Assembly: GCA_001938485.1 (NCBI GenBank) | Contig: MQRK01240728.1 | Coordinates: forward strand, 25,036 to 82,450 | Source of the DNA: Girardia tigrina | Taxonomy: Eukaryota | Length of the DNA: 57,415 bases | Reading direction: 5' to 3' | Shown here: piece by piece, positions 1-57,415 of the stretch | How positions within the stretch are numbered: position 1 is the stretch's first letter | How the letters are laid out: every line of letters begins with the position of its first letter | Notes under the pieces: generated by a model | What the model saw: the letters and a program-made list of their open reading frames with translations, nothing else | Database searches by the model: none | What the model was told of the DNA's origin: nothing | Program-made: the position numbers and the translations under genes

Positions 1-275
1 TCGAAAAACAATCTACAGACCTATTTTTGAAGGCTTTAGTCAGAAACAAGACAGACGGTGGTTACAACGGACCATACAAAATAATAGATATGACCAAACA
101 TTCTTTCATTCTAGATGTAGTGGGCACACCAACTCAAATTAATGGGAAAAGAATACAATTCATCTCTGACATAGAAATAAATAATTGGCATCTGTGTCAA
201 CTAGATGAAAGAATTCGAAAAAGAATAATTCCTAATAAGGTTTCTCGACAGTAACGTTCCACTTATAATAGGGGG
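1..275 (+). mobile_element. 3' internal end of a gypsy-derived LTR element (integrase C-terminal GPY/F-like ORF plus polypurine tract)
   Basis: ORF 27-254 (KALVRNK..YNGPYKII..KHSFIL...PTQIN) closely parallels the C-terminus of ORF 26178-26936. It is followed by AGGGGG, a 5-N gap and a TGTAG LTR-like start at 281. Confidence 0.65.
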
Positions 276-589
276 NNNNNTGTAGTGCCCTACTTATTAT
301 TAAAAAATTATTAACATTAAAGTTAAGAATATTGAAATTGATTAAATAATGGATTGATATATTTCGTTAAATAAATTGTTTGATAATGGACTTACTATTT
401 CCGTAGATTGAGGACACCTTCTGTCCTCAACAGTATGTATGAATGTGTTTGTGATTGTATGTTTGATGATGTGTTTGAAAATATTCCTCTGGAAAATATG
501 TGTAGATTAGATAATGAACCAGAAGAAGACAATGAAATATTTGCTACTATGGATATAGAAAATCGTCAATCACTGGATCACAAGTTTTG

Positions 590-800
590 GAATCCCGAAA
601 AGGATCATAACCGACCAAGAAGGTCAATTCGGGCCGGACCTTTTCACTCGTCTAATGAAACGGTTGGGCATTCAGAAGATCAGAATAACCGCGTTCCATC
701 CACAAGCCAACGGGCTGGTCGAGCGTCTAACTCAAAAACTCACTAACAGCGATGTCCAGAAGCAAAGAGTGGTACCAACATCCTTACTTACATCCCTTAC
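590..800 (+). mobile_element. Degenerate gypsy integrase core fragment
   Basis: TDQEGQF-like segment and LGIQKIRITAFHPQANGLVER match the rve integrase motif; frameshifted. Confidence 0.75.
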
Positions 801-1594
801 ATCATTCTTGCAAAGCGAAACATCCCCAACATTGGATATCATCCGAGGAAAAAATATTGATAGATACTGTTAAAGACACTTTATTGTCGAAACCAAAATC
901 CCATACTGCATTTGCAATAAATTAGAACATAAAAGTTATGAATGTAGAAGAAAGAAGAAGATAATATGTTATGACTGTAGGAAAGAATATCATATTCGAC
1001 AAGCATACAAAAACATCATATGTAGAAGATGTCAAAGGCCAGGTCATTAAACATAAGAATGCTATATGAACCTGAATAATCGATATCAAGTACAGCCCTA
1101 TAAAAGAGGACGTGATGATGACGCTCAAAGAAGGAATCAGACAAACAATATAAAGCATGCACATTCAATAAGGAGAAACAAAATTAGCTAGAATTCGAAT
1201 GACTATCGAAAAAAATAGGAAGAGACTGTCAGATGACGTTGATGGAGCAGGAAGATCAGGAACTACGAGAAATAAAAGGAACAATGTGAAGAGGATGAGG
1301 AACGTTTTAAAAGGCAATTTAAAAATTTTAGATTGAAAAACTTTTTCAAGCGTAATTTATAATGACAAACGTTTTTTATAATATATTTTGGAAAATTCCG
1401 AATGTAAACGTAAAGATATTGTAAAACTTAAAAATTTATAATTTGATAAGTTCGTTCGTATTTATATCACATTTTATTTATGTTTAATGGTTTTGTGGGA
1501 TAAAAAAGATGGTCCTCGAAAATTTGTTTCGAAAAACATATTTTGTATTGATAAATCGTATTATATGATAAATTTCGGGTTGAATTAAAATCTA

Positions 1595-1873
1595 TTGGGT
1601 TGAGGAATAAGATCCCGCCGTTTTTTTTAAATTAAAATTTTATTTTTAAACAAAAAGTTACTACAAATTAATCACAAATAAAATCTCCGCCATTGTTCAC
1701 GACTTCTTCCAAAAATCGACAAAAATTAATCTGAATAAAAAAACAAAATACACCATTTTTTAGAGCAAAACAATTGCTTTCAAATAACATATAACATTAC
1801 ATCAAAAAGTTTGATTTAAATATTAAATTGATTAAAAATTCAAAAAACGGCGGGAACTTATTCCTCAACCTAA
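1595..1873. mobile_element. mariner-derived MITE (~279 bp)
   Basis: ~31-bp TIRs TTGGGTTGAGGAATAAGATCCCGCCGTTTTT / AAAAACGGCGGGAACTTATTCCTCAACCTAA, with TA on both sides (1593-94, 1874-75). The internal minus-strand remnant EEVVNNGGD resembles a mariner transposase C-terminus. Confidence 0.85.
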
Positions 1874-2217
1874 TAGATATCGGGTTGAAGGACCACAGTG
1901 AACTTACCAAAGATATTCATAGAAAATTAATAAAATGTTAATAAAAACATAAACAATAATTTGGTTATATTTTCGGTAATTTTTAATTTCAGCACTCTGC
2001 TTTAAAACGTCTCCACTTATTATAGTTTTTATAATTATAATTGATTATGAAAAATTATTATTTCAAGTGGTTTAAAAATTAATTTTAATGAGCCTCTTCA
2101 AAGTTTTTCATAAATTATATTATCATTATTATATTATATTATATAGATTATATTTTCTAAATTTTATATGAAAAAATAAAATAGAAAGAAATACACGATG
2201 GAATATTTTTAGATGAA

Positions 2218-3747
2218 ATGTCAAACATGATGAAAGAGAAATTGGATAAATTATATCAGTTGATGAACGATCAGCAAATATCCACGAAGAGTGAGATCAA
2301 TGAGGACTTCAAGTGTCTCCTTTGTAGAAGCCTTCTAAAAGACCCTTGTCAATCCGAGTGTGGATGCAACTTCTGTCAGACTTGCATTGACGGATACATC
2401 TTAGTCGGAAGCACCGGTTGTCCTGGAAATACAAAAGAATGTAAATCTTGCAACATATCAAATGTTGTTAAGGATCATAAGATGAATAAACAAATATCGA
2501 AGATTGTTGTTAAATGTCCTGTGGAAATGTGTTGTTATGAGTGTGAACTAATAAACATGGATGAGCACTTACAAAAGTGTATGGAAACTAGTGTGAATTG
2601 TATATTTGAGTGTATTGGATGCGACCGGGGACAAATTTCTGGGGAAAAGATAAAAGAACATTTGCAATTCGATCATACAATTCACAGCAAGTTGTTGATA
2701 GACTCTTTTATTAATATCAAAAATGAAATCGAATTGAAACACAATGAAGTTATTAAATTAAAAGAAAGTAATGTGAAGAAGAATAACGAAATCGCATTTC
2801 TTTTACGTGAGAATTCATCGATGAAACAAAATGTAAAGGAAATTGAGCATCAAATTGTATTATTAAAGCGCAACGATTTTTCGAGGATAAATGAAATAAA
2901 GGCTCTAAACAAAGAGGCTGAAGATAACAGAAGTAGATCTCAAGTGGTTACACAAATTGAAAAGGAAAATAAAAGAATAAATTTATTACTCAACGAAATG
3001 ATGGAGCGTAAAGAAGAGGAAATCGAAATCCGTAAACAAAACGAGAAAAAAACGGAAGCGGAGATAAAATGTTTGAAAAACCAGTTGGAATGTGCAAAGG
3101 GAGAAAAAGAAAAGGAAGTGAATGATTTAAAAGAAAAAGTCAAAAATTTGCATATTGAAGTTAAAGTATTGAAACAAAATGATACTCTAAAAACTAATGA
3201 AATCAGCTTATTAAAACAAGAAAACAAAACAATCAAAGCACAACTGGAAATATTAAAACAAAGTGACAATGAAAATAGAAAAAATAATCTATCATTAAAA
3301 CAATATATTGAAACTAATACCAAAGAAATTGAGTTAGTAAAACAAAATGAAAAGAAAATATCAAAATTTTTTGAGAAATTGAATAAAAACACCAAAGATA
3401 ACAGAAGCGACTTGAAGAGCTTGTCGGAAGAGAGTTCTCGCCTGAAAGAGATCGTCGAGTCGATCCGACTAACTATTCAGGCAGGCGGTTTTCCAATTCA
3501 AAACGTAAAACTCGAATGTTTCCATCAGAAATTTGAAAACACAGAGAAACCGGAAAATGAGAGGAAAATCGGAAGTAAACAAATGGATGAACAAATGAGT
3601 GAAGGGGGTTACGAAGAAAGGAATAGGAGAATAGTTGAACAAGTTGAGCCAAATACAGTCGGACGATTTACAAGAAATGTCATTTCCAAACAAAAATCAA
3701 AAGAGATTCAAAGGAAAATTAATTCTCTATCATATTTGCATCAACAA
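2218..3747 (+). CDS. TRAF-family protein, large exon (RING finger, TRAF-type Zn finger, long coiled coil)
   Basis: CLLCRSLLKDPCQSECGCNFCQTCI...CP RING; VKCPVEMCC..MDEHLQKC and CIFECIGC..IKEHL Zn-finger segments; about 250 aa of heptad-rich K/E/N sequence. Probable phase-0 donor GT at 3748. Confidence 0.85.
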
Positions 3748-4199
3748 GTTCTTTTAATTAATGTTTATTTTAAAAAATATTTAATTAATTAAATTTTTGT
3801 AAATAATAATATTGAGACATCTTAAAAGAGTTAGAGACATTAAATTTATTTCGACGGATCACCTGTCCTCATCAGATAAATTAATTCATGAAAAACACAT
3901 TGTAATCTTCTTGCATTATTTAAATATTTGTTATTTAAATAGACAAAAGGAAACGAGATTTGAAAAAATATATTATAGACAAAATCTATCGATTTAAACA
4001 ATCGATAAAAAAAATCATTATTTTTAATTTAATAATAATTAAAAATCATTATTTTTAATTCAACAAAAATTGAATTAAAAATAATTTATTGATGAAGTAA
4101 AGTTGTCACTTTACATATGCCCCTGTGGAAGAAGAGGAGTGTCCTGGCAAGTGAACGTCGGTTTGAGACGATCAATCGATATTGTTTTGTGTTGGTCGT

Positions 4200-6610
4200 T
4201 TATATCCAGAACGAAGGTCTTCATGTCTTCAGATCGGCGCAACACTTTATAAGGTCCTTCGTATGGTGATTTGAGAGAACCGATGATGTCCCATCTTAAC
4301 CAGACTTCCGTCTACGTTGATAATGCTGATGGAACAAAGATTTTTCGTGTCAGCTGTTTCTTTACAGCCGGACTTGTAAAGCCACGAATGGCTGTTTCTA
4401 TATCTTCTTTGGAAAAAGTCGATTGATTTTCACTGTCCAAGGTAATATCTCCCGGGAGGTAAGTGGAAGAGCTGTACAATTGTTGTGCCGGTGAGGCGTT
4501 TGATCCGGTTATCGTCGAGTTCCGCAGTCCGAGCAGTACAATTGGAAGATCGTGTGCCCACGATTGCTCTGCCGTACCCGAGTAGGTTTTGAGCGCGTTC
4601 TTTAGTGANNNNNNNNNNNNNNNNNNNNNNNNNNNNNNNNNNNNNNNNNNNNNNNNNNNNNNNNNNNNNNNNNNNNNNNNNNNNNNNCACGTTTCTTTGA
4701 AATGATTTGAGAAGAATTGTCTTCCTTGGTCAGTAATAACGATTTCTGGAGGACCGAATCGGCTGATCCACGTGGAAACGAAAGCTTTCGTTACGGCAGT
4801 GGCTGTAATGTCACGGATTGGAATTACTTCGGGCCAGGACGTGTGTCTATCAATAATTGTTAAAATGAATCGCTTACCGTCGACGCTGGGAAGTGGTCCG
4901 ACTATATCCATGTGAACGACTTTAAATCTTCCTCTATCTGGTAATNNNNNNNNNNNNNNNNNNNNNNNNNNNNNNNNNNNNNNNNNNNNNNNNNNACGTG
5001 TGTCTATCAATAATTGTTAAAATGAATCGCTTACCGTCGACGCTGGGAAGTGGTCCGACTATATCCATGTGAACGACTTTAAATCTTCCTCTATCTGGTA
5101 ATGAACCCAGCTTTACTTTAGTGTGCCTGGAGATTTTGTAGGCTTGGCATCTGTGGCACTCTCTTGTCCATCGTCGTATTTCGGACTTCATCTTAGGCCA
5201 AACGTATATGGAGCGGATGAGGTCGATTGTTTTGTTGGCGCCGACATGTGCAATTCCGTGGAGTCTGCAAAATTTACGGTGGCGAAACTTGACCGGCAAA
5301 ATTATTCTTTTCTTGTGATTGGTGAGGTCGATGAACAATCCATTCTCCGTTCTGACATTAAATCTATTCCCTGAGAGTAATATAATCTTCTCTTTTTGTT
5401 GCTCGTCTATGATATCGCTCTTTGAAAGTGTTAGGATCTCCATTTCATTCTCATCATTCTCGTCCATTCTAGAAAGAAAATCGGCCACAATATTTTATGT
5501 TCCTTTGCCAAATTGGATTTGAAAGGTGAATTGGTTGAGAAACTCAATATATCTCCATTGTCTGTTCGATGGATCCTTCATTGATTGAATGTAAAGAAGT
5601 GGCTTGTGATCGGTCAATATTTTGAAACTGGATCCTTCTAAATAATGCTTGAATTTCTTGACAGCCAGGTAAATCACGAGAAGCTCTCTGTCAAACGTCG
5701 AATATCTTTTCTCTACATTGTTCAATTTCCTTGAAAAAAATGCGATCGGTGCAAGCTTGGAATTGATTTCATGGTTGAGGCTTGCTCCAACAGCGATACC
5801 AGAAGCATCAGTGCAGAGAATGAGAGATTTATTCTCGTCAAATGGCTGCATGGTGGTGATCTCTTTCAATTTCTGTTTGATTGCATTGGTAGCTTCTCGT
5901 TGGGAGGTGTTGTATACAAGTTTTTGATTTCCTTTTGATGCAGTGAGAAGAGCATGCAGAGGTGCAATAATTTGTGACAAGTTGGGAATCATCCACTGGT
6001 AGAAAGTTGCTGCACCTAGAAATCCTCTAAGAGATTTTATGTTGTTCGGTTCTGGCATGTTAATTATATTATCAATCTTTTCTATGATAGGTTTAACGCC
6101 TTCTGCGGAGATGTTAAATCCCAGGAACCGAACTGTTGGGGAGCGAAATTTACATTTATCTATATTCATCTCCATGGAGGCCTCAGCTAGTAGATTCAGT
6201 ACTGTGTACAAGTGGTTCTCGTGGTCTTCTACATTGTCTGAAAAGATAATTATATCATCAATATAGGAACACGCGAAATCTTGACATCCATGGAGCAGGG
6301 CGTCCATGTGGGGTTGAAACATTTGGGCTGCGTTTCTTAGGCCGAATGGCATCGTAGTATACTCGAATAGTCCGAACGGTGTGACAATTGCCGTCTTTGC
6401 GATATCTTTTGTGTCAATCGGAATCTGGTGGAAAGCTTTCTTTAAGTCGAGGGTGGTATAAATCGTCTTCCCAGATATTCTGTCTAGGATGTCTGAGATT
6501 CTTGGCAAAGGGTACCGGTCCGGTTTTGTGACCGAATTCAGCATTCGGTAGTCTCCACAAGGTCGAAGGTACCGTCGGTCTTTTTTACCAAAACTAACGG
6601 GGAAGCCCAA
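4200..6610 (-). pseudogene. gypsy pol (RT, RNase H, integrase) with frameshift and premature stop
   Basis: RPCGDYRMLN, YIDDII, TDASG, YSTFDRELL, TDHKPL, H..AHVG...CHRCQ, VHMDIVGPLP, ITDQGRQF, YEGPY. Frameshift near 6570; in-frame stop at 5495-5497. Confidence 0.92.
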
Positions 6611-7870
6611 GGGCTTGTGCTTCTTCTGATCGTACCTTGGAGTAATAATTGATCAAATTCTGCTCTTACCGATCTCAAAGCGTGATTTGATAATTTTCTG
6701 ACACGCTGCGCGATAGGAGGACCGGTTGTTTCGATCCGGAACGTTTGATTGCTACTGAGCGCGGTACTGACGGTGGCTTGCAGGTTGACCTTGTTGGATC
6801 CCATCATAGTGAAGCTATCTGTAAAAATTTTGTTACGGCGACAATCAACCTTAATGTCTTCATGAGCCAGGAAATCGGAACCGAGAATCGCTCGTTGAGT
6901 GTCAGCGAGGATGAAACGCCAAGAAAACAGTTTGGGTGAACCGGCCAAACGGAAACTGATCGAGTGAGTTCCAGAGGTTGAAATTTCTTGACCATTTACT
7001 GAAACAAGCTTTTGAATTGCAGAAGTGCTGTCGGCTCTGAATTGTTTTGAAGGGAGGATGCTGACATCCGCACCCGTGTCGATCAGAAATTGGATGACTT
7101 GACTGTCGGAAACCGCTGGAACGGTGAAAATCGAAGATAATTGATCTGGTGGCTTGTCGAGGGTTGGAAGTACCGGAGTGATTCCAACCCTTAGTCTTTT
7201 CCCGAAGGATTCGGGGGGGCTCCAGGTGCACGGCTTTTGACATTTCTTAGCCGCTTGTCCATACCTTCGATGATAAAAACATAAACTAGAAACCTGTTGG
7301 CCAAGATTGATTTGCTTTTTGAGTTTATTGATTTCAGCGGTCAGGAGCGCGATTTCGGTGGCGTAGGATCCGGAATTTGAAATTGTCTCACTCGAATTGA
7401 TGGCAACTGGAACTTTGATATTCAACAGATCATCAGCTAAATATGCCAATTCGGTCAGCGAGAGTGCTTTTTGGATATTCAGGAGTCTTTGGACATCGGT
7501 CGGCATTGCACGAAAAAATGCGATCCGCAAAATATTGTCATCGCTGCTTGTGGCGCCCAGGCAACGGTAGTGTCGCTGCAGGATTCTCAGATATTCTGAG
7601 GGGCGGCGGTCGCCAAGATTGTTGTTGCTGAATATTTCATCGAAATGGACTGAGACTGGAACTTTGCGACTGTTGATAATCGCATGCCGAAGATCAGAGA
7701 ACGGTGTTGCGGAATTTGATTCGAAGAATTCTTGGAACTCCGTTAATATCTGAGGAGACAGATTCGCAGTAAGATGCAAAAATTTAGTCTGTTCCGTGGA
7801 GATGTTGGAAATTCGGAATATCGCATCGATTTGCTTGAATCAGAGCTCAATATTGTCGAAGATTGGAAGA
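6538..7870 (-). pseudogene. gypsy gag plus aspartic protease
   Basis: LPIF..EL*FKQID (W to TGA), LGDRRPSEYLR, CFYHRRYGQAAKKCQKPC, FLIDTGADVSILP, ILGSDFL. Confidence 0.9.
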
Positions 7871-8523
7871 ATTTTTGGGCTTGCGTGGTTGCACTCAAGC
7901 GAACCACTTCTGACACCATTGTAATCTTCTTGCATTATTTAAATATTTGTTATTTAAATAGACAAAAGAAAACGAGATTTCAAAAATATATTATAGACAA
8001 AATCTATCGATTTAAACAATCGATAAAAAAAATCATTATTTTTAATTTAATAATAATTAAAAATCATTATTTTTAATTCAACAAAAATTGAATTAAAAAT
8101 AATTTATTGATGAAGTAAAGTTGTCACTTTACACACATGATTTATTTCTTAGGGATTCAGAAATGTTTTTAAAAATTCTTAAAATAATGTTAAATTATTC
8201 ATGCCAATGAAAATGAAGCAATTTTTTTTAAAATGTAATTATTTGATGATTGTAAAATAAATTATTTATATAAAAGCTCAGTGTTTTATCTACGTAACGA
8301 TCAAAGTTTACTGTGATCAAATCTTTTTCTTGCTTTTGCATGGCTTATTTTTTTAATTAATGCATAATAACTCCGGCTAATATGAAATTACAAGCCAAAA
8401 ATAAACAGCGTCTGCAGAACTGCTATACACACATATATAGATATAATATGAATAATATGATAGAATGATTGCAGACTTTTAAAATATTATTTAACACATG
8501 CATATAAAATATATTTATTTTAG

Positions 8524-8597
8524 AATGATTATGATTTTAAAAATAAAACAGAAACTTCCAAAGAAGAAAATTCAGCTCTTCCGTCATATATTGACGG
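8524..8597 (+). CDS. TRAF gene, tentative internal exon
   Basis: TTTTAG acceptor, open frame NDYDFKNKTETSKEENSALPSYID; phase-compatible with the 3747 donor and the 10578 acceptor. The donor (GTCTTT) is weak. Confidence 0.45.
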
Positions 8598-10577
8598 GTC
8601 TTTTTCTAGTTTTAAAATTTAACGACACTGATTTCATAAATTTTAAAATATGAATTTTAAAATTTATATGTTTTGACGATGGCTGTGTAATTTTAAATTA
8701 TAAATTTGATTAAATGTTAATTTGATTAAATTATTAGAGAATAATACTTGAGATTTTTAAATCAATAAAATTTCGCTAAATGATTAAATATTTTATAATG
8801 TTAGCGTAATTTAAAATTATTAAAATTTATTAAAGGGTAAGAAACATAAAATTAAAAAGAAAATAATAATATTAAAAATTATAATATGACTTATATTTTA
8901 TTGTTTTATAACTTAGTTTTTATTGTTAAAATATTTTTAAACTTGGTTAACATTATATAGAATTTTTTAGTTTATACATATCCTGCAATTGGTTCATATT
9001 TTATACTCTTTTATTTAAAAGTGAATAAAAATCAGGTGTCTGGGGGACTTTTCAAAATCAAAGGATTTACACAAATATTTAAACAAACTTCTTATTTTTT
9101 TGAGAAACAATTTGTTTTAAAAATCTTAAACCGGTATTTAGTAGTCAGGGTGGTGACGCATTGCGGTCGCATCTCGTCCAGTCCGTGATCGCATCCGAAT
9201 TCAGGGGACCGGTTCCACAGAACTAACTGGCGTGCACCACGGAGGCTACTAGAAACTGAGGGATTGTGTACCTTCTGTCTGTACCAAAACCTGAGAGCGT
9301 TCTTCCGATCGTCGATCGAATGGTCCTGTCGAGAACAGAAGCACGAGCGATAATTATCGTACAGGATCTTACCGAATCGAGATGGCTCTCGATAAAAATG
9401 TAACAGGCGGCCATCTTGCCAGAAGATCCAAGGAGAAGTCCGACACAATGGTGCTCGGGCCCTCGGATGTGAGGAAGACCATTCGAGCTCGCAATTAACA
9501 GTGATCAACCCAATTAACATGTTGATATCGGAAAAGAAGACGTGTATCATGTTAAGAGAACTCACACATTTGACAGAACATTTATTACATTCACAATTTT
9601 TATCATCTTTATGATGATCAACAGTAATGCTTTCACTTAGATCCATCAATCAATTTTCAATATCTCCCATTATAATCTGAACTATACTTGATAAGATTAT
9701 TTTATTTAAAAATATTTAATTTAAATTTGATTGGCTGAAATAAAATATTTTATAGTCATTTTTAAACATTAATTTGATTTTAATTATTTAAAAATTTACA
9801 AAAATAAAATCATTAAAATTATTTAAAAGTTGCAATAAACAATACTAAAAATTTGAATATTAAATCTAAATTTAAATAAATTAGTTTCAGATTATAAAAA
9901 ATTAAATATTGATAATCCATCTGATTAGGAGAGGCACAATCCCAAATCAACATACAACATTTGAACATGCAAAAACTACACAAAAACATCCACACACCAA
10001 ATATTCCTTACATATCAGACAATGACAAGATTTATTTTCAATTCAAATCAATTGAGTCGATTTTTTTATACATTCGAAATGCCTCACTTTTCAATTCACA
10101 TGTAAATATTAACCATAATTTTTAAATTTTAAACAAATTTAATTTTTTTAATTTGGAATTTAATTAATAAATGTTTTTTTACAATAATTTTATCACAGTT
10201 TAAAGAGTTTTTTCTAATTTTTGTTAATTAATATTCATTTTAGTAATTTTAAATTCAAAATCGAGATCCGAAATTAGATTAATAATTATTTTTTGACTTT
10301 TACTTTACTAATTCTATTTTCGTTTTTAATTAATTATTTCGAATAGTGAAATCGATTCTGTTTTACCTTTTTGCAATTCACTATACAGTATAAATAAAAA
10401 TACTTATAATTTATTAGGTTGGGTTAAATTTTATTTATCATTTATTTTAAACTGTTATTTTTTGTGAAGGCTAAACAAAAACCATTTTTAACAAAAAAAA
10501 CTTAAGAATTCTAGATTTAAATTGGCATAAATACATAAAATATGTTTCTCTATACAATGGCTGAAGGTTATATTTAG

Positions 10578-10697
10578 GGATGAACCAAGATTTGAAATCA
10601 GCCTATTAGATAGTGGTATTCACATACGGCGAAATTCTGAAGAATTATTCAATTCGGATTACCTGAAGCAAAGATTAAATTTACAGAATCAGTTATG
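10578..10697 (+). CDS. TRAF gene, tentative internal exon
   Basis: TATTTAG acceptor, open frame DEPRFEISLLDSGIHIRRNSEELFNSDYLKQRLNLQNQ. The 3' boundary is uncertain and its phase to the next exon is unresolved. Confidence 0.4.
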
Positions 10698-10911
10698 GTT
10701 ATGTACAAATATAAATATAATGGCCAAGTATATAACACATCCTTTTTCTGAGTTCTTTATAATTTTTTTTATACAACAAAAGTTATCCGACTATGTAGGA
10801 GTATTAAATATTTACTCTGATAATACATAATTTGAAAGATGAGTCAGAATTTTTAAAATCGAATTTTACATTATTTTAAAAACTAATCTTAGTAAATAAT
10901 ATTTTTATTAG

Positions 10912-10974
10912 TTTCAGAAAGACTTTGATGAACTGAGAAGAGCAATGAATGCGAATTTGGGAGAACTTCGACAA
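10912..10974 (+). CDS. TRAF gene, penultimate exon (coiled coil)
   Basis: AG acceptor, DFDELRRAMNANLGELRQ, then a 41-nt GTAATA...TTTTAG intron (10975-11015) in frame with the last exon. Confidence 0.7.
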
Positions 10975-11015
10975 GTAATATCTTACATGACAATTGGAAA
11001 AAATACATATTTTAG

Positions 11016-11510
11016 AAATCAAGAACAGATCTGATGACAATCAATGAGCAGATTAGAGAATCGAGAAGAGAACTGGAGGATAAAGTAATCAAACTAGAAG
11101 AATATTTGGACATGAAAGAGAAATTAACGGTATGGGATATTGGTAGAATCCTAAGGAATTATCACAATGATTGGATGAACAGCTCTTATTTTTATTTAAG
11201 AAATAATCCTTACAAAATGGGCCTAAAGTTAGAGTATAGTAAATTAGAACTAAGGGTTCAGTTAGTGATCTTTTCCAGCGCAACTACCAAAGAGGTCAAT
11301 TGGCCCTTCAAAGCAAATGTAACAATCGCCGTCAAGGACAAATTCAACTCCAATTTAGCAATTTATGCAAGACGCTTCTGTGAAATCCAGAAGCCGGAAT
11401 TGAGTTCCTTTGAATCAAGCGATTTCTTCAAATTTAAGAAAGATAAAATGTTTTTTAAAGGGTTAACAACAGAATCGTTTTGTATTATAACGTGTGGATT
11501 CGAATTCTAA
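11016..11510 (+). CDS. TRAF gene, terminal exon with MATH/TRAF-C domain
   Basis: W..I, SSYFY...PYKMGLKL and NWPFKANVTI motifs typical of TRAF MATH domains; stop at 11508-11510; AATAAA near 11556. Confidence 0.8.
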   Translation, partial: KSRTDLMTINEQIRESRRELEDKVIKLEEYLDMKEKLTVWDIGRILRNYHNDWMNSSYFYLRNNPYKMGLKLEYSKLELRVQLVIFSSATTKEVNWPFKANVTIAVKDKFNSNLAIYARRFCEIQKPELSSFESSDFFKFKKDKMFFKGLTTESFCIITCGFEF

Positions 11511-13894
11511 GTTGGTACTTTAGCTGTACTACCATTAATCTTCCAATGATATTTGAATAAATTATAATCTGTTATTCATTTTGATAAAAATCTCAATATT
11601 TTGGTATTTATATCATTGTGATGCTTATAAATGTCTCTGGAAATAGTTTTATACTTATTAACAGAATGCCTCCTTAATTAAAATCTAAGAATTTGGGAAA
11701 GTTTTCAAAAACGGTCTTTGCTTCCTATGCAGTTAAAAAATTAAATGAAACGTCTTGAAATATTTCGAAAATTTGAATTGTCGGTATTAAACTGAAAGTG
11801 TTGTAATTAAATTTTCCAATGACATTTCAACAGTAAAATGATATTTTAAAAAAACATTACGTAACTAATATTAGGTCATCAAAACCAAAAAAGTGCACAT
11901 CCTTAATTGAAATTAATTTTGCGCCAAAAATTCCTCAGTTTCAAGATTTTATCAAATATTAACAAGTATTTTCATACATCAAGTTATTAACACAGAAGAT
12001 GGAAGTCGGAAAATGCAATGGATCTGATTTGTATCGAGAAAATTAATACATTTTCCCGAAATATAATTTTCCTTTGTGATTAAATCATTTGACGACTGAA
12101 GTGTGATCAAGTTACTTTTGCGATATTAACATCAATATGAGGTTTACAACATTTATTAATATCACAAGCGCATGCACTATTTGACATCTCTCTTGATCAA
12201 TATATTTCTGAGTTCAAACTAATTATTTTCAATAAATGAAAATCTGTTAATAAAAATTATTAATTATAAAGAATTTAATTGGTTGAAATTAAATTTAAAC
12301 ATTTTTTAAAAAAAGAACATATTAAATTAATATATTAAAATTTTAAATTACATTAAAAAATAAATAATACATTCAAAAATTATTTTAAATCTTTTTTACT
12401 TTAAAATCAAATTAAATTATTTTTAATTAGTAAGAATCAAAGAAAATATCAATCATTCATCTGTGCAGGAGAGGCACAATCCGAATCAACATTCTACATG
12501 CACAATATCAACACACAATTCAAAACATTCCTCACATGTGATAAGATCACTATCAGGATATCCAAACGACAGACTTGTCCTAAGCCATTTTAAACACAAG
12601 CACATCATATCATCATAATTATGACTTGATTAATTTGTTACAATAATAATTCTTAATTAAATAATCTCTAATAGATTCAGTCAGTCATTCATTTAACGAA
12701 GTTTTTTCGAAACAAATGCTTTTAATCTAGCACTTGTTGACGATTTTTTTACAAACATCAACTTTTCTCTTTACAAACACCCAATTTGAGTGACTTTCGA
12801 TCTTGGCATTTCGTATTAAAAGTTTATCCTTTTTATTTTGTTTTTAACAATCAATATTTTGTTTACGAAATGAAAAATAATGCAGAATGTCAAGGACGAT
12901 AAATACAAAAACGAGAACTTCTTTCCTGCACTGCAAATTAATTCGGACTGTGTCTCTGGTGTCCCTGTTTACAGTCAACATTTTGTGCCTCATCTCACTA
13001 GAAGAACAGTTCCCCTCGACTTGGAAAAATGCAAATAAATGTCATTTACATTTCTTCTAGGAATAATTATCCCCAAATTTTATCACAGTGATTCTATTTG
13101 TGAATAAAGATCGCATTTCTAATCAGAAATCTCCAAGTCATTGGACTCGCTAAGCAAGAAATAATCTGTTCGGTTAACACTCACTCGTGAACCCCGGCCA
13201 TTGAAGACAAGGGTCAGACGCGAATTTGTATCCACTGTCGAGATTAATTTTAGCGGATTGAGAGTTACGCTATGTCGAGAGTGCAATCTCTCAGTGTTGA
13301 AAATAATAAATCGACTTCTGCACGTACAATGAATAAGAGGAAAATAAATTCACAGAAAAAATGAGTTATATTTTAATTTTACTCGTTGTTTCACGCTATT
13401 TATCGAGAGGAAGTGAAGAAACTGTTTAATGAACGAAAATATAATTATTCATTTAATAAAAACCGATATTTTGTAGCATAATTTGTGTTGTTTATCCAAA
13501 GAAATTCGATCGTAAAAAATATCTTAAAACGGATTGTGTAATTTTGGAAGATGCGCATTTTGTGTTTATCGGTATAATATAAAATTGAAAAAGTGTACTA
13601 GTGATTTCTTGGCTGAGTTAAAGTACCTTTTATTAATTATGGTTGATCGAATTTCGATAAATAATGGGGCTACATGACGAATGAGACTTATGATAAACCA
13701 AAAGAAGCTTTCCAAGTAATAATGCGTGAGTTGGCGCAGCGGTATAGTGGCTGCGGCGCACCGGCGGCGGGGAGCGAGCGTCAGGTCGGGGGACAAATAA
13801 AAAATCATCTCCCATTGTTTTTCGGCGATCCGAGACCCAATCTCGGTGTCATCACTCAAATGTTGTCTGTTAACGAGCATTTCTATAACCAAAT

Positions 13895-14264
13895 ACGACG
13901 GCATTTTTGGTAGAGACCCAATGAAACCATCAGTATTACATCTCTGATCCATCTAGGTAAACAAATTCGAGTCATAATTGTAGCCCGACTCGTCCTTGTC
14001 GTCATTCTAAAACAAAAAATCGTGCATTTGCCCCGATATTCCAATATGTCTCACATTATTCAAACAGTCACTCTTCATTTCATTTAATATCTCCAGAATC
14101 GTTTCGAATATTTTGTCAACATTTCGCTCGTGATAAAATTGCTTTTCATTAATAATCGTGGAATTAATGTCTTTTATCGAAGAGTTCAGTATTGTTTTAT
14201 CTTTGGCATTGCTTAAAATAACTTTTACTGATTCCGTACCGATATCGATTCCGAGGACGTTCAT
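13895..14264 (-). pseudogene. SHPK: Sedoheptulokinase (FGGY family) N-terminal fragment
   Basis: VLGIDIGTESVK, IGISGQMH, and NLFT*MDQRC (TWQDGRC in SHPK) followed by FIGSLP. Two conserved Trp codons are TAG; the sequence is truncated and fused to unrelated DNA. Confidence 0.8.
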
Positions 14265-14994
14265 GCTGGTTGAAGGACGATATCAAACACACAAATATAC
14301 CAAAAAATATCAAATTTTTTTGATATTTTGAAAAATTAATTAAAAATAATTAGAAAAAAATGGCGACTTTCGAAAATCTTTTTGAAACAAGAGAAGTTCG
14401 CGCACAAAAATTTATTTTTATTTCATCAATTAAAACAAATTACATTAAATTCGAATTCCACAGATTATCAACAAAATTCTACGGCCAATCAGAAACGGCC
14501 TCGAATTAAAAATTAATACACACTCACAAGCTCGACAAGAAAAGAAAAAAACACCAATCCCGAACACAGACGCATACACACTCCATTTACAGTTTAAATA
14601 TGCGCCAACAAAACTCAAACAGTTCTTTTTCGCTAGCTTTTTCTTGGAAAAGATTCGACATAGCTTCCAAGCATACCAATACTAATTGGTGACATTCCTC
14701 GTCTCACATTTTGATCTCGTAATTTAAACAATCCAAAAACGATCTATGATTAAAAATATCGTCAAAATACATTTTGGTGAAAGCAATTTTTTAAAACATC
14801 CAATGAATCGATTCGAGCGGATTTTTTATCCGAAGTAATTTTTCCGAGCAACCGAGGTAATAATTGGGGCCCAAACAAAGGTGATGCAATGAAGCTCTGT
14901 TTGTTGAGAGACGCGAAATTCTCTCACGTCATATTACCGCTATCGATTTTGTTGGTTTTAATTAATTAAATTTAAATTTATTTGTTAGGTCACG

Positions 14995-15175
14995 TTGCCC
15001 TAAAATCAATGTTCAATCGGCAGTCTCAACCAGCTTATTGAGAATTTTTGATTAGCATGATTTCATGCAATCGATTACATAATCATCATTTTTGTATTTA
15101 TATACAGNTGAATTGATTATTAATTAGTGACCTGAAGATGACGGTAGATCCGTCGAAATATATTGTCTTAAAATA
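14995..15175 (+). mobile_element. Penelope-like element 3' remnant
   Basis: PKINVQ..LRIFD* resembles the GIY-YIG ORF ends at 17052 and 27548; followed by a hammerhead motif. Confidence 0.6.
15128..15168 (+). ncRNA. Minimal type I hammerhead ribozyme (Penelope-associated)
   Basis: GAC-CTGAAGA-T-GACGG/TAGAT/CCGTC-GAAA-TATA-TT-GTC: intact core, 5-bp stem II, palindromic stem III. Confidence 0.8.
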
Positions 15176-16824
15176 TATTTTTAAATGGATGACTTTGGTT
15201 ATTAAAAGAAGATTTTCATCCGGACTTAATTTTATCAAAGAGATAATGTTTCTTTAATGCTTTCGTTCTTTATTAAAATATCGGAATTCAATATTTCATT
15301 TCCTAAACTCTCAACAAATACGATAATTGACATTTTTCAAAAAAAATAATAATCCGTTTTTAAAATGTGAACAATGAAAATTAATTCTGTATTATTCAAA
15401 CAAATATCAATGGTTATTTGAACAAAACATCGAAATGGAGCAATTGATTCGCTTTTTATTGAAAGCTTTTTAATAATCGCAAAAACAACCGCTTACATAT
15501 TGTTTTATTGGTTTTTAAACTCGAAAATTTTCTTTGGCCGAAAAAGATAATTTTTTGTATTATTAAAAATTTTTATACTCTCAAAACACTGAGACTTTGA
15601 TGAAAAACAGACAACTGTTTAAATGGTGTAAATAGCAGTGGAAATATTAATATAGATCGACTCCATAATGGTGAGCTTTTTGAAAACTTCCATAGAACTA
15701 CATATGATATCAAGGTGATCTAAACTTCAATAAAAGAGCATATTTTACGGATTAAGATGAGATTTTCAAAGCGCCCGCATCAGATTTAACCACTTCACAG
15801 TGCCAAAACTGCCTCAAAAGTAGAAATCAGAATTTCTTCATACGATCTCGATATTACTTCCGCCAAGTCCGAAACTTTATGAAAGTCATACCTGAGTAAC
15901 TCTGCGCTAAAACAGTATGGTATCATGAAGTAAGTGATCAGAGAATCGTTGCAACCCCCGAAAATCCCCAAACTATTCTTTATTGGATTCCTTTTGAGGC
16001 TCTGACGTATTTGGGGCATAGAAGGGACAACCGTGTATTATTCCATATTGGCAAATTTATCGTACCGAAAGTATCTCAATACGATATTTTTGTCATTGAA
16101 TATTGAATTATGATAACTATTTCGTTTTAAGAATAAAAATTTTCTATCAAAACTTTCTGTTTCTTCCGTTTGAAAAAATATATTCCAACAGCAGTCAAGG
16201 AATGTCTTGGGATTCAAAAATAAAACAAAAAAATAAATTTTAATCCATAAAGAGAAAATTAGAAAAAGAAACTTTTAATTCATAAATATAAAGAGACATT
16301 TTGTAAAAATATAATTATTCTCGAAATAAATCCAAAAAGAAACAAATTTGAACCGATCCATTTTCTCAGTTCCAAAATTGGTCTTCCTTCTTTATTCGCA
16401 AAATTTTGTGTCCATTCTATTTTATATTCTTTAGATTTTAATTATTGTTTTATTTAAGCATTTAAAATGTACTAGAGATTAACGTGGTCGTGTAATTTTA
16501 TGCGCCATTTCGGACCCTTTTCCTTATTTTACTCTTTTTGAAATTTTCCCCAAACTTATTATATCATTGTTGATCTTTTTGTATTATATAAGAATGAGAA
16601 TTATTAAGATTTATTCTTTCATTTTAAATTGAGATTTTCATTTTGAATTTTGAATTGAGTTTTTTTATTTATGTTGGAGATTGGTTTGATGGATCAAGAT
16701 TTTAGTTTGCCAGATCCCAAATTAGAATACACTCGTTCTTGTGGGATCATTATTATATTATTACTTTCACTTTCACAAGTAAAATTAATGTTTGGATGTA
16801 AATTGTTTATAAAGTTTACTAGAT

Positions 16825-17165
16825 ACTAGAATTGCAGAACATACCCAATCAAGTAGAAAACGCTCAATTTTGGACCACATAGTGAAATGTCATGGAACTC
16901 AAAGGTGGATATTTGATAATAATTTTCGGGTTTTGATTAGTAACTTTGATCACAATTATGAAAGGACAATTACTGAAGCACTCTTGATAAAGTTTCTTAA
17001 ACCTAGTCTAAATGTGCAAAGTGATTCGTCCAATCATATTAGAGTATTTTGACGTAACACACTGTGACGTAATGGTCATCTTTCTATATAAACAATAACT
17101 TTCTAATTAAATACAGAACTGAAGATGCTACAAAAGTGGTGAAACATGTTTTCCAATAAAAATTT
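16825..17165 (+). mobile_element. Penelope-like element 3' fragment (GIY-YIG C-terminus plus pseudo-LTR)
   Basis: TRIAEHTQSSRKRSILDHIVKCHG...ITEALLIKFLKPSLNVQ, then TATA box, hammerhead and AATAAA. Confidence 0.85.
17115..17154 (+). ncRNA. Minimal type I hammerhead ribozyme
   Basis: GAA-CTGAAGA-T-GCTAC/AAAA/GTGGT-GAAA-CATG-TT-TTC. Confidence 0.75.
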
Positions 17166-17431
17166 AAAATTAAAATGGTGTTATTTTTGTTTAATGACTA
17201 AATTACCATTTGATTCAAAGAAATTAAATTTATTAAAAAAATATAATTAAAAAAAATAATTAAAAAATAATTTATAAAAAAATAATTAAAAAATAATTTA
17301 TAAAAAAACAATTTATAAAACGAGTCTAAAAATTTTTTTATTGAATTGGCGGAGCCTTTTTATTAAATTGGCGGAGCTAAAGCTTTTATTGAATTTTTTA
17401 AATCAATGTCAAAAAAACAGATCTCTAAAAA

Positions 17432-17980
17432 ATGGATAAATCGGATGGAAACAACATTATAGAAAATTATTATAATTATATGGAATTTAAAGATTTTTCT
17501 ACCAATTTCGAAATTTTTTATAACAATTTTATTAACAATTTTAATATCGGGAACCAAGGGCTCCATCCTTATAACGATTTTGTTAAAAATTTTAATAACA
17601 TTTCTAATAAAGGGGGCGGAGCTAAAGCTTTTATTAATGGATTTATTAATGGATTTATTTATGGTTTTAATAATAATCTTATTAACGAATTTGTTAACGA
17701 ACAATATCATGTTAACTATGAAGAATCAATTTGTGAAGAGGATAATCATAATCATATTGTATTCTATTGTATTCTTTGCAATAAATATTTTAAGGGTTGT
17801 CGAAAATTCAAAAATCATTTAAAAACTCGTAAACATTTTAATAATGAAACAAAATTAAAGGAATTGAAAAAAATATATGAGTCCCATTATACAAAATTGG
17901 TTGAAGAGTTTAGACTGAACAGACTGGAAGTTTCTCCTCGGTGTCACACTAGTCCGTTTAGTAAATATGAGAAGATGTAA
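17432..17980 (+). CDS. Asn/Phe-rich protein with a single C2H2 zinc finger, probably part of the Polinton-like fragment
   Basis: FYCILCNKYFKGCRKFKNHLKTRKH; intronless; lies next to the adenain ORF. Confidence 0.6.
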   Translation: MDKSDGNNIIENYYNYMEFKDFSTNFEIFYNNFINNFNIGNQGLHPYNDFVKNFNNISNKGGGAKAFINGFINGFIYGFNNNLINEFVNEQYHVNYEESICEEDNHNHIVFYCILCNKYFKGCRKFKNHLKTRKHFNNETKLKELKKIYESHYTKLVEEFRLNRLEVSPRCHTSPFSKYEKM

Positions 17981-18236
17981 AAAATTGACGGAGCTGACGC
18001 ATTATGTGTAAAGAAATTTTTATTTGTAAAAAATATTAATGTTAAAAGCTTTAAAACGGAGTTTCACTCTAGCTTCGCCAATTTATTGTGATAAAAAAAT
18101 ATTAGTGATAAAAAAATATTAGCGATAAAAAAATATTATTTGTAAAAAATTTTTTCAATCTATTTTGTATTTGGCATCATAGCAAATAATTGTTTTACTC
18201 TTTCATTTAATATATTTTTTTCAATACTTAATTTAT

Positions 18237-18713
18237 TTATAGGAGAATCTTGAGCATGAACTTTTTTTCTAAATTAGCTACAATAATTTCCAACTGATTT
18301 AATCTTTTTATTTCATCACTTAATCGTTTTATTTCAGTATCAACATATTCTTTATTAACTATATGTTTGGGATTATCTGGTTTTTGGAGGCAACTCGCTT
18401 TTCCAGTAATTATTACATCAGTGGCAATTAATAATTTTTTAATTGTACATTCTTTTACAATACACTCTTTTTCAACTAAAAGGTTGTTTTCTACTTTTAG
18501 AATATTGTTTACAATTAAAAAATCTTTTTCCGCTTTTAGAATATTGTTTACAATTAACTCATTACCAATAATCAGATTATGTTTTACAGTTAAGTCAGTC
18601 ACAGAATCTCCAGTTTCATTAATATATCTTTTATCACAAATATTGACAACATCTGCACCAAGTCCATGTAAATCAGTTGATCCAATTTTATTTATAGGAA
18701 TATATGTACCCAT
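18237..18713 (-). CDS. Polinton/virus-like fibre-type ORF
   Basis: Repeated LIVNNILK beta-like units, P.NPKHIVNKEYVD motif (resembles xxNKxYVD of viral fibre proteins), C-terminal coiled coil; tandem with the protease gene. Confidence 0.5.
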   Translation of the reverse strand: MGTYIPINKIGSTDLHGLGADVVNICDKRYINETGDSVTDLTVKHNLIIGNELIVNNILKAEKDFLIVNNILKVENNLLVEKECIVKECTIKKLLIATDVIITGKASCLQKPDNPKHIVNKEYVDTEIKRLSDEIKRLNQLEIIVANLEKKFMLKILL

Positions 18714-18833
18714 TTTTATATACGTTAAAATAGAATAATTGGAATATGAGATTTGAAATAATTATAAAATAGAATATTATTAAAATAAAATAAAAAATAA
18801 AACAAATAAAATAAAATAATTATAGCAACCAGC

Positions 18834-19301
18834 TTATAATAATTCTTTAAAAGTCTCAAATAATTCAGAAACCACCTCATCAGGTTCGGCTTCGCCAAAG
18901 GTATCATTGCTACCGTTCCTGCTGCCATTTTCCAATTTATATAAAACATATAAACATAATTGTCCACAAATTCTTGATCCAAATGGTTGTACTTGGGTGG
19001 AATTATATTCTAAATTGGGAATCAATGAAAATTCTTTTATAGGCACAAGGCCAAAGGAGTCAAAATAATAAATCAAATTGTAGTGATATAAAATCCAATG
19101 AGTACCTTTTTGGTTGTCAGTTTGATAATTTGAAATTATGTTATCAATTATATTATCACTATTCAATTCATCAAGTTCATGTTCATTTCTCATTTTAATT
19201 TTAAAATCAAGATTTAATAATTTTCCAATTCGATATAAATCAAAATTAGTAGTAGTTCCTATTCCAAAAGTTTTTAAAAAATCTAAAATGTTGATATCCA
19301 T
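18834..19301 (-). CDS. Adenain-type cysteine protease of a Polinton/Maverick or adintovirus-like element
   Basis: GTHW, YYFDSFG and QVQ..GSRICGQLC give the H-D-Q-C catalytic arrangement of adenoviral/Polinton maturation proteases. Confidence 0.88.
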   Translation of the reverse strand: MDINILDFLKTFGIGTTTNFDLYRIGKLLNLDFKIKMRNEHELDELNSDNIIDNIISNYQTDNQKGTHWILYHYNLIYYFDSFGLVPIKEFSLIPNLEYNSTQVQPFGSRICGQLCLYVLYKLENGSRNGSNDTFGEAEPDEVVSELFETFKELL

Positions 19302-19764
19302 TTTTAATATACAAATTTAATTGAATAGTCAAAAAAATTTTAAATATAAAGAAAAAAACCTTTTGCAAAATGTGTAAAAATATTATTTATTAAAATCTCC
19401 AACAAAAAGTTAGAAAAAAATACTCATATTAACCACAAAAAATTGAAAAAGTATATATTAAAAAAAGTATCTAAATCTATATGAAAAAAGTTTTTTTCAA
19501 TAGTATTTTTTATGCAAAATGTTCATAAACATTATTTAATTAAAATCTCAAACAAAAAGTTAAAAAAATATTCATATTAACCACTAAAATTAAAATATAT
19601 ACAGTTTTAAAAAAAACATATTGCTTATTAATTTAACAGTAATTTAAGCTAATTTTTTTAGAGATTTCATTTTTATGTGATTATATTTCAATTCAAACTT
19701 TATTATTTATACATTTTTGTGAATTTTATCTATTATTAATTCATATTTTATCCAAACTACTTAA

Positions 19765-22365
19765 GTAATTCATCCACGTTTGGAATTGAGCCGTTCAGGG
19801 TTTCTTTGTATGAAACATGGACGTTAGAGCTTTATCGTCCGTTCTCAATTTAAATTTCTTCCCGTACAGATAGTGGTTGAAATGCTGGCAAAAATAACAA
19901 AAATGCCAAAAGTTCATTCCTAGTTATGCAATAACCTTTTTCATGTGCTGATATTGAATGTGATCCATATGATATTACTTGCTCTTTTCCTGACTCGCCT
20001 ATCTGTGACAGTACCGCCCCTATGCTGTCAAAGTTGGTCTAAGTATCCAAAATAATTTGTTTTTTTGAAATCTGGGAAGCTCAGTATTGGTGCTGTTATC
20101 AACGCTTACTTCATGTCCTTAAACGCTATTTCGCATGCATCTGTCCAGATTAACTTTTCTTTATTTAAACCACACATTCTTTCTAATACTTTAGCTTTCT
20201 TTGCATATCCTTTAATGAATCTTCTATAGTAGTTGCAAATTCCCAAAAAACTCTTCAAATTCTTAATACATGTTGACCTATGTAAATTCTCTATCGCTGC
20301 AATCTTTTCTGGATCTGTCTGTATTCGTTTGTCATTTATTATATGTCCCAGAAATTTTACTTCCGGTCGTAACATCTTACATTTCGTTGGTTTTATTCTT
20401 AGTCCTGTTTGTTGAATCCTCCCAAATACTTCTCTTATCACCTTGTAATGTTCTTCCTTTGTACTTGTTGCTATTAATATGTCATCCAAATAAACTGATG
20501 GCCCTTTCTTTATTGGTTTTAACAACTTTGTCATTAGTTCTTGGAATGTTCCTGGGGCTGCGGCTACACCAAAAGGCATCCATTTAAAATAAAACTGTCC
20601 TGTCTTAGTGGAGAACGCCGTCTTTTCCTGTGATACTTTGTCAAATTCTACTTGATACTATGTATTCCCTAAATCTATTGTACTAACATATTTGGTGCCG
20701 TGTAATCTATCCATCATTTCAGTTATATTCGGCATGGGGAATGCTTGCCGCTTAGTGATTCGATTTAACTGTCTGAAATCCAGATACAATCTGATTTCGT
20801 CCTTGTCCTTTTTTCACATGCACACTATTGATGTGTTCCATTCGGAATTAGATCGTTTTATTATTCCGTTTTTTCCAAGTTTTTTATAGCTTCTTCTAGT
20901 TTGTCTTCCAGATGTACCGGCAGTCTTCTCGGTTTTATGTTTATGTGTCCCCTGTTGTCTCTCTTCGATGTTGTAGCAAGTTTGTACCACCTATATTCCA
21001 ATCGTTTGTCATAAATACTCCTCCATATTCGTGAATTATTTTCTCTAGTGTTTTGTCGTTCTTTGTGTCTATCACTTTTAATGCCTCTTGAATCCGGTCC
21101 TCGTCGTTGATTTCTTTTCCAAATTTAACCTCAATTTTAAATATGTTATTTCTCTCAGTTTCCTGATAATTCCGCTCCTTCCATTGCAATTATATTCCGA
21201 ACTCTTTCATCAATGGTGTTCCTCTGATCATCTCTGGTTTAAAATTTTTCACTATTACAAATCTTATTTTCTCGCCTTTATTTCCAATCTTTACTATAGT
21301 TTCTATTTCTCCTCTGACATCCATTTCCAGTCCATTTGCTGTTGTCAATCCTCATTTGTCTTTTCCATCTTTATGTTATTTAATTTTTTTATATTCCCTC
21401 CGTCATAACGTTCAACTCTGCCCCCGTATCCAGTAAACATTCAGTTTCTATGTTTTCCATTCTAACTTTTACACTCGGTCGGCCCTGTGATTTATCGTAC
21501 GTAATTGGAACAATTTCACAATTATTGATTATCAGCAATTCTCTATCTCCAAATGTTTCCTTTTTTATAAATTTTATGACTTTCTGACTTACTTCTGTTT
21601 CCTGATGGGATTTTGGTTCATTTTGTTCTTTATGATTATTTTTTTAAATTTTATATTATTGATATCAAGTTTATTATTTACTTTATTTATATATGTTATT
21701 TCTTTTCTCGCTCTCCTCCATATTCTTCCTTCTCCATCATCGCGATCTGTCTTCCTTTTTCGAATCCTCTTCTGTAGTCGTCTGAGTTCCGGTTTCCCGA
21801 GCTTTTCGTTTGTACATCTGAGAATTGTCGGCTATCTCTTTTGGTTCTCCTTTGATAATACGTTCTTCCTTGATATCGTTTATTCCAATTCATGACATGG
21901 GATTTTCCTTTCTCGTTTACATTCGCTCCATCTATGTCCTGTTTTTTTACAATTCCAGCATGATATATTGTTTTGTCCTGGATGTCGTCTAACGAAAGTG
22001 TCTCCTTTCTTCATCATGCCTCTTGTCGCTGATCCTCTTTTTACGACGCCCTTGTATGACGCCCTCATTGCGTGTATTGGCCTTTCCATTTCATGGACTT
22101 CATCCACTTTTTTGATGACATTTTTACTTCTTTTATTTCTTTTACCTCTCTTAACTTGATCTCTTTCTTCGCGTCGCTGTACTTCGACCCCTGAATTAGA
22201 AGATTCTTTTCAATTTCTTCTTCTGACCACTTAATTTTGCAGTTAGTCTCTTTGCTTTTGCAAAGTATTCTTCTGCTGGGTCATTCGTTCTTTCGAAATT
22301 TACAGACTTTTCTTTTGAAAAGCATCCCGTAACCGAGCTTCATATCTTTTTGTCTCGACCGATAC
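19765..22365 (-). mobile_element. Degenerate Ty3/gypsy fragment (gag knuckle, protease, RT, RNase H)
   Basis: CWNCKKTGHRWSEC knuckle, CLLDTGAELNV protease (~21410-21445), MPFG..AAPGTFQ, YLDDIL, FLGICNYYRRFI, RNase H remnants; many stops and frameshifts. Confidence 0.9.
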
Positions 22366-22379
22366 ATTCTCATATATAT

Positions 22380-23185
22380 TGAGATGTATATTGAGATATT
22401 TGAGACATTTTTAGATATTTGATAATGAAGTTGATGAACTTCATAATAGGCTTTCTAAAAATGGATTTAATAAAAAGTATTTAAATAAAATCATAAAATA
22501 TACTGTTGAATCCATTTATTTAAAATCAAATAATGCATCAAATATAACTTCGGGAAATGACATTGATAATCAAATGACTATCAATTTAAAATTACCGTAC
22601 TCAGAGAGAGCAAAAGAGTTCAAACGATTTTTAGAACATCGAACACCTGTTGGCTTAAAATTGATAGTAATCTTTTTAACTAATAAATGCGGAAATATTT
22701 TTCCAACAAATCAAAAACTCCTTTGTGTATTAAGGCAAATCTAGTTTATCAATTCAAATGTCACAAGTGCGAAGCCTTGTACATTGGAGAGACAAGTCGT
22801 CATTATCTCCGCACTAGAATTTCTGAACATAATCGAGTAGAAATAGTTCGATATTGAGCCATATGAAAAGATGTAAAGGTAATCTTATGGATTACAATAA
22901 AGATTTTAAAGTGATTTTAAATAATTTTGACACAAATTATGAAATGATTATTGCCGAAACATTGTTAATAAAGCATCATAAACTATGCTTAAACGTGCAA
23001 GGTGATTCATCTAATCATATTAAAGTTTTTTAAATATCATTAAAAGACTTTTTTTTAAGAAAAAAAGCATGTTTTTGAGACGTATGATGTAATAGTTTTT
23101 CAACTATATAAATAGCAATTAATCACTTTATTTCATTGCACTGAAGATGTCGAAATGGTGAAACGCGTTTGTATTGGGAATAAAT
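22380..23185 (+). mobile_element. Penelope-like element, GIY-YIG region plus pseudo-LTR, degenerate
   Basis: LKLPYSE..., ANLVYQFKCHKCEALYIGETSR..LRTRISEH, LNVQ, TATA box, hammerhead, AATAAA. Confidence 0.85.
23137..23173 (+). ncRNA. Minimal type I hammerhead ribozyme (weak stem II)
   Basis: TGCA-CTGAAGA-T-GTCG/AAA/TGGT-GAAA-CGCG-TT-TGTA. Confidence 0.65.
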
Positions 23186-23689
23186 TTAATATTCAAAAAT
23201 TGCCTTTCTTTTCATAAAATATATATATATATATATATGTATATATATTTCTTCATATTAACGTTTGTTTTAATATTTTGATCGTTCATATTATTGCGGT
23301 AACTCCGTAGATGTTTTTAAATGAATTAGCGATAATAGTGTAATGAATTGAAAAATAAAATTATTCACGACTATCGATTTTTATCGTTATTGAAATAAAA
23401 TTAAATGTAAACTGAATCTCATCCACCGAAATCTAATCGGAGAATTTTAGAGAAATCTAAAGTCAATCACAGGAACATAAAGCCGACGAAAATTGTAATG
23501 TTATTTGACAAGCGATTCATCAATTATCAGAGTACGGGAAGCACTGATTCTTCCTTGATATCGGCAAAGTCGGCTCGAACGACTTTAAAATCGAAGTTAT
23601 TGAAGAAAATCCAAGAATCTCTAATATCTCCGTCAATTTCCGAGTCAATAACCAAAGAAGAAAGATAAATGATAGAATTCTTCCTGTGG

Positions 23690-23866
23690 CAGGTGCACCC
23701 AGAAACTGGAATCTGTGGCAAAGCCATGCCGTGAATGATGCGTTTGAGCGGATTGCAAGTCAGGCCAGTCGATTGGTGCATTACAACAAGGAGTCGACGA
23801 TCACGAGCAGGGAGATCCAGACGGGAGTGAGATTGCTGTTGCCGGGAGAGTTGGCTAAGAACGCCG
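23690..23866 (+). pseudogene. H2B: Histone H2B internal fragment with frameshifting deletion
   Basis: [13 protein letters not shown], then (after a deletion) [45 protein letters not shown]. Confidence 0.9.
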
Positions 23867-24479
23867 CAAGCCGAAAAAGAAATACGGCCCTCTTTAGGGT
23901 CAAAATTTGTGATTGGACAGTAAAACTGACTAAAGCTGATAAAATCAAATTGGCTTTATTCGACCACAAAAGTATGATATATGTTTATTTATATTTACAT
24001 AATAATAAATTAAATAATCATAATAATAATAATGATAAAGATTATAATAAATTAAATGATAATAATAATAAAAATAATATTAAAAAACATGATGACAACG
24101 ATCTTCCTCTCCCCATTTGACGGCAAATAATATCAAAATAAGCTTCCACTGCGCTGCTGCCGCAACAACCGGTCGCAATACCGGCCACCATTGAACCCGG
24201 GACAACCCAGGTAAAAATAATGTTTGGGAGACTTGATTTGCCCAATCTTTCAGCCATTAAGCACAATACTCCTCTTAAAACTATAAATGGGTTTTAAATT
24301 TTGATTTTGAATTGAGTTTTTTTATTTATATTTCGATTTTTTATTTAAATTTGAAACCTGATTTTAGTTCGAAATAATTTATTTTGAAATTAGTTATATA
24401 ACTTTAAAACATCGTCTTGTGTTTATTTTGGTAAACTCTATTTTTATTTTCCAGTGACTCGATACAAATATTGATATTC

Positions 24480-27400
24480 TTTGTATCCCAGTCTTGATTG
24501 AAAAGAAGCAGAATAGATTCATGACAGGGGTCTACAGAAAACCAAAGGACACTGGTCTTTACAGTAGTCCAAGTAGTTTCTGTGACCCAAAATATAATAG
24601 AAATATGATTAAGGGTCTAGTGCATAGAGTTTGGAGTTTAACTTCTTCTTTTGAAATTTTTGATAAAGAAATNNNNNNNNNNNNNNNNNNNNNNNNNNNN
24701 NNNNNNNNNNNNNNNNNNNNNNNNNNNNNNNNNNNNNNNNNNNNNNNNNNNNNNNNNNNNNNNNNNNNNNNNNACAAAATTAATAAAAATTTGAATACAA
24801 CTGAGGAAGTGATTAATTCAAAAAAATTTTATTTAAAAATTCCATATTCCGAAGGTGCTAGGGATTTTAAACGAATTTTAGAAAAACAGGCCCCAGTTGG
24901 TGTTACAATTAAAGTATTGTTTCTAACTAATAAAATTTCTAATTACTTCTCAAATAAATCTAAAACACAATTGGGTATGAAAGCAAATTTAGTTTACCAA
25001 TATAAATGTCACAAGTGTGAATCCTTGTTCATTGGAGAGACAAATCGTCACCTCCGTACTAGAATTGCAAAACATACCCAATCAAGTAGAAAACGCTCAA
25101 TTTTGGACCACATAATGAAATGTCATTGTGATGCCTCACCGTTGTAAGTGGATGGTATTTGTTATTTATGCATGTGTGTGTGTGTTCTGTCCTTTATCTC
25201 TTGTCGTTTCTTTTTGCAGCGTGAGTATGTTGGACCTTGTTGTTTATTTCAGTCTTTTTATTTAACTGTTGATCTCGAGTGTTTTTTTATGTATTTGGTT
25301 TTATTTTTCACTTCCAAAAGATTATTTAATTCCATCGCAAAATCGTCGACTCGACGTCTCGGCAATTTCAAATATAACGATGAAAAGGCGTCTGAGTAAT
25401 AATAATGGGAAAATTGGATCGATGCAAAACTATCGATCTACAATACAATCACAATTAAAAATTAAGAATGTATATAATTACTTACCGTTTGTGATAAAAA
25501 AAAACGTTGGTGAATTTTTTTTGGACATTTGTCATTAACAATAAACTTATTTGAACTGAAGGTGATTTTTATTTGTTTCTTTACTGCTTTGGTTGACATT
25601 GACTTTTTGTTAACGGTTAAGAGTTATTTTATTTACTAATTATCTGTTTTTACCTATTTTCTTGTCAGTAAGAATAGTTATTCGTTTTTTCATGGCGAAT
25701 AACTATTTTTACAACTGGTGTCAGAGTCAGAGAACTCACAACAGCGCCTCACTAAAGAAACCATAGTTTTCTTTAAGACACACATACTCTTTTAATCATT
25801 ATCATAAAAAATTATGCTGAAGTCAAAAAAATATAGAAAACCAATCACAACAAATGTAAACAAAAGCCCCCACAAAACAATCACTCAATGTTCATTTATT
25901 TTACGGTGCAACCTGTTAACTTTATTTTTTCGTTTTAAATAGATTCGGGTTCGGTTATTTCAGTTCTTCCAAAACATTTAGGGTTACATCCAGATTTTTT
26001 ACCTTCTAAAGACACTAAAATCTACGCCGCAAACCAAACTGAGATTAGAACGCACGGATTCAAAAACCTCAAATTATTGTTAGGTGATAAAATTTTTTTT
26101 TGGAACTTCATCATCGCAGATGTCTCCAAAGCAATTTTAGGAGCCGACTTCCTTTCTAAATTCGATCTTTTAGTAGATTGCAAGAACAAATCCTTAATCG
26201 ACAGACACAACTTTTCTTCCATTCATTACATCCACTTAAAACAAACACAAACAAACAAACTGACATTATCGTACATTCCACGAACAAAAACTCAGAAACT
26301 CAGAGTTACACAACAAAAGACAATTTGAACAGAGACACTCATTTCAATGGAAAACATCTCCAGTACTTAGACAACAAAAGAATTAGTAATAGGATGGTTT
26401 CAGAAAATCAAACAAGTTACTCGATACATTTAGAAGACAAAGAAACACAAAAGAACGAAATAAAAATGAAAGATACATCAACATCAATCTCATTTTTTGA
26501 AGATAATAGGAAAAAGAACAGCAAAAGAACTCAGACAGAAAACCTACGAATTAATCAAGCTACACAAACAAATGATAAATCTAATTTTACAAAGATGAAA
26601 AACAATGAAACACAAACTACCGCTATAGATAAAAAAGAAGATTTTCCAACATATATCAATGATATTAACGCAATAAACAACATCTCACATCTCGAATCAC
26701 AATGGTCACTCAAAATGGAAGACAATAACCTCAAAGCAGCAAATAATATTATGGAAAATGACATTCAAGAAACAACATATAATAATTTCGAGCCATACGC
26801 TGACATTAAAGCTTTAATTAGAGACAAAAACAACAAAAAATATGAAGGACCTTACTCAATAATCGATCAAAACAAACACTCCTTCATATTAAACATTAAA
26901 GAGATTCCAACACAAATAAACGTAAAAAGATGTTAAGTGTTTTTTTATGTATTTGGTTTTATTTTTCACTTCCAAAGGATTATTTAATTCCATCGCAAAA
27001 TCGTCGACTCGACGTCTCGGCAATTTCAAATATAACGATGAAAAGGCGTCTGAGTAATAATAATGGGAAAATTGGATCGATGCAAAACTATCGATCTACA
27101 ATACAATCACAATTAAAAATTAAGAATGTATATAATTACTTACCGTTTGTGATAAAAAAAAACGTTGGTGAATTTTTTTTTGGACATTTGTCATTAACAA
27201 TAAACTTATTTGAACTGAAGGTGATTTTTATTTGTTTCTTTACTGCTTTGGTTGACATTGACTTTTTGTTAACGGTTAAGAGTTATTTTATTTACTAATT
27301 ATCTGTTTTTACCTATTTTCTTGTCAGTAAGAATAGTTATTCGTTTTTTCACGGCGAATAACTATTTTTACAGTCATGGAACTCAAAGGAGGGTATTTGA

Positions 27401-27605
27401 TAATGATTTTCGGGTTTTGATTAGTAACTTTGATCACAATTATGAAAGGACAATTAATTGTGAAAGGACTGAAGCCCTCTTGATAAAGTTTTGTAAACCT
27501 AGTCTAAATGTGCAAAGTGATTCGTCCAATCATATTAGAGTATTTTGACGTAACACACTGCGACGTAATGGTCATCTTACTATATAAATAATAACTTTCT
27601 AATTA
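24480..27605 (+). mobile_element. Penelope-like element (RT thumb plus GIY-YIG) split by an LTR insertion at 25127-27372
   Basis: VYRKPKDTGLY, LVYQYKCHKCESLFIGETNRHLRTRIAKH. The sequence resumes at 27378 and matches the uninterrupted copy at 16825-17110. Confidence 0.9.
25127..27372 (+). mobile_element. Non-autonomous gypsy-derived LTR element (protease plus integrase C-terminal tail only)
   Basis: 5' LTR 25127-25713; PBS TGGTGTCAGAGT at 25716; 5'-truncated 3' LTR ~26937-27372; TSD GTCAT (25122-26, 27373-77). IDSGSVISVLP...ILGADFL protease and YEGPY tail; no RT, RNase H or integrase core. Confidence 0.9.
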
Positions 27606-27759
27606 AATATATTTTTTTAATTATTTTTTTTATAAATTATTTTTTAATTATTTTTTAATTATTTTTTTAATTATACTTTTTTATAAATTATATTTTTAAT
27701 TATAATTTTTTTATCTCAAATTATATCTTTTCAAAATCCTATTATACTTTTCTTTTTTC

Positions 27760-28586
27760 ACATGAGTGTTGCGGTTGAAAAAACAATTATAATTAAAAAC
27801 ACAAATGAAAAAACAATTATAATTAAAGACACAGGTGAAAGAGCGGTTGTAATTGGAGGCACAGGTGAAAGAGCGGTTGTAATTGGAGGCACAGGGACAG
27901 TGATGTGTATTGGACGCCGACAGAGAAGCGGTCCTGTGTCGTTGGGATCCTTTTAGCACCCTTCCTGGCGCCCGGAGAGGAGTTGGCGGCCCTAACAAGG
28001 AAAAAATTAATTAAAAACCCGACAAAAATAAATAAATCACCTCGTGAGCAACCCGGTGGACCTTCAGGGCCAGCCGACCCTCCACGAGTAGCTCTGGGCG
28101 AGCTCGATCCCTTAGCGCCGCCCGCAGGTTCGTAGCGGTTCCCCGAGAGAAGATACACCCTGAGGAAAAAACAAAGAAATATTAATCAAATAACAAAGAC
28201 TAATTAAAAAACTTACCCTCGGAGCTAAAAATAGCATCAATGTCCTCAATTGACCGCATGCTGATACATCACCTGCAGATGTAGGTCGGCACACGGACAG
28301 CGAATCCTATAATGAAAAACGAAAATATCAAAAATTTCAAAAATCTAAACGACCTACATACCCAGCCATCCAATCGGGAATCCGGAAAAGTCAGACCATC
28401 CCGACCATTGGTGGAACCTGGAACCGGTGTGTCGTCCTGCAAGTATAAAAGGAATAGTCTAAAACATAAAAGTTGCCACTCATAATAACATAAAACAAAC
28501 GACAACAAAACGACAGCACTTCAAAACGTATAACAACAAACAAAAGGAAAAAACAAAAACACAAAACGCTACGTACCTCCGTGACA
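27760..28586 (-). other. GC-rich multi-exon module beginning with an LTR-like TGTCACG end
   Basis: The minus strand shows GC-rich blocks separated by ~50-60 nt T-rich GT...AG intron-like spacers; TGTCACGG starts at 28586. Confidence 0.45.
27777..27896. repeat. 4 x 30-bp tandem repeat
   Basis: Units start at 27777, 27807, 27837 and 27867. Consensus of units 3-4 is GAAAGAGCGGTTGTAATTGGAGGCACAGGT. Confidence 0.95.
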
Positions 28587-29693
28587 TTTCAGCTCGACAA
28601 AATTTGGGATTACCGATGTAATTTTATTTGTTGTTATCTTAATATTATTACTACTATTGATTTCATGTTTTCACTATTCAATTATTTTTGTTTATAACTA
28701 TTCGTTCCGTGCATAAATATATTTGTGCGTAGTCCGTAAGTTGTCGTAGTTAACCGTCGCCGCCGTCCTATTCATCATGCCCCACTTCTCGGAATTATCC
28801 GGTTCGTCGTCTGAGGAAAACGACGCACCGTCGCTCTTGATCCTCGACGTACGATCGATCGACATGATCGCATTCGTTAGTGGGGACCTCGTTACGACGT
28901 GGCTCCACGTTTGGGCTCCGGAAGTCTCGAGCTGTCGGGCGAGATAATCTCGCGCAGATCCATTGAAAATTCCGTTCGTATTCGATTAGCAAAATTTGTT
29001 TTATCAACAGTGATATGTCACTTAATTGACACATTTAAACAAACGGAATTCTTTCTAATTTCTTTTATTATCAATATATTTTAATCGATTTTATCATGAC
29101 TTGGAAATTATTGTTTTATTATAGGACCAATTTCACGACATTTTATATTTTAATTTAATTTTATTTTTTTTTGCTTGAGAATCGCAAAACTATATCGAGT
29201 TCGTTTAGGAACTATTTCGACTCTAAATTTGAATTCCAATTTAGGTTATAAGCTCAAAATTAGTAGTCATGGATCTAAATCAGATAAAGTTCTATGAATT
29301 CAATACAAAAAAATTTTTTTTTAATTTTCAGTTTTAAAACTCAATTCAGGTGAGGATTCAGGTTTAAGTCAATTGCGATTCTACAGAATTTAGTTCGAAT
29401 ATTTTACGTCTGTTGCTTAATGAATTTGATTGATTGAGAGTCGACGTGAGAGGAGGTTTTGAATAAAATTTTCGAACTACGACGCGGATACTTATATAAT
29501 TACTAATTTCGTCCTTAATAATAATTTCGCAGTTGAATATTAATTTTCTAAGAATTATGGTTAAGAATTATGTAGTTAAGAAAGCTATAAGGGTTCGATT
29601 AATCAGTGTTAATTAGCGAGTCGAATTAATACCCGTCAAACTGCGAGCACTAGCTTTAGAACACTACTTGACGATGACTGGGCTATCGGAGTC

Positions 29694-30270
29694 TGTAACG
29701 ACCGCGGTCAATAGATGTTTATAGCTACGTCATTAACGTTGTACGAATTAGACAAAAGGCGGATGCTGTTGATGTTTAGGTCCGATAACTTCTGAGTGAT
29801 TAAATTTCAGTGACCACATCAGGACCGCGTGGGTTAATGATTGTCGAACTAGTGTAGGAAGACTGTCAAAACATACAGTGCCACAAGTCAATATGAACAC
29901 AACAGCCAAGCGCACTAAGCCGCATGCAAATATAACATTGCCATAAGTTAATCCTACATATCACACACGATANNNNNNNNNNNNNNNNNNNNNNNNNNNN
30001 NNNNNNNNNNNNNNNNNNNNNNNNNNNNNNNNNNNNNNNNNNNNNNNNNNNNNNNNNNNNNNNNNNNNNNNNNNNNNNNNNNNNNNNNNNNNNNNNNNNN
30101 NNNNNNNNNNNNNNNNNNGTCCGACCCAGAGTAGATGAGGAGTTAAGTTAAGGAATAAGATAATCTGATAAATGGGTCGTGGCTAACCCTTAATAGTCAC
30201 TGGGGGCTCAGAGTCTGCAAAAATGTTTTAAACATAAGGGTCGTGACATTTTTGGGGGCTCAGCCGGGAT
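29694..30270 (+). mobile_element. LTR 3' end and tRNA-Pro primer binding site
   Basis: GGTCGTGACA ends at 30248. TGGGGGCTCAGCCGGGAT at 30253-30270 matches the canonical Pro PBS TGGGGGCTCGTCCGGGAT at 16/18. A candidate LTR start TGTAACGACC lies at 29694. Confidence 0.7.
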
Positions 30271-30398
30271 TAGCGAGTTTCTCGCCCCTAAATAGTTAAG
30301 ATTTCAATAACTAATAACGACACATAGTTAATTATGTAATAGAGTATGAATTATAGTAATAAAGTATAATAAAATAATCGTTAATGAACTTATAGAGA

Positions 30399-30770
30399 AT
30401 GGAACAGAAACAGAAGCCAATAGCAGTGGTAAGACCGATGCCACGTGATCCAGTGATCGTCGAAATCGAAGAGCTAATTCGTGCGTTAGCCAAACTGATT
30501 CTCCAAAGAAAGGACGACCAGNNNNNNNNNNNNNNNNNNNNNNNNNNNNNNNNNNNNNNNNNNNNNNNNNNNNNNNNNNNACCCGAGTTAAAGGCTCTCA
30601 ACGAACACATAGAAGGGAAATTAGAAGAATTCAAACTACGAATTCAACAGCTGAATCCCAATGAATATCCCGACTTTTGGGGATGTTATCGAGAACTCTG
30701 CAAACTACAAAGTCAAGACGAAAGGCCGACTGAAAATTTATGGCATGGATACGGCTATAGCGTCGTATAA
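30399..30770 (+). CDS. Small helical ORF A downstream of the PBS (unknown function)
   Basis: 123-aa ORF with an internal N gap; AG shortly before the ATG; PRD..IVEIEELI motif. Confidence 0.55.
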   Translation: MEQKQKPIAVVRPMPRDPVIVEIEELIRALAKLILQRKDDQXXXXXXXXXXXXXXXXXXXXPELKALNEHIEGKLEEFKLRIQQLNPNEYPDFWGCYRELCKLQSQDERPTENLWHGYGYSVV

Positions 30771-30882
30771 CCGACAATAAACTATTATTTTTTTTTCTGT
30801 TTCGTGAAATAAATATTTTAGTGATTAATTTGTCTATAAAGTAGTTAGATAAAAGGATTAGTTTAATATAGTATATTAATAG

Positions 30883-31236
30883 ATGCAGACAGAACCCAGA
30901 GACGCCCGGCAACCAACAATTCAAGAACTGTTCGAAGAGGCCGATCGATTGAAACACCGACTTCAAAGACTAGAAAGCTGGCAACATGATCGAGAGCAAC
31001 GGTACAACCAGTACAACCAACGAGTTAAAAAGTTAGAAGCCGATAAAGCATCCAAAGGAAAAATACAAATCTACCAAGAAATAAGAAGAAAGGCTCATGT
31101 TGGTATTCTGATCGCGCAGGATTCAATATTCCGAACCCAAAATGATACTTTAGTTTGTTTAAGCAAAATTAAGGACATATTAACTGCAGATCAAACCCAA
31201 TTAACCGGGGGTGATGTTGATAAAACTTTTCTTTAA
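30883..31236 (+). CDS. Small coiled-coil ORF B (unknown function)
   Basis: 117-aa ORF; TAATAG immediately before the ATG; PRD...TIQELFEEA motif. Confidence 0.55.
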   Translation: MQTEPRDARQPTIQELFEEADRLKHRLQRLESWQHDREQRYNQYNQRVKKLEADKASKGKIQIYQEIRRKAHVGILIAQDSIFRTQNDTLVCLSKIKDILTADQTQLTGGDVDKTFL

Positions 31237-31330
31237 TTCTGTTCAAATATATATATATATATAATTGTAGCTTAATCGTGATAAAATAGTTAATAATTTT
31301 GGTAAATAATACTCTATTTGTTATTCTAGC

Positions 31331-31598
31331 ATGAATCTAGAAGAGAGTCCTGCACAACCACCAAAAAACATACCACGAGAAGAGATGTTCCGAGAAGTTG
31401 AAGCGTTACTCGAAGAGGCCATACTTACAACCGCTGAGCACTACAAATGCGCAGAACATAGGAATCGACTAGTCAGGGATATACGCCAGATGAAGAATGT
31501 GGGACCAACCAGTATCCACACCCTACAATTATGGCAAGGCAAAGTCGAGAGCGCCAGGAAGAAGGTAGACGAGCAACTGGGAATTCGAATACGAAACA
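31331..31598 (+). CDS. Small helical ORF C (3' end replaced by a formin fragment)
   Basis: TTCTAGc before the ATG; PREEMFREVEALLEEA motif. Confidence 0.5.
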
Positions 31599-31925
31599 AA
31601 CAATGGTCTGAATCTTCTTCTGGATGTTTTGAGCACTCTTACTGAATCTCCTATCAATTGCGACATTTGCCTTGTATGTATTATGGCTTTTGTCATTGTC
31701 GGATTTGGATTCTTCAGAGTTTTAGAAAACGATAGAGCACTTCTATTGATCGCCAAATGTTTCAAGCCACAGATCCAGGATACGATGTTCTATGCAGTAG
31801 AATTGTTGAGGACGTTTGTAGTTTATAAAGAATATAGCTATCAGAAAGTGCTTAATGCGTTATCGAATGCGGCGAAAATAAATAATTACGCTAATCGGTT
31901 TTATCCGTTAATTGAATCTTTTATC
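31599..31925 (+). pseudogene. Diaphanous-related formin GBD/FH3 (DID) exon fragment
   Basis: GLNLLLDVL...CIMAF...FG...VLENDRALLLIAKCFKPQIQDTMFYAVELL...QKVLNALS..A......RFYPLIESF parallels DIAPH GLASLLDIL...CLKAFMNNKFG..MLE....ILLLVRAMDPAVPNMM..AAKLL...ERVLEAMT...RFQPLLDGL (recalled). Confidence 0.75.
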
Positions 31926-32000
31926 CGTTAATCTATTGAATCAAGACCATTTTCACAACCACGTCTATTGTCCCTATAGAATAATAATTATTATTATTAT

Positions 32001-32225
32001 GAAGTCTTTGAGGGTAATTAAATAAATTAAGAATCAAGATTTATTTTATAAACAAAATATAGATAAGTATTTATGTTATCGAAGCTAAGTTTTTTATGAT
32101 ATCTTAGATAAAAAGATATGGCTCAATTGTCGTGATTGAATCGATAACTATTGTTGCTAAAATAATGAACTTATTCATGCATAAATAATTCAATTTAATA
32201 ATGAAACATTTAATTTAATTTTAAA
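32001..32225 (+). repeat. Dispersed AT-rich repeat, also at ~43849-44065
   Basis: AAGTCTTTGAGGGTAATTAAA...AAGAATCAAGAT...ATAATGAAACATTTAATTT is shared. Confidence 0.8.
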
Positions 32226-32240
32226 ATAAAGAAGGCGCTG

Positions 32241-32402
32241 TACTGACAGAACCGTCTCGATGCAGGCTATCCAGATTGACCACGTCCTTAAGTGGATTCA
32301 TTCACGTCCGTCCAAAATATTTCATTTTAATCATAGTATACATTGAGCGTTACACACACACATATATATATATACATATATAAATAATTATTATAAAAAC
32401 TT
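32241..32402 (+). repeat. Dispersed repeat, also at 37356-37513
   Basis: TACTGACAGAAC.GTCTCGATGCAGGCTATCCAGATTGACCACG...ATTATAAAAACTT is present twice; related AT-rich blocks at ~32700, ~33000 and ~37590. Confidence 0.85.
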
Positions 32403-32598
32403 TGTCATTGTCGGATTTGGATTCTTCAGTTTTAGAAAACGATAAAGCACTTATATTGATCGCCAAATGTTTGAAGCCACAGATCCCGGATACGATGTTC
32501 TATGCAGTAGAATTGTTGAGGACGTTTGTAGTTTATAAAGAAGATAGATATCAGAAAGTGCTCAATGCGTTATCGAATGTGGAGAAAATAAATAAATA
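32401..32598 (+). pseudogene. Second, partial copy of the diaphanous fragment
   Basis: High nucleotide identity to ~31690-31888, with a 2-bp indel. Confidence 0.75.
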
Positions 32599-34800
32599 CA
32601 CTCATCTGTTTGCATTGAGCAGTATGCATTGAGCGTTACATACACACACACATATATATATATATATATATGTAAATAAAATATTTAGATAAATTTAGAT
32701 ATAAAATTTTTAGATAAATATTATTAATAAAAAATTGATTTATAAATGAAAACTTGATATTATTTATTAATAACGAAAATTTGTAATTTATAATAAATTG
32801 ATTTTCAGCAATATAATTAGTAAATTTGTGATACAAGTCGTCATTTATCAAGAAAAATAGCATTTAAGTAGTAGCAATCGAATAGTTGTCAATATTCGAT
32901 AATAATTTCGAGAAGGCCCTATATGTTTTACTTTATTACGGTTATACTTTATTAAGGTTAAAAATAAAGCTTCCGTTACTTAAATTTTCACAAATAAAAT
33001 TTTTAGATAAATATTATTATTAAAAAATTGATTTGTTGGGGTTCATATAAATATAATAAAATTTTTTTACTTTTATTTTTTTGAAGTTATTATTTTATTA
33101 TTTTATTTTTCTGAATTTTGTATTTTATGGTGTAAATATTGAATGAATTTTAACATTATATTTTTGTTCTTGTGAATTTTTAAATATGTTATTTTGCCCT
33201 TGACTTGTGTTTATTTATATGTTATTTATAATTTAATTTAAAATAAAACTAAATTTTACATACATTATTTATTCAATTGTATTATTTTTATATTTCTTTA
33301 CGTACTATGCGTTCTCGTCACGCATAGTGCGTCGTCATTTTTTCTTTCTCACGGAGTTGTTTACGGCCACACATTCATTACGCGCATTCTTATCAATGGC
33401 CACGCGATTTCTCACGCGATTTTATTTTTCTCATACACATTTTGGTTTCTTCTCACGCGTGTTTTGTTTGCGTTTTCGTCAGCTTAAGCCACGCGATTTT
33501 GAAATTCTTATTGTTAACGCAGTTATATAAGCGCAATCAAGAAGTAGCAAAGCGCACAAAGTTAATATTCGCACAGGTAGGAGATGGATGTTCTTAAAGG
33601 CACAAAATTAATATTCGCACAGATTTTGCACCGAATTATCGACGAATTTCAGTACTTGCGAAGAGACCATTTCTGAATTGCTGAGGAGGACAAATTTTGC
33701 TTCGTGGCCAAAAGAGATTAATTTTTATATCGAAGAGAACTGTTGAGTCAAACCGACTTATTTTGTTATTGCTGGTATTGAGGGAGAATCAATTAACATC
33801 GCTGTCAAGGAGACTAAATCTTTTTATCGGTGAGGGTCCACTCAATTATTGTTATTTCTTTTACTAAAGTAATATATTTTAAAATTTATAATCTTAATTG
33901 TAATATATTAAATTAATAATTTTTATTTATAATTTTAAAATCCTTGATAACTGGAGAACGGTGATTCCCAGTTACATAAAATCATCACAAAACACACAGG
34001 GACATTGTTTCATATTTTCTTTTAACAAATTGTATTGTGTACAAATTTTTTATAAATATTTTAATAAATATTTTATAAAAAAAGTCTTGTGTTATTTGAT
34101 TATTTGTGATATTTATTTCATTGATTAAATTTATAATTAATACAATCCTTTTAATTTACACAAATTGATTGACTGGAGTAAATTTTAAACAATTTTTGGA
34201 GTTATTTTATTATAGTTCTCCTTTGTTACGACAATCGGTAAATATCTATTTGACCCTTCGTACGTAACAAAGTTGGTGCCGCGAACCGGGACGAAAAATT
34301 CCTTGGTCGCGCATATAAAAATTGAATTCTCTCTAAAGTTTAAAGTCATTTAAAATTATCGAAATTTGATAAAGTGATAAATTAAATTGAAGTATTAAAT
34401 AAATAAATTGAAAAGAGAATATTAATTAATATTAATAAATTGAAAAAGAATATTAATTGATCTAAATTTGAAAGAGAATATTAATTGAAAAGAGAATATT
34501 GATTAAAGTTAATATTATTGATTGTCCCAATTGAGCTAGGTCTTGAGCATATTAATTTTTACAAGTTTCAGATGCATATTGAGGTTAAGTTTTGATTAAG
34601 GTATCAAACAGTCAGTCTTCTTGGAGGAATCGTTGATTGTGATTTATTTTTATTGAATTTTTTTGTGTTGTCTCAATTAATTTTGATAATCTTATTGATT
34701 TCATTGTGTTGTTTGAAATTATTTTGAATATTGAATTGATTTTTATTGAATTAATTTTTGCATATTTTCTATATTCGTGCAACGCACCTTCACAAAACAT

Positions 34801-34968
34801 ATGACACATAATAAGAAAAAACAAGATAACCAGGAAAACATTGAAAATAATTCAAGAGATAATAAACCTACATTAGGGCGAAAAATGACAAAAAGTTTTG
34901 ATTATATTCCACTGGATCCCTACAACGGGAAACCAGAGCATTTAGACAAATACTTTGAGAAATATTGA
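34801..34968 (+). pseudogene. gag N-terminal stub
   Basis: IPLDPYNGKPEHLDKYFEKY resembles the L..(F/Y)xG....L..F...(F/Y) start of Ty3/gypsy capsid; first ORF after the PBS. Confidence 0.5.
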
Positions 34969-36055
34969 AATCACTCGTACCAATTTGGTAACGGAAGAAC
35001 AAATTGCTACGAAACATCCACTTGGCTATCGCATAACCGAAGAGAATACGATATTTTCCAGATTAGTGATGATCGACGCATCATCAAACATTTTTTCTTT
35101 TATTACACAATCAAATAAATACTCATTTAAGATATGTGATAAAACGACATGTAAGATAGCACCTTTTTATCAATTTGCACGTACAGAGATAGATCTCACT
35201 ATTCCTTCTGAGATAAGAATCAAAGCCTATCAACATAACCAATTGCAATTACAATTTATCATAAAGATTATCCAGATACATGACAATTACATTAAATCAA
35301 TATGCAACGATCAGAAAATCTATAAAAATTTAACATTTTACATAACACATGAGTGTAAGCTTTCATTATTATTTTCTGTTTTTAATTCCACTTCCGAAGA
35401 TGATAAGTTTCAGGCCGACCCGGCGCAATATCACATCAGTTTTACATTTATTCCTTACGCCTTGTTAACTGATATAGGTATTAATCTTGATTATTCCTTT
35501 CATTTTTGTTTTGAAATATGTACACCACAATTTGATGAACAATTTAACACAATATCCTTCAGAAACACAACCACATTATTGAACTTTCTAATTTATCAGT
35601 CATCTGACTTAGTATTATCATTAAAATTGACATGGACATACAACAAATAATCATTTATACCAGGTAAAGACATGCATGTGCAGCAGATTGAGTATGCCCC
35701 TTGGAAGATACTCATTATTTCGAATGATATTTTTGATAAATTTGATGTATATCAATATTCTATCCAACTTAAGAAACAACACATAAACATGTATACACCC
35801 CAAATAACTCGATCTACCTTATTACCAATCAGTAAAGGGCTAATATACAATATAACGCCCAGTCAACAAGAGGAATTACATAACTGGCCTTTTATCATGT
35901 ATGGTATAGGTGTTTTTGGATTGATTTTCTTATTAATATTCTCTTTAATTAAAAGTTGTAAAGAATATCAGAAAAAGATAATGACTTTAAACTTATATCG
36001 TACATCCTTCGGGCAATACCTGCCAGGGGTGTACGTAAACGTAACACAGGTATAA
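34955..36055 (+). pseudogene. env-like type I membrane glycoprotein, 5'-truncated, one premature stop
   Basis: ORFs 34955-35650 and 35672-36055 share a frame. Cys-containing ectodomain with sequons NLT, NST, NTT and NIT; TM segment WPFIMYGIGVFGLIFLLIFSLI; short tail ending YVNVTQV. Confidence 0.55.
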
Positions 36056-36170
36056 AATTTCAAATCGAAAATAACAAGACAAATTAAAGTCTATAATTTT
36101 AAATTATCATATTTGCTTATTTTTAATTATTAGTATACAACCATTCACCGACTATTAATTCCCGTTTAGA

Positions 36171-37360
36171 ATGTTCAAGAAACCCAATTCCAAGATGCCT
36201 CGCTTCGATGTGACGAGGTATCATCAATATACTCCTGTCGATGAGCGGAGGAATATGTGCAGCAATTCGAGGACAGCTCAATTGCCTTCGCTTTACGGGT
36301 TAAGGAAACGCGTAGTAGAGGCAAATAACCAGTACATGGTCACACCTGTCCATTTACGAGATAAGAGAACCCAGAGAAATCTTTCTGAGGTTCAACGCCT
36401 ACAACAAGTTGAGGATGAGAAACATGCCCTGATAGAAGATATGAATATATGAATATATGGGACAAGCCGTACCACTCCCTTCAGATTGGCACCCTTCCGC
36501 ACCAATACAGTTAGAGGTGACCAAATTATTCCAGTTTCAAGTAACGCCGCACTACTACCCAAATATGTTTTACCTATGGATGCAATATGGATTGCCTTGG
36601 AATAAACCCATTACTAAGACGAAATTAGAGTACCCGGCGAAATACCCGAACAAATTGGTATATAATACCTACAACAAAAGGATGGTTATCCTCAAACGCA
36701 GTGTCCCCGGACGAATGACCATATCGGATATCATGGGAGTGTATAGACACTCATCTCCCACAACTTTTAATCGACCTTTCTACAGGGTCTTAGCTGTATA
36801 TATCCATGCAGCATCGACACCTCTTCAGATTACAGACGGGTCAACCGCTATTAAATTGCCGGAAAAGAAATCCATCGAAATTCAAGTCTTCCGGGTGAAG
36901 GACATCGATGAAATCGAGCAATTAAACGACATCAGTCTCAACATCAGACGACGTGGGAATATTCGCTGTAGAGTTCTTCCTACAGGATGATCTCTCTAAT
37001 CCGTTCCTCGAAAACTCCTATCTGATCATCGAATCAGATGTGAACATATCGGACACCATTATCAAACAAAGATGTTCATTCCTCAGAAAACCCCTGACTG
37101 AAAAGGAAATACAAAACCGAATCCGTGTCACGGAGAGAGAATTTGCCGTAGGTACAGACAAGAAAGACCATTTAGTTTCAGTCGCGTTCCTAAATTATCA
37201 CGGCGCGGTCCTCATGCACACCTTGGTGCATCCAAGATCACGTATCCATGACTTTGTTACCTTTTGTCATGGAATTAAGGATTCCGACGTACGTGACGCA
37301 ATGGACGAGTATCACGCGATTGCCGAAATCCACCGACAATTACAAGGGAATATACTACTG
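36171..37360 (+). pseudogene. Frameshifted ORF ending in a REX4/ISG20-like DEDDh 3'-5' exonuclease domain (truncated)
   Basis: EREFAVG....LVSVAFLNYHGAVLMHTLVHPRSRIHDFVTFCHGI..SDVRDA......AEI...LQGNIL parallels REX4 DCEMVG..LARVSIVN..G..LYD..V.P...V.DYRT..SGI...L..A......EV...L.GRILVGH (recalled). Confidence 0.7.
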
Positions 37361-38349
37361 ACAGAACTGTCTCGATGCAGGCTATCCAGATTGACCACGT
37401 CCTTAAGTGGATTCATTCATGTCCATCCAAAATATTTCATTTTAATCATAGTATGCATTGAGCGTTAAACACACATATATATGTACATATATAAATAATT
37501 ATTATAAAAACTTACTATTATTTTTATTTTTGGAAAATACTTTATTAAGGTTATCAATAAAGCTTTCATTACTTAAATTTTCACCGCTAAAATTTTTAGA
37601 TAAATATTATTAACAAAAAATTAATTTATAAATGAAAACTTGATATTATTTATTAATAACGAAAATTCTCCATAAGATAAATAACGATTCAAAGATTTCA
37701 AAGTTAAATAAAATTACAAAAGTTCAAAATAAATTTATCGTCTCTCAAAAATACTACCAATAAACTATGATCACAAATCGATTTAATCTATTTCCACTTT
37801 CAAATTCGCACAAACATTAAAAATACCACTAAATGAAACAAAAATCACAAAGCAATCGACTCAATGTCACAAAAAATTCTACTTAGTTGTAACAAAACCA
37901 ATGACATCGATCCAATTCGACAATCGACCAATCAAAACGCCGAACAATGACATTCATTTTTATTTTGATGAGTCATTTCATTGGTAATGAACATTTTTGT
38001 AATAATAATCATGAATTTAATTCAGATTCACTTCAACCTTTATTTTATATATTTTTAAATTTAATACTTTTTTATTTATAGATATAATAATTTATATAAA
38101 AAGACAAGCAATAAAATTTTCAGTCATTGTCATTTAGTTACTACTGAACTGAATGACAATTCTAGATAAAAGACATAGAAAGATAGAGATCAAGCGGTTT
38201 TGCGGTGTAAATAATGATAATAATTTAAATATAATATTTTTTAAAAATCGAATCCCGAACATAATCTTTCTTTACATAAAATCTCTAAATTTCGTCAACG
38301 TACATTTGTCGCTTTGACTAAAGATTAAGTACATAATTACACACGTACA

Positions 38350-40560
38350 GAATAATGCGAAGTTCGAATAAGAGTATTTCATCATGTATGCATGTAGTGT
38401 AAAAATATTATAATCCATATTCGTCCCACACTGTATTTCTTCTGAGATACGTGAAAATCCAAAGTGTTCCGCCAGACTCTCAGTTTGCCCCGATAGCTGA
38501 GAAGGGCGCAGTGATAAAAATTCGGAAGTAGTGCTGGACTCATTTATATTCAGTAAATTGCAATCTATACTAATTACTCGTTTTGTCTCTCGATTTTTAG
38601 CATAAAAATAATTTTGCAAACACTATTTTTACATAAATCAGAAGATTACGACTCCCAATTGCATTATTAAATTGATATTCTGAGTATCAATCTCTTAATT
38701 TCGATCCTGAGAGAAATTCTTTCATCCAGGAACTGTTTGAATTCTGTTTCAATTGAAAGGAAAGATAGTAGAACCAACTTTGCGGCAGTACTGATGGCAG
38801 CATATCACAGCAATCAACGGATTATTTACATGAGTATAAAAATAATAAATTTCAAAGTGATTCTTGTTCAACTGTGAATAAATTGTTTAGTTGTGCAAAC
38901 TTATTTGGTAAATCTCTTACTTGAGAATGCACTAAACCAGTGTTTTTTAAGTTTTTTAGTTGTGTGCAACCTAAGAAGATGTTGGTGAGGTATAACATTT
39001 ATTTTTACTCAAATATTGTTACATCACACATACACACTGAATTTAAATGGTTAAGAACAAAAGAATGTCTTATACTTATTAAATAAGTATGCAATTATAA
39101 ATGACCTTGTGTAGGAGCGTGTATATACGAGAGGAAGAGAGAATGAGGGGAATAGCAGTCTGTGTACTTTTTAATGAACCCATCATTTACCTATAAATAA
39201 CTAAATGAAATATTAGCCAGTCATTTCATAAGTTCTTTCCAAAAATGAGTTCTGAGATCAGTGGCTTTCTGTAAAAATTGTGATTTGCTTTTTATCACCG
39301 AATTAGGATAACCATCGTTTCCCAACAATTTGGGTATCACTCAGCTGATTCGATCGCCATCACATTAAAGTACATTTATTGCATAAAAAATATTTTCAAA
39401 ACATTTTCCAGCGTAAAAATAGTTTTACAATCAATCTTAATATTCAATTAGTCGCAAGCAATAACATTTTAGGATCTCCTTTTAACAATTCTGTGGCAAG
39501 CAAGATACAAAGAATTCCATCTAGTTTCTGTAACTTTGACCAATTTTCTGTCAGAAATATTATTTAAAAATTCAGTTTTTCGCATAACATTGTAAATATT
39601 TTTATCAAATCAATCAAAGATTTTTGGATTTTGATAACTGGTAATCTGTCCAAAATATGCTTCAATGAGGAATTTAAAACATGATTCTTTTTGTTTCATT
39701 ATATTCACAATGATTTAATTCTTAATATGATTTCATTTTCATATATCAGAAGTAAACTCTTAGTCTCAATCAACGTGCTCTGCATCGTCCATATTATTGA
39801 AGATTTTTTGTGCCTTCCAATTGATTCAGTCATCCAAAGACCATTTGAAAATTCTTTCACAATATTTGCACCTTCATCAGTCGTGAATCTTAAAATATTT
39901 GAATAGTAAATATTCCACGAGGTGAAGATTTTTGAAAAGCAAAACAGAATTCTCTGATGCATAGGATTGAGGAGTTTTTAGGGTCGAAATTAAATGTTTC
40001 TAACACAGAAAATTTGAATGATAACACCAATGAAAGACTCAGAATAGTTATTCTTTAACCATATATCGGCTTCAATTGAGATTTTACTTGATTTATTGAA
40101 TTCTTTTACTTTTAGATTAATTATTAGAAATGCACTTTGAAGAAGCTTATTCAAGACACTGTGAGAGGGAATCGATTCCTCATATTTTGGATTAAAATTG
40201 TTGGGTATTACAATTAAAATTCGCTTCTATCTTTGTTTATATTAAATTGCTAATCTGACTCCAAATCGACCAATAGGTTTCTTCCAACAATATTAATTTT
40301 TTTACAAAATTAAATGTTTGACCATCGGAACATTATTTTAAAACTATTGACTCAAAAAGTTTCACAATGTTTGACTGTATTTCCTCTTGAATATTGTTGT
40401 GGCAGCTTAACAAATGGCTTTTTAATGTTGAGACATTTCTATCTTTGTTGAAGTAGTTAAAATTATCAATGGAGCATTCATAAGCATCAAAAACATCTCT
40501 TTCTGGATAGTATTCTCAAAAGGGGCTTGACTTTTCTTTTGACGTTATCTTTTGATGCTA
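38350..40560 (-). mobile_element. Degenerate hAT transposase
   Basis: BED-finger-like YECSIDN...RNVSTLKSHLLSCH (~40400-40485); FTTDEGANIVK (TDNGAN motif); RCRA (CxxH position); RW motif near 39315; dimerisation-domain remnants; many stops. Confidence 0.7.
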
Positions 40561-42769
40561 TACTTAAACAAAAATGGAAAACGAAAAAGCATCAAAGCTT
40601 AAAACAGATGAAAGAAAAAATTTTTAATTTACATTTATTTAATTTTATTTTTCATTATTAAATTTTTTATTTTTAAATATTTCTCTATTAATTATTTTTA
40701 AGTATTACTTATTTTTGATACATTTTTTGTGACTGAGTACCTACTCAGTAAATTTCACAAACGTGTCCAGTGCTGGACCAGTCAATTTTACACATTTTGT
40801 ATCTGAATAGTCTGTCAGTACTTGGTAACTGAGTACTTTGTACAAAGTATAATTTCTATACGAAACGGATATTGAGAAAAAAACTGATTATAAACAATGT
40901 GACAATAAAATCCTTTATTTGTGTTGGACAGTTAAATATTAAACAAAATTAATTATGAAAATAAACTGCAACCTATTTACAGTGTATAACTTTTAGTTTT
41001 TTTTGTAAATTTGGAAAATTTTAATGATCACTATTAATTTATAATTTTGAGACACAAAGAGAATAGTTAATCAGAGCCTATTTTTTTATTAAATAATTTA
41101 GGCTTTATAGAAATTTATAATTTAAGCCTTAATTTTAAAAGAATGCACAAAATAAATAAGTTATTCACTAAATTTTCCAAATATTGTTGTCTCATGTATA
41201 GATGAACACTTCTAAAGCATTTAACGCAAAATAAAATTTTTCTTCGGAATATTTCCTTTCCTGTGTTTTATTTGTTTTTAATTTAGATTTTAGGGCGTTA
41301 AAATTTTAAAAAGGAGTGTATTTTTTTGTATAAGATGTGTATAAACATTTTACTGTTTACTTTTGTATGTGATTTTACTTCATTTAATTCGGGGTTAAGT
41401 GAATTAAATTTTTTTTTTGGCATGTGATTTTAGATTTACGTGGTTTGTAGGGTATTTATTTGCTTTATTTTTTTTACAGCTGATTTGTGATTATTTATTT
41501 ACTTTATTTTTTTTATATCACATTGTTTTACAAAGAAAATCGGTGATTTATCGGGTTTCTTTGAACTGTCTATTTTATCGAGCGAAAATATTGAAAATGT
41601 CTTTTAACAACATTCGTCGTATTCATTATCGCTGACTCTTTAATCATTGAACATTGTATTCGTATTTGTCGACGATTAATCACAAACATCCGGCGAATAG
41701 ATGATATTTACAATTATTGGATAAATATTTTAATGACTAAAGTGTTAATAAATTCTCATCGATCGAATAAAGACTAATCAATTCCCGAGAGAGATTTCCG
41801 AATATAAATCAACGCAAATTAACCAATTTCAGAATCATTTTTTTTATCGAAATTTACTTTTATTTTTACATTTAAAAACTTAATGACAAAAAATCTCTTT
41901 ATTGTTTTTTNNNNNNNNNNNNNNNNNNNNNNNNNNNNNNNNNNNNNNNNNNNNNNNNNNNNNNNNNNNNNNNNNNNNNNNNNNNNNNNNNNNNNNNNNN
42001 NNNNNNNNNNNNNNNNNNNNNNNNNNNNNNNNNNNNNNNNNNNNNNNNNNNNNNNNNNNNATATCATTCTCTATCATCATTCAAATTCGAAATAAATGAT
42101 ATGGGAAAAATTGAAATATATTTCGTTGTTTATATAAAACGAAAAAACGAAAACGAAACAAAAAATAACTTGATTAATTTTACCGTGAATGTCATTACGA
42201 AGCAATTGCATATGTTATTAATTCTGTTAAATAAAGTTCGTATTTACAGTGGTAAATTTTATTCATTTTTTATTATTCTGAATTGTATTAACGATACTAA
42301 ATTTTATTCATTTTTATTTTTCTAAATTGTATTAACGATACTAAATTTTATTCATTTTTATTATCCTAAATTGTATTAACGATATTTTACGAAAAGTTGT
42401 AAAATTAGTTAAATATTTCTATTCCTTAGTAAGAAAAGAAAAGAATAGACATTCGACAACCATTTCGAATCGATATTATTTTTTTTCTTACAAGATGCAT
42501 CATATATGCTAAGTGTTTTAAATTTAAAATAATATTTTCTTTTCAAATATTTATATATTTTGGTTTAATTTATATATATTTGATATTGGTTTGATAATTG
42601 TTCGCAGATTATGAATAATACTATTGAGTTCTTTTATTAATTGGAAAATAATAGAGTTTGTTTGATGGAGTAATTTTAACCGGGTAAATGTTTTAAGGTA
42701 TGAGACTTTTGCACTATAAAAATTTGCTATACTTTATAATTTAATCTTTAATTAATTGCATCCTGTTGT

Positions 42770-43309
42770 GGTTTTTATTTTACTATACATTTATAACTTT
42801 TTATTCTAAACATTTGAATATTATGAAGGATTAGAAACAAATTTCCGTATACGAATAATGTAGCATGTATAGACACAAAACAGTAGGTGAAATGTTAACA
42901 AGTGATATTTGTGTGCACTGTTGCGTAATGAAAATAAATATTCAACGAACATAAATAAGATGGAAATTTTCTCTTGGTCTAAAGAAATTTTTTTAATATG
43001 TTGATTGTTTACGTGACCTATTTGTCAAATTATATCGTTTGTGATAAAAAAGAAAATATATATTATTGGTTTGATGAAATTTTCTAAAATTTCTGCAACT
43101 GGCAAATAAGCAGTTCTACCTGTACAGATAACATATTTTTACTTTAATTGGTTTTTATTTTACTATACATTTATAACTTTTTATTCTAAACATTTGAATA
43201 TTATGAAGGATGAGAAACAAATTTCCGTATACGAATAATGTAGCATGTATAGACACAAAGCAGTAGGTGAAATGTTAACAAGTGACATTTGTGTGCACTG
43301 TTGCGTAAT
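42770..43309 (+). repeat. ~160-bp direct duplication (about 42770-42929 and 43150-43309)
   Basis: GGTTTTTATTTTACTATACA...GTGTGCACTGTTGCGTAAT repeated with few substitutions. Confidence 0.9.
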
Positions 43310-46300
43310 TGAAATTCACTAAACCATATATACGCATCATAGTATAATTAAATAAAAGCCGTATACTACTATTTTCTAATATCAACATGCAGCATAACTG
43401 AATTCATTGGAGTCCGATGATTTTCTATTACAAAAATCGTTTAACTCAACAGCTCAACATTGAGTGGCCTCATTCGGCTTTCAGGTTTGACGACACTTCC
43501 ATTCCACTGCCTTTGAGTCATTTGCAGAATTTTGACATGGTCGATGTAGGTGGAAGGGTTTATTCAGTACGAGTTGATTGCAAGAAAACTTAATTTGAAA
43601 GGAAGCCACGTTGCATGGATCTTGTAAAAATTCTGCCCCTAGGGGCAAGACTTTAACAAATGTAATTTAAGGGTCCGACTTTTCACAAGTGCTTCTTAGG
43701 GCAGAATTTTGGTTACTGTACCGAACAACCCTCCACCATTTCTCTATTCTTTTTATTAGCTCACTTTCTACATATAGAATTGCCATATAGTAATGGCAAT
43801 TTTCACAACCAAGTATATTATCAATATAGAATAAATATTATAAATATTAAGTCTTTGAGGGTAATTAAAGAAATAAAGAATCAAGATGTATTTTATAAAC
43901 AAAATATAGACAAATATTTATGTTTATGAAACGAGGTGTTTATATGATTTCTTAGATAAAAGAATGTGGTTCAGTTGTCATGATTGATTACTATTTTTGC
44001 TAATATAAGGAACTCATTTATGCATGAACAATAAAATTTGATAATGAAACATTTAATTTTAAAATTAAGTAATTTTTTGTTATTTTAAGTAAAATAAAAT
44101 CAACACTTCTATGCTTAATATTTTAGATTTAGTCGAACCAACCACCAGTTTTCACATACTTCGGTAATATAAAATACCATTAATTTAATACAGCTATCCT
44201 TTATCTATAATTTTCTGTAACCTTGATATAGTCTTCACGTTGTCAAAGGGTTTTTACATATTTTACAGTAACCAAAGCACCGAAAGTATTAGATATGATA
44301 AAAGCTCAAAATGTAATTATTTTAATTGCACCATTGAAAATTGATTATGAGAAACTTAAAATGCCAAAGAATTGGAAGAGAATTTCTCCACTAAAGAAAC
44401 TCGAAAAATCGGACAAAAATAGTTTCGACAAAAACAGAGTCACAGTACTCATTTACAATCAGGAAAAAGTATACAACATAAGAAACGTAAAACTAAGATA
44501 ACCACGTTTTTTATCGTTTAGCTCCGCTTTTTCTATTGTGTAAGTTTATAGTTTTTTGTGTGTATCTTTATAATAAATTATTTTTAAATTCTCATACATT
44601 AAAATAAAAATGTATAATTATATATACCATTATTTAACCATTTCCGTTATATTAATAATAATAATTATTATTATTATTTTTACTATTATTATTATAATTA
44701 TCATTATTACATGTGTTCCATCCGACCTTCAGGTTGCCCCGAGGATCGGACAGTGTCTGAACAGAGTTGTGGAGATAGGATTTTGGAGATTTCAAAATTC
44801 GAATGCTGGGCCCATTGACAATTCAAGTTTATCTTTGAAAGATTAAAATAATTCACACTGTGACTGTTCGATTGGTCTTTCTCCAAACGCGCTCGCGAGC
44901 TCAACGGATATCAGGGCATCAGAAAGCGATTTTTCGAAGCGTGTTTCACGAAATTCGATCGATGTAAAGATCAAATTGTCGAAAATGAATTGATTATGAT
45001 GAGTTATCGAAAATATGATAATCGGTTAAGATCTTTAAATACAAATTTAGTTCCATGTTATGTTAATATTATGATACAATGAATCAGTAAAAGCAAACCA
45101 ATACTGCTGATTAATCAAATAATAGTGAACAAAGTAGATTTACTTTAGACCAATTTGTTTTCGATTAATGTAAGATAAAGAACCAAAATATACCGGTATT
45201 GGAATATTTATAAATTGATTTCGAGAATAAATATATTGTAATAGAAATTGTTATGATCAAAATTGTATATCGGATTACCGAGAAATAAATTGTATTTGGA
45301 TATTGAAATAAGGCTGATTGAAAAATTGGATTAAAAATTTAGATAGAAACTGGACTGGATAACAGTGTAGACTTATCAATTTTCACTATTCGCAATATTT
45401 TTGTGCTTAGTTTTCGTGTTTCTTTTAATTAATTTAACAGAATCCTTTTATTAACATTTACGAAAAATGTTCGATAACTTATGGAAAAATGAACAAAATT
45501 CAAATGTTCTTGAATAAATAATTTCGGAATTTTCGTTAAAGAATTTCAGAATAAAACTTTCTTTAAAAATTAGATAGTCCAAAATTCAAATTTTTTAAAA
45601 TACAAAATTCATGTATAAATAAGATTTGTGAAAATTTTCTTCGATAAATCTTATTATAAAAATCGCAATAATAATTTCATTCTGAAAAATGTAAATAATT
45701 CAAAGATACAAAGGTAAGATTTGTTTATATATTCAAAATTAAAATTCCAATCTTTTGAATTTAATGTTTTAAGTTTTATCGGACAGCTGATTTCAGAATA
45801 ATAATTGTGAATCGGAAATGAAAAGATCTTCCGATTGTCGTAAACAGCTGATGTATATTTCAATTTGTGATTCATAAATAATTATTGATTTTTTTAATTA
45901 TTTATTTTTTTATTTTTCTTTTTTAATTTTTAAATTTAAAATTTTAAACATTGTATGTAAAAAATGATTAAAAAATTATTTTTTTTATTATTTGCTGTTG
46001 TAGTATTACAGTAAGTTTTGAATATCAAGCCCACCAGTAGCCAACTTCAATGTTTCCAAGTAATTATTTATTAATTTATTCAATCGATCGCAATTTTAAA
46101 TTTTAAATACTGTTATTTAAATAATGAATTAATAGAGGAGAAAATAATTATTCTGCTTTTCTTTCATACTCTCCATCCTAATCTTCGTCATTTTATGTTT
46201 GTATATTATGGATTAAATAACTTTATAAGTAAATAAATAAAATAAATCAAATAACATTAAAAAATACATGAAATATACCTCCAGATAGACCATAAAAATA

Positions 46301-47394
46301 AATACATACGAGTACATTCAAAGAGAAAGAATCTCAGAAATTACTATAATAAAAATTAACAAATCATACACAAGAATATAAATATTAATATAGATTTTTC
46401 ACAATGTATTCACAAATATTATTATTTTCATTATATTATAAAATATATAAGTACATATATATTGTTGAGTTATGTAAACAATTACGTAAACAATATGTTA
46501 TTTTATTTATTTTCGTTATATTATTTAACAATATATTTTTGTTATATTTGTCCCTTCTAGTAAATAATTTAGTAAATAATAAGAATTATTATTTACCCCA
46601 ACAGCGCAATAATTATTAATATTATATTATTATTTAAGTAAGAAGTTAAGAAAAAGGTTTGAAAATAATAAGATTAAAAAGGTCAAAAAAACAATAGAAG
46701 AAAACGTAGGTACAACCTACAAGGTTAAGAAACCACAAGCCTTAGCAGCCTACAGAGTTGGAAGATATATAAAGAAGAAGCAATAGAGCACTAGTGCGAA
46801 AAAAATTTATCAATAATTCAGGTAAGCTAACAAAAGGCGAAAGAATTTTATCAATAATTCCGCCTAATTTACTTGAAGAAAACCGAAGCAACTTCCTTGG
46901 AGTTCAATATAATTTCCGAAGTCTGTGCCTGAAGAATTAATTGTTCCAGCGACATAGATACAAGGTTCTAATCAATATTATTAAAATCTAAATTTTTATT
47001 TATATTTAATAAATTAAATATTAATAAAATATCTAATTTTTATCTATTATATTAAATATTAATACAATCATTTTTATCTTATAAATTTATTTTTACTGGG
47101 TTACTGTTTTCCTAAATTATTAAAGACTCTGGACGAGAACCAGTCCTTTAACGTAAAAGGGAATTAAGTAAGGGGGTTCATACATACATAATTTAACCCT
47201 TGTAATTTTTATTCGAAATTTTATATTGTAAAAAGAAAATATTTGTAATTGTTATAGATTGATTTAAAATATTATTATACTGAAAGAATATCGTCTTTTG
47301 ATTTGAATCGAATTTAATTAATATTCATTTGAATTGATTAAATTGTTATTGATTGAATTAAGTTAAATTGAGAATTTTATTTAATATCATATAA

Positions 47395-47620
47395 TTGATA
47401 AATAAGTCTTTTGTTGGATATCGACAGAGGATTGTAGAAAATTCAACCCCAGATAATATATATGGTCGCTCTAAGTCAACCATCTATAAGTTGCAGCTTA
47501 CATTATTGCTCTCCAGATGGCACTTGTTCGAAGCCACCAAAAAAATATTTTTTATATTATTTTGTTATTTAAATACTAAATTTGTTGCGTGTGGGGTAAT
47601 GCATGAAATAATAGTAATGA
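47395..47620 (+). mobile_element. Possible internally deleted PIF/Harbinger transposase remnant
   Basis: IYGRSKSTIYK (HTH, FGISKSTV-like) and FVACGVMHE (ACxxLHN-like). Confidence 0.35.
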
Positions 47621-47659
47621 TGCTCAACATAAAAATAATTGTTTAAATAGTAATATTGA

Positions 47660-47900
47660 TTGAAGTATTTTAAGATTTAGTGTCCACGTTTAAATAATTA
47701 CTGAGAGGTTGATGGTAAAATCCTTTGATCTTAAAGGCAATGTGCAAACACTATTTTCTTCAACATAATAATGTTGAAAGTATTTTTATGATTTTTAAAT
47801 TGCTTAATGATTATATATACATGACACTGGTAGCTAATTTTGAATATATCATGATTAGTTTTGTCTAAAGATGACTGTTAATCTGTCGAAATCAGTAATA
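47660..47900 (+). mobile_element. Highly decayed Penelope 3' end with degenerate hammerhead
   Basis: ITERLMVKSFDLKGNVQ resembles the GIY-YIG ends; CTAAAGA-T-GAC...GTC-GAAA at ~47865-47891. Confidence 0.45.
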
Positions 47901-49404
47901 ATGAATTACGATGAGCGTTTTTTAGTAATTGTTAATAAATAAATGTTAACTGTAATATCATGTAAAAAATAGCTTATGACAGGAAAACAAATAGATATTT
48001 TCTTAAATTTAGACAGAAAATGAGACCAGTGTTGGTGCCAATCGAAATCTTATTGTAAATCAATGTATTTTTTATATCATTGATTATTCAATATAAAAAA
48101 TATAATTCATGTGACAAATATTCAAAAGCTTTTAAAGTAATATCTTATTAAAATATTTGTGTTCATGAGTATTATTTTTTCCACATTTCGAAGCATAAAT
48201 TTATAGTTTCAATAAGTGGAACATTTGTAAATAAACTAATAATATCAAACGATCTGATATTTTTATAAGTATACTTGTATGTATGTAACACCACATAATT
48301 TGGAGATATCTAGTCATCTCTGCACATGGATCAAAGAACATAATCGACTGGATAACAGTAGCAATATTGTAGAACATAATTTAAAATGTTAAAAGAAAAT
48401 CAAAGATAGTCACTTTCATATTCTGTACAATCGATTTAAAAATTATTTGGAGAATCGTGTGAGGATCAGAAAATAATTATTCAAGCTTCACCTCTCTGTT
48501 ACATAGTTTCAAATAGAAACTTAATGACGTAATCATCACTTATCCTCGTATATAATCTTCAAAACCTAAAGTTAATTTGGCACTGGGTAATCCACCGAAA
48601 TTAAATACAAAAATAAATTTTGAAAATAGGAAAATTATAATTTTTATTTAATAAAATCAAAATTTTTTAATGTCTAGAATTGGACAAAAATCAGATTAGA
48701 TTTTTGACACTTAAAGCGATTTATGAATACTGTTGAATTTTATCGAATGTTAATTTGTTTTGTGATTTGAATTTGTTGAATATTATTTTGGTGATTAGAA
48801 ATTAAATTTGTTGAAGATTTCATTTTTGTTTTGAAAGATAATTGTTAAATTTTAAATTGTGATTTTTAGTGTTAATTATCAAATTTGAAACAAAAGGCAG
48901 GATAACTTTTGTTTTCCTCGCAGTTAGGCATAGGTAAAGAAACAACGAAAAACATAATCCAGATTAGGAAATAGGGAATAAAATCTTTCAATTTCTGAAA
49001 GAATCTCCTTACTCCACGCTAGTAGAGATGCGCAAATTCTTGCAACTCAAATGTAGTGTGAAGTGCTCACCGTCAACTAATTAAATTAACCGTTTCATGT
49101 ACAAAAAATACAACACCATCAGATCAGAAAACGTTCAGGCAAAGAACTCTGATCATTTAAAATTACTGCGAAAAAAATACTCAGCCAATTATTTAAGATT
49201 TGGAATAGAAAATCCCGACTGCATCTGTCGATGAAATAAGATTTGATTAGTGAATGATGCAGAAGCAAGTTCAAAATGCGGTTCCGAAATCGATATAACA
49301 GTCACAAATTCAAGTTGATAAAATATAACCTTCTTATTGTGAATATCCATAAATTGGCCGATCCACCACAAAATTTTTGTTAGCAGCCAAGATCAATCAA
49401 AATA

Positions 49405-49540
49405 TCAATCACTTATAACGAAAATGCCTCAATCCATTCGAATGTCATGAGTAGGAATCACATACCGCATTTACCACCCTACTCGCAATTCCTAGATCAC
49501 ATAGAGGCCGTGTTCAAAAAACTGAAGAGAGAAGTTTGAT
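49405..49540 (+). mobile_element. Tc1/IS630 DDE transposase fragment
   Basis: NENASIH...HLPPYSQFLDHIEAVFKKLKREV matches DNASIH...LPPYSPxLNPIExxF..LK. Confidence 0.65.
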
Positions 49541-50709
49541 CGAAATTATTCGTGTCTGAAATATTTATTGTTTCGGAATTTTTAATATAAAATTTTATTT
49601 GTATTATTTTTTAATTTTGAATTATATTCGAATCCTCTCCTCAAGTCACAAGTCTTTTAATCATTCGTTTTCAAAAGAATTCAATTCTTTTCGTGATATA
49701 CTATTAGCTAAATTTTATATCCGAATGGCAATTTGCTAAATTACTTGCCGCTTTAAATTTATATATAAGAGATGAATGTATATGTAAATATATTAGATTA
49801 ATGTAAAGAAAATTAAAGAATTTAGTAAATTAAATATAAATTCGATCCAATTAATTAATTATTAAAAGAAATAGAAAAAAAATAAAAAAAATTATTAAAA
49901 TTGAAAAAATTCATTAATAATCATTTTAAAATTATTATTATTGTTGTCATGTCTCATCGAGTCAAATTTTAATAAATTTGTGATTTTTCATGGTGTGAGA
50001 ATAAGAATTGTTAAATCGATTGGTTTGCTCTGTTTGATTTTCCAATCAGAGTGAGCCTCATGAGGCATTTGAGTGATTTAAAATCACAATATATCAATTC
50101 TGACACCGAAAGCGACTTATGAATACTGTTGAATTTTATCGAATGTTGATTTGTTTTGCGATTGCGAATATTATTTTGGTGATTAGAAATTAAATTTGTC
50201 GAAGATTTCATGATAATTGTTGAATTTTAAATTGTGATTTTTTTAGTGTCAATTATTAATAGAAGTGAATTTTTTATAAAAGAGTAATAGTTTTTTTAAT
50301 ATAAAACCAAAATTCAACGAATCTCCTGGAAAAAAATGTGATGAACAAATTAATGAAATGATTAATTGTTTAACAAACTGAAGGTGAATTTTGTTTGTTT
50401 CGAGTAAAGTGTCGGGAAATTGAAATTGTTGATCGAAATATGCATGTACCCTGTTGAGAATTTTTAATTTTAATTTTCTGTATATAAGGTATATCGGTCA
50501 AAATTCATTATTGATTTTTTAATATTAGTAGGTTTTCAAGTCGAATTTTGTAGTCGAAATTTTAATTTCTAATCATGATTACAATAAATTCAAATAGGAA
50601 TAATTTAACTTAATATTTTTGGCTCAGTATTTGTTGTTTGATTGATACATATATTGGCTATTGAACATATCAATAAAAAATAATAATAATAATCATAATC
50701 AGTATTTTA

Positions 50710-52620
50710 AAAAAATCGAAAAAGCAGAAATTCGAACTACTATGAAGTACGAGTTTTTACGTGAAATATCAGCATCAGAAACCATGCTAAACATCAATAG
50801 TGTATTCGATACAATGCTACTATGCAGCAGATAATCTCAAATTGATTCAGGAAATTCGTGAAAGGTAATTTTAACAACAAAAATGAGTCTCGAAGTCATC
50901 CAGGAACACAGGTAGACAATAGCGAACTGAAGGTAACCCTAGAGACGGATCCATTACAAAGTGTTAATGGTTTATCGCTAACGTTTGCTGATACAAAGAA
51001 AACAATATTGAATTACTTGGCTCAAATTTGTAAAGTGAAAAAGTTGGATTAAACATGAGTTGAAAGAAAAGAAGAAACAGAAGCATTTGAATACTAACTC
51101 GATGATGCTTTATCGTTATAAATGTGATCATTTTTAAATACAATCGTCACTTGTTATGAAGGTGGGTTTTATATTAGGTTGTTCGATATGAAACGGGTCA
51201 AAATTAAAGTAAAATGTAAATCGATTTTTTTTAAATAATAACATTTTATTTTTAATCAAAATATCCCCCCATGTTGTCAACACACTGTTGCCATTTCAAT
51301 GGTAACACATTTAACCCTTTAGTATAAAACACTGATTCACGAGAGCCAATGAATTCTTGAAAGGCCGTTTTCACAGCCCCCGAAGAAGTGAAATTTTTCC
51401 CCGACAAGAAGTTGTCCAANNNNNNNNNNNNNNNNNNNNNNNNNNNNNNNNNNNNNNNNNNNNNNNNNNNNNNNNNNNNNNNNNNNNNNNNNNNNNNNNN
51501 NNNNNNNNNNNNNNNNNNNNNNNNNNNNNNNNNNNNNNNNNNNNNNNNNNNNNNNNNNNNNNNNNNNNNNNNNNNNNNNNNNNNNNNNNNNNNNNNNNNN
51601 NNNNNNNNNNNNNNNNNNNNNNNNNNNNNNNNNNNNNNNNNNNNNNNNNNNNNNNNNNNNNNNNNNNNNNNNNNNNNNNNNNNNNNNNNNNNNNNNNNNN
51701 NNNNNNNNNNNNNNNNNNNNNNNNNNNNNNNNNNNNNNNNNNNNNNNNNNNNNNNNNNNNNNNNNNNNNNNNNNNNNNNNNNNNNNNNNNNNNNNNNNNN
51801 NNNNNNNNNNNNNNNNNNNNNNNNNNNNNNNNNNNNNNNNNNNNNNNNNNNNNNNNNNNNNNNNNNNNNNNNNNNNNNNNNNNNNNNNNNNNNNNNNNNN
51901 NNNNNNNNNNNNNNNNNNNNNNNNNNNNNNNNNNNNNNNNNNNNNNNNNNNNNNNNNNNNNNNNNNNNNNNNNNNNNNNNNNNNNNNNNNNNNNNNNNNN
52001 NNNNNNNNNNNNNNNNNNNNNNNNNNNNNNNNNNNNNNNNNNNNNNNNNNNNNNNNNNNNNNNNNNNNNNNNNNNNNNNNNNNNNNNNNNNNNNNNNNNN
52101 NNNNNNNNNNNNNNNNNNNNNNNNNNNNNNNNNNNNNNNNNNNNNNNNNNNNNNNNNNNNNNNNNNNNNNNNNNNNNNNNNNNNNNNNNNNNNNNNNNNN
52201 NNNNNNNNNNNNNNNNNNNNNNNNNNNNNNNNNNNNNNNNNNNNNNNNNNNNNNNNNNNNNNNNNNNNNNNNNNNNNNNNNNNNNNNNNNNNNNNNNNNN
52301 NNNNNNNNNNNNNNNNNNNNNNNNNNNNNTATCTGTCAAGAAATACCTTATTTATTTTCATACGATAGTTCAAAGTTAAGTTATACGCGATTGAAATGTA
52401 AGGTGTGAAGTTTGACCCGTTTCATATCGAACAACCTAATATTATAATTTCAAACGTTCAGCAAGCTAATTGAACACAAAGAAAGCACCAAAGTACCATC
52501 CAAAGCAGAAAATTCATTAAAATAAGCTAATAGTGAGAGTATGGTTGTCTGAAGCAGGTATAATCTACGAAACCTAGTCCGTCAATCACAGCAAATGTAT
52601 ACTGCAACCAGTGTGACTAT
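50710..52620 (+). mobile_element. Old degenerate mariner (host of a nested insertion)
   Basis: IRTTMKYEF..., SHPGTQVDNSELK, IVTCYE.WVL(Y)|YNFKRSA continues across the 51174-52439 insertion. Confidence 0.75.
51174..52439 (-). mobile_element. Young full-length mariner (interior mostly N gap)
   Basis: Perfect 29-bp TIRs TTAGGTTGTTCGATATGAAACGGGTCAAA, TA duplication, ~1.27 kb, C-terminus FYTKGLNVLPLKWQQCVDNMGGYFD. Confidence 0.92.
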
Positions 52621-52668
52621 GGAGCACAGTATTATTATTAAAGTACAAAAACACAACAATTAGAGCTT

Positions 52669-53921
52669 TTATGTCGGCAATTAAGTAATTGCCGATTTCG
52701 GTTATAGATATCTCTCACTCATATTTTTATGATATCCGCAGATGTTAAGAACTTCTTTTTATATATGTTAGCTATCATATTAACCTAGCTTTACATATTC
52801 ATTGCGTAGATATTTTCTTAAAGTTTTTTAAAGATTTCAATAATAATAATAATAGTAAGGGGTGCAAAGTGAGCATTTCTAACATATTTTACTTTATCAT
52901 TTCCGTAAATGAAAAAAAACGAAGTGTAAGCCGCCAAAAACTTACGTGATGTGTATGGTAAAGAAACCCTTAAAGACCGGGAATGCTGAAATTGGTTTAA
53001 AAATTCCGTTTTGTATATTTTTTTCTTAAAGATAAAAAAAAGATAAAAATGGGCTTAATAAAAATGAAAAACCCATCATCGAAGTGGATCATCATGTAAC
53101 TACACGGGAGAATGCAGAGAAGCTAAATGTTTCACATACATTGAAAAGCATTTAAAACGTGTCGATTTCGTTAGAAGCAGGATATTTGGGTTCCATATCA
53201 TTTGAAACAACTCCATCTGACAAATCCCATCAATGCTTGCAATTCAATGCTAAAACGCAATGAATTCGACCCTTCTTTAAAACGAAACATCATTGGAGAC
53301 TAAAAGTGGATTTTGTACAATAATTTCATTCGAAACCGATCATGGTGCGCGTCTAAGGAGTCATCTCGAACCACTTCCAAGGCAAATAACCATCAACAGA
53401 AAATTTTGTATTATATTTGGTTGGATTGGAAATGCCTGGTGTATTTTCAGATGTTTCGAGGGAACCAAACAATTAATTTGGAGGTATACTGTCGGCAACT
53501 GGACAAATTGAATACAGCGGTCATGAAACTACGACCAGAATTTATCAATCGTAAAGTATTCATTTTCCAACAGTTAATGACCTGAAGGAACTATAGACAC
53601 TGGACAAAAATTGATGAATATTAACTGGGAATCGATGTTGCACCCACCATATACCCCTGGTCTCGCACCATCGTCTTACCACTTATTTTGATCATGTCAT
53701 GATAAACTTTCAATGATGGCACTAAAAAAACCTCACTTTACTCAGTTTTGAGCCGAAAAGGATCATATTTTCTACGAACATGGAATTTTCAAGTTGTCAG
53801 CGAGATTGAAAAAGATCATCGAAGAAAATGGAAAATACATCATAGATTAAAGTTTATTCCAAGTAAATAAAATTCTTTTATTTCATTGAACAAACTGGTA
53901 ATTACTTAGTTGCTAACCCAA
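52669..53921 (+). mobile_element. Degenerate full-length mariner
   Basis: Imperfect TIRs GTCGGCAATTAAGTAATTGCCG / CTGGTAATTACTTAGTTGCTAACCCAA; WVPYHL, IIGD*KWILYNN and HPPYTPGLAPSSYHLF motifs. Confidence 0.88.
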
Positions 53922-55418
53922 TTTACTCAAGTGATTCAACAACTGATTTTTTAAAAAATCACGGATCTAGGGATAATGATTGATCATTTATAACAGATAA
54001 ACCGAAGAGTAACGCGTACTGTAAGTTTGTGCATCCATATCTGAAGCATGTGAGAGAATCGGATTCAGTATAATGTACATCAATGGAACTTATGATGTTA
54101 TTCGTACAGTCGAAAAGACTCATTTCAATTCATCGCTAGTATATTAGGTTACAGTTTAACAAAATCCCAATGTAGAACTTTTGAAATGCTAGTAATTAAA
54201 ATATATAAATAGTTTTACTTATTTTATAACTATTTCCCTTCATCTTTCTAAATTTAGATTTTTATTTTTAACTATTTTATAATACGGCATGTTAGATGTT
54301 TTTGGAACATCTTCCACACTATCAATATTAAAAGCCGACATCAGACTTTCAAATTTTATTTATCTACAAAAAAATTGTCTAATACTTTTTATTTACACAG
54401 ATTTAATGGAAATTTAATTCATTTATTTTTTTTTACTTTTGAGGAACTATTTATTTCACAAATCTCAAACCGGTATAATAAAAATAAATATCGTATATAA
54501 TAATCCATGTGACTTTTTTTTTAATTTCTGACAATTAAATAATTTCATTTTTGATTTAAATTTACGAAATTTTATCATAGTTAACATAACTTTATTTAGT
54601 TCTTGATTTTTTTAATTTTAAAATGATACTTTGAATTCAATTATTATTTCAAAAATTTCAAAAACATTTCATAAAAAATTCCTAACACGGTATTTATAAT
54701 TTATTGGAATTGTTGGGGAATGTATATATTTTATTTTTATTCTATTATTATTTTAATTTAATAAATGTATAATTAATAACATGAGTTGCTATTATTTAAT
54801 AACAAACCAACTTATATAATTTGCTACAACTTCATGATGTTGTTGCGTACTGCAAACTGAGTCATAAATAGAGATTTTGCTGGAACCGGAGACGCTAAAG
54901 AAATCAGATAAACATCAGCTTATCAGACACACTGTCGTGGTTCTTTTCCATTGTATATACTGCTATCTAAAATTCCATTCTTTATTTTATTTTATTTTCC
55001 GAAAGAATCAATATCCAAACCCTGGTCGCTATCAAGTAAGTTATCTGATTATCGAAATAAAAATTAAAATGGAATTCATTGATTTGATCTCAGAATAATC
55101 TATATAATAATCTATAATCATTATTAAATTATTAATTAGCAATCTGAGTAGGAGAGACACAATCTTAAATCAAAACACATCCTTCAAAAACATCAAATAT
55201 TCAAATATTCATAACAATGATAGTGTACCAAATGAAAACTGACAGATAAATGTGTTGTTGTAGTCATTTCGATGCATCTTGGTTGCAAGAGCGGGTGCAG
55301 CGGTTGCGTGGCAGCGACACTCCGCTGTTAGGGATCAGGCTTGGGATCGAAGGGAAACATAAACAACTAACGTTCGCGAATCCAAAGAATTACACTGAAC
55401 ATCAAGTAATCGAAGGCA

Positions 55419-55944
55419 GTCGTCAACGCCGTATTCAATCTTTATATCAATTAATTGATAATTTAAACTTCTCCCAATTTTTCTAAATTTTCAAAAATCG
55501 CGATTTTCATTTCAGACATAACTCTAACATCTTTTATAATCCGTTGCTTCGGCCCGATATTCAGTTCAGCAGCAACTAACTGCTCGTAAGACCATTGTGG
55601 ATCGTGATTGGCGTCATTTTTGAAAAACGTTTCTTGTTTAGTCGGAAAAAATTTATAATCCACAGGAATACCGATATTTCTCTTTAAAAAAGATCCTGTA
55701 GCGATCCTTCTCTTGACCCACTCAATTGGAATCATAATTTTTTTAGCAATAAAACTAGCATCGGAATGTTGCTTAATAAAATGACTTTTTATTCCATCAA
55801 AAAACAATATGAGTCACCGCTTCGCCTTCCATCGAGTAACTTCACACAGTCACCGTCGGTTATTTTGAATTTGGACACAATCAAGCACAAACCATCAAAA
55901 TACGTTATTTCATAAACCATCTTCGTTTTTCCCTCAATCAGCAT
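55419..55944 (-). pseudogene. PAICS: PAICS (SAICAR synthetase domain) fragment with frameshifts
   Basis: LIEGKTKMVYE, GIKSHF, MIPIEWVKRRIATGSFLKRN, ETFFKNDANHDPQWSYEQL, AIFENLEK, LIDIKIEYGVD. Confidence 0.9.
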
Positions 55945-56392
55945 TTTTATAACAATTACAAATTTTCTCGTTACTAATTGTTTGTAAACGACAATTTGTT
56001 AGATTAAATTTGTGTATGTTCGTTTGTGCATTTTACTAATTGTTAAAATTAGATACATATTATTATTTATTAGTCTACTATCATTCTAAACAGGTTCCTC
56101 AAACAATATTTGGTTTGGTAAACCTGTTTAGTTCTGCTTTTTTATAGTAAAAAATAATCGATTCATTTCACTAGAGACCGAAGGACGAATCTTTTATTTT
56201 TTTACATATATCTTACTTAATAAATGGAAATCAATTCTATACTCTCGTTTTCTTTGTAGATCTGCTTTGTGAATATGTTTTAAATAATTTGTTTTAAATG
56301 TCAAAACCATACAAGAATGATTTGCAAAACAAAATTGTAACAGAAAATTTTTCAAAAATATTACAAGAAATATGTCACTTAATATTTCCTAT

Positions 56393-56776
56393 AAGGCAGC
56401 AGGCACGCAAATTACCCAATACCGGTTCGGTGAGTTAGTGACAAAAAATAACAATATGGGCCCTAGTGGTTTCATAATTGCAATGAGAACATTTTAAATA
56501 CTTTATCGAGTATCAATTGGAGGGCAAGTCTGGTGCCAGCAGCCGCGGTAATTCCAGCTCCAATAGCGTATATTAAAGTTGTTTCAGTTAAAAAGCTCGT
56601 AGTTGAAATTGAGGAAAAAGATGGTTTGAAATCTACGATTGATAGCTATCTTGTCCTTCGACGTCGTGTATATCTTTGATGCTCTTTAATGGGTGTTGAG
56701 GATGACCGACAAGTTTACTTTGAAAAAATTAGAGTTCTTAAAGCAGGCTTATGCTTGCATATTGTTGCATGGAATA
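56393..56776 (+). rRNA. Isolated 18S rRNA fragment (pseudogenic)
   Basis: AAGGCAGCAGGC.CGCAAATTACCCAA, GGAGGGCAAGTCTGGTGCCAGCAGCCGCGGTAATTCCAGCTCCAATAGCGTATATTAAAGTTG, TTTACTTTGAAAAAATTAGAGT; flanks are not rDNA. Confidence 0.95.
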
Positions 56777-57019
56777 TGCAAACATTTCAAATACATTCCA
56801 GAATCGTGCATATTGATAAATTGTTGTCTGTTGATTAAAATGTTTCTTTAAAATCAGAACAAAACATTTAAATAATAAATAAAAATATATGGAAAATAAA
56901 ATTTTGTTGTTTTATTTTTAAATTAATAAATAAAAATATATGGAAAATAAAATTTTGTTGTTTTATTTTTAAATTTTGTCCGGTATTCTTCGAAGTTTCA
57001 ACTGGCAACCCTAAGTATG

Positions 57020-57415
57020 AGTACAAATGACCTCAAGACCCCGCGCAAGCACCCCAAACTGATATTGTCCGAACGTCTAGAAACTTGTTTCGGTTGCGAA
57101 GCTTCAGCCACATCACCTTTCGCAGCTCCTAATTCTGTACGAACTTTAAAAACAAACGACCGGGCGACTTTCAAAAATGTAGCAATTTCTTAATCGATTT
57201 ACCGACATTAATATTTTCCACGATCTCCATTCCTTTTGATTTATAATCGGCGCATATCAATTTGATCTTCAATGGCTCTTCCATAAACAATCCTGTTTGT
57301 CGTGTTCCCCTTGTTTCAACATTTTTTGTAAGCTCAGAGCCCCCATCCGTTTTTTAGTTAAACGGCAACTCTATCACGCAATTTACGCTTCAGTATCTTA
57401 ACACTACACTCATGG
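57020..57415 (-). mobile_element. Possible Tc1/mariner-superfamily 5' end (HTH region), degenerate
   Basis: Minus-strand frames give MEIVENINVGKS / EIATFLKVARSFVFKVR, an HTH-like N-terminus; cut by the window edge. Confidence 0.4.

Follow-up and report, generated by a model that had tools for sequence, protein, structure and literature searches.

Clusters of A-to-G changes of the ADAR type are known from avian retroviruses, namely from the LTR U3 region of a RAV-1 variant (Felder 1994) and from an inverted repeat of ALV (Hajjar and Linial 1995). As recounted in PMC12925331 and PMC8586724, these are isolated variants of exogenous viruses. In polyomaviruses, ADAR acts on the sense-antisense duplex formed where the 3' ends of the early and late transcripts overlap; these are DNA viruses, and such edits are not copied into the genome (PMC12925331). 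LTR elements of vertebrate genomes carry traces of DNA editing by APOBEC enzymes, and 19 invertebrate genomes were negative under a G-to-A filter, which, as described, retained alignments with G-to-A but not A-to-G changes (Knisbacher and Levanon; PMC4866542). Giant gypsy elements of Dugesiidae planarians, Burro/GYPSM1, have been described by Arkhipova and Yushenova (PMC6431247), and an account of the expression and piRNA control of Burro is also available (PMC8532177).

The window considered here, a stretch of 57,415 nucleotides from Girardia tigrina, contains one LTR of a Burro-like element. As in the avian cases, sense-strand A-to-G clusters are found in U3, about half of the adenines are changed, and the changes would have entered DNA by reverse transcription (PMC12925331, PMC8586724). 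Unlike the avian cases, they occupy a fixed zone of 70-130 nt in an endogenous invertebrate family, where they are recurrent, inherited and apparently accumulated over rounds. As in vertebrate APOBEC editing, a strand-specific clustered footprint of the deaminase type is fixed in genomic LTR copies, whereas the vertebrate editing has the opposite direction (G to A), acts on cDNA and is spread along the element (PMC4866542). Judged from the sequences compared below, the footprint probably reflects ADAR hyper-editing of the element RNA fixed by reverse transcription, in several rounds and with edited copies still transposing.

The 5' LTR of the element occupies positions 27768..30248 (about 2.5 kb, TG...CA ends, plus strand in the sense direction), with a gap of Ns at 29973-30118. 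Its borders follow from flanks, shared ends and target duplications. A search of the genome gave 1374 candidates, and the 40 copies scored among them all begin at one TG motif, at 27768 in the window, upstream of which the flanks are unrelated among copies. The 3' end is common to the relatives and is followed either by an unrelated flank or by a PBS-like tract; 4-bp target duplications occur at both solo and full-length relatives. This tract, which we take to resemble a tRNA-type PBS, lies directly after the LTR at 30249..30270 (plus strand) and follows the LTR end at four loci, two of which are overlapping stretches of one place. The start of the internal region occupies 30249..31579 (plus strand) and is 90-93% identical to contig C236188 and 74-81% identical to contig C227859. 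The remainder of the element is absent from the window, where tblastx with the later ORFs of the element gave no match except generic pol domains of other elements. A candidate LTR of 820 bp ending at 28586 was wrong, as the LTR extends to 30248. An LTR-end-like motif (..GTGACA) is repeated internally at 28570-28586, 820 bp into the LTR, and marks a junction of LTR modules apparently swapped among subfamilies.

A full-length relative is found on C227859 (31463-60179; L082, L083, L048, L084). It measures 28,717 bp between the outer ends of its two LTRs and is flanked by a 4-bp target duplication. Its interior encodes a Ty3 capsid, a CCHC knuckle, a ubiquitin-like domain, a fusion glycoprotein, PR, a weak dUTPase, RT, RH and IN, the gag, ubiquitin and dUTPase matches being below the Pfam cut-offs. 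The glycoprotein is of the Monjiviricetes type (E 1e-25) and lies between gag and pol, as an env-like gene. The gag-pol genes have the same orientation as the plus strand of the window, which is thus the sense strand. The ORFs of this copy are interrupted by stops and gaps, and two 3' ORF pieces, of 852 and 473 aa, have no clear Pfam match. Set beside the published description of Burro/GYPSM1 (PMC6431247), the element matches a Burro-like giant gypsy by its sequence: it shares the length of about 29 kb, gag with a CCHC knuckle, the ubiquitin-like domain, the fusion glycoprotein between gag and pol, and the weak dUTPase between PR and RT. It differs from Burro/GYPSM1 in its 2.5 kb LTR and in that BCL2-like, BIR, MATH and ankyrin domains gave no Pfam match in the 16 ORF pieces of C227859 scanned, some of these domains having been assigned by HHpred in PMC6431247. 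The accessible part of that description does not mention editing or antisense spliced LTR RNA, both of which are putative features of the element considered here.

Four 30-nt tandem units, starting at 27777, 27807, 27837 and 27867, are situated at the start of U3, 9 bases into the LTR (27777..27896, plus strand). Taking unit 3, with its 12 G, as the reference, unit 1 has 11 G/A changes, unit 2 has eight, unit 4 differs in its last base, and there are no other changes, exactly as counted in the earlier note. Relative to the all-A state of the family, unit 1 is all-A, unit 2 has three A-to-G changes, and units 3 and 4 have 11 each. With the share of A/G among mismatches in the LTR middle of eight copies as the background (456/1243), the probability that 11 of 11 differences are A/G is about 1.6e-5, or about 1.6e-8 if all have a single direction. 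The exact G-rich unit occurs at three places in the 1.43-Gb genome, two in the window and one on C215221, the flanks on the two contigs being different, and the all-A unit accounts for 33 of 56 pattern matches; thus an assembly artefact is unlikely as the source of the G-rich units. As the C215221 copy has one G-rich unit and the window copy two, units 3 and 4 are likely a pair duplicated after the editing event, and not units 1 and 2, for which shared changes by duplication had been suggested.

The tract of clustered A-to-G changes, delimited by comparing the window copy, pair by pair, with real copies that are A-rich or less changed, is 27828..27930 (plus strand). The first change is in unit 2, and the last is just 5' of a GC-rich block, about 35 bases past the units. 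Thus the earlier interpretation as a clustered, strand-specific footprint in a retroelement stands, but not its restriction to the repeat, since the tract runs on to 27930 and recurs in many copies.

In the genome, a unit pattern degenerate for A/G has 56 matches: 33 all-A, five with one or two G, and 18 with at least three G, the latter forming 10 patterns. None of the 42 matches to a control pattern degenerate for C/T has more than two changes. In family copies, the A-to-G changes run past the units up to the GC-rich block. Over 70 nt common to 35 copies (36 were found, and L075 was dropped as misaligned), there are 20 haplotypes, 14 of them with at least four G (19/35 copies). Of the 41 A sites, 38 are occupied by G in at least one copy, and 245 of 703 site pairs are incompatible by the four-gamete test. 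Recombination can cause such incompatibility, but a two-parent mosaic of all-A and all-G sequences would need 7-19 switches in 70 nt. Five close copy pairs, picked by eye and not fully independent as they share a common history, differ by 68 A-to-G, three G-to-A, one T-to-C and two C-to-T changes and three transversions.

Two further subfamilies (L006/L028 and L002/L007) have A-to-G clusters in unrelated sequence at the same place. Runs of five A/G or T/C mismatches were not observed in the LTR middle (eight copies) or the LTR 3' end (14 copies); the mismatches in the LTR middle of the eight copies include 456 A/G and 437 C/T. In the region 27920-28499 of 47 copies there are 50 distinct A/G runs vs eight T/C runs, and 35 of the 50 are centred in 27900-27999. 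Identical G patterns are found at different insertion sites, as seen from their different flanks, and the two LTRs of C227859 are identical over 486 nt, including the G pattern.

These data largely refute an origin by ordinary drift, by selection on a peptide or by misassembly, an explanation with hardly any remaining probability. The sequence is indeed of low complexity and A-rich, and the assembly is a fragmented short-read one (255,254 contigs). However, p is about 1e-5 or less for the units alone, the same G-rich unit is present on two contigs, and the G-bearing units form ten patterns with changes in purines only.

The direction of the changes on the sense strand is very probably A to G, as suggested by comparison of sequences within the genome of one species. 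A 12-base motif within the tract has the all-A form at 45 of 71 loci, diverged subfamilies among them, and is G-bearing 19 times. Where a single LTR contains the motif twice, the upstream copy is all-A and the downstream one G-rich. Almost all copies have upstream units of the all-A type. A G-rich ancestor would be about 60% G, given the 38 of 41 A sites that are G somewhere, in a genome with 30% GC. Collecting other copies of the region, as the earlier note had advised, identifies A as the family state (33/56). One tree placement goes against this polarity. When the LTR sequence downstream of the tract was used for a tree of 22 of the 36 rows (14 were dropped for N or length), the A-rich copy L047 was nested among the G-rich copies L061 and L069 with 99/98 support, and the A-rich or G-rich label needs at least three changes. 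The placement of L047 would require recombination at the tract boundary or a reversal, and by their sequences the LTRs look like mosaics.

The title and first option of the earlier note assumed the opposite polarity, G to A, by APOBEC/AID-like C-to-U deamination of the minus-strand cDNA, which would have turned a G-rich ancestor into an A-rich family. Sense-strand G-to-A change is the known signature of such editing (PMC4866542), GG sites would be the ones most often lost (31/47), and the nesting of the A-rich L047 among G-rich copies is in favour of this explanation. However, A is the state of the diverged subfamilies and of the upstream units and duplicate motifs, an ancestor with G at 38 of 41 sites would have to be assumed, and the terminal 11 nt beside the units retain their G. 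A search for host deaminases of this type, another check advised earlier, gave no genome matches to the APOBEC_N and APOBEC4_like profiles (PF08210 and PF18774); these are weak negatives, as the assembly is fragmented and PF18774 had no match in any control either. According to the published accounts, editing of this kind was absent from 19 invertebrate genomes (PMC4866542), and the sole flatworm AID/APOBEC-like match is identical to that of its snail host (PMC5889660). Given the A state of diverged subfamilies and upstream units and the lack of matches to the two profiles, the G-to-A option is disfavoured, and we consider it highly improbable.

The frequency of change depends on the 5' neighbour. 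In the five pairs, the changed adenines constitute 22/30 after T, 30/41 after A, 9/23 after C and 7/25 after G (P=0.0013; over a wider span, P=9e-6). Adenines after G are spared relative to all other contexts (7/25 vs 61/94, P=0.001). Both the order of the neighbours and the sparing of A after G are as in ADARs, whose reported preference is U/A > C > G (PMC8586724). If the same sites are read as G-to-A changes, G before A is lost in 7/26 cases and G before G in 31/47. Thus the neighbour pattern alone does not decide between the polarities, as an APOBEC3G-like enzyme could give the reverse pattern. ADARs also favour G as the 3' neighbour, more weakly than they select the 5' one. Here adenines followed by G changed at 37 of 51 sites over haplotypes, and the pooled pairs demonstrate no preference (16/32 vs 70/127, P=0.69).

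Candidate enzymes are present in the host. The genome has 20 matches to PF02137 in ADAR-type exons, and three exon pieces are closest, among solved structures, to the deaminase domains of human ADAR1 or ADAR2. Planarian ADAR1 and ADAR2 have been described, with expression also alongside neoblast markers; as reported for S. mediterranea, the ADAR2-dependent sites, with one exception, lie outside known transposable elements (PMC8797187), which speaks against the ADAR explanation. The 68 A-to-G changes vs one T-to-C change and the sparing of A after G make A-to-I editing by ADAR, fixed by reverse transcription, the best fit; this had been the second option of the earlier note.

A DNA-stage adenine-directed process acting after integration, such as hypermutation of the TpA type or R-loop deamination at the edge of the LTR, is a very faint possibility. 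Adenines change most often after T (22/30), as such a process would have it, but those after A do so as often, and a single strand is affected (68 A-to-G vs one T-to-C). Moreover, the tests made detected no clusters in the flanking DNA or in the rest of the LTR, and the identical patterns at different insertion sites show copying through RNA.

An error of the reverse transcriptase is unlikely, although it would need no deaminase. Plus-strand synthesis starts at the polypurine tract, adjacent to the A-rich stretch, and G placed opposite T when dATP is short would give sense A-to-G changes. This has the right strand and direction, the A-to-G tract is within about 160 nt of the plus-strand start, and a duplex, none of which was found in cis, is unnecessary. 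However, the A-runs nearest to the plus-strand start are the unchanged ones, the tract keeps its place beside the GC-rich block in LTRs with anything from one to five upstream units, and the sparing of A after G fits ADAR. The agreement between both C227859 LTRs also speaks against such an error, though inheritance gives the same result.

Editing by ADAR would require a double-stranded substrate, and the avian ALV case, with its inverted repeat, is different in this respect. Here no arm in an inverted-repeat scan of four regions exceeded 38 nt, the arms matching at about 71-78%, and there was no long hairpin. When two A-rich segments were scanned for duplexes with six loci, all pairings were loose. 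Six copies were also folded; their helices in the tract measure 7-10 bp, none being longer than 10 bp, with z from -3.4 to 0.2. A hairpin or a long-range duplex in cis was rejected for these reasons.

As no long hairpin was found in cis, we propose an antisense partner. The minus strand of the LTR contains three candidate introns with GT..AG borders. Antisense intron 1 (28307..28361, 55 nt) has the acceptor AG in 45 of 47 copies, and antisense intron 2 (28160..28216, 57 nt) is a candidate in 46 of 47 copies by reading of the scan output. Predicted antisense intron 3 (27992..28040, 49 nt) has the donor GT in 46 of 47 copies and the acceptor AG in 37 of 47. At least one antisense candidate is present in all 47 copies, whereas sense-strand candidates were found in none of them. 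Contigs of four public runs were searched for spliced forms. The joint of intron 2, 28158-28216 (57 nt, CT..AC), is present in one contig of a run presumed to be RNA (X3). Another contig of this presumed RNA run, from a related subfamily, joins 28306-28365 in the intron 1 region with three letters between. Neither joint is present in the contigs of the DNA run X1, and intron 3 had no spliced contig in the four runs. Of 64 copies scanned for antisense poly(A) sites, with no control, 47 have AATATA and three AATAAA on the minus strand.

The region 27992-28361 is a conserved, apparently spliced antisense transcription unit in the LTR with GC-rich exons (50-65%) in a genome with 30% GC. An origin of these exons by old saturated edits was unsupported, A after G being only slightly enriched. 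The A-to-G tract falls in the last predicted antisense exon, downstream of intron 3. The inner antisense exons are nearly free of clusters, with one run among eight close copies, and purine transitions exceed pyrimidine transitions in the intron columns as well. The antisense model gives no reason for the near-clean inner exons. Selection acting there might be one, or else editing near the antisense 3' end, by analogy with the polyomavirus overlap as outlined in PMC12925331. On the sequence evidence, a spliced antisense RNA from U3 is a candidate duplex partner of the genomic RNA with an even chance of being the right one.

Protein coding by the antisense exons is not supported. Phase 0 of exon 2 is open in 30 of 47 copies. 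Exon 3 has a length of 119 nt in 46 of 47, but its matching phase is open in just 19 of 47; no codon periodicity was found in the antisense exon columns of the 47 copies. The minus-strand translation with PVPPITTALS repeats reported earlier is correct in its letters, but the frame has a stop 20 codons upstream and no ATG between. The hydrophobic segment just before a stop, presented there as a protein feature, therefore lies in a frame with no start codon and with no codon periodicity in the exon columns, which also argues against selection for a peptide as the source of the changes. It is a by-product of the U-rich antisense sequence.

The ADAR mechanism that we favour may be outlined as follows. 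The sense genomic RNA of the element would pair with the last exon of the spliced antisense RNA transcribed from within U3, and ADAR would edit A to I in the sense RNA at the outer end of U3. During minus-strand synthesis the reverse transcriptase would read inosine as G, so that the change would appear in both LTRs. Editing would occur in several rounds, each putting more G into an already edited lineage. As separate insertion sites share a pattern, and so do the two LTRs of C227859, edited elements seem to have gone on transposing. In the window copy, unit 3 would have been duplicated after editing. As the changes stand in the genome, editing would take place in stem or germ cells. The proposed sense-antisense duplex resembles that of the polyomavirus early/late overlap (PMC12925331), and a spliced antisense RNA, not an inverted repeat as in ALV, would be the likely partner.

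More tentatively, and with somewhat less confidence than in the antisense partner, we suggest that the element's own spliced U3 antisense RNA directs the ADAR of the host to a single zone of the genomic RNA. As the edited genomes stay transposable, host editing would act on the LTR as a local, heritable ratchet from A to G, and the genome would preserve a fossil record of ADAR at work in the stem or germ cells of planarians.

In retroviral DNA, ADAR footprints have been described as rare one-off variants. In one subfamily of the present element, about half of the copies (19/35) have such a footprint. The deaminase footprints fixed in LTR elements so far have been those of APOBEC in vertebrates, with invertebrates as the negative control in the account of PMC4866542. 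Among the reports listed, mostly outside subscription journals, on retroelement editing, planarian ADARs, Burro and invertebrate APOBEC-like genes, we found none of an inherited recurrent A-to-G footprint in an invertebrate LTR element. If the proposed mechanism is true, an invertebrate genome repeatedly acquires heritable mutations through RNA editing, and the ADARs of planarians encounter the RNA of retroelements in cells whose DNA is transmitted. It would then be testable by RNAi in a standard model whether ADAR restricts retroelements or merely mutates them. LTRs of other invertebrates can be screened for A-to-G-only clusters beside antisense introns.

Two further observations concern other members of the family. 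On C169377 (L051:6956-7109), a second family LTR is inverted, about 6.6 kb from the first. On C250804 (L092), a 59-nt segment over the unit and the editing zone is triplicated, every copy being in the A state.

The window contains several other features. A small Ty3/gypsy element on the minus strand at 3898-8133 has 218-bp LTRs that are 98.6% identical and gag-PR-RT-RH-IN in pieces. Just upstream of the LTR, 437-bp direct repeats at 25278-25713 and 26936-27372 (99.3% identical) surround about 1.2 kb and are perhaps a small non-autonomous LTR element. Weak Pfam matches were observed to MATH (11016-11510), a dsRNA-binding C2H2 zinc finger (17429-17980), a histone fold (23548-24120) and the Diaphanous GTPase-binding domain (31569-31931).

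Follow-up and report, generated by a model that had tools for sequence, protein, structure and literature searches.

Upstream accessory ORFs are already known in retroelements, and so is the use of a spliced leader (SL) by one retrotransposon mRNA. In Ogre, the extra ORF lies upstream. A Burro-like element has an upstream accessory ORF in one species, and Burro is present in thousands of copies (PMC6431247). The Burro upstream ORF encodes a MATH/TRAF domain, and the element itself has a gag-env-pol polyprotein of ~4,900 aa, paired LTRs and a length of more than 30 kb. Six gag-env-pol elements of S. mediterranea are listed with neither a tRNA type nor LTR coordinates after a search extending 3 kb around the ORFs (PMC13524379). 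Passages of PMC8532177 and PMC11410931 add no structural detail. In Cer1, the accessory mRNA is spliced and takes SL1 (PMC3315495), and the spliced accessory mRNA is also described in PMC10309623. The extra ORFs of bdelloid LTR elements typically come from spliced messages (PMC5408684).

Here we describe a locus in a window of 57,415 nt, the whole stretch of DNA analysed, which is AT-rich. An LTR end and a primer-binding site (PBS) are followed by three small ORFs, with a TAG 0–3 nt before each ATG. We read this locus as what is left of the 5' end of an LTR element of the Ty3/gypsy type, present in high copy and bearing at least three accessory genes between the PBS and a missing gag-pol, with a probability of about 60%. 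By analogy, the element is probably of the planarian Burro kind. A planarian is also the likely host, as suggested by the AT richness, the TRAF-like ORFs and a triclad-like 18S fragment of the window, although the motifs of this fragment gave no match in a published supplement. Both are very high-copy LTR elements of an AT-rich animal genome with accessory ORFs outside the polyprotein, as Burro/GYPSM1 is described (PMC6431247, section 7). The polyprotein is absent from the window copy. The same section mentions neither an array of ~120-aa coiled-coil ORFs nor acceptors. The S. mediterranea elements listed without LTR coordinates are indirectly consistent with a long 5' region.

The other systems differ as well. 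Cer1/CERV makes one accessory mRNA, from an ORF after pol that shares the gag N-terminus (PMC3315495, PMC10309623). Ogre has a plant host and one or two larger ORFs, with no operon-spaced array (PMC6431247). Bdelloid elements resemble the locus in placing additional ORFs on spliced messages, but theirs is one ORF3, placed after pol and in many cases encoding an enzyme or an env-like protein (PMC5408684). The SL operons of flatworms and nematodes share the ~100-nt intercistronic spacers and an AG near the ATG (PMC8629364, PMC12582326); however, they hold host genes and not retroelement genes, and SL addition is only a candidate here. An acceptor-fronted ORF array between PBS and gag, or an operon-like cassette of this kind, was not found described in the literature searched, with subscription journals and Repbase outside the search; the figures and supplements of Grohme 2018 may already show these ORFs.

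The LTR end and the primer-binding site

The 3' part of a high-copy LTR (R/U5) occupies 29816–30248 on the + strand and was delimited by a rise in sequencing depth and by its terminal motif. In the public runs, the depth increases from below 2,400 to 29,000–40,000 at the bin starting at 29816 and peaks above 530,000 at 30188–30311. A gap of 146 N lies within this part (29973–30118). The LTR-like end CGTGACA (30242–30248) closes with the terminal CA at 30247–30248 and is followed by four T and then by the PBS, an 18-nt stretch at 30253–30270 (+), 4 nt past the LTR end, which we take to be tRNA-Pro-like. The combination expected of an LTR, a CA end with a tRNA-type PBS within a few nucleotides, is thus present at 30242–30270. 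A tRNA scan of the window found no tRNA, and the PBS table searched for this site held no matching entry.

U5 pairs with the LTR-end/PBS junction in a predicted hairpin at 30195–30275 (+). Its RNA fold reaches −27.1 kcal/mol (z −3.78), and none of 200 shuffles is equally stable. We notice that words of the LTR-end/PBS region occur twice inside U5 (30174–30212 and 30238–30263), and that a similar word is found at 57345 on the minus strand.

Just past the PBS, a consensus scan located a candidate splice-donor-like site of the GC type (30273–30278, +) with 4 of 6 flanking matches. None of the sites scored in the readable part of the leader (30119–30398) is a GT donor, and the 146 N may hide another donor. 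For the start of the LTR, an inverted LTR end at 29694 is a candidate only. A repeated stretch at 28824–29071 (depth 6,000–20,000) lies upstream of a low-copy segment; the LTR may in fact begin there, its middle being specific to a subfamily.

Three small ORFs behind candidate acceptors

Downstream of the PBS, three ORFs follow on the + strand. ORF1 (30399–30770, 123 aa) is a single frame through a gap of 59 N, ORF2 (30883–31236) encodes 117 aa, and ORF3 reads as 104 aa in the window (31331–31645). The coordinates confirm the order seen in the first-pass annotation, an LTR end and PBS and then three small ORFs, each with its own stop. The AT-rich spacers of ~95–110 nt reported there measure 112 nt between ORF1 and ORF2 and 94 nt between ORF2 and ORF3, with a GC content of 19–20%, and both are free of ATG. 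Six very short uORFs precede ORF1.

The ATGs of ORF1, ORF2 and ORF3 stand 3, 0 and 1 nt behind a TAG, respectively. Candidate acceptor 1 (30393–30395, +) has an average pyrimidine content, and in most of the matched depth of the public runs it is separated from the ATG by AAA. Candidate acceptor 2 (30880–30882, +) abuts the ATG of ORF2 and has a second AG 9 nt upstream. Candidate acceptor 3 (31327–31329, +) is pyrimidine-rich and lies behind 38 nt free of AG. Ranked by pyrimidine content against 2000 YAG sites, acceptor 3 reaches the 91st percentile and acceptors 1 and 2 the 30th. The initial claim that each ORF sits behind a splice acceptor therefore holds for the position of the TAGs, while only acceptor 3 has the pyrimidine-rich context.

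A YAG occurs 0–3 nt upstream of 139 of the 1827 ATGs in the window (7.6%) and of 11 of 38 starts of ORFs of at least 80 aa, or 8 of 35 without the cassette ORFs. From the latter fraction, finding it at three of three starts has a p of about 0.01 for a feature selected post hoc; the excess at ORF starts arises because an in-frame TAG often defines such starts.

A possible poly(A) site, AATAAA with a U-rich tract (30776–30806, +), begins 5 nt past the ORF1 stop. The hexamer is common in the window (2.9 per kb), so that the hint at 30776 is weak. It occurs in one of the two spacers, and neither AATAAA nor ATTAAA is present between ORF2 and ORF3.

An abundant family and a broken copy

Four public sequencing runs were compared with 28700–32400: X1 and X2 from organism A, X3 from organism B and X13 from organism D. 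From the run types, X1 and X2 were guessed to be DNA and X3 RNA. Runs X4–X10, which shared 5–7% of the words, did not enter the comparison. The cassette is a very abundant, diverged repeat family. It is matched by 3748 contigs in X1 and 3667 in X2, most of them less than 95% alike. The summed depth over the ORFs is ~200–840 times that of the lowest flank bin, and the LTR-end/PBS depth is ~4700 times that bin in X1, where depth is no copy number. With the same reading of depth, the LTR-end/PBS bin stands ~10–20 times above the ORF bins, which indicates that the LTR is commoner than the interior. In X13, only 25 partial reads matched, and the cassette was unseen in ~1% of that run.

Linkage of the PBS to ORF1 elsewhere, the kind of linkage suggested earlier as a check, is seen in organism B. 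A contig of 217 nt covers 30232–30457 with 24 differences and joins the PBS to ORF1 in an independent copy. Other contigs of the same run match ORF2 and ORF3. The linkage of ORF1 with ORF2 and of ORF2 with ORF3 in other copies is given by continuous depth; no listed contig crosses a whole spacer.

The window copy breaks at ~31580. The similarity of ORF3 to a metagenome protein of 133 aa (P0001) ends at 31579, and the remaining 50 residues of P0001 match nothing in the window. At the same place, the depth in the public runs drops ~100-fold, with the break estimated near 31574. The genuine part of ORF3 is thus its first 83 codons (31331–31579, +), and its last 21 residues are foreign, a spurious tail added by the sequence past the break (31580–31645, +). 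Of the three ORFs of ~100–120 aa originally described, ORF1 and ORF2 stand, and ORF3 is a truncated chimera. Further on, 32232–32300 belongs to a short repeat of very high copy, the flanks of which agree across X1–X3.

Since the copy is broken inside ORF3, the absence of gag cannot be judged here, and as the copy is a stub, the array may hold further genes. The earlier remark that the PBS is not followed by gag is correct for the window copy, where no gag or pol linked to the cassette was found, but says nothing beyond the break. In whole copies, gag probably lies further on. The missing gag/pol would also suit a non-autonomous LTR derivative (LARD/TRIM-like), in which the small ORFs are all of the coding content and the element is mobilised in trans, and the depth of ORF3, which differs about two-fold from that of ORF1 and ORF2, suggests modular subfamilies. 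We consider such a derivative clearly improbable, given that the copy is broken inside ORF3 and that the coding constraint described below is easier to account for in an autonomous element.

Homologs and coding constraint

Profile searches retrieved metagenome homologs for two of the ORFs. P0001 is 88% identical to ORF3 over the first 83 aa, and both start at the same Met. P0003, a protein of 124 aa, is a homolog of ORF1 with the same start and its own end; it is nearly identical outside the gap and supplies 20 residues across the 59 N. P0001 and P0003 end separately. No homolog of ORF2 was found, with three candidates of 64–205 aa examined. The homolog searches for all ORFs covered proteins of similar length. 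P0001 as a query returned only itself. A repetitive insect protein (P0002) aligned with E 6e-8 in 11 stretches and was rejected as a repeat artefact.

Comparing the window copy with the majority of matched sequences, we considered the best-supported 40 of 496 substitutions, 14 of which lie in the ORFs. Nine of these 14 are synonymous and none creates a stop, compared with 28% synonymous changes expected from the observed spectrum (p 0.0045); in ORF2, all three listed differences are synonymous. Among the best-supported 12 of 45 indels, several of them from one contig, only one falls within an ORF, where it preserves the frame, even though 73% of the stretch is covered by the ORFs. Because of the synonymous excess and the avoidance of the ORFs by indels, ORF1–ORF3 look protein-coding at the sequence level.

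These results bear on the least favourable reading of the locus, namely that the ORFs are exons of one host gene, decayed pieces of gag or chance frames. It would suit a short-read-type assembly with N gaps and ORFs that match no family. However, the homologs keep separate starts and ends, which, together with the constraint, argues against all three variants, and the high copy number and the lack of any gag-like Pfam or fold match also speak against them. We regard this reading as very improbable. The exon or split-gag case, named beforehand among those that would overturn the cassette, is contradicted by the separate ends of the homologs, and the view of a genuine accessory cassette in an LTR element is backed by its high copy, its PBS linkage and its coding constraint.

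Further searches assigned no family to the ORFs, in line with the first-pass annotation, which had recognised none. In Pfam, neither the ORFs nor the homologs had a match that passed the cut-off, and P0003 against PDB sequences had a best E of 0.22. The best ESM Atlas scores, 0.76 and 0.79, were below lead level, and exact look-up found 0 of 10 window proteins. Metagenome and viral contigs, scanned by pattern and by protein, yielded no related locus; their single match covers 28 residues of a phage-like contig that is otherwise unrelated and was discarded as chance.

Relationship among the three ORFs

The motif PR[DE]x5[IV][EQ][EA]L is in register near the N-termini of all three ORFs, as had been noted. 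The final Leu in ORF1 is specific to the window copy, and Gln takes its place in P0003 and in most of the matched depth. In 5 of 6 settings, the best ungapped three-way block coincides with this motif, and the shared N-terminal stretch amounts to 16 residues. At width 16, 0 of 150 shuffles of the window proteins score as high, against 8 of 150 (11 of 150 local shuffles) for the homolog set; over widths 16 and 24, the counts for the homologs range over 3–11 of 150. The p value with homologs is about 0.02–0.07.

This block is one of the points in favour of the three ORFs being ancient tandem duplicates of one acceptor-plus-ORF unit, which would be compatible with the accessory-cassette reading and which we judge to be close to an even bet. 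P0001 against ORF1 also gives a BLASTP E of 3e-4 over 27 N-terminal aa, and the three ORFs are of similar length. In addition, the AlphaFold model of ORF2 (pLDDT 84) is a predicted two-helix hairpin with helices at 13–52 and 58–109, the model of P0001 (pLDDT 74.8) is a hairpin with helices at 16–53 and 59–117, and in both models the hairpin sits behind a short Pro-containing arm.

Against duplication, pairwise BLASTP among the window ORFs is not significant (E 0.38, 0.82 and 0.087), hhalign assigns a probability of 0.6%, and no DNA similarity was detected among the three ORFs. The local score of ORF1 with ORF3 is 52 (shuffle p 0.012), and an unrelated coiled coil of the window reaches the same value at its best. 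Likewise, the helix ends of the ORF2 and P0001 models are ~9 residues apart in motif register, and at width 12 the homolog set picks a different block. Of the original proposal that similar ORFs arose by tandem amplification, the short shared N-terminal block remains, while similarity over the ORFs as a whole is not significant.

The predicted folds were also compared with known structures. Foldseek against PDB and viral structures gave no match at E 0.001 or better and no gag-like fold match. VIA-align reached a best Z of 11.2, with many ties among generic hairpins. Since the fold matches only such generic hairpins, the rows for ESCRT-III, prefoldin and secretion-system proteins are not taken as function and were rejected.

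How the cassette may be expressed

Behind ORFs of 120 codons, ORF2, ORF3 and gag would be out of reach for a scanning ribosome, so we infer separate subgenomic mRNAs. Splicing or trans-splicing at the acceptors, as first proposed, was not borne out by the joints at hand: none of the seven listed from the public runs is an RNA joint at 30396, 30883 or 31330, and X3 contains no splice joint. Meanwhile, the 24 loose ends shown of 630 include no leader-like end at the acceptors, where X3 is the only run guessed to be RNA. A loose end at 30396 reveals that a diverged subfamily keeps the TAG just before the ORF1 start.

One contig of X1, guessed to be DNA, joins 30269 to 30398 at the start of ORF1, with a side of 21 letters and the intervening letters unseen. 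It may derive from a spliced, reverse-transcribed copy that used the donor-like site at 30273, or equally from a subfamily whose leader differs. We favour alternative cis-splicing from a donor in the leader by a small margin, as a possibility that is still less likely than not; it is how extra ORFs are usually expressed (PMC5408684).

Spliced-leader resolution of ORF2 and ORF3 seems somewhat unlikely. In its fuller form, a polycistronic LTR transcript would be cut into capped monocistronic mRNAs by SL trans-splicing coupled to 3' end formation in the spacers, and the element would be a retrotransposon operon, a doubtful possibility at present. The same-strand ORFs are 112 and 94 nt apart, within the operon criterion of <300 nt. 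These distances match the ~100-bp peak between trans-spliced genes of Macrostomum lignano (PMC8629364) and fall below the 300-bp threshold used for parasitic flatworms (PMC12582326). S. mediterranea is known to trans-splice a leader (PMC12582326), the accessory mRNA of Cer1 receives one as well (PMC3315495), and the present host is presumed to be capable of it. The AATAAA with its U-rich tract after ORF1 and the lack of a GT donor among the scored leader sites also fit. In contrast, the shown loose ends include no leader, the ORF2–ORF3 spacer has no AATAAA or ATTAAA, and an upstream cis donor outcompetes the SL (PMC4558846). In this locus, a donor-like site follows the PBS, and the N gap may conceal a second one.

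An absence of splicing is less probable still. On this view, the accessory genes are real and the AGs incidental, and expression would come from internal promoters, from reinitiation or from shunting on unspliced RNA. Acceptors 1 and 2 are unremarkable, the YAG frequency at ORF starts is inflated by in-frame TAG, six very short uORFs precede ORF1 and X3 is without a splice joint. Yet acceptor 3 is strong, and the TAG before ORF1 is retained in the diverged subfamily. Animal ribosomes reinitiate poorly past ORFs of 120 codons unless a viral transactivator is present, which also counts against incidental AGs. We therefore rate this alternative as distinctly unlikely.

A model of the element and its significance

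In the accessory-cassette reading, the LTR would drive one transcript through the cassette, and this transcript would be processed at the AG before each ATG into separate subgenomic mRNAs. The products would be small coiled-coil hairpin proteins without an enzymatic signature. By analogy, they could be adaptors or regulators serving the element, for example by helping to export or package its unspliced RNA in a CERV/Rev-like manner, or could modulate host pathways as other Burro cargo does; of the roles considered this is the most likely, but it is a conjecture that is less likely than not.

A bolder version combines several of these steps and is rather unlikely. Between its PBS and gag, a giant retroelement would carry coiled-coil genes that duplicated long ago and are arranged as an operon, with the SL cutting the LTR transcript into capped mRNAs. 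How much accessory product is made, and whether genomic or subgenomic RNA is chosen, would then be tied to SL-active cells, such as stem cells.

In planarians, giant retroelements account for a large and poorly understood share of the genome and carry uncharacterised cargo. The junctions 30396, 30883 and 31330 are exact and testable, and the family is so abundant that RNA data already available should suffice to decide between the routes. If the SL route is true, the element would be an operon-organised retroelement and a new way to express many small genes. If cis-splicing is true, it would have a plan like that of complex retroviruses with the accessory genes ahead of gag. By either route, the cassette defines three protein families that lack annotation and evolve under coding constraint.

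Other features of the window

A second LTR end and PBS (Phe/His-like) at 34263–34291 is followed by an AT-rich leader, and the element extends over 34263–37468 (+). It has a gag-like start at 34885 with a stop after 27 codons, and then several small ORFs, some of which are acceptor-fronted as well. The ORF at 35651–36052 has a hydrophobic C-terminus, another lies behind TTTAG-A-ATG (36171), and that at 36926–37465 has a weak exonuclease match (E 0.002). Both LTR stubs of the window end near one repeat, at 32241–32386 and 37356–37501, the two copies being 92% alike.

A separate gypsy element occupies 4315–7935 (−), with a PBS-like site at 7918 and gag-like, protease, RT, RNase H and integrase pieces. 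At 2185–3789 and 11016–11507 (+), we observed a RING and coiled-coil ORF and a MATH-like ORF, both TRAF-like and with weak Pfam matches, representing a host gene or retroelement cargo. A cluster of small ORFs at 17429–19316 includes a C2H2 finger and is possibly a Maverick remnant; one of its ORFs presumably resembles a Polinton/adenovirus-type protease. The window also contains a degenerate histone-fold fragment (23548–24117, +) and a SAICAR synthetase fragment (55466–55813, −). The only Rfam match in the window is a deleted eukaryotic 18S rRNA fragment at 56278–56830 (+), which we take to be triclad-like.

Follow-up and report, generated by a model that had tools for sequence, protein, structure and literature searches.

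The stretch of DNA analysed here (57,415 nucleotides of Girardia tigrina, contig MQRK01240728.1, positions 25,036 to 82,450; hereafter the window) contains a dead, internally deleted member of a multi-copy Ty3/gypsy family. Read together with longer copies, it is probably what remains of an envelope-carrying element, likely a smaller relative of Burro, with two accessory genes, likely host-modulating, at its 3′ end. One encodes a type I membrane protein (the TM protein); the other, ORF2, encodes an exonuclease of the ISG20 type fused to a domain with a predicted double-stranded beta-helix fold.

The copy in the window

The features of the window copy are the following.

33034..34269, + strand: 5′ LTR, TGTT...AACA, 1,236 bp long; TATA-like box at 33524; LTR found again 3′ of ORF2 in 12 of 14 stretches that bear ORF2
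33829..33834, + strand: predicted splice donor G/GTGAG within the LTR, by pattern match
34274..34291, + strand: primer-binding site (PBS), exact complement of the tRNA-Phe(GAA) 3′ end plus CCA, by match to tRNA-Phe copies
34801..34968, + strand: gag stub of 55 codons, ATG at 34801, by translation and tblastn (89% to gag aa 1–72 of copy L053)
34954..34961, + strand: deletion junction with 8-bp microhomology, out of frame, by comparison with a gag-side copy and TM-side copies
34955..36055, + strand: accessory type I membrane protein, C-terminal 366 codons, with predicted Ig/FN3-like repeats 2–3, TM helix at 35894–35950, tail end YVNVTQV and a stop at 35648–50
36140..36170, + strand: predicted intron end, pyrimidine-rich, AG at 36168–69, just 5′ of the ORF2 ATG, by copy comparison
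36171..37111, + strand: N-terminal part of ORF2, a helical leader and a predicted double-stranded beta-helix (prolyl-4-hydroxylase-like) domain at ~36450–37000; frameshifts near 36448 and 36934
37112..37355, + strand: first half of the ISG20-type DEDDh exonuclease of ORF2; ExoI degenerate; ExoII, ExoIII, acidic tail and 3′ LTR lost
37356..37640, + strand: unrelated high-copy repeat of ~285 bp that ends the element, 94% identical to a copy at 32241–32402 in the left flank

The first-pass annotation, made from the letters of this stretch, had recognised an LTR terminus followed by a PBS. Both are present, and the LTR is larger than was claimed; its 3′ end (...TAACA) lies at 34269, and it is recognised by the same sequence following ORF2 in other copies. 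The gag-like stub and the loss of pol at ~34960 are likewise confirmed: what is missing at the junction, ~9.6 kb as estimated from the coordinates of copies L094 and L021, comprises the rest of gag, the Bcl-2-like and fusion envelope regions, PR-RT-RH-IN, ankyrin and, from the TM protein, the signal and the first repeat. In genomic deletion derivatives (the window copy and L002), the breakpoints lie at microhomologies rather than splice sites. The three abutting 3′ frames of the annotation are a single ORF2 split by the two frameshifts, and its ExoII and ExoIII motifs are cut off, as had been stated, by another repeat. This repeat, which truncates the element at 37355/6, is represented by 2105 first-look candidates; neither the remainder of ORF2 nor a 3′ LTR turned up elsewhere in the window or in two flanking stretches of the contig (L180 and L181).

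Anatomy of the family in longer copies

DNA searches of the genome (G000) returned first-look candidates for ORF2 (137), the TM gene (826), the 5′ part (650) and the gag–pol interval (1,331), 40 of each being scored. In longer copies, one frame of ~3,600 aa encodes gag, a weak Bcl-2-like domain, a fusion glycoprotein, PR-RT-RH-IN, ankyrin, a signal sequence, an ectodomain, a TM segment and a T-x-V tail; a separate ORF2 (~700 aa) and then the LTR lie 3′ of it. Five open stretches belonging to different copies overlap, with 89–95% identity, from gag to tail, and gag-to-tail is therefore taken as one frame, the size of which is assembled across copies, no single contig in the gapped assembly carrying the whole frame open. 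Four hydrophobic segments are seen along the polyprotein, namely signal, envelope TM, signal and TM.

Gag of the longer copies has one CCHC knuckle. The helical domain after it ends in a BH2-like W-I-x-x-x-G-G-W motif, and is matched by the Pfam Bcl-2 model in three of seven members (best E 0.0043, under the cut-off) and weakly by the PDB entries of Bcl-xL and Bfl-1 (E 0.2–1). A signal sequence follows, and then a chuvirus/gB-type fusion glycoprotein (PF24664, 290 bits for a cut-off of 27), which lies between gag and protease, in frame with the latter, and is also found in families C, D and E; the open frames of L077 and L084 place it between the BCL2-like motif and the protease. The order PR-RT-RH-IN is read in the open frame of L094. 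Ankyrin repeats are indicated by Ank_2 (E 9.4e-6, 26.5 bits for a cut-off of 27.3) and by a PF12796 match on P0007.

LTRs of the form TG...CA, a tRNA-Phe PBS, a short target-site duplication and the order PR-RT-RH-IN are all as in Ty3/gypsy elements. Copies with two LTRs span 14.1–17.4 kb between LTR ends, and their LTR pairs are 99.9% (over 714 bp), 98.9%, 98.4% and 90.3% identical, so that some insertions appear to be recent. The target-site duplication is an exact 4 bp in C240086 and agrees at three of four bases in two family-C copies. A 15-mer of the PBS has 193 exact matches, as against none for the reversed control; tRNA-Phe copies with the matching end number four in G000, all truncated, and neither ARAGORN nor Rfam found a full tRNA at the PBS matches. 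In place of a polypurine tract, the 20 nt 5′ of the 3′ LTR contain 5–7 purines and 7–13 C in nine of nine copies, which reads as a variant within Ty3/gypsy because the other features put the element there. In longer copies the envelope lies between gag and pol, and not 3′ of pol as in the gene order envisaged in the first-pass annotation.

The C-terminal membrane protein

The frame at 34955–36055 had been described as a single frame with one stop encoding an ectodomain with cysteines and N-glycan sites and a TM helix, and this description is accurate (seven Cys; five N-x-S/T sites, of which the last belongs to the tail). The evidence speaks against its interpretation as an env-like glycoprotein. 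The ectodomain is predicted to consist of one to three Ig/FN3-like repeats and to be receptor-like rather than fusogenic; the fold model is weak, and its top structural matches are FN3/Ig. Of 3,257 candidates in a search for homologues, one matched, and it belongs to the family; an ESM Atlas search with the protein gave no usable match. A TM glycoprotein encoded 3′ of pol need not be an envelope.

A role in entry could take another form: instead of a signalling decoy, the protein could be an envelope or a second entry protein that binds the receptor as a partner of the gB-type fusogen. It is co-translated with that fusogen, glycosylated and under purifying selection, and gB-class fusogens often need partner proteins. 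As a fusogen, however, it is a poor candidate: its family-C version has one repeat only and an ectodomain of ~150 aa, neither a Pfam fusogen match nor an R-x-K/R-R cleavage site was found in the protein, and the bona fide fusogen PF24664 lies elsewhere in the frame. Furthermore, between families the tail is far better conserved than the ectodomain (dN 0.34 versus 0.74–0.91), and an entry function is considered improbable, a role in attachment less so than one in fusion. In the preferred reading the protein would be a decoy in adhesion or signalling, placed on the cell surface and working through its conserved tyrosine-rich tail, the T-x-V end of which we take to be a class I PDZ-type motif. 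With its invariant T-x-V tail, the predicted receptor-like protein offers a second gene in which an interaction with the host can be tested.

ORF2: probable splicing and domains

The REX4/ISG20-type DEDDh reading frame proposed for the 3′ end is genuine and travels with the element. The exonuclease has a DnaQ fold with its best match in the ISG20 clan (ISG20/ISG20L2 at E 3e-15, SDN1 of the same clan at E 1.4e-7). PF00929 (cut-off 24 bits) scores 19 bits on the window piece, under the cut-off, and 25.7–37.6 bits on open copies. The residues D-E-E-H-D are kept, with ExoI D-x-E at 28/28 and 27/28, and ExoIII H-x4-D at 18/18 and 16/17; ExoII has Glu in 20 of 21 stretches and Asp in one, hence not the canonical Asp, and is by alignment a conservative DEEDh variant. 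The ERE already noted at ExoI is confined to the window copy, since Asp stands in 28/28 other stretches covering the motif. Database matches to the exonuclease profile number ten, all of them unnamed proteins of the ORF2 type.

Upstream of the exonuclease, the N-domain is predicted to adopt a prolyl-hydroxylase-like double-stranded beta-helix fold. It appears to lack the iron triad H-x-D...H, at positions inferred from strand order (first His in 0/29, Asp in 28/29, second His replaced, mostly by Asn), and is likely to be catalytically dead. No PDB sequence matches it at E ≤ 10, and a search of 1.84 billion representatives gave three matches, all of the ORF2 type. An HH comparison of the domain with a MATH exon elsewhere in the window returned a probability of 0.4, and no MATH structure is among the best 50 VIA rows, taken up largely by the exonuclease.

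ORF2 is likely translated from a spliced RNA, in which the LTR donor at 33829/30 would be joined to the acceptor at 36169/70. The donor pattern is found in ten distinct contexts, comprising seven family LTR copies with CG/GTGAGG (window included), two variant LTRs and one unrelated sequence. On the acceptor side, YAG followed by ATG or A-ATG is seen in copies of families A–D and is altered in three of 11 copies compared (L070, L132 and the L149/L156-type spacing). The splicing suggested in the first-pass annotation is likely, and the acceptor-like site is conserved; comparison of 36132–37355 (acceptor side only) with four presumed-RNA runs gave three joints, none of them at the acceptor.

Lineages, selection and module exchange

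Further lineages in G000 came to light by probing with divergent homologues of ORF2 taken from the protein database, and the cassette of TM gene and ORF2 recurs in five lineages with RTs 49–96% identical. Family C (RT ~75% identical to that of A) has the succession IN-ANK-TM in 10 of 14 contigs, three of the others being too short and one gapped; family D has the TM tail in 8/8 contigs. Family E (RT ~50–55%) has the signal–ectodomain–TM segment, with pol pieces upstream in four of eight contigs, and ankyrin was not seen in it.

Lineages A and B have RTs 91–96% identical (lower in one frameshifted stretch) and TM proteins 90–95% identical, but ORF2s only 60–66% identical; therefore, ORF2 was swapped as a module. 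RT and ORF2 trees, being unrooted or weakly rooted and built from partial stretches, are used only for this A/B contrast. Similarly, because dS reaches saturation in comparisons between families, dN/dS ratios are considered within A/B only: they amount to 0.05–0.2 across ORF2 and the TM gene and to 0.05–0.07 for the exonuclease, ORF2 being as strongly constrained as RT. An ISG20-clan nuclease is thus held under RT-level constraint in thousands of copies and exchanged as a module.

Both genes resemble classes of host proteins, and might be passively captured fragments (a REXO4/ISG20-like exon and a receptor exon) with no function for the element. This is highly improbable: they are intronless, keep a fixed position in five lineages whose RTs are as little as ~50% identical, evolve at the low dN/dS ratios given above and retain the catalytic residues, and no match to the exonuclease profile is a named host gene. 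The possibilities raised in the first-pass annotation, that the exonuclease never accompanies the PBS/env segment, that it is a piece of host REXO4/REXO1, or that the TM gene is a single-copy host gene, are at odds with the genome, where ORF2, the TM gene, pol and LTRs co-occur at many loci and both accessory genes are multi-copy.

Possible functions of the accessory genes

The polyprotein would thread the ER twice, signal peptidase freeing two ectodomains into the lumen and leaving gag and pol in the cytosol, and fusion would fall to the gB-type protein. In ORF2, the likely dead dioxygenase-like domain may bind nucleic acid and hand 3′ ends to the exonuclease, which would remove stray RNA of the element, or by-products of its replication, before these are detected by RNAi or innate sensors of the host. 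ISG20-clan DEDDh nucleases are known in hosts as restriction factors. Clearance of element RNA that dampens host sensing is put first, as a tentative proposal, because of the analogy with arenavirus ExoN and because exchange as a module points to a gene that faces the host.

Alternatively, ORF2 could act directly against small-RNA silencing, its exonuclease trimming or degrading piRNAs or siRNAs. This is unlikely, since enzymes of this sort usually fail on 3′ ends that are 2′-O-methylated and PIWI-bound, and ISG20/ISG20L2 fit ORF2 about eight orders of magnitude better than SDN1. In its favour, SDN1 is a small-RNA nuclease of the same clan, Burro elements are described as PIWI-silenced in planarians (PMC8532177), and a silencing role is entertained in the account of the rotifer DEDDy ORFs (PMC5408684). 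Equally doubtful is a service to replication, with ORF2 trimming element RNA, the tRNA primer or the plus-strand primer, or proofreading a genome of 14–17 kb. Constraint equal to that on RT is consistent with it, as are the C-rich tract at the polypurine-tract position, which suggests that priming may be unusual, and nidovirus ExoN, by which enzymes of this kind are linked with large RNA genomes (10.1101/2021.02.01.429129). However, ORF2 is separate, outside the polyprotein, and its exchange between lineages with nearly identical RTs is more readily expected of a host-facing gene than of a core enzyme. Other uses, such as the exclusion of rival elements, account for the remaining probability.

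Beyond the proposed clearance of element RNA, a broader and more speculative view is that of an infectious planarian Ty3/gypsy clade with a large-virus toolkit: a Bcl-2 mimic, an ankyrin protein, an FN3 decoy receptor with a PDZ-binding tail, freed from a polyprotein threaded twice, and a spliced, swappable nuclease that unites a pseudo-dioxygenase with ISG20. In this view a host antiviral enzyme class would be turned into a counter-defence of the retroelement, possibly in connection with plus-strand priming without a polypurine tract. For most accessory genes of invertebrate retroelements there is no explanation as yet; ORF2 offers a direct way to learn how an element with an envelope deals with RNA defence, in an animal where RNAi is tractable.

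Comparison with known systems

The planarian Burro/GYPSM1 elements encode, according to the text of PMC6431247, a single polyprotein with gag, a BCL2-like region, an envelope in frame before the protease, PR-RT-RH-IN and ankyrin; their envelope matches mononegavirus fusion proteins and their copy number is high. These points of organisation, as well as the high copy number, are shared by the present family, in which the match to Bcl-2 is weak. Burro elements exceed 30 kb and encode 4,873–5,140 aa, compared with 14–17 kb and ~3,600 aa here, and their BIR, MATH, SUMO-like and dUTPase domains have no Pfam match at E ≤ 0.5 in seven open frames of the family. The single CCHC knuckle seen in its gag is a further difference. 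As size and ORF length differ, the family is Burro-like, not Burro. The section text of PMC6431247 used for the comparison mentions no C-terminal membrane protein or exonuclease ORF. The backbone is thus published; for the 3′ cassette, no description of an LTR element with an ISG20-type exonuclease or an FN3 membrane protein was found in the literature searched, although the 2018 Burro paper, its figures and Repbase may already show it.

The GAG-ENV-POL errantiviruses of Platyhelminthes, with envelopes of the HSV/gB type (Chary and Hayashi, PMC13524379), have the same gene order and envelope class, and among six Schmidtea rows the envelope of Smed_errantivirus_3 is, judged by eye, most like that of the family; accessory genes are not described in the main text of that paper, which has no match for exonuclease, ankyrin or bcl. 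Extra DEDDy exonuclease ORFs had been attributed in the first-pass annotation to rotifer and Cer1 elements. The rotifer part agrees with the account of bdelloid Juno and Vesta (PMC5408684), and the Cer1 part found no backing in the texts compared ('Cer1' has no match in PMC5408684, nor 'DEDD' in PMC10309623). ORF3 of Juno and Vesta is, like ORF2, an extra 3′ ORF with a DnaQ-like exonuclease, its DEDD changed to DEED; it differs in being of the DEDDy/RNase D rather than DEDDh/ISG20 type, and the same account reports no bona fide envelope and mentions no fused beta-helix domain.

A functional analogue is the ExoN of the arenavirus nucleoprotein, a viral DEDDh exonuclease reported to suppress innate signalling (10.1101/2021.02.01.429129). 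It belongs to an RNA virus rather than a retroelement, no zinc-finger motif was noted in the ORF2 alignment, and the likeness drawn here is one of function. Human ISG20 and ISG20L2 (1wlj, 7yw5) are the best matches in sequence and among the best in fold, and share ExoI D-x-E and ExoIII H-x4-D with ORF2, which differs from them in its ExoII Glu, its fused N-domain and its acidic tail of ~220 aa, and in being encoded by the element.

Priming sites of the Burro-like elements

No polypurine tract was found in the 20 nt upstream of the 3′ LTR in families A–D of these Ty3/gypsy elements, as sampled in nine genomic stretches carrying element copies (L021, L018, L024, L030, L183, L189, L120, L191 and L192). 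The position expected for the plus-strand primer is occupied in these same stretches by a C-rich run, with 7–13 C and 5–7 purines per 20 nt, which in families A and B could pair with the G-run at the start of the LTR. For the minus strand, the primer-binding site (PBS) following the 5′ LTR in family C (L190 and L127) differs from that of families A and B and resembles a tRNA-Lys site, indicating a change of primer within the clade.

Carriers and distant relatives of ORF2

A derivative (L002/L048, contig G000:C182751) retains an LTR, the PBS, ORF2 and a downstream LTR, while the entire ORF1 is gone, with the break at a microhomology. It is a candidate non-autonomous carrier of the ORF2 nuclease gene. 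The protein-database record P0008 is a distant ORF2 fragment (E 8e-5) in which the position of ExoI, the D-x-E exonuclease motif, appears degenerate.

Genomic environment of the window copy

Sequences flanking the element
31569–31931 and 32384–32632 (+): formin GTPase-binding-domain exon, two copies (93% DNA identity), close to the LTR on its left
32241–33034: high-copy repeat of ~285 bp, with the LTR inserted near its end, and LTR start
37356–37640: copy of this repeat, 94% identical to the left-flank copy, cutting off the element on the right

The presence of the 94%-identical repeat on both sides suggests a local duplication together with a deletion.

Host-gene-like and other mobile sequences
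2185–3792 (+): RING/coiled-coil ORF, TRAF-like host gene, weak Pfam match
11016–11510 (+): MATH exon, TRAF-like host gene, weak Pfam match
23548–24120 (+): histone H2B-like fragment inside an unrelated frame (PF00125, 25.5 bits)
4312–7839 (−): a further Ty3/gypsy element, unrelated to the ORF2-bearing family (~37% over the RT region)
18237–19316 (−): two ORFs

Neither ORF at 18237–19316 has a Pfam match; the one at 18834–19316 (−) displays the pattern H-W...D-S-F-G...Q...C-G and is possibly a Polinton remnant, this pattern being known from adenovirus/Polinton proteases.
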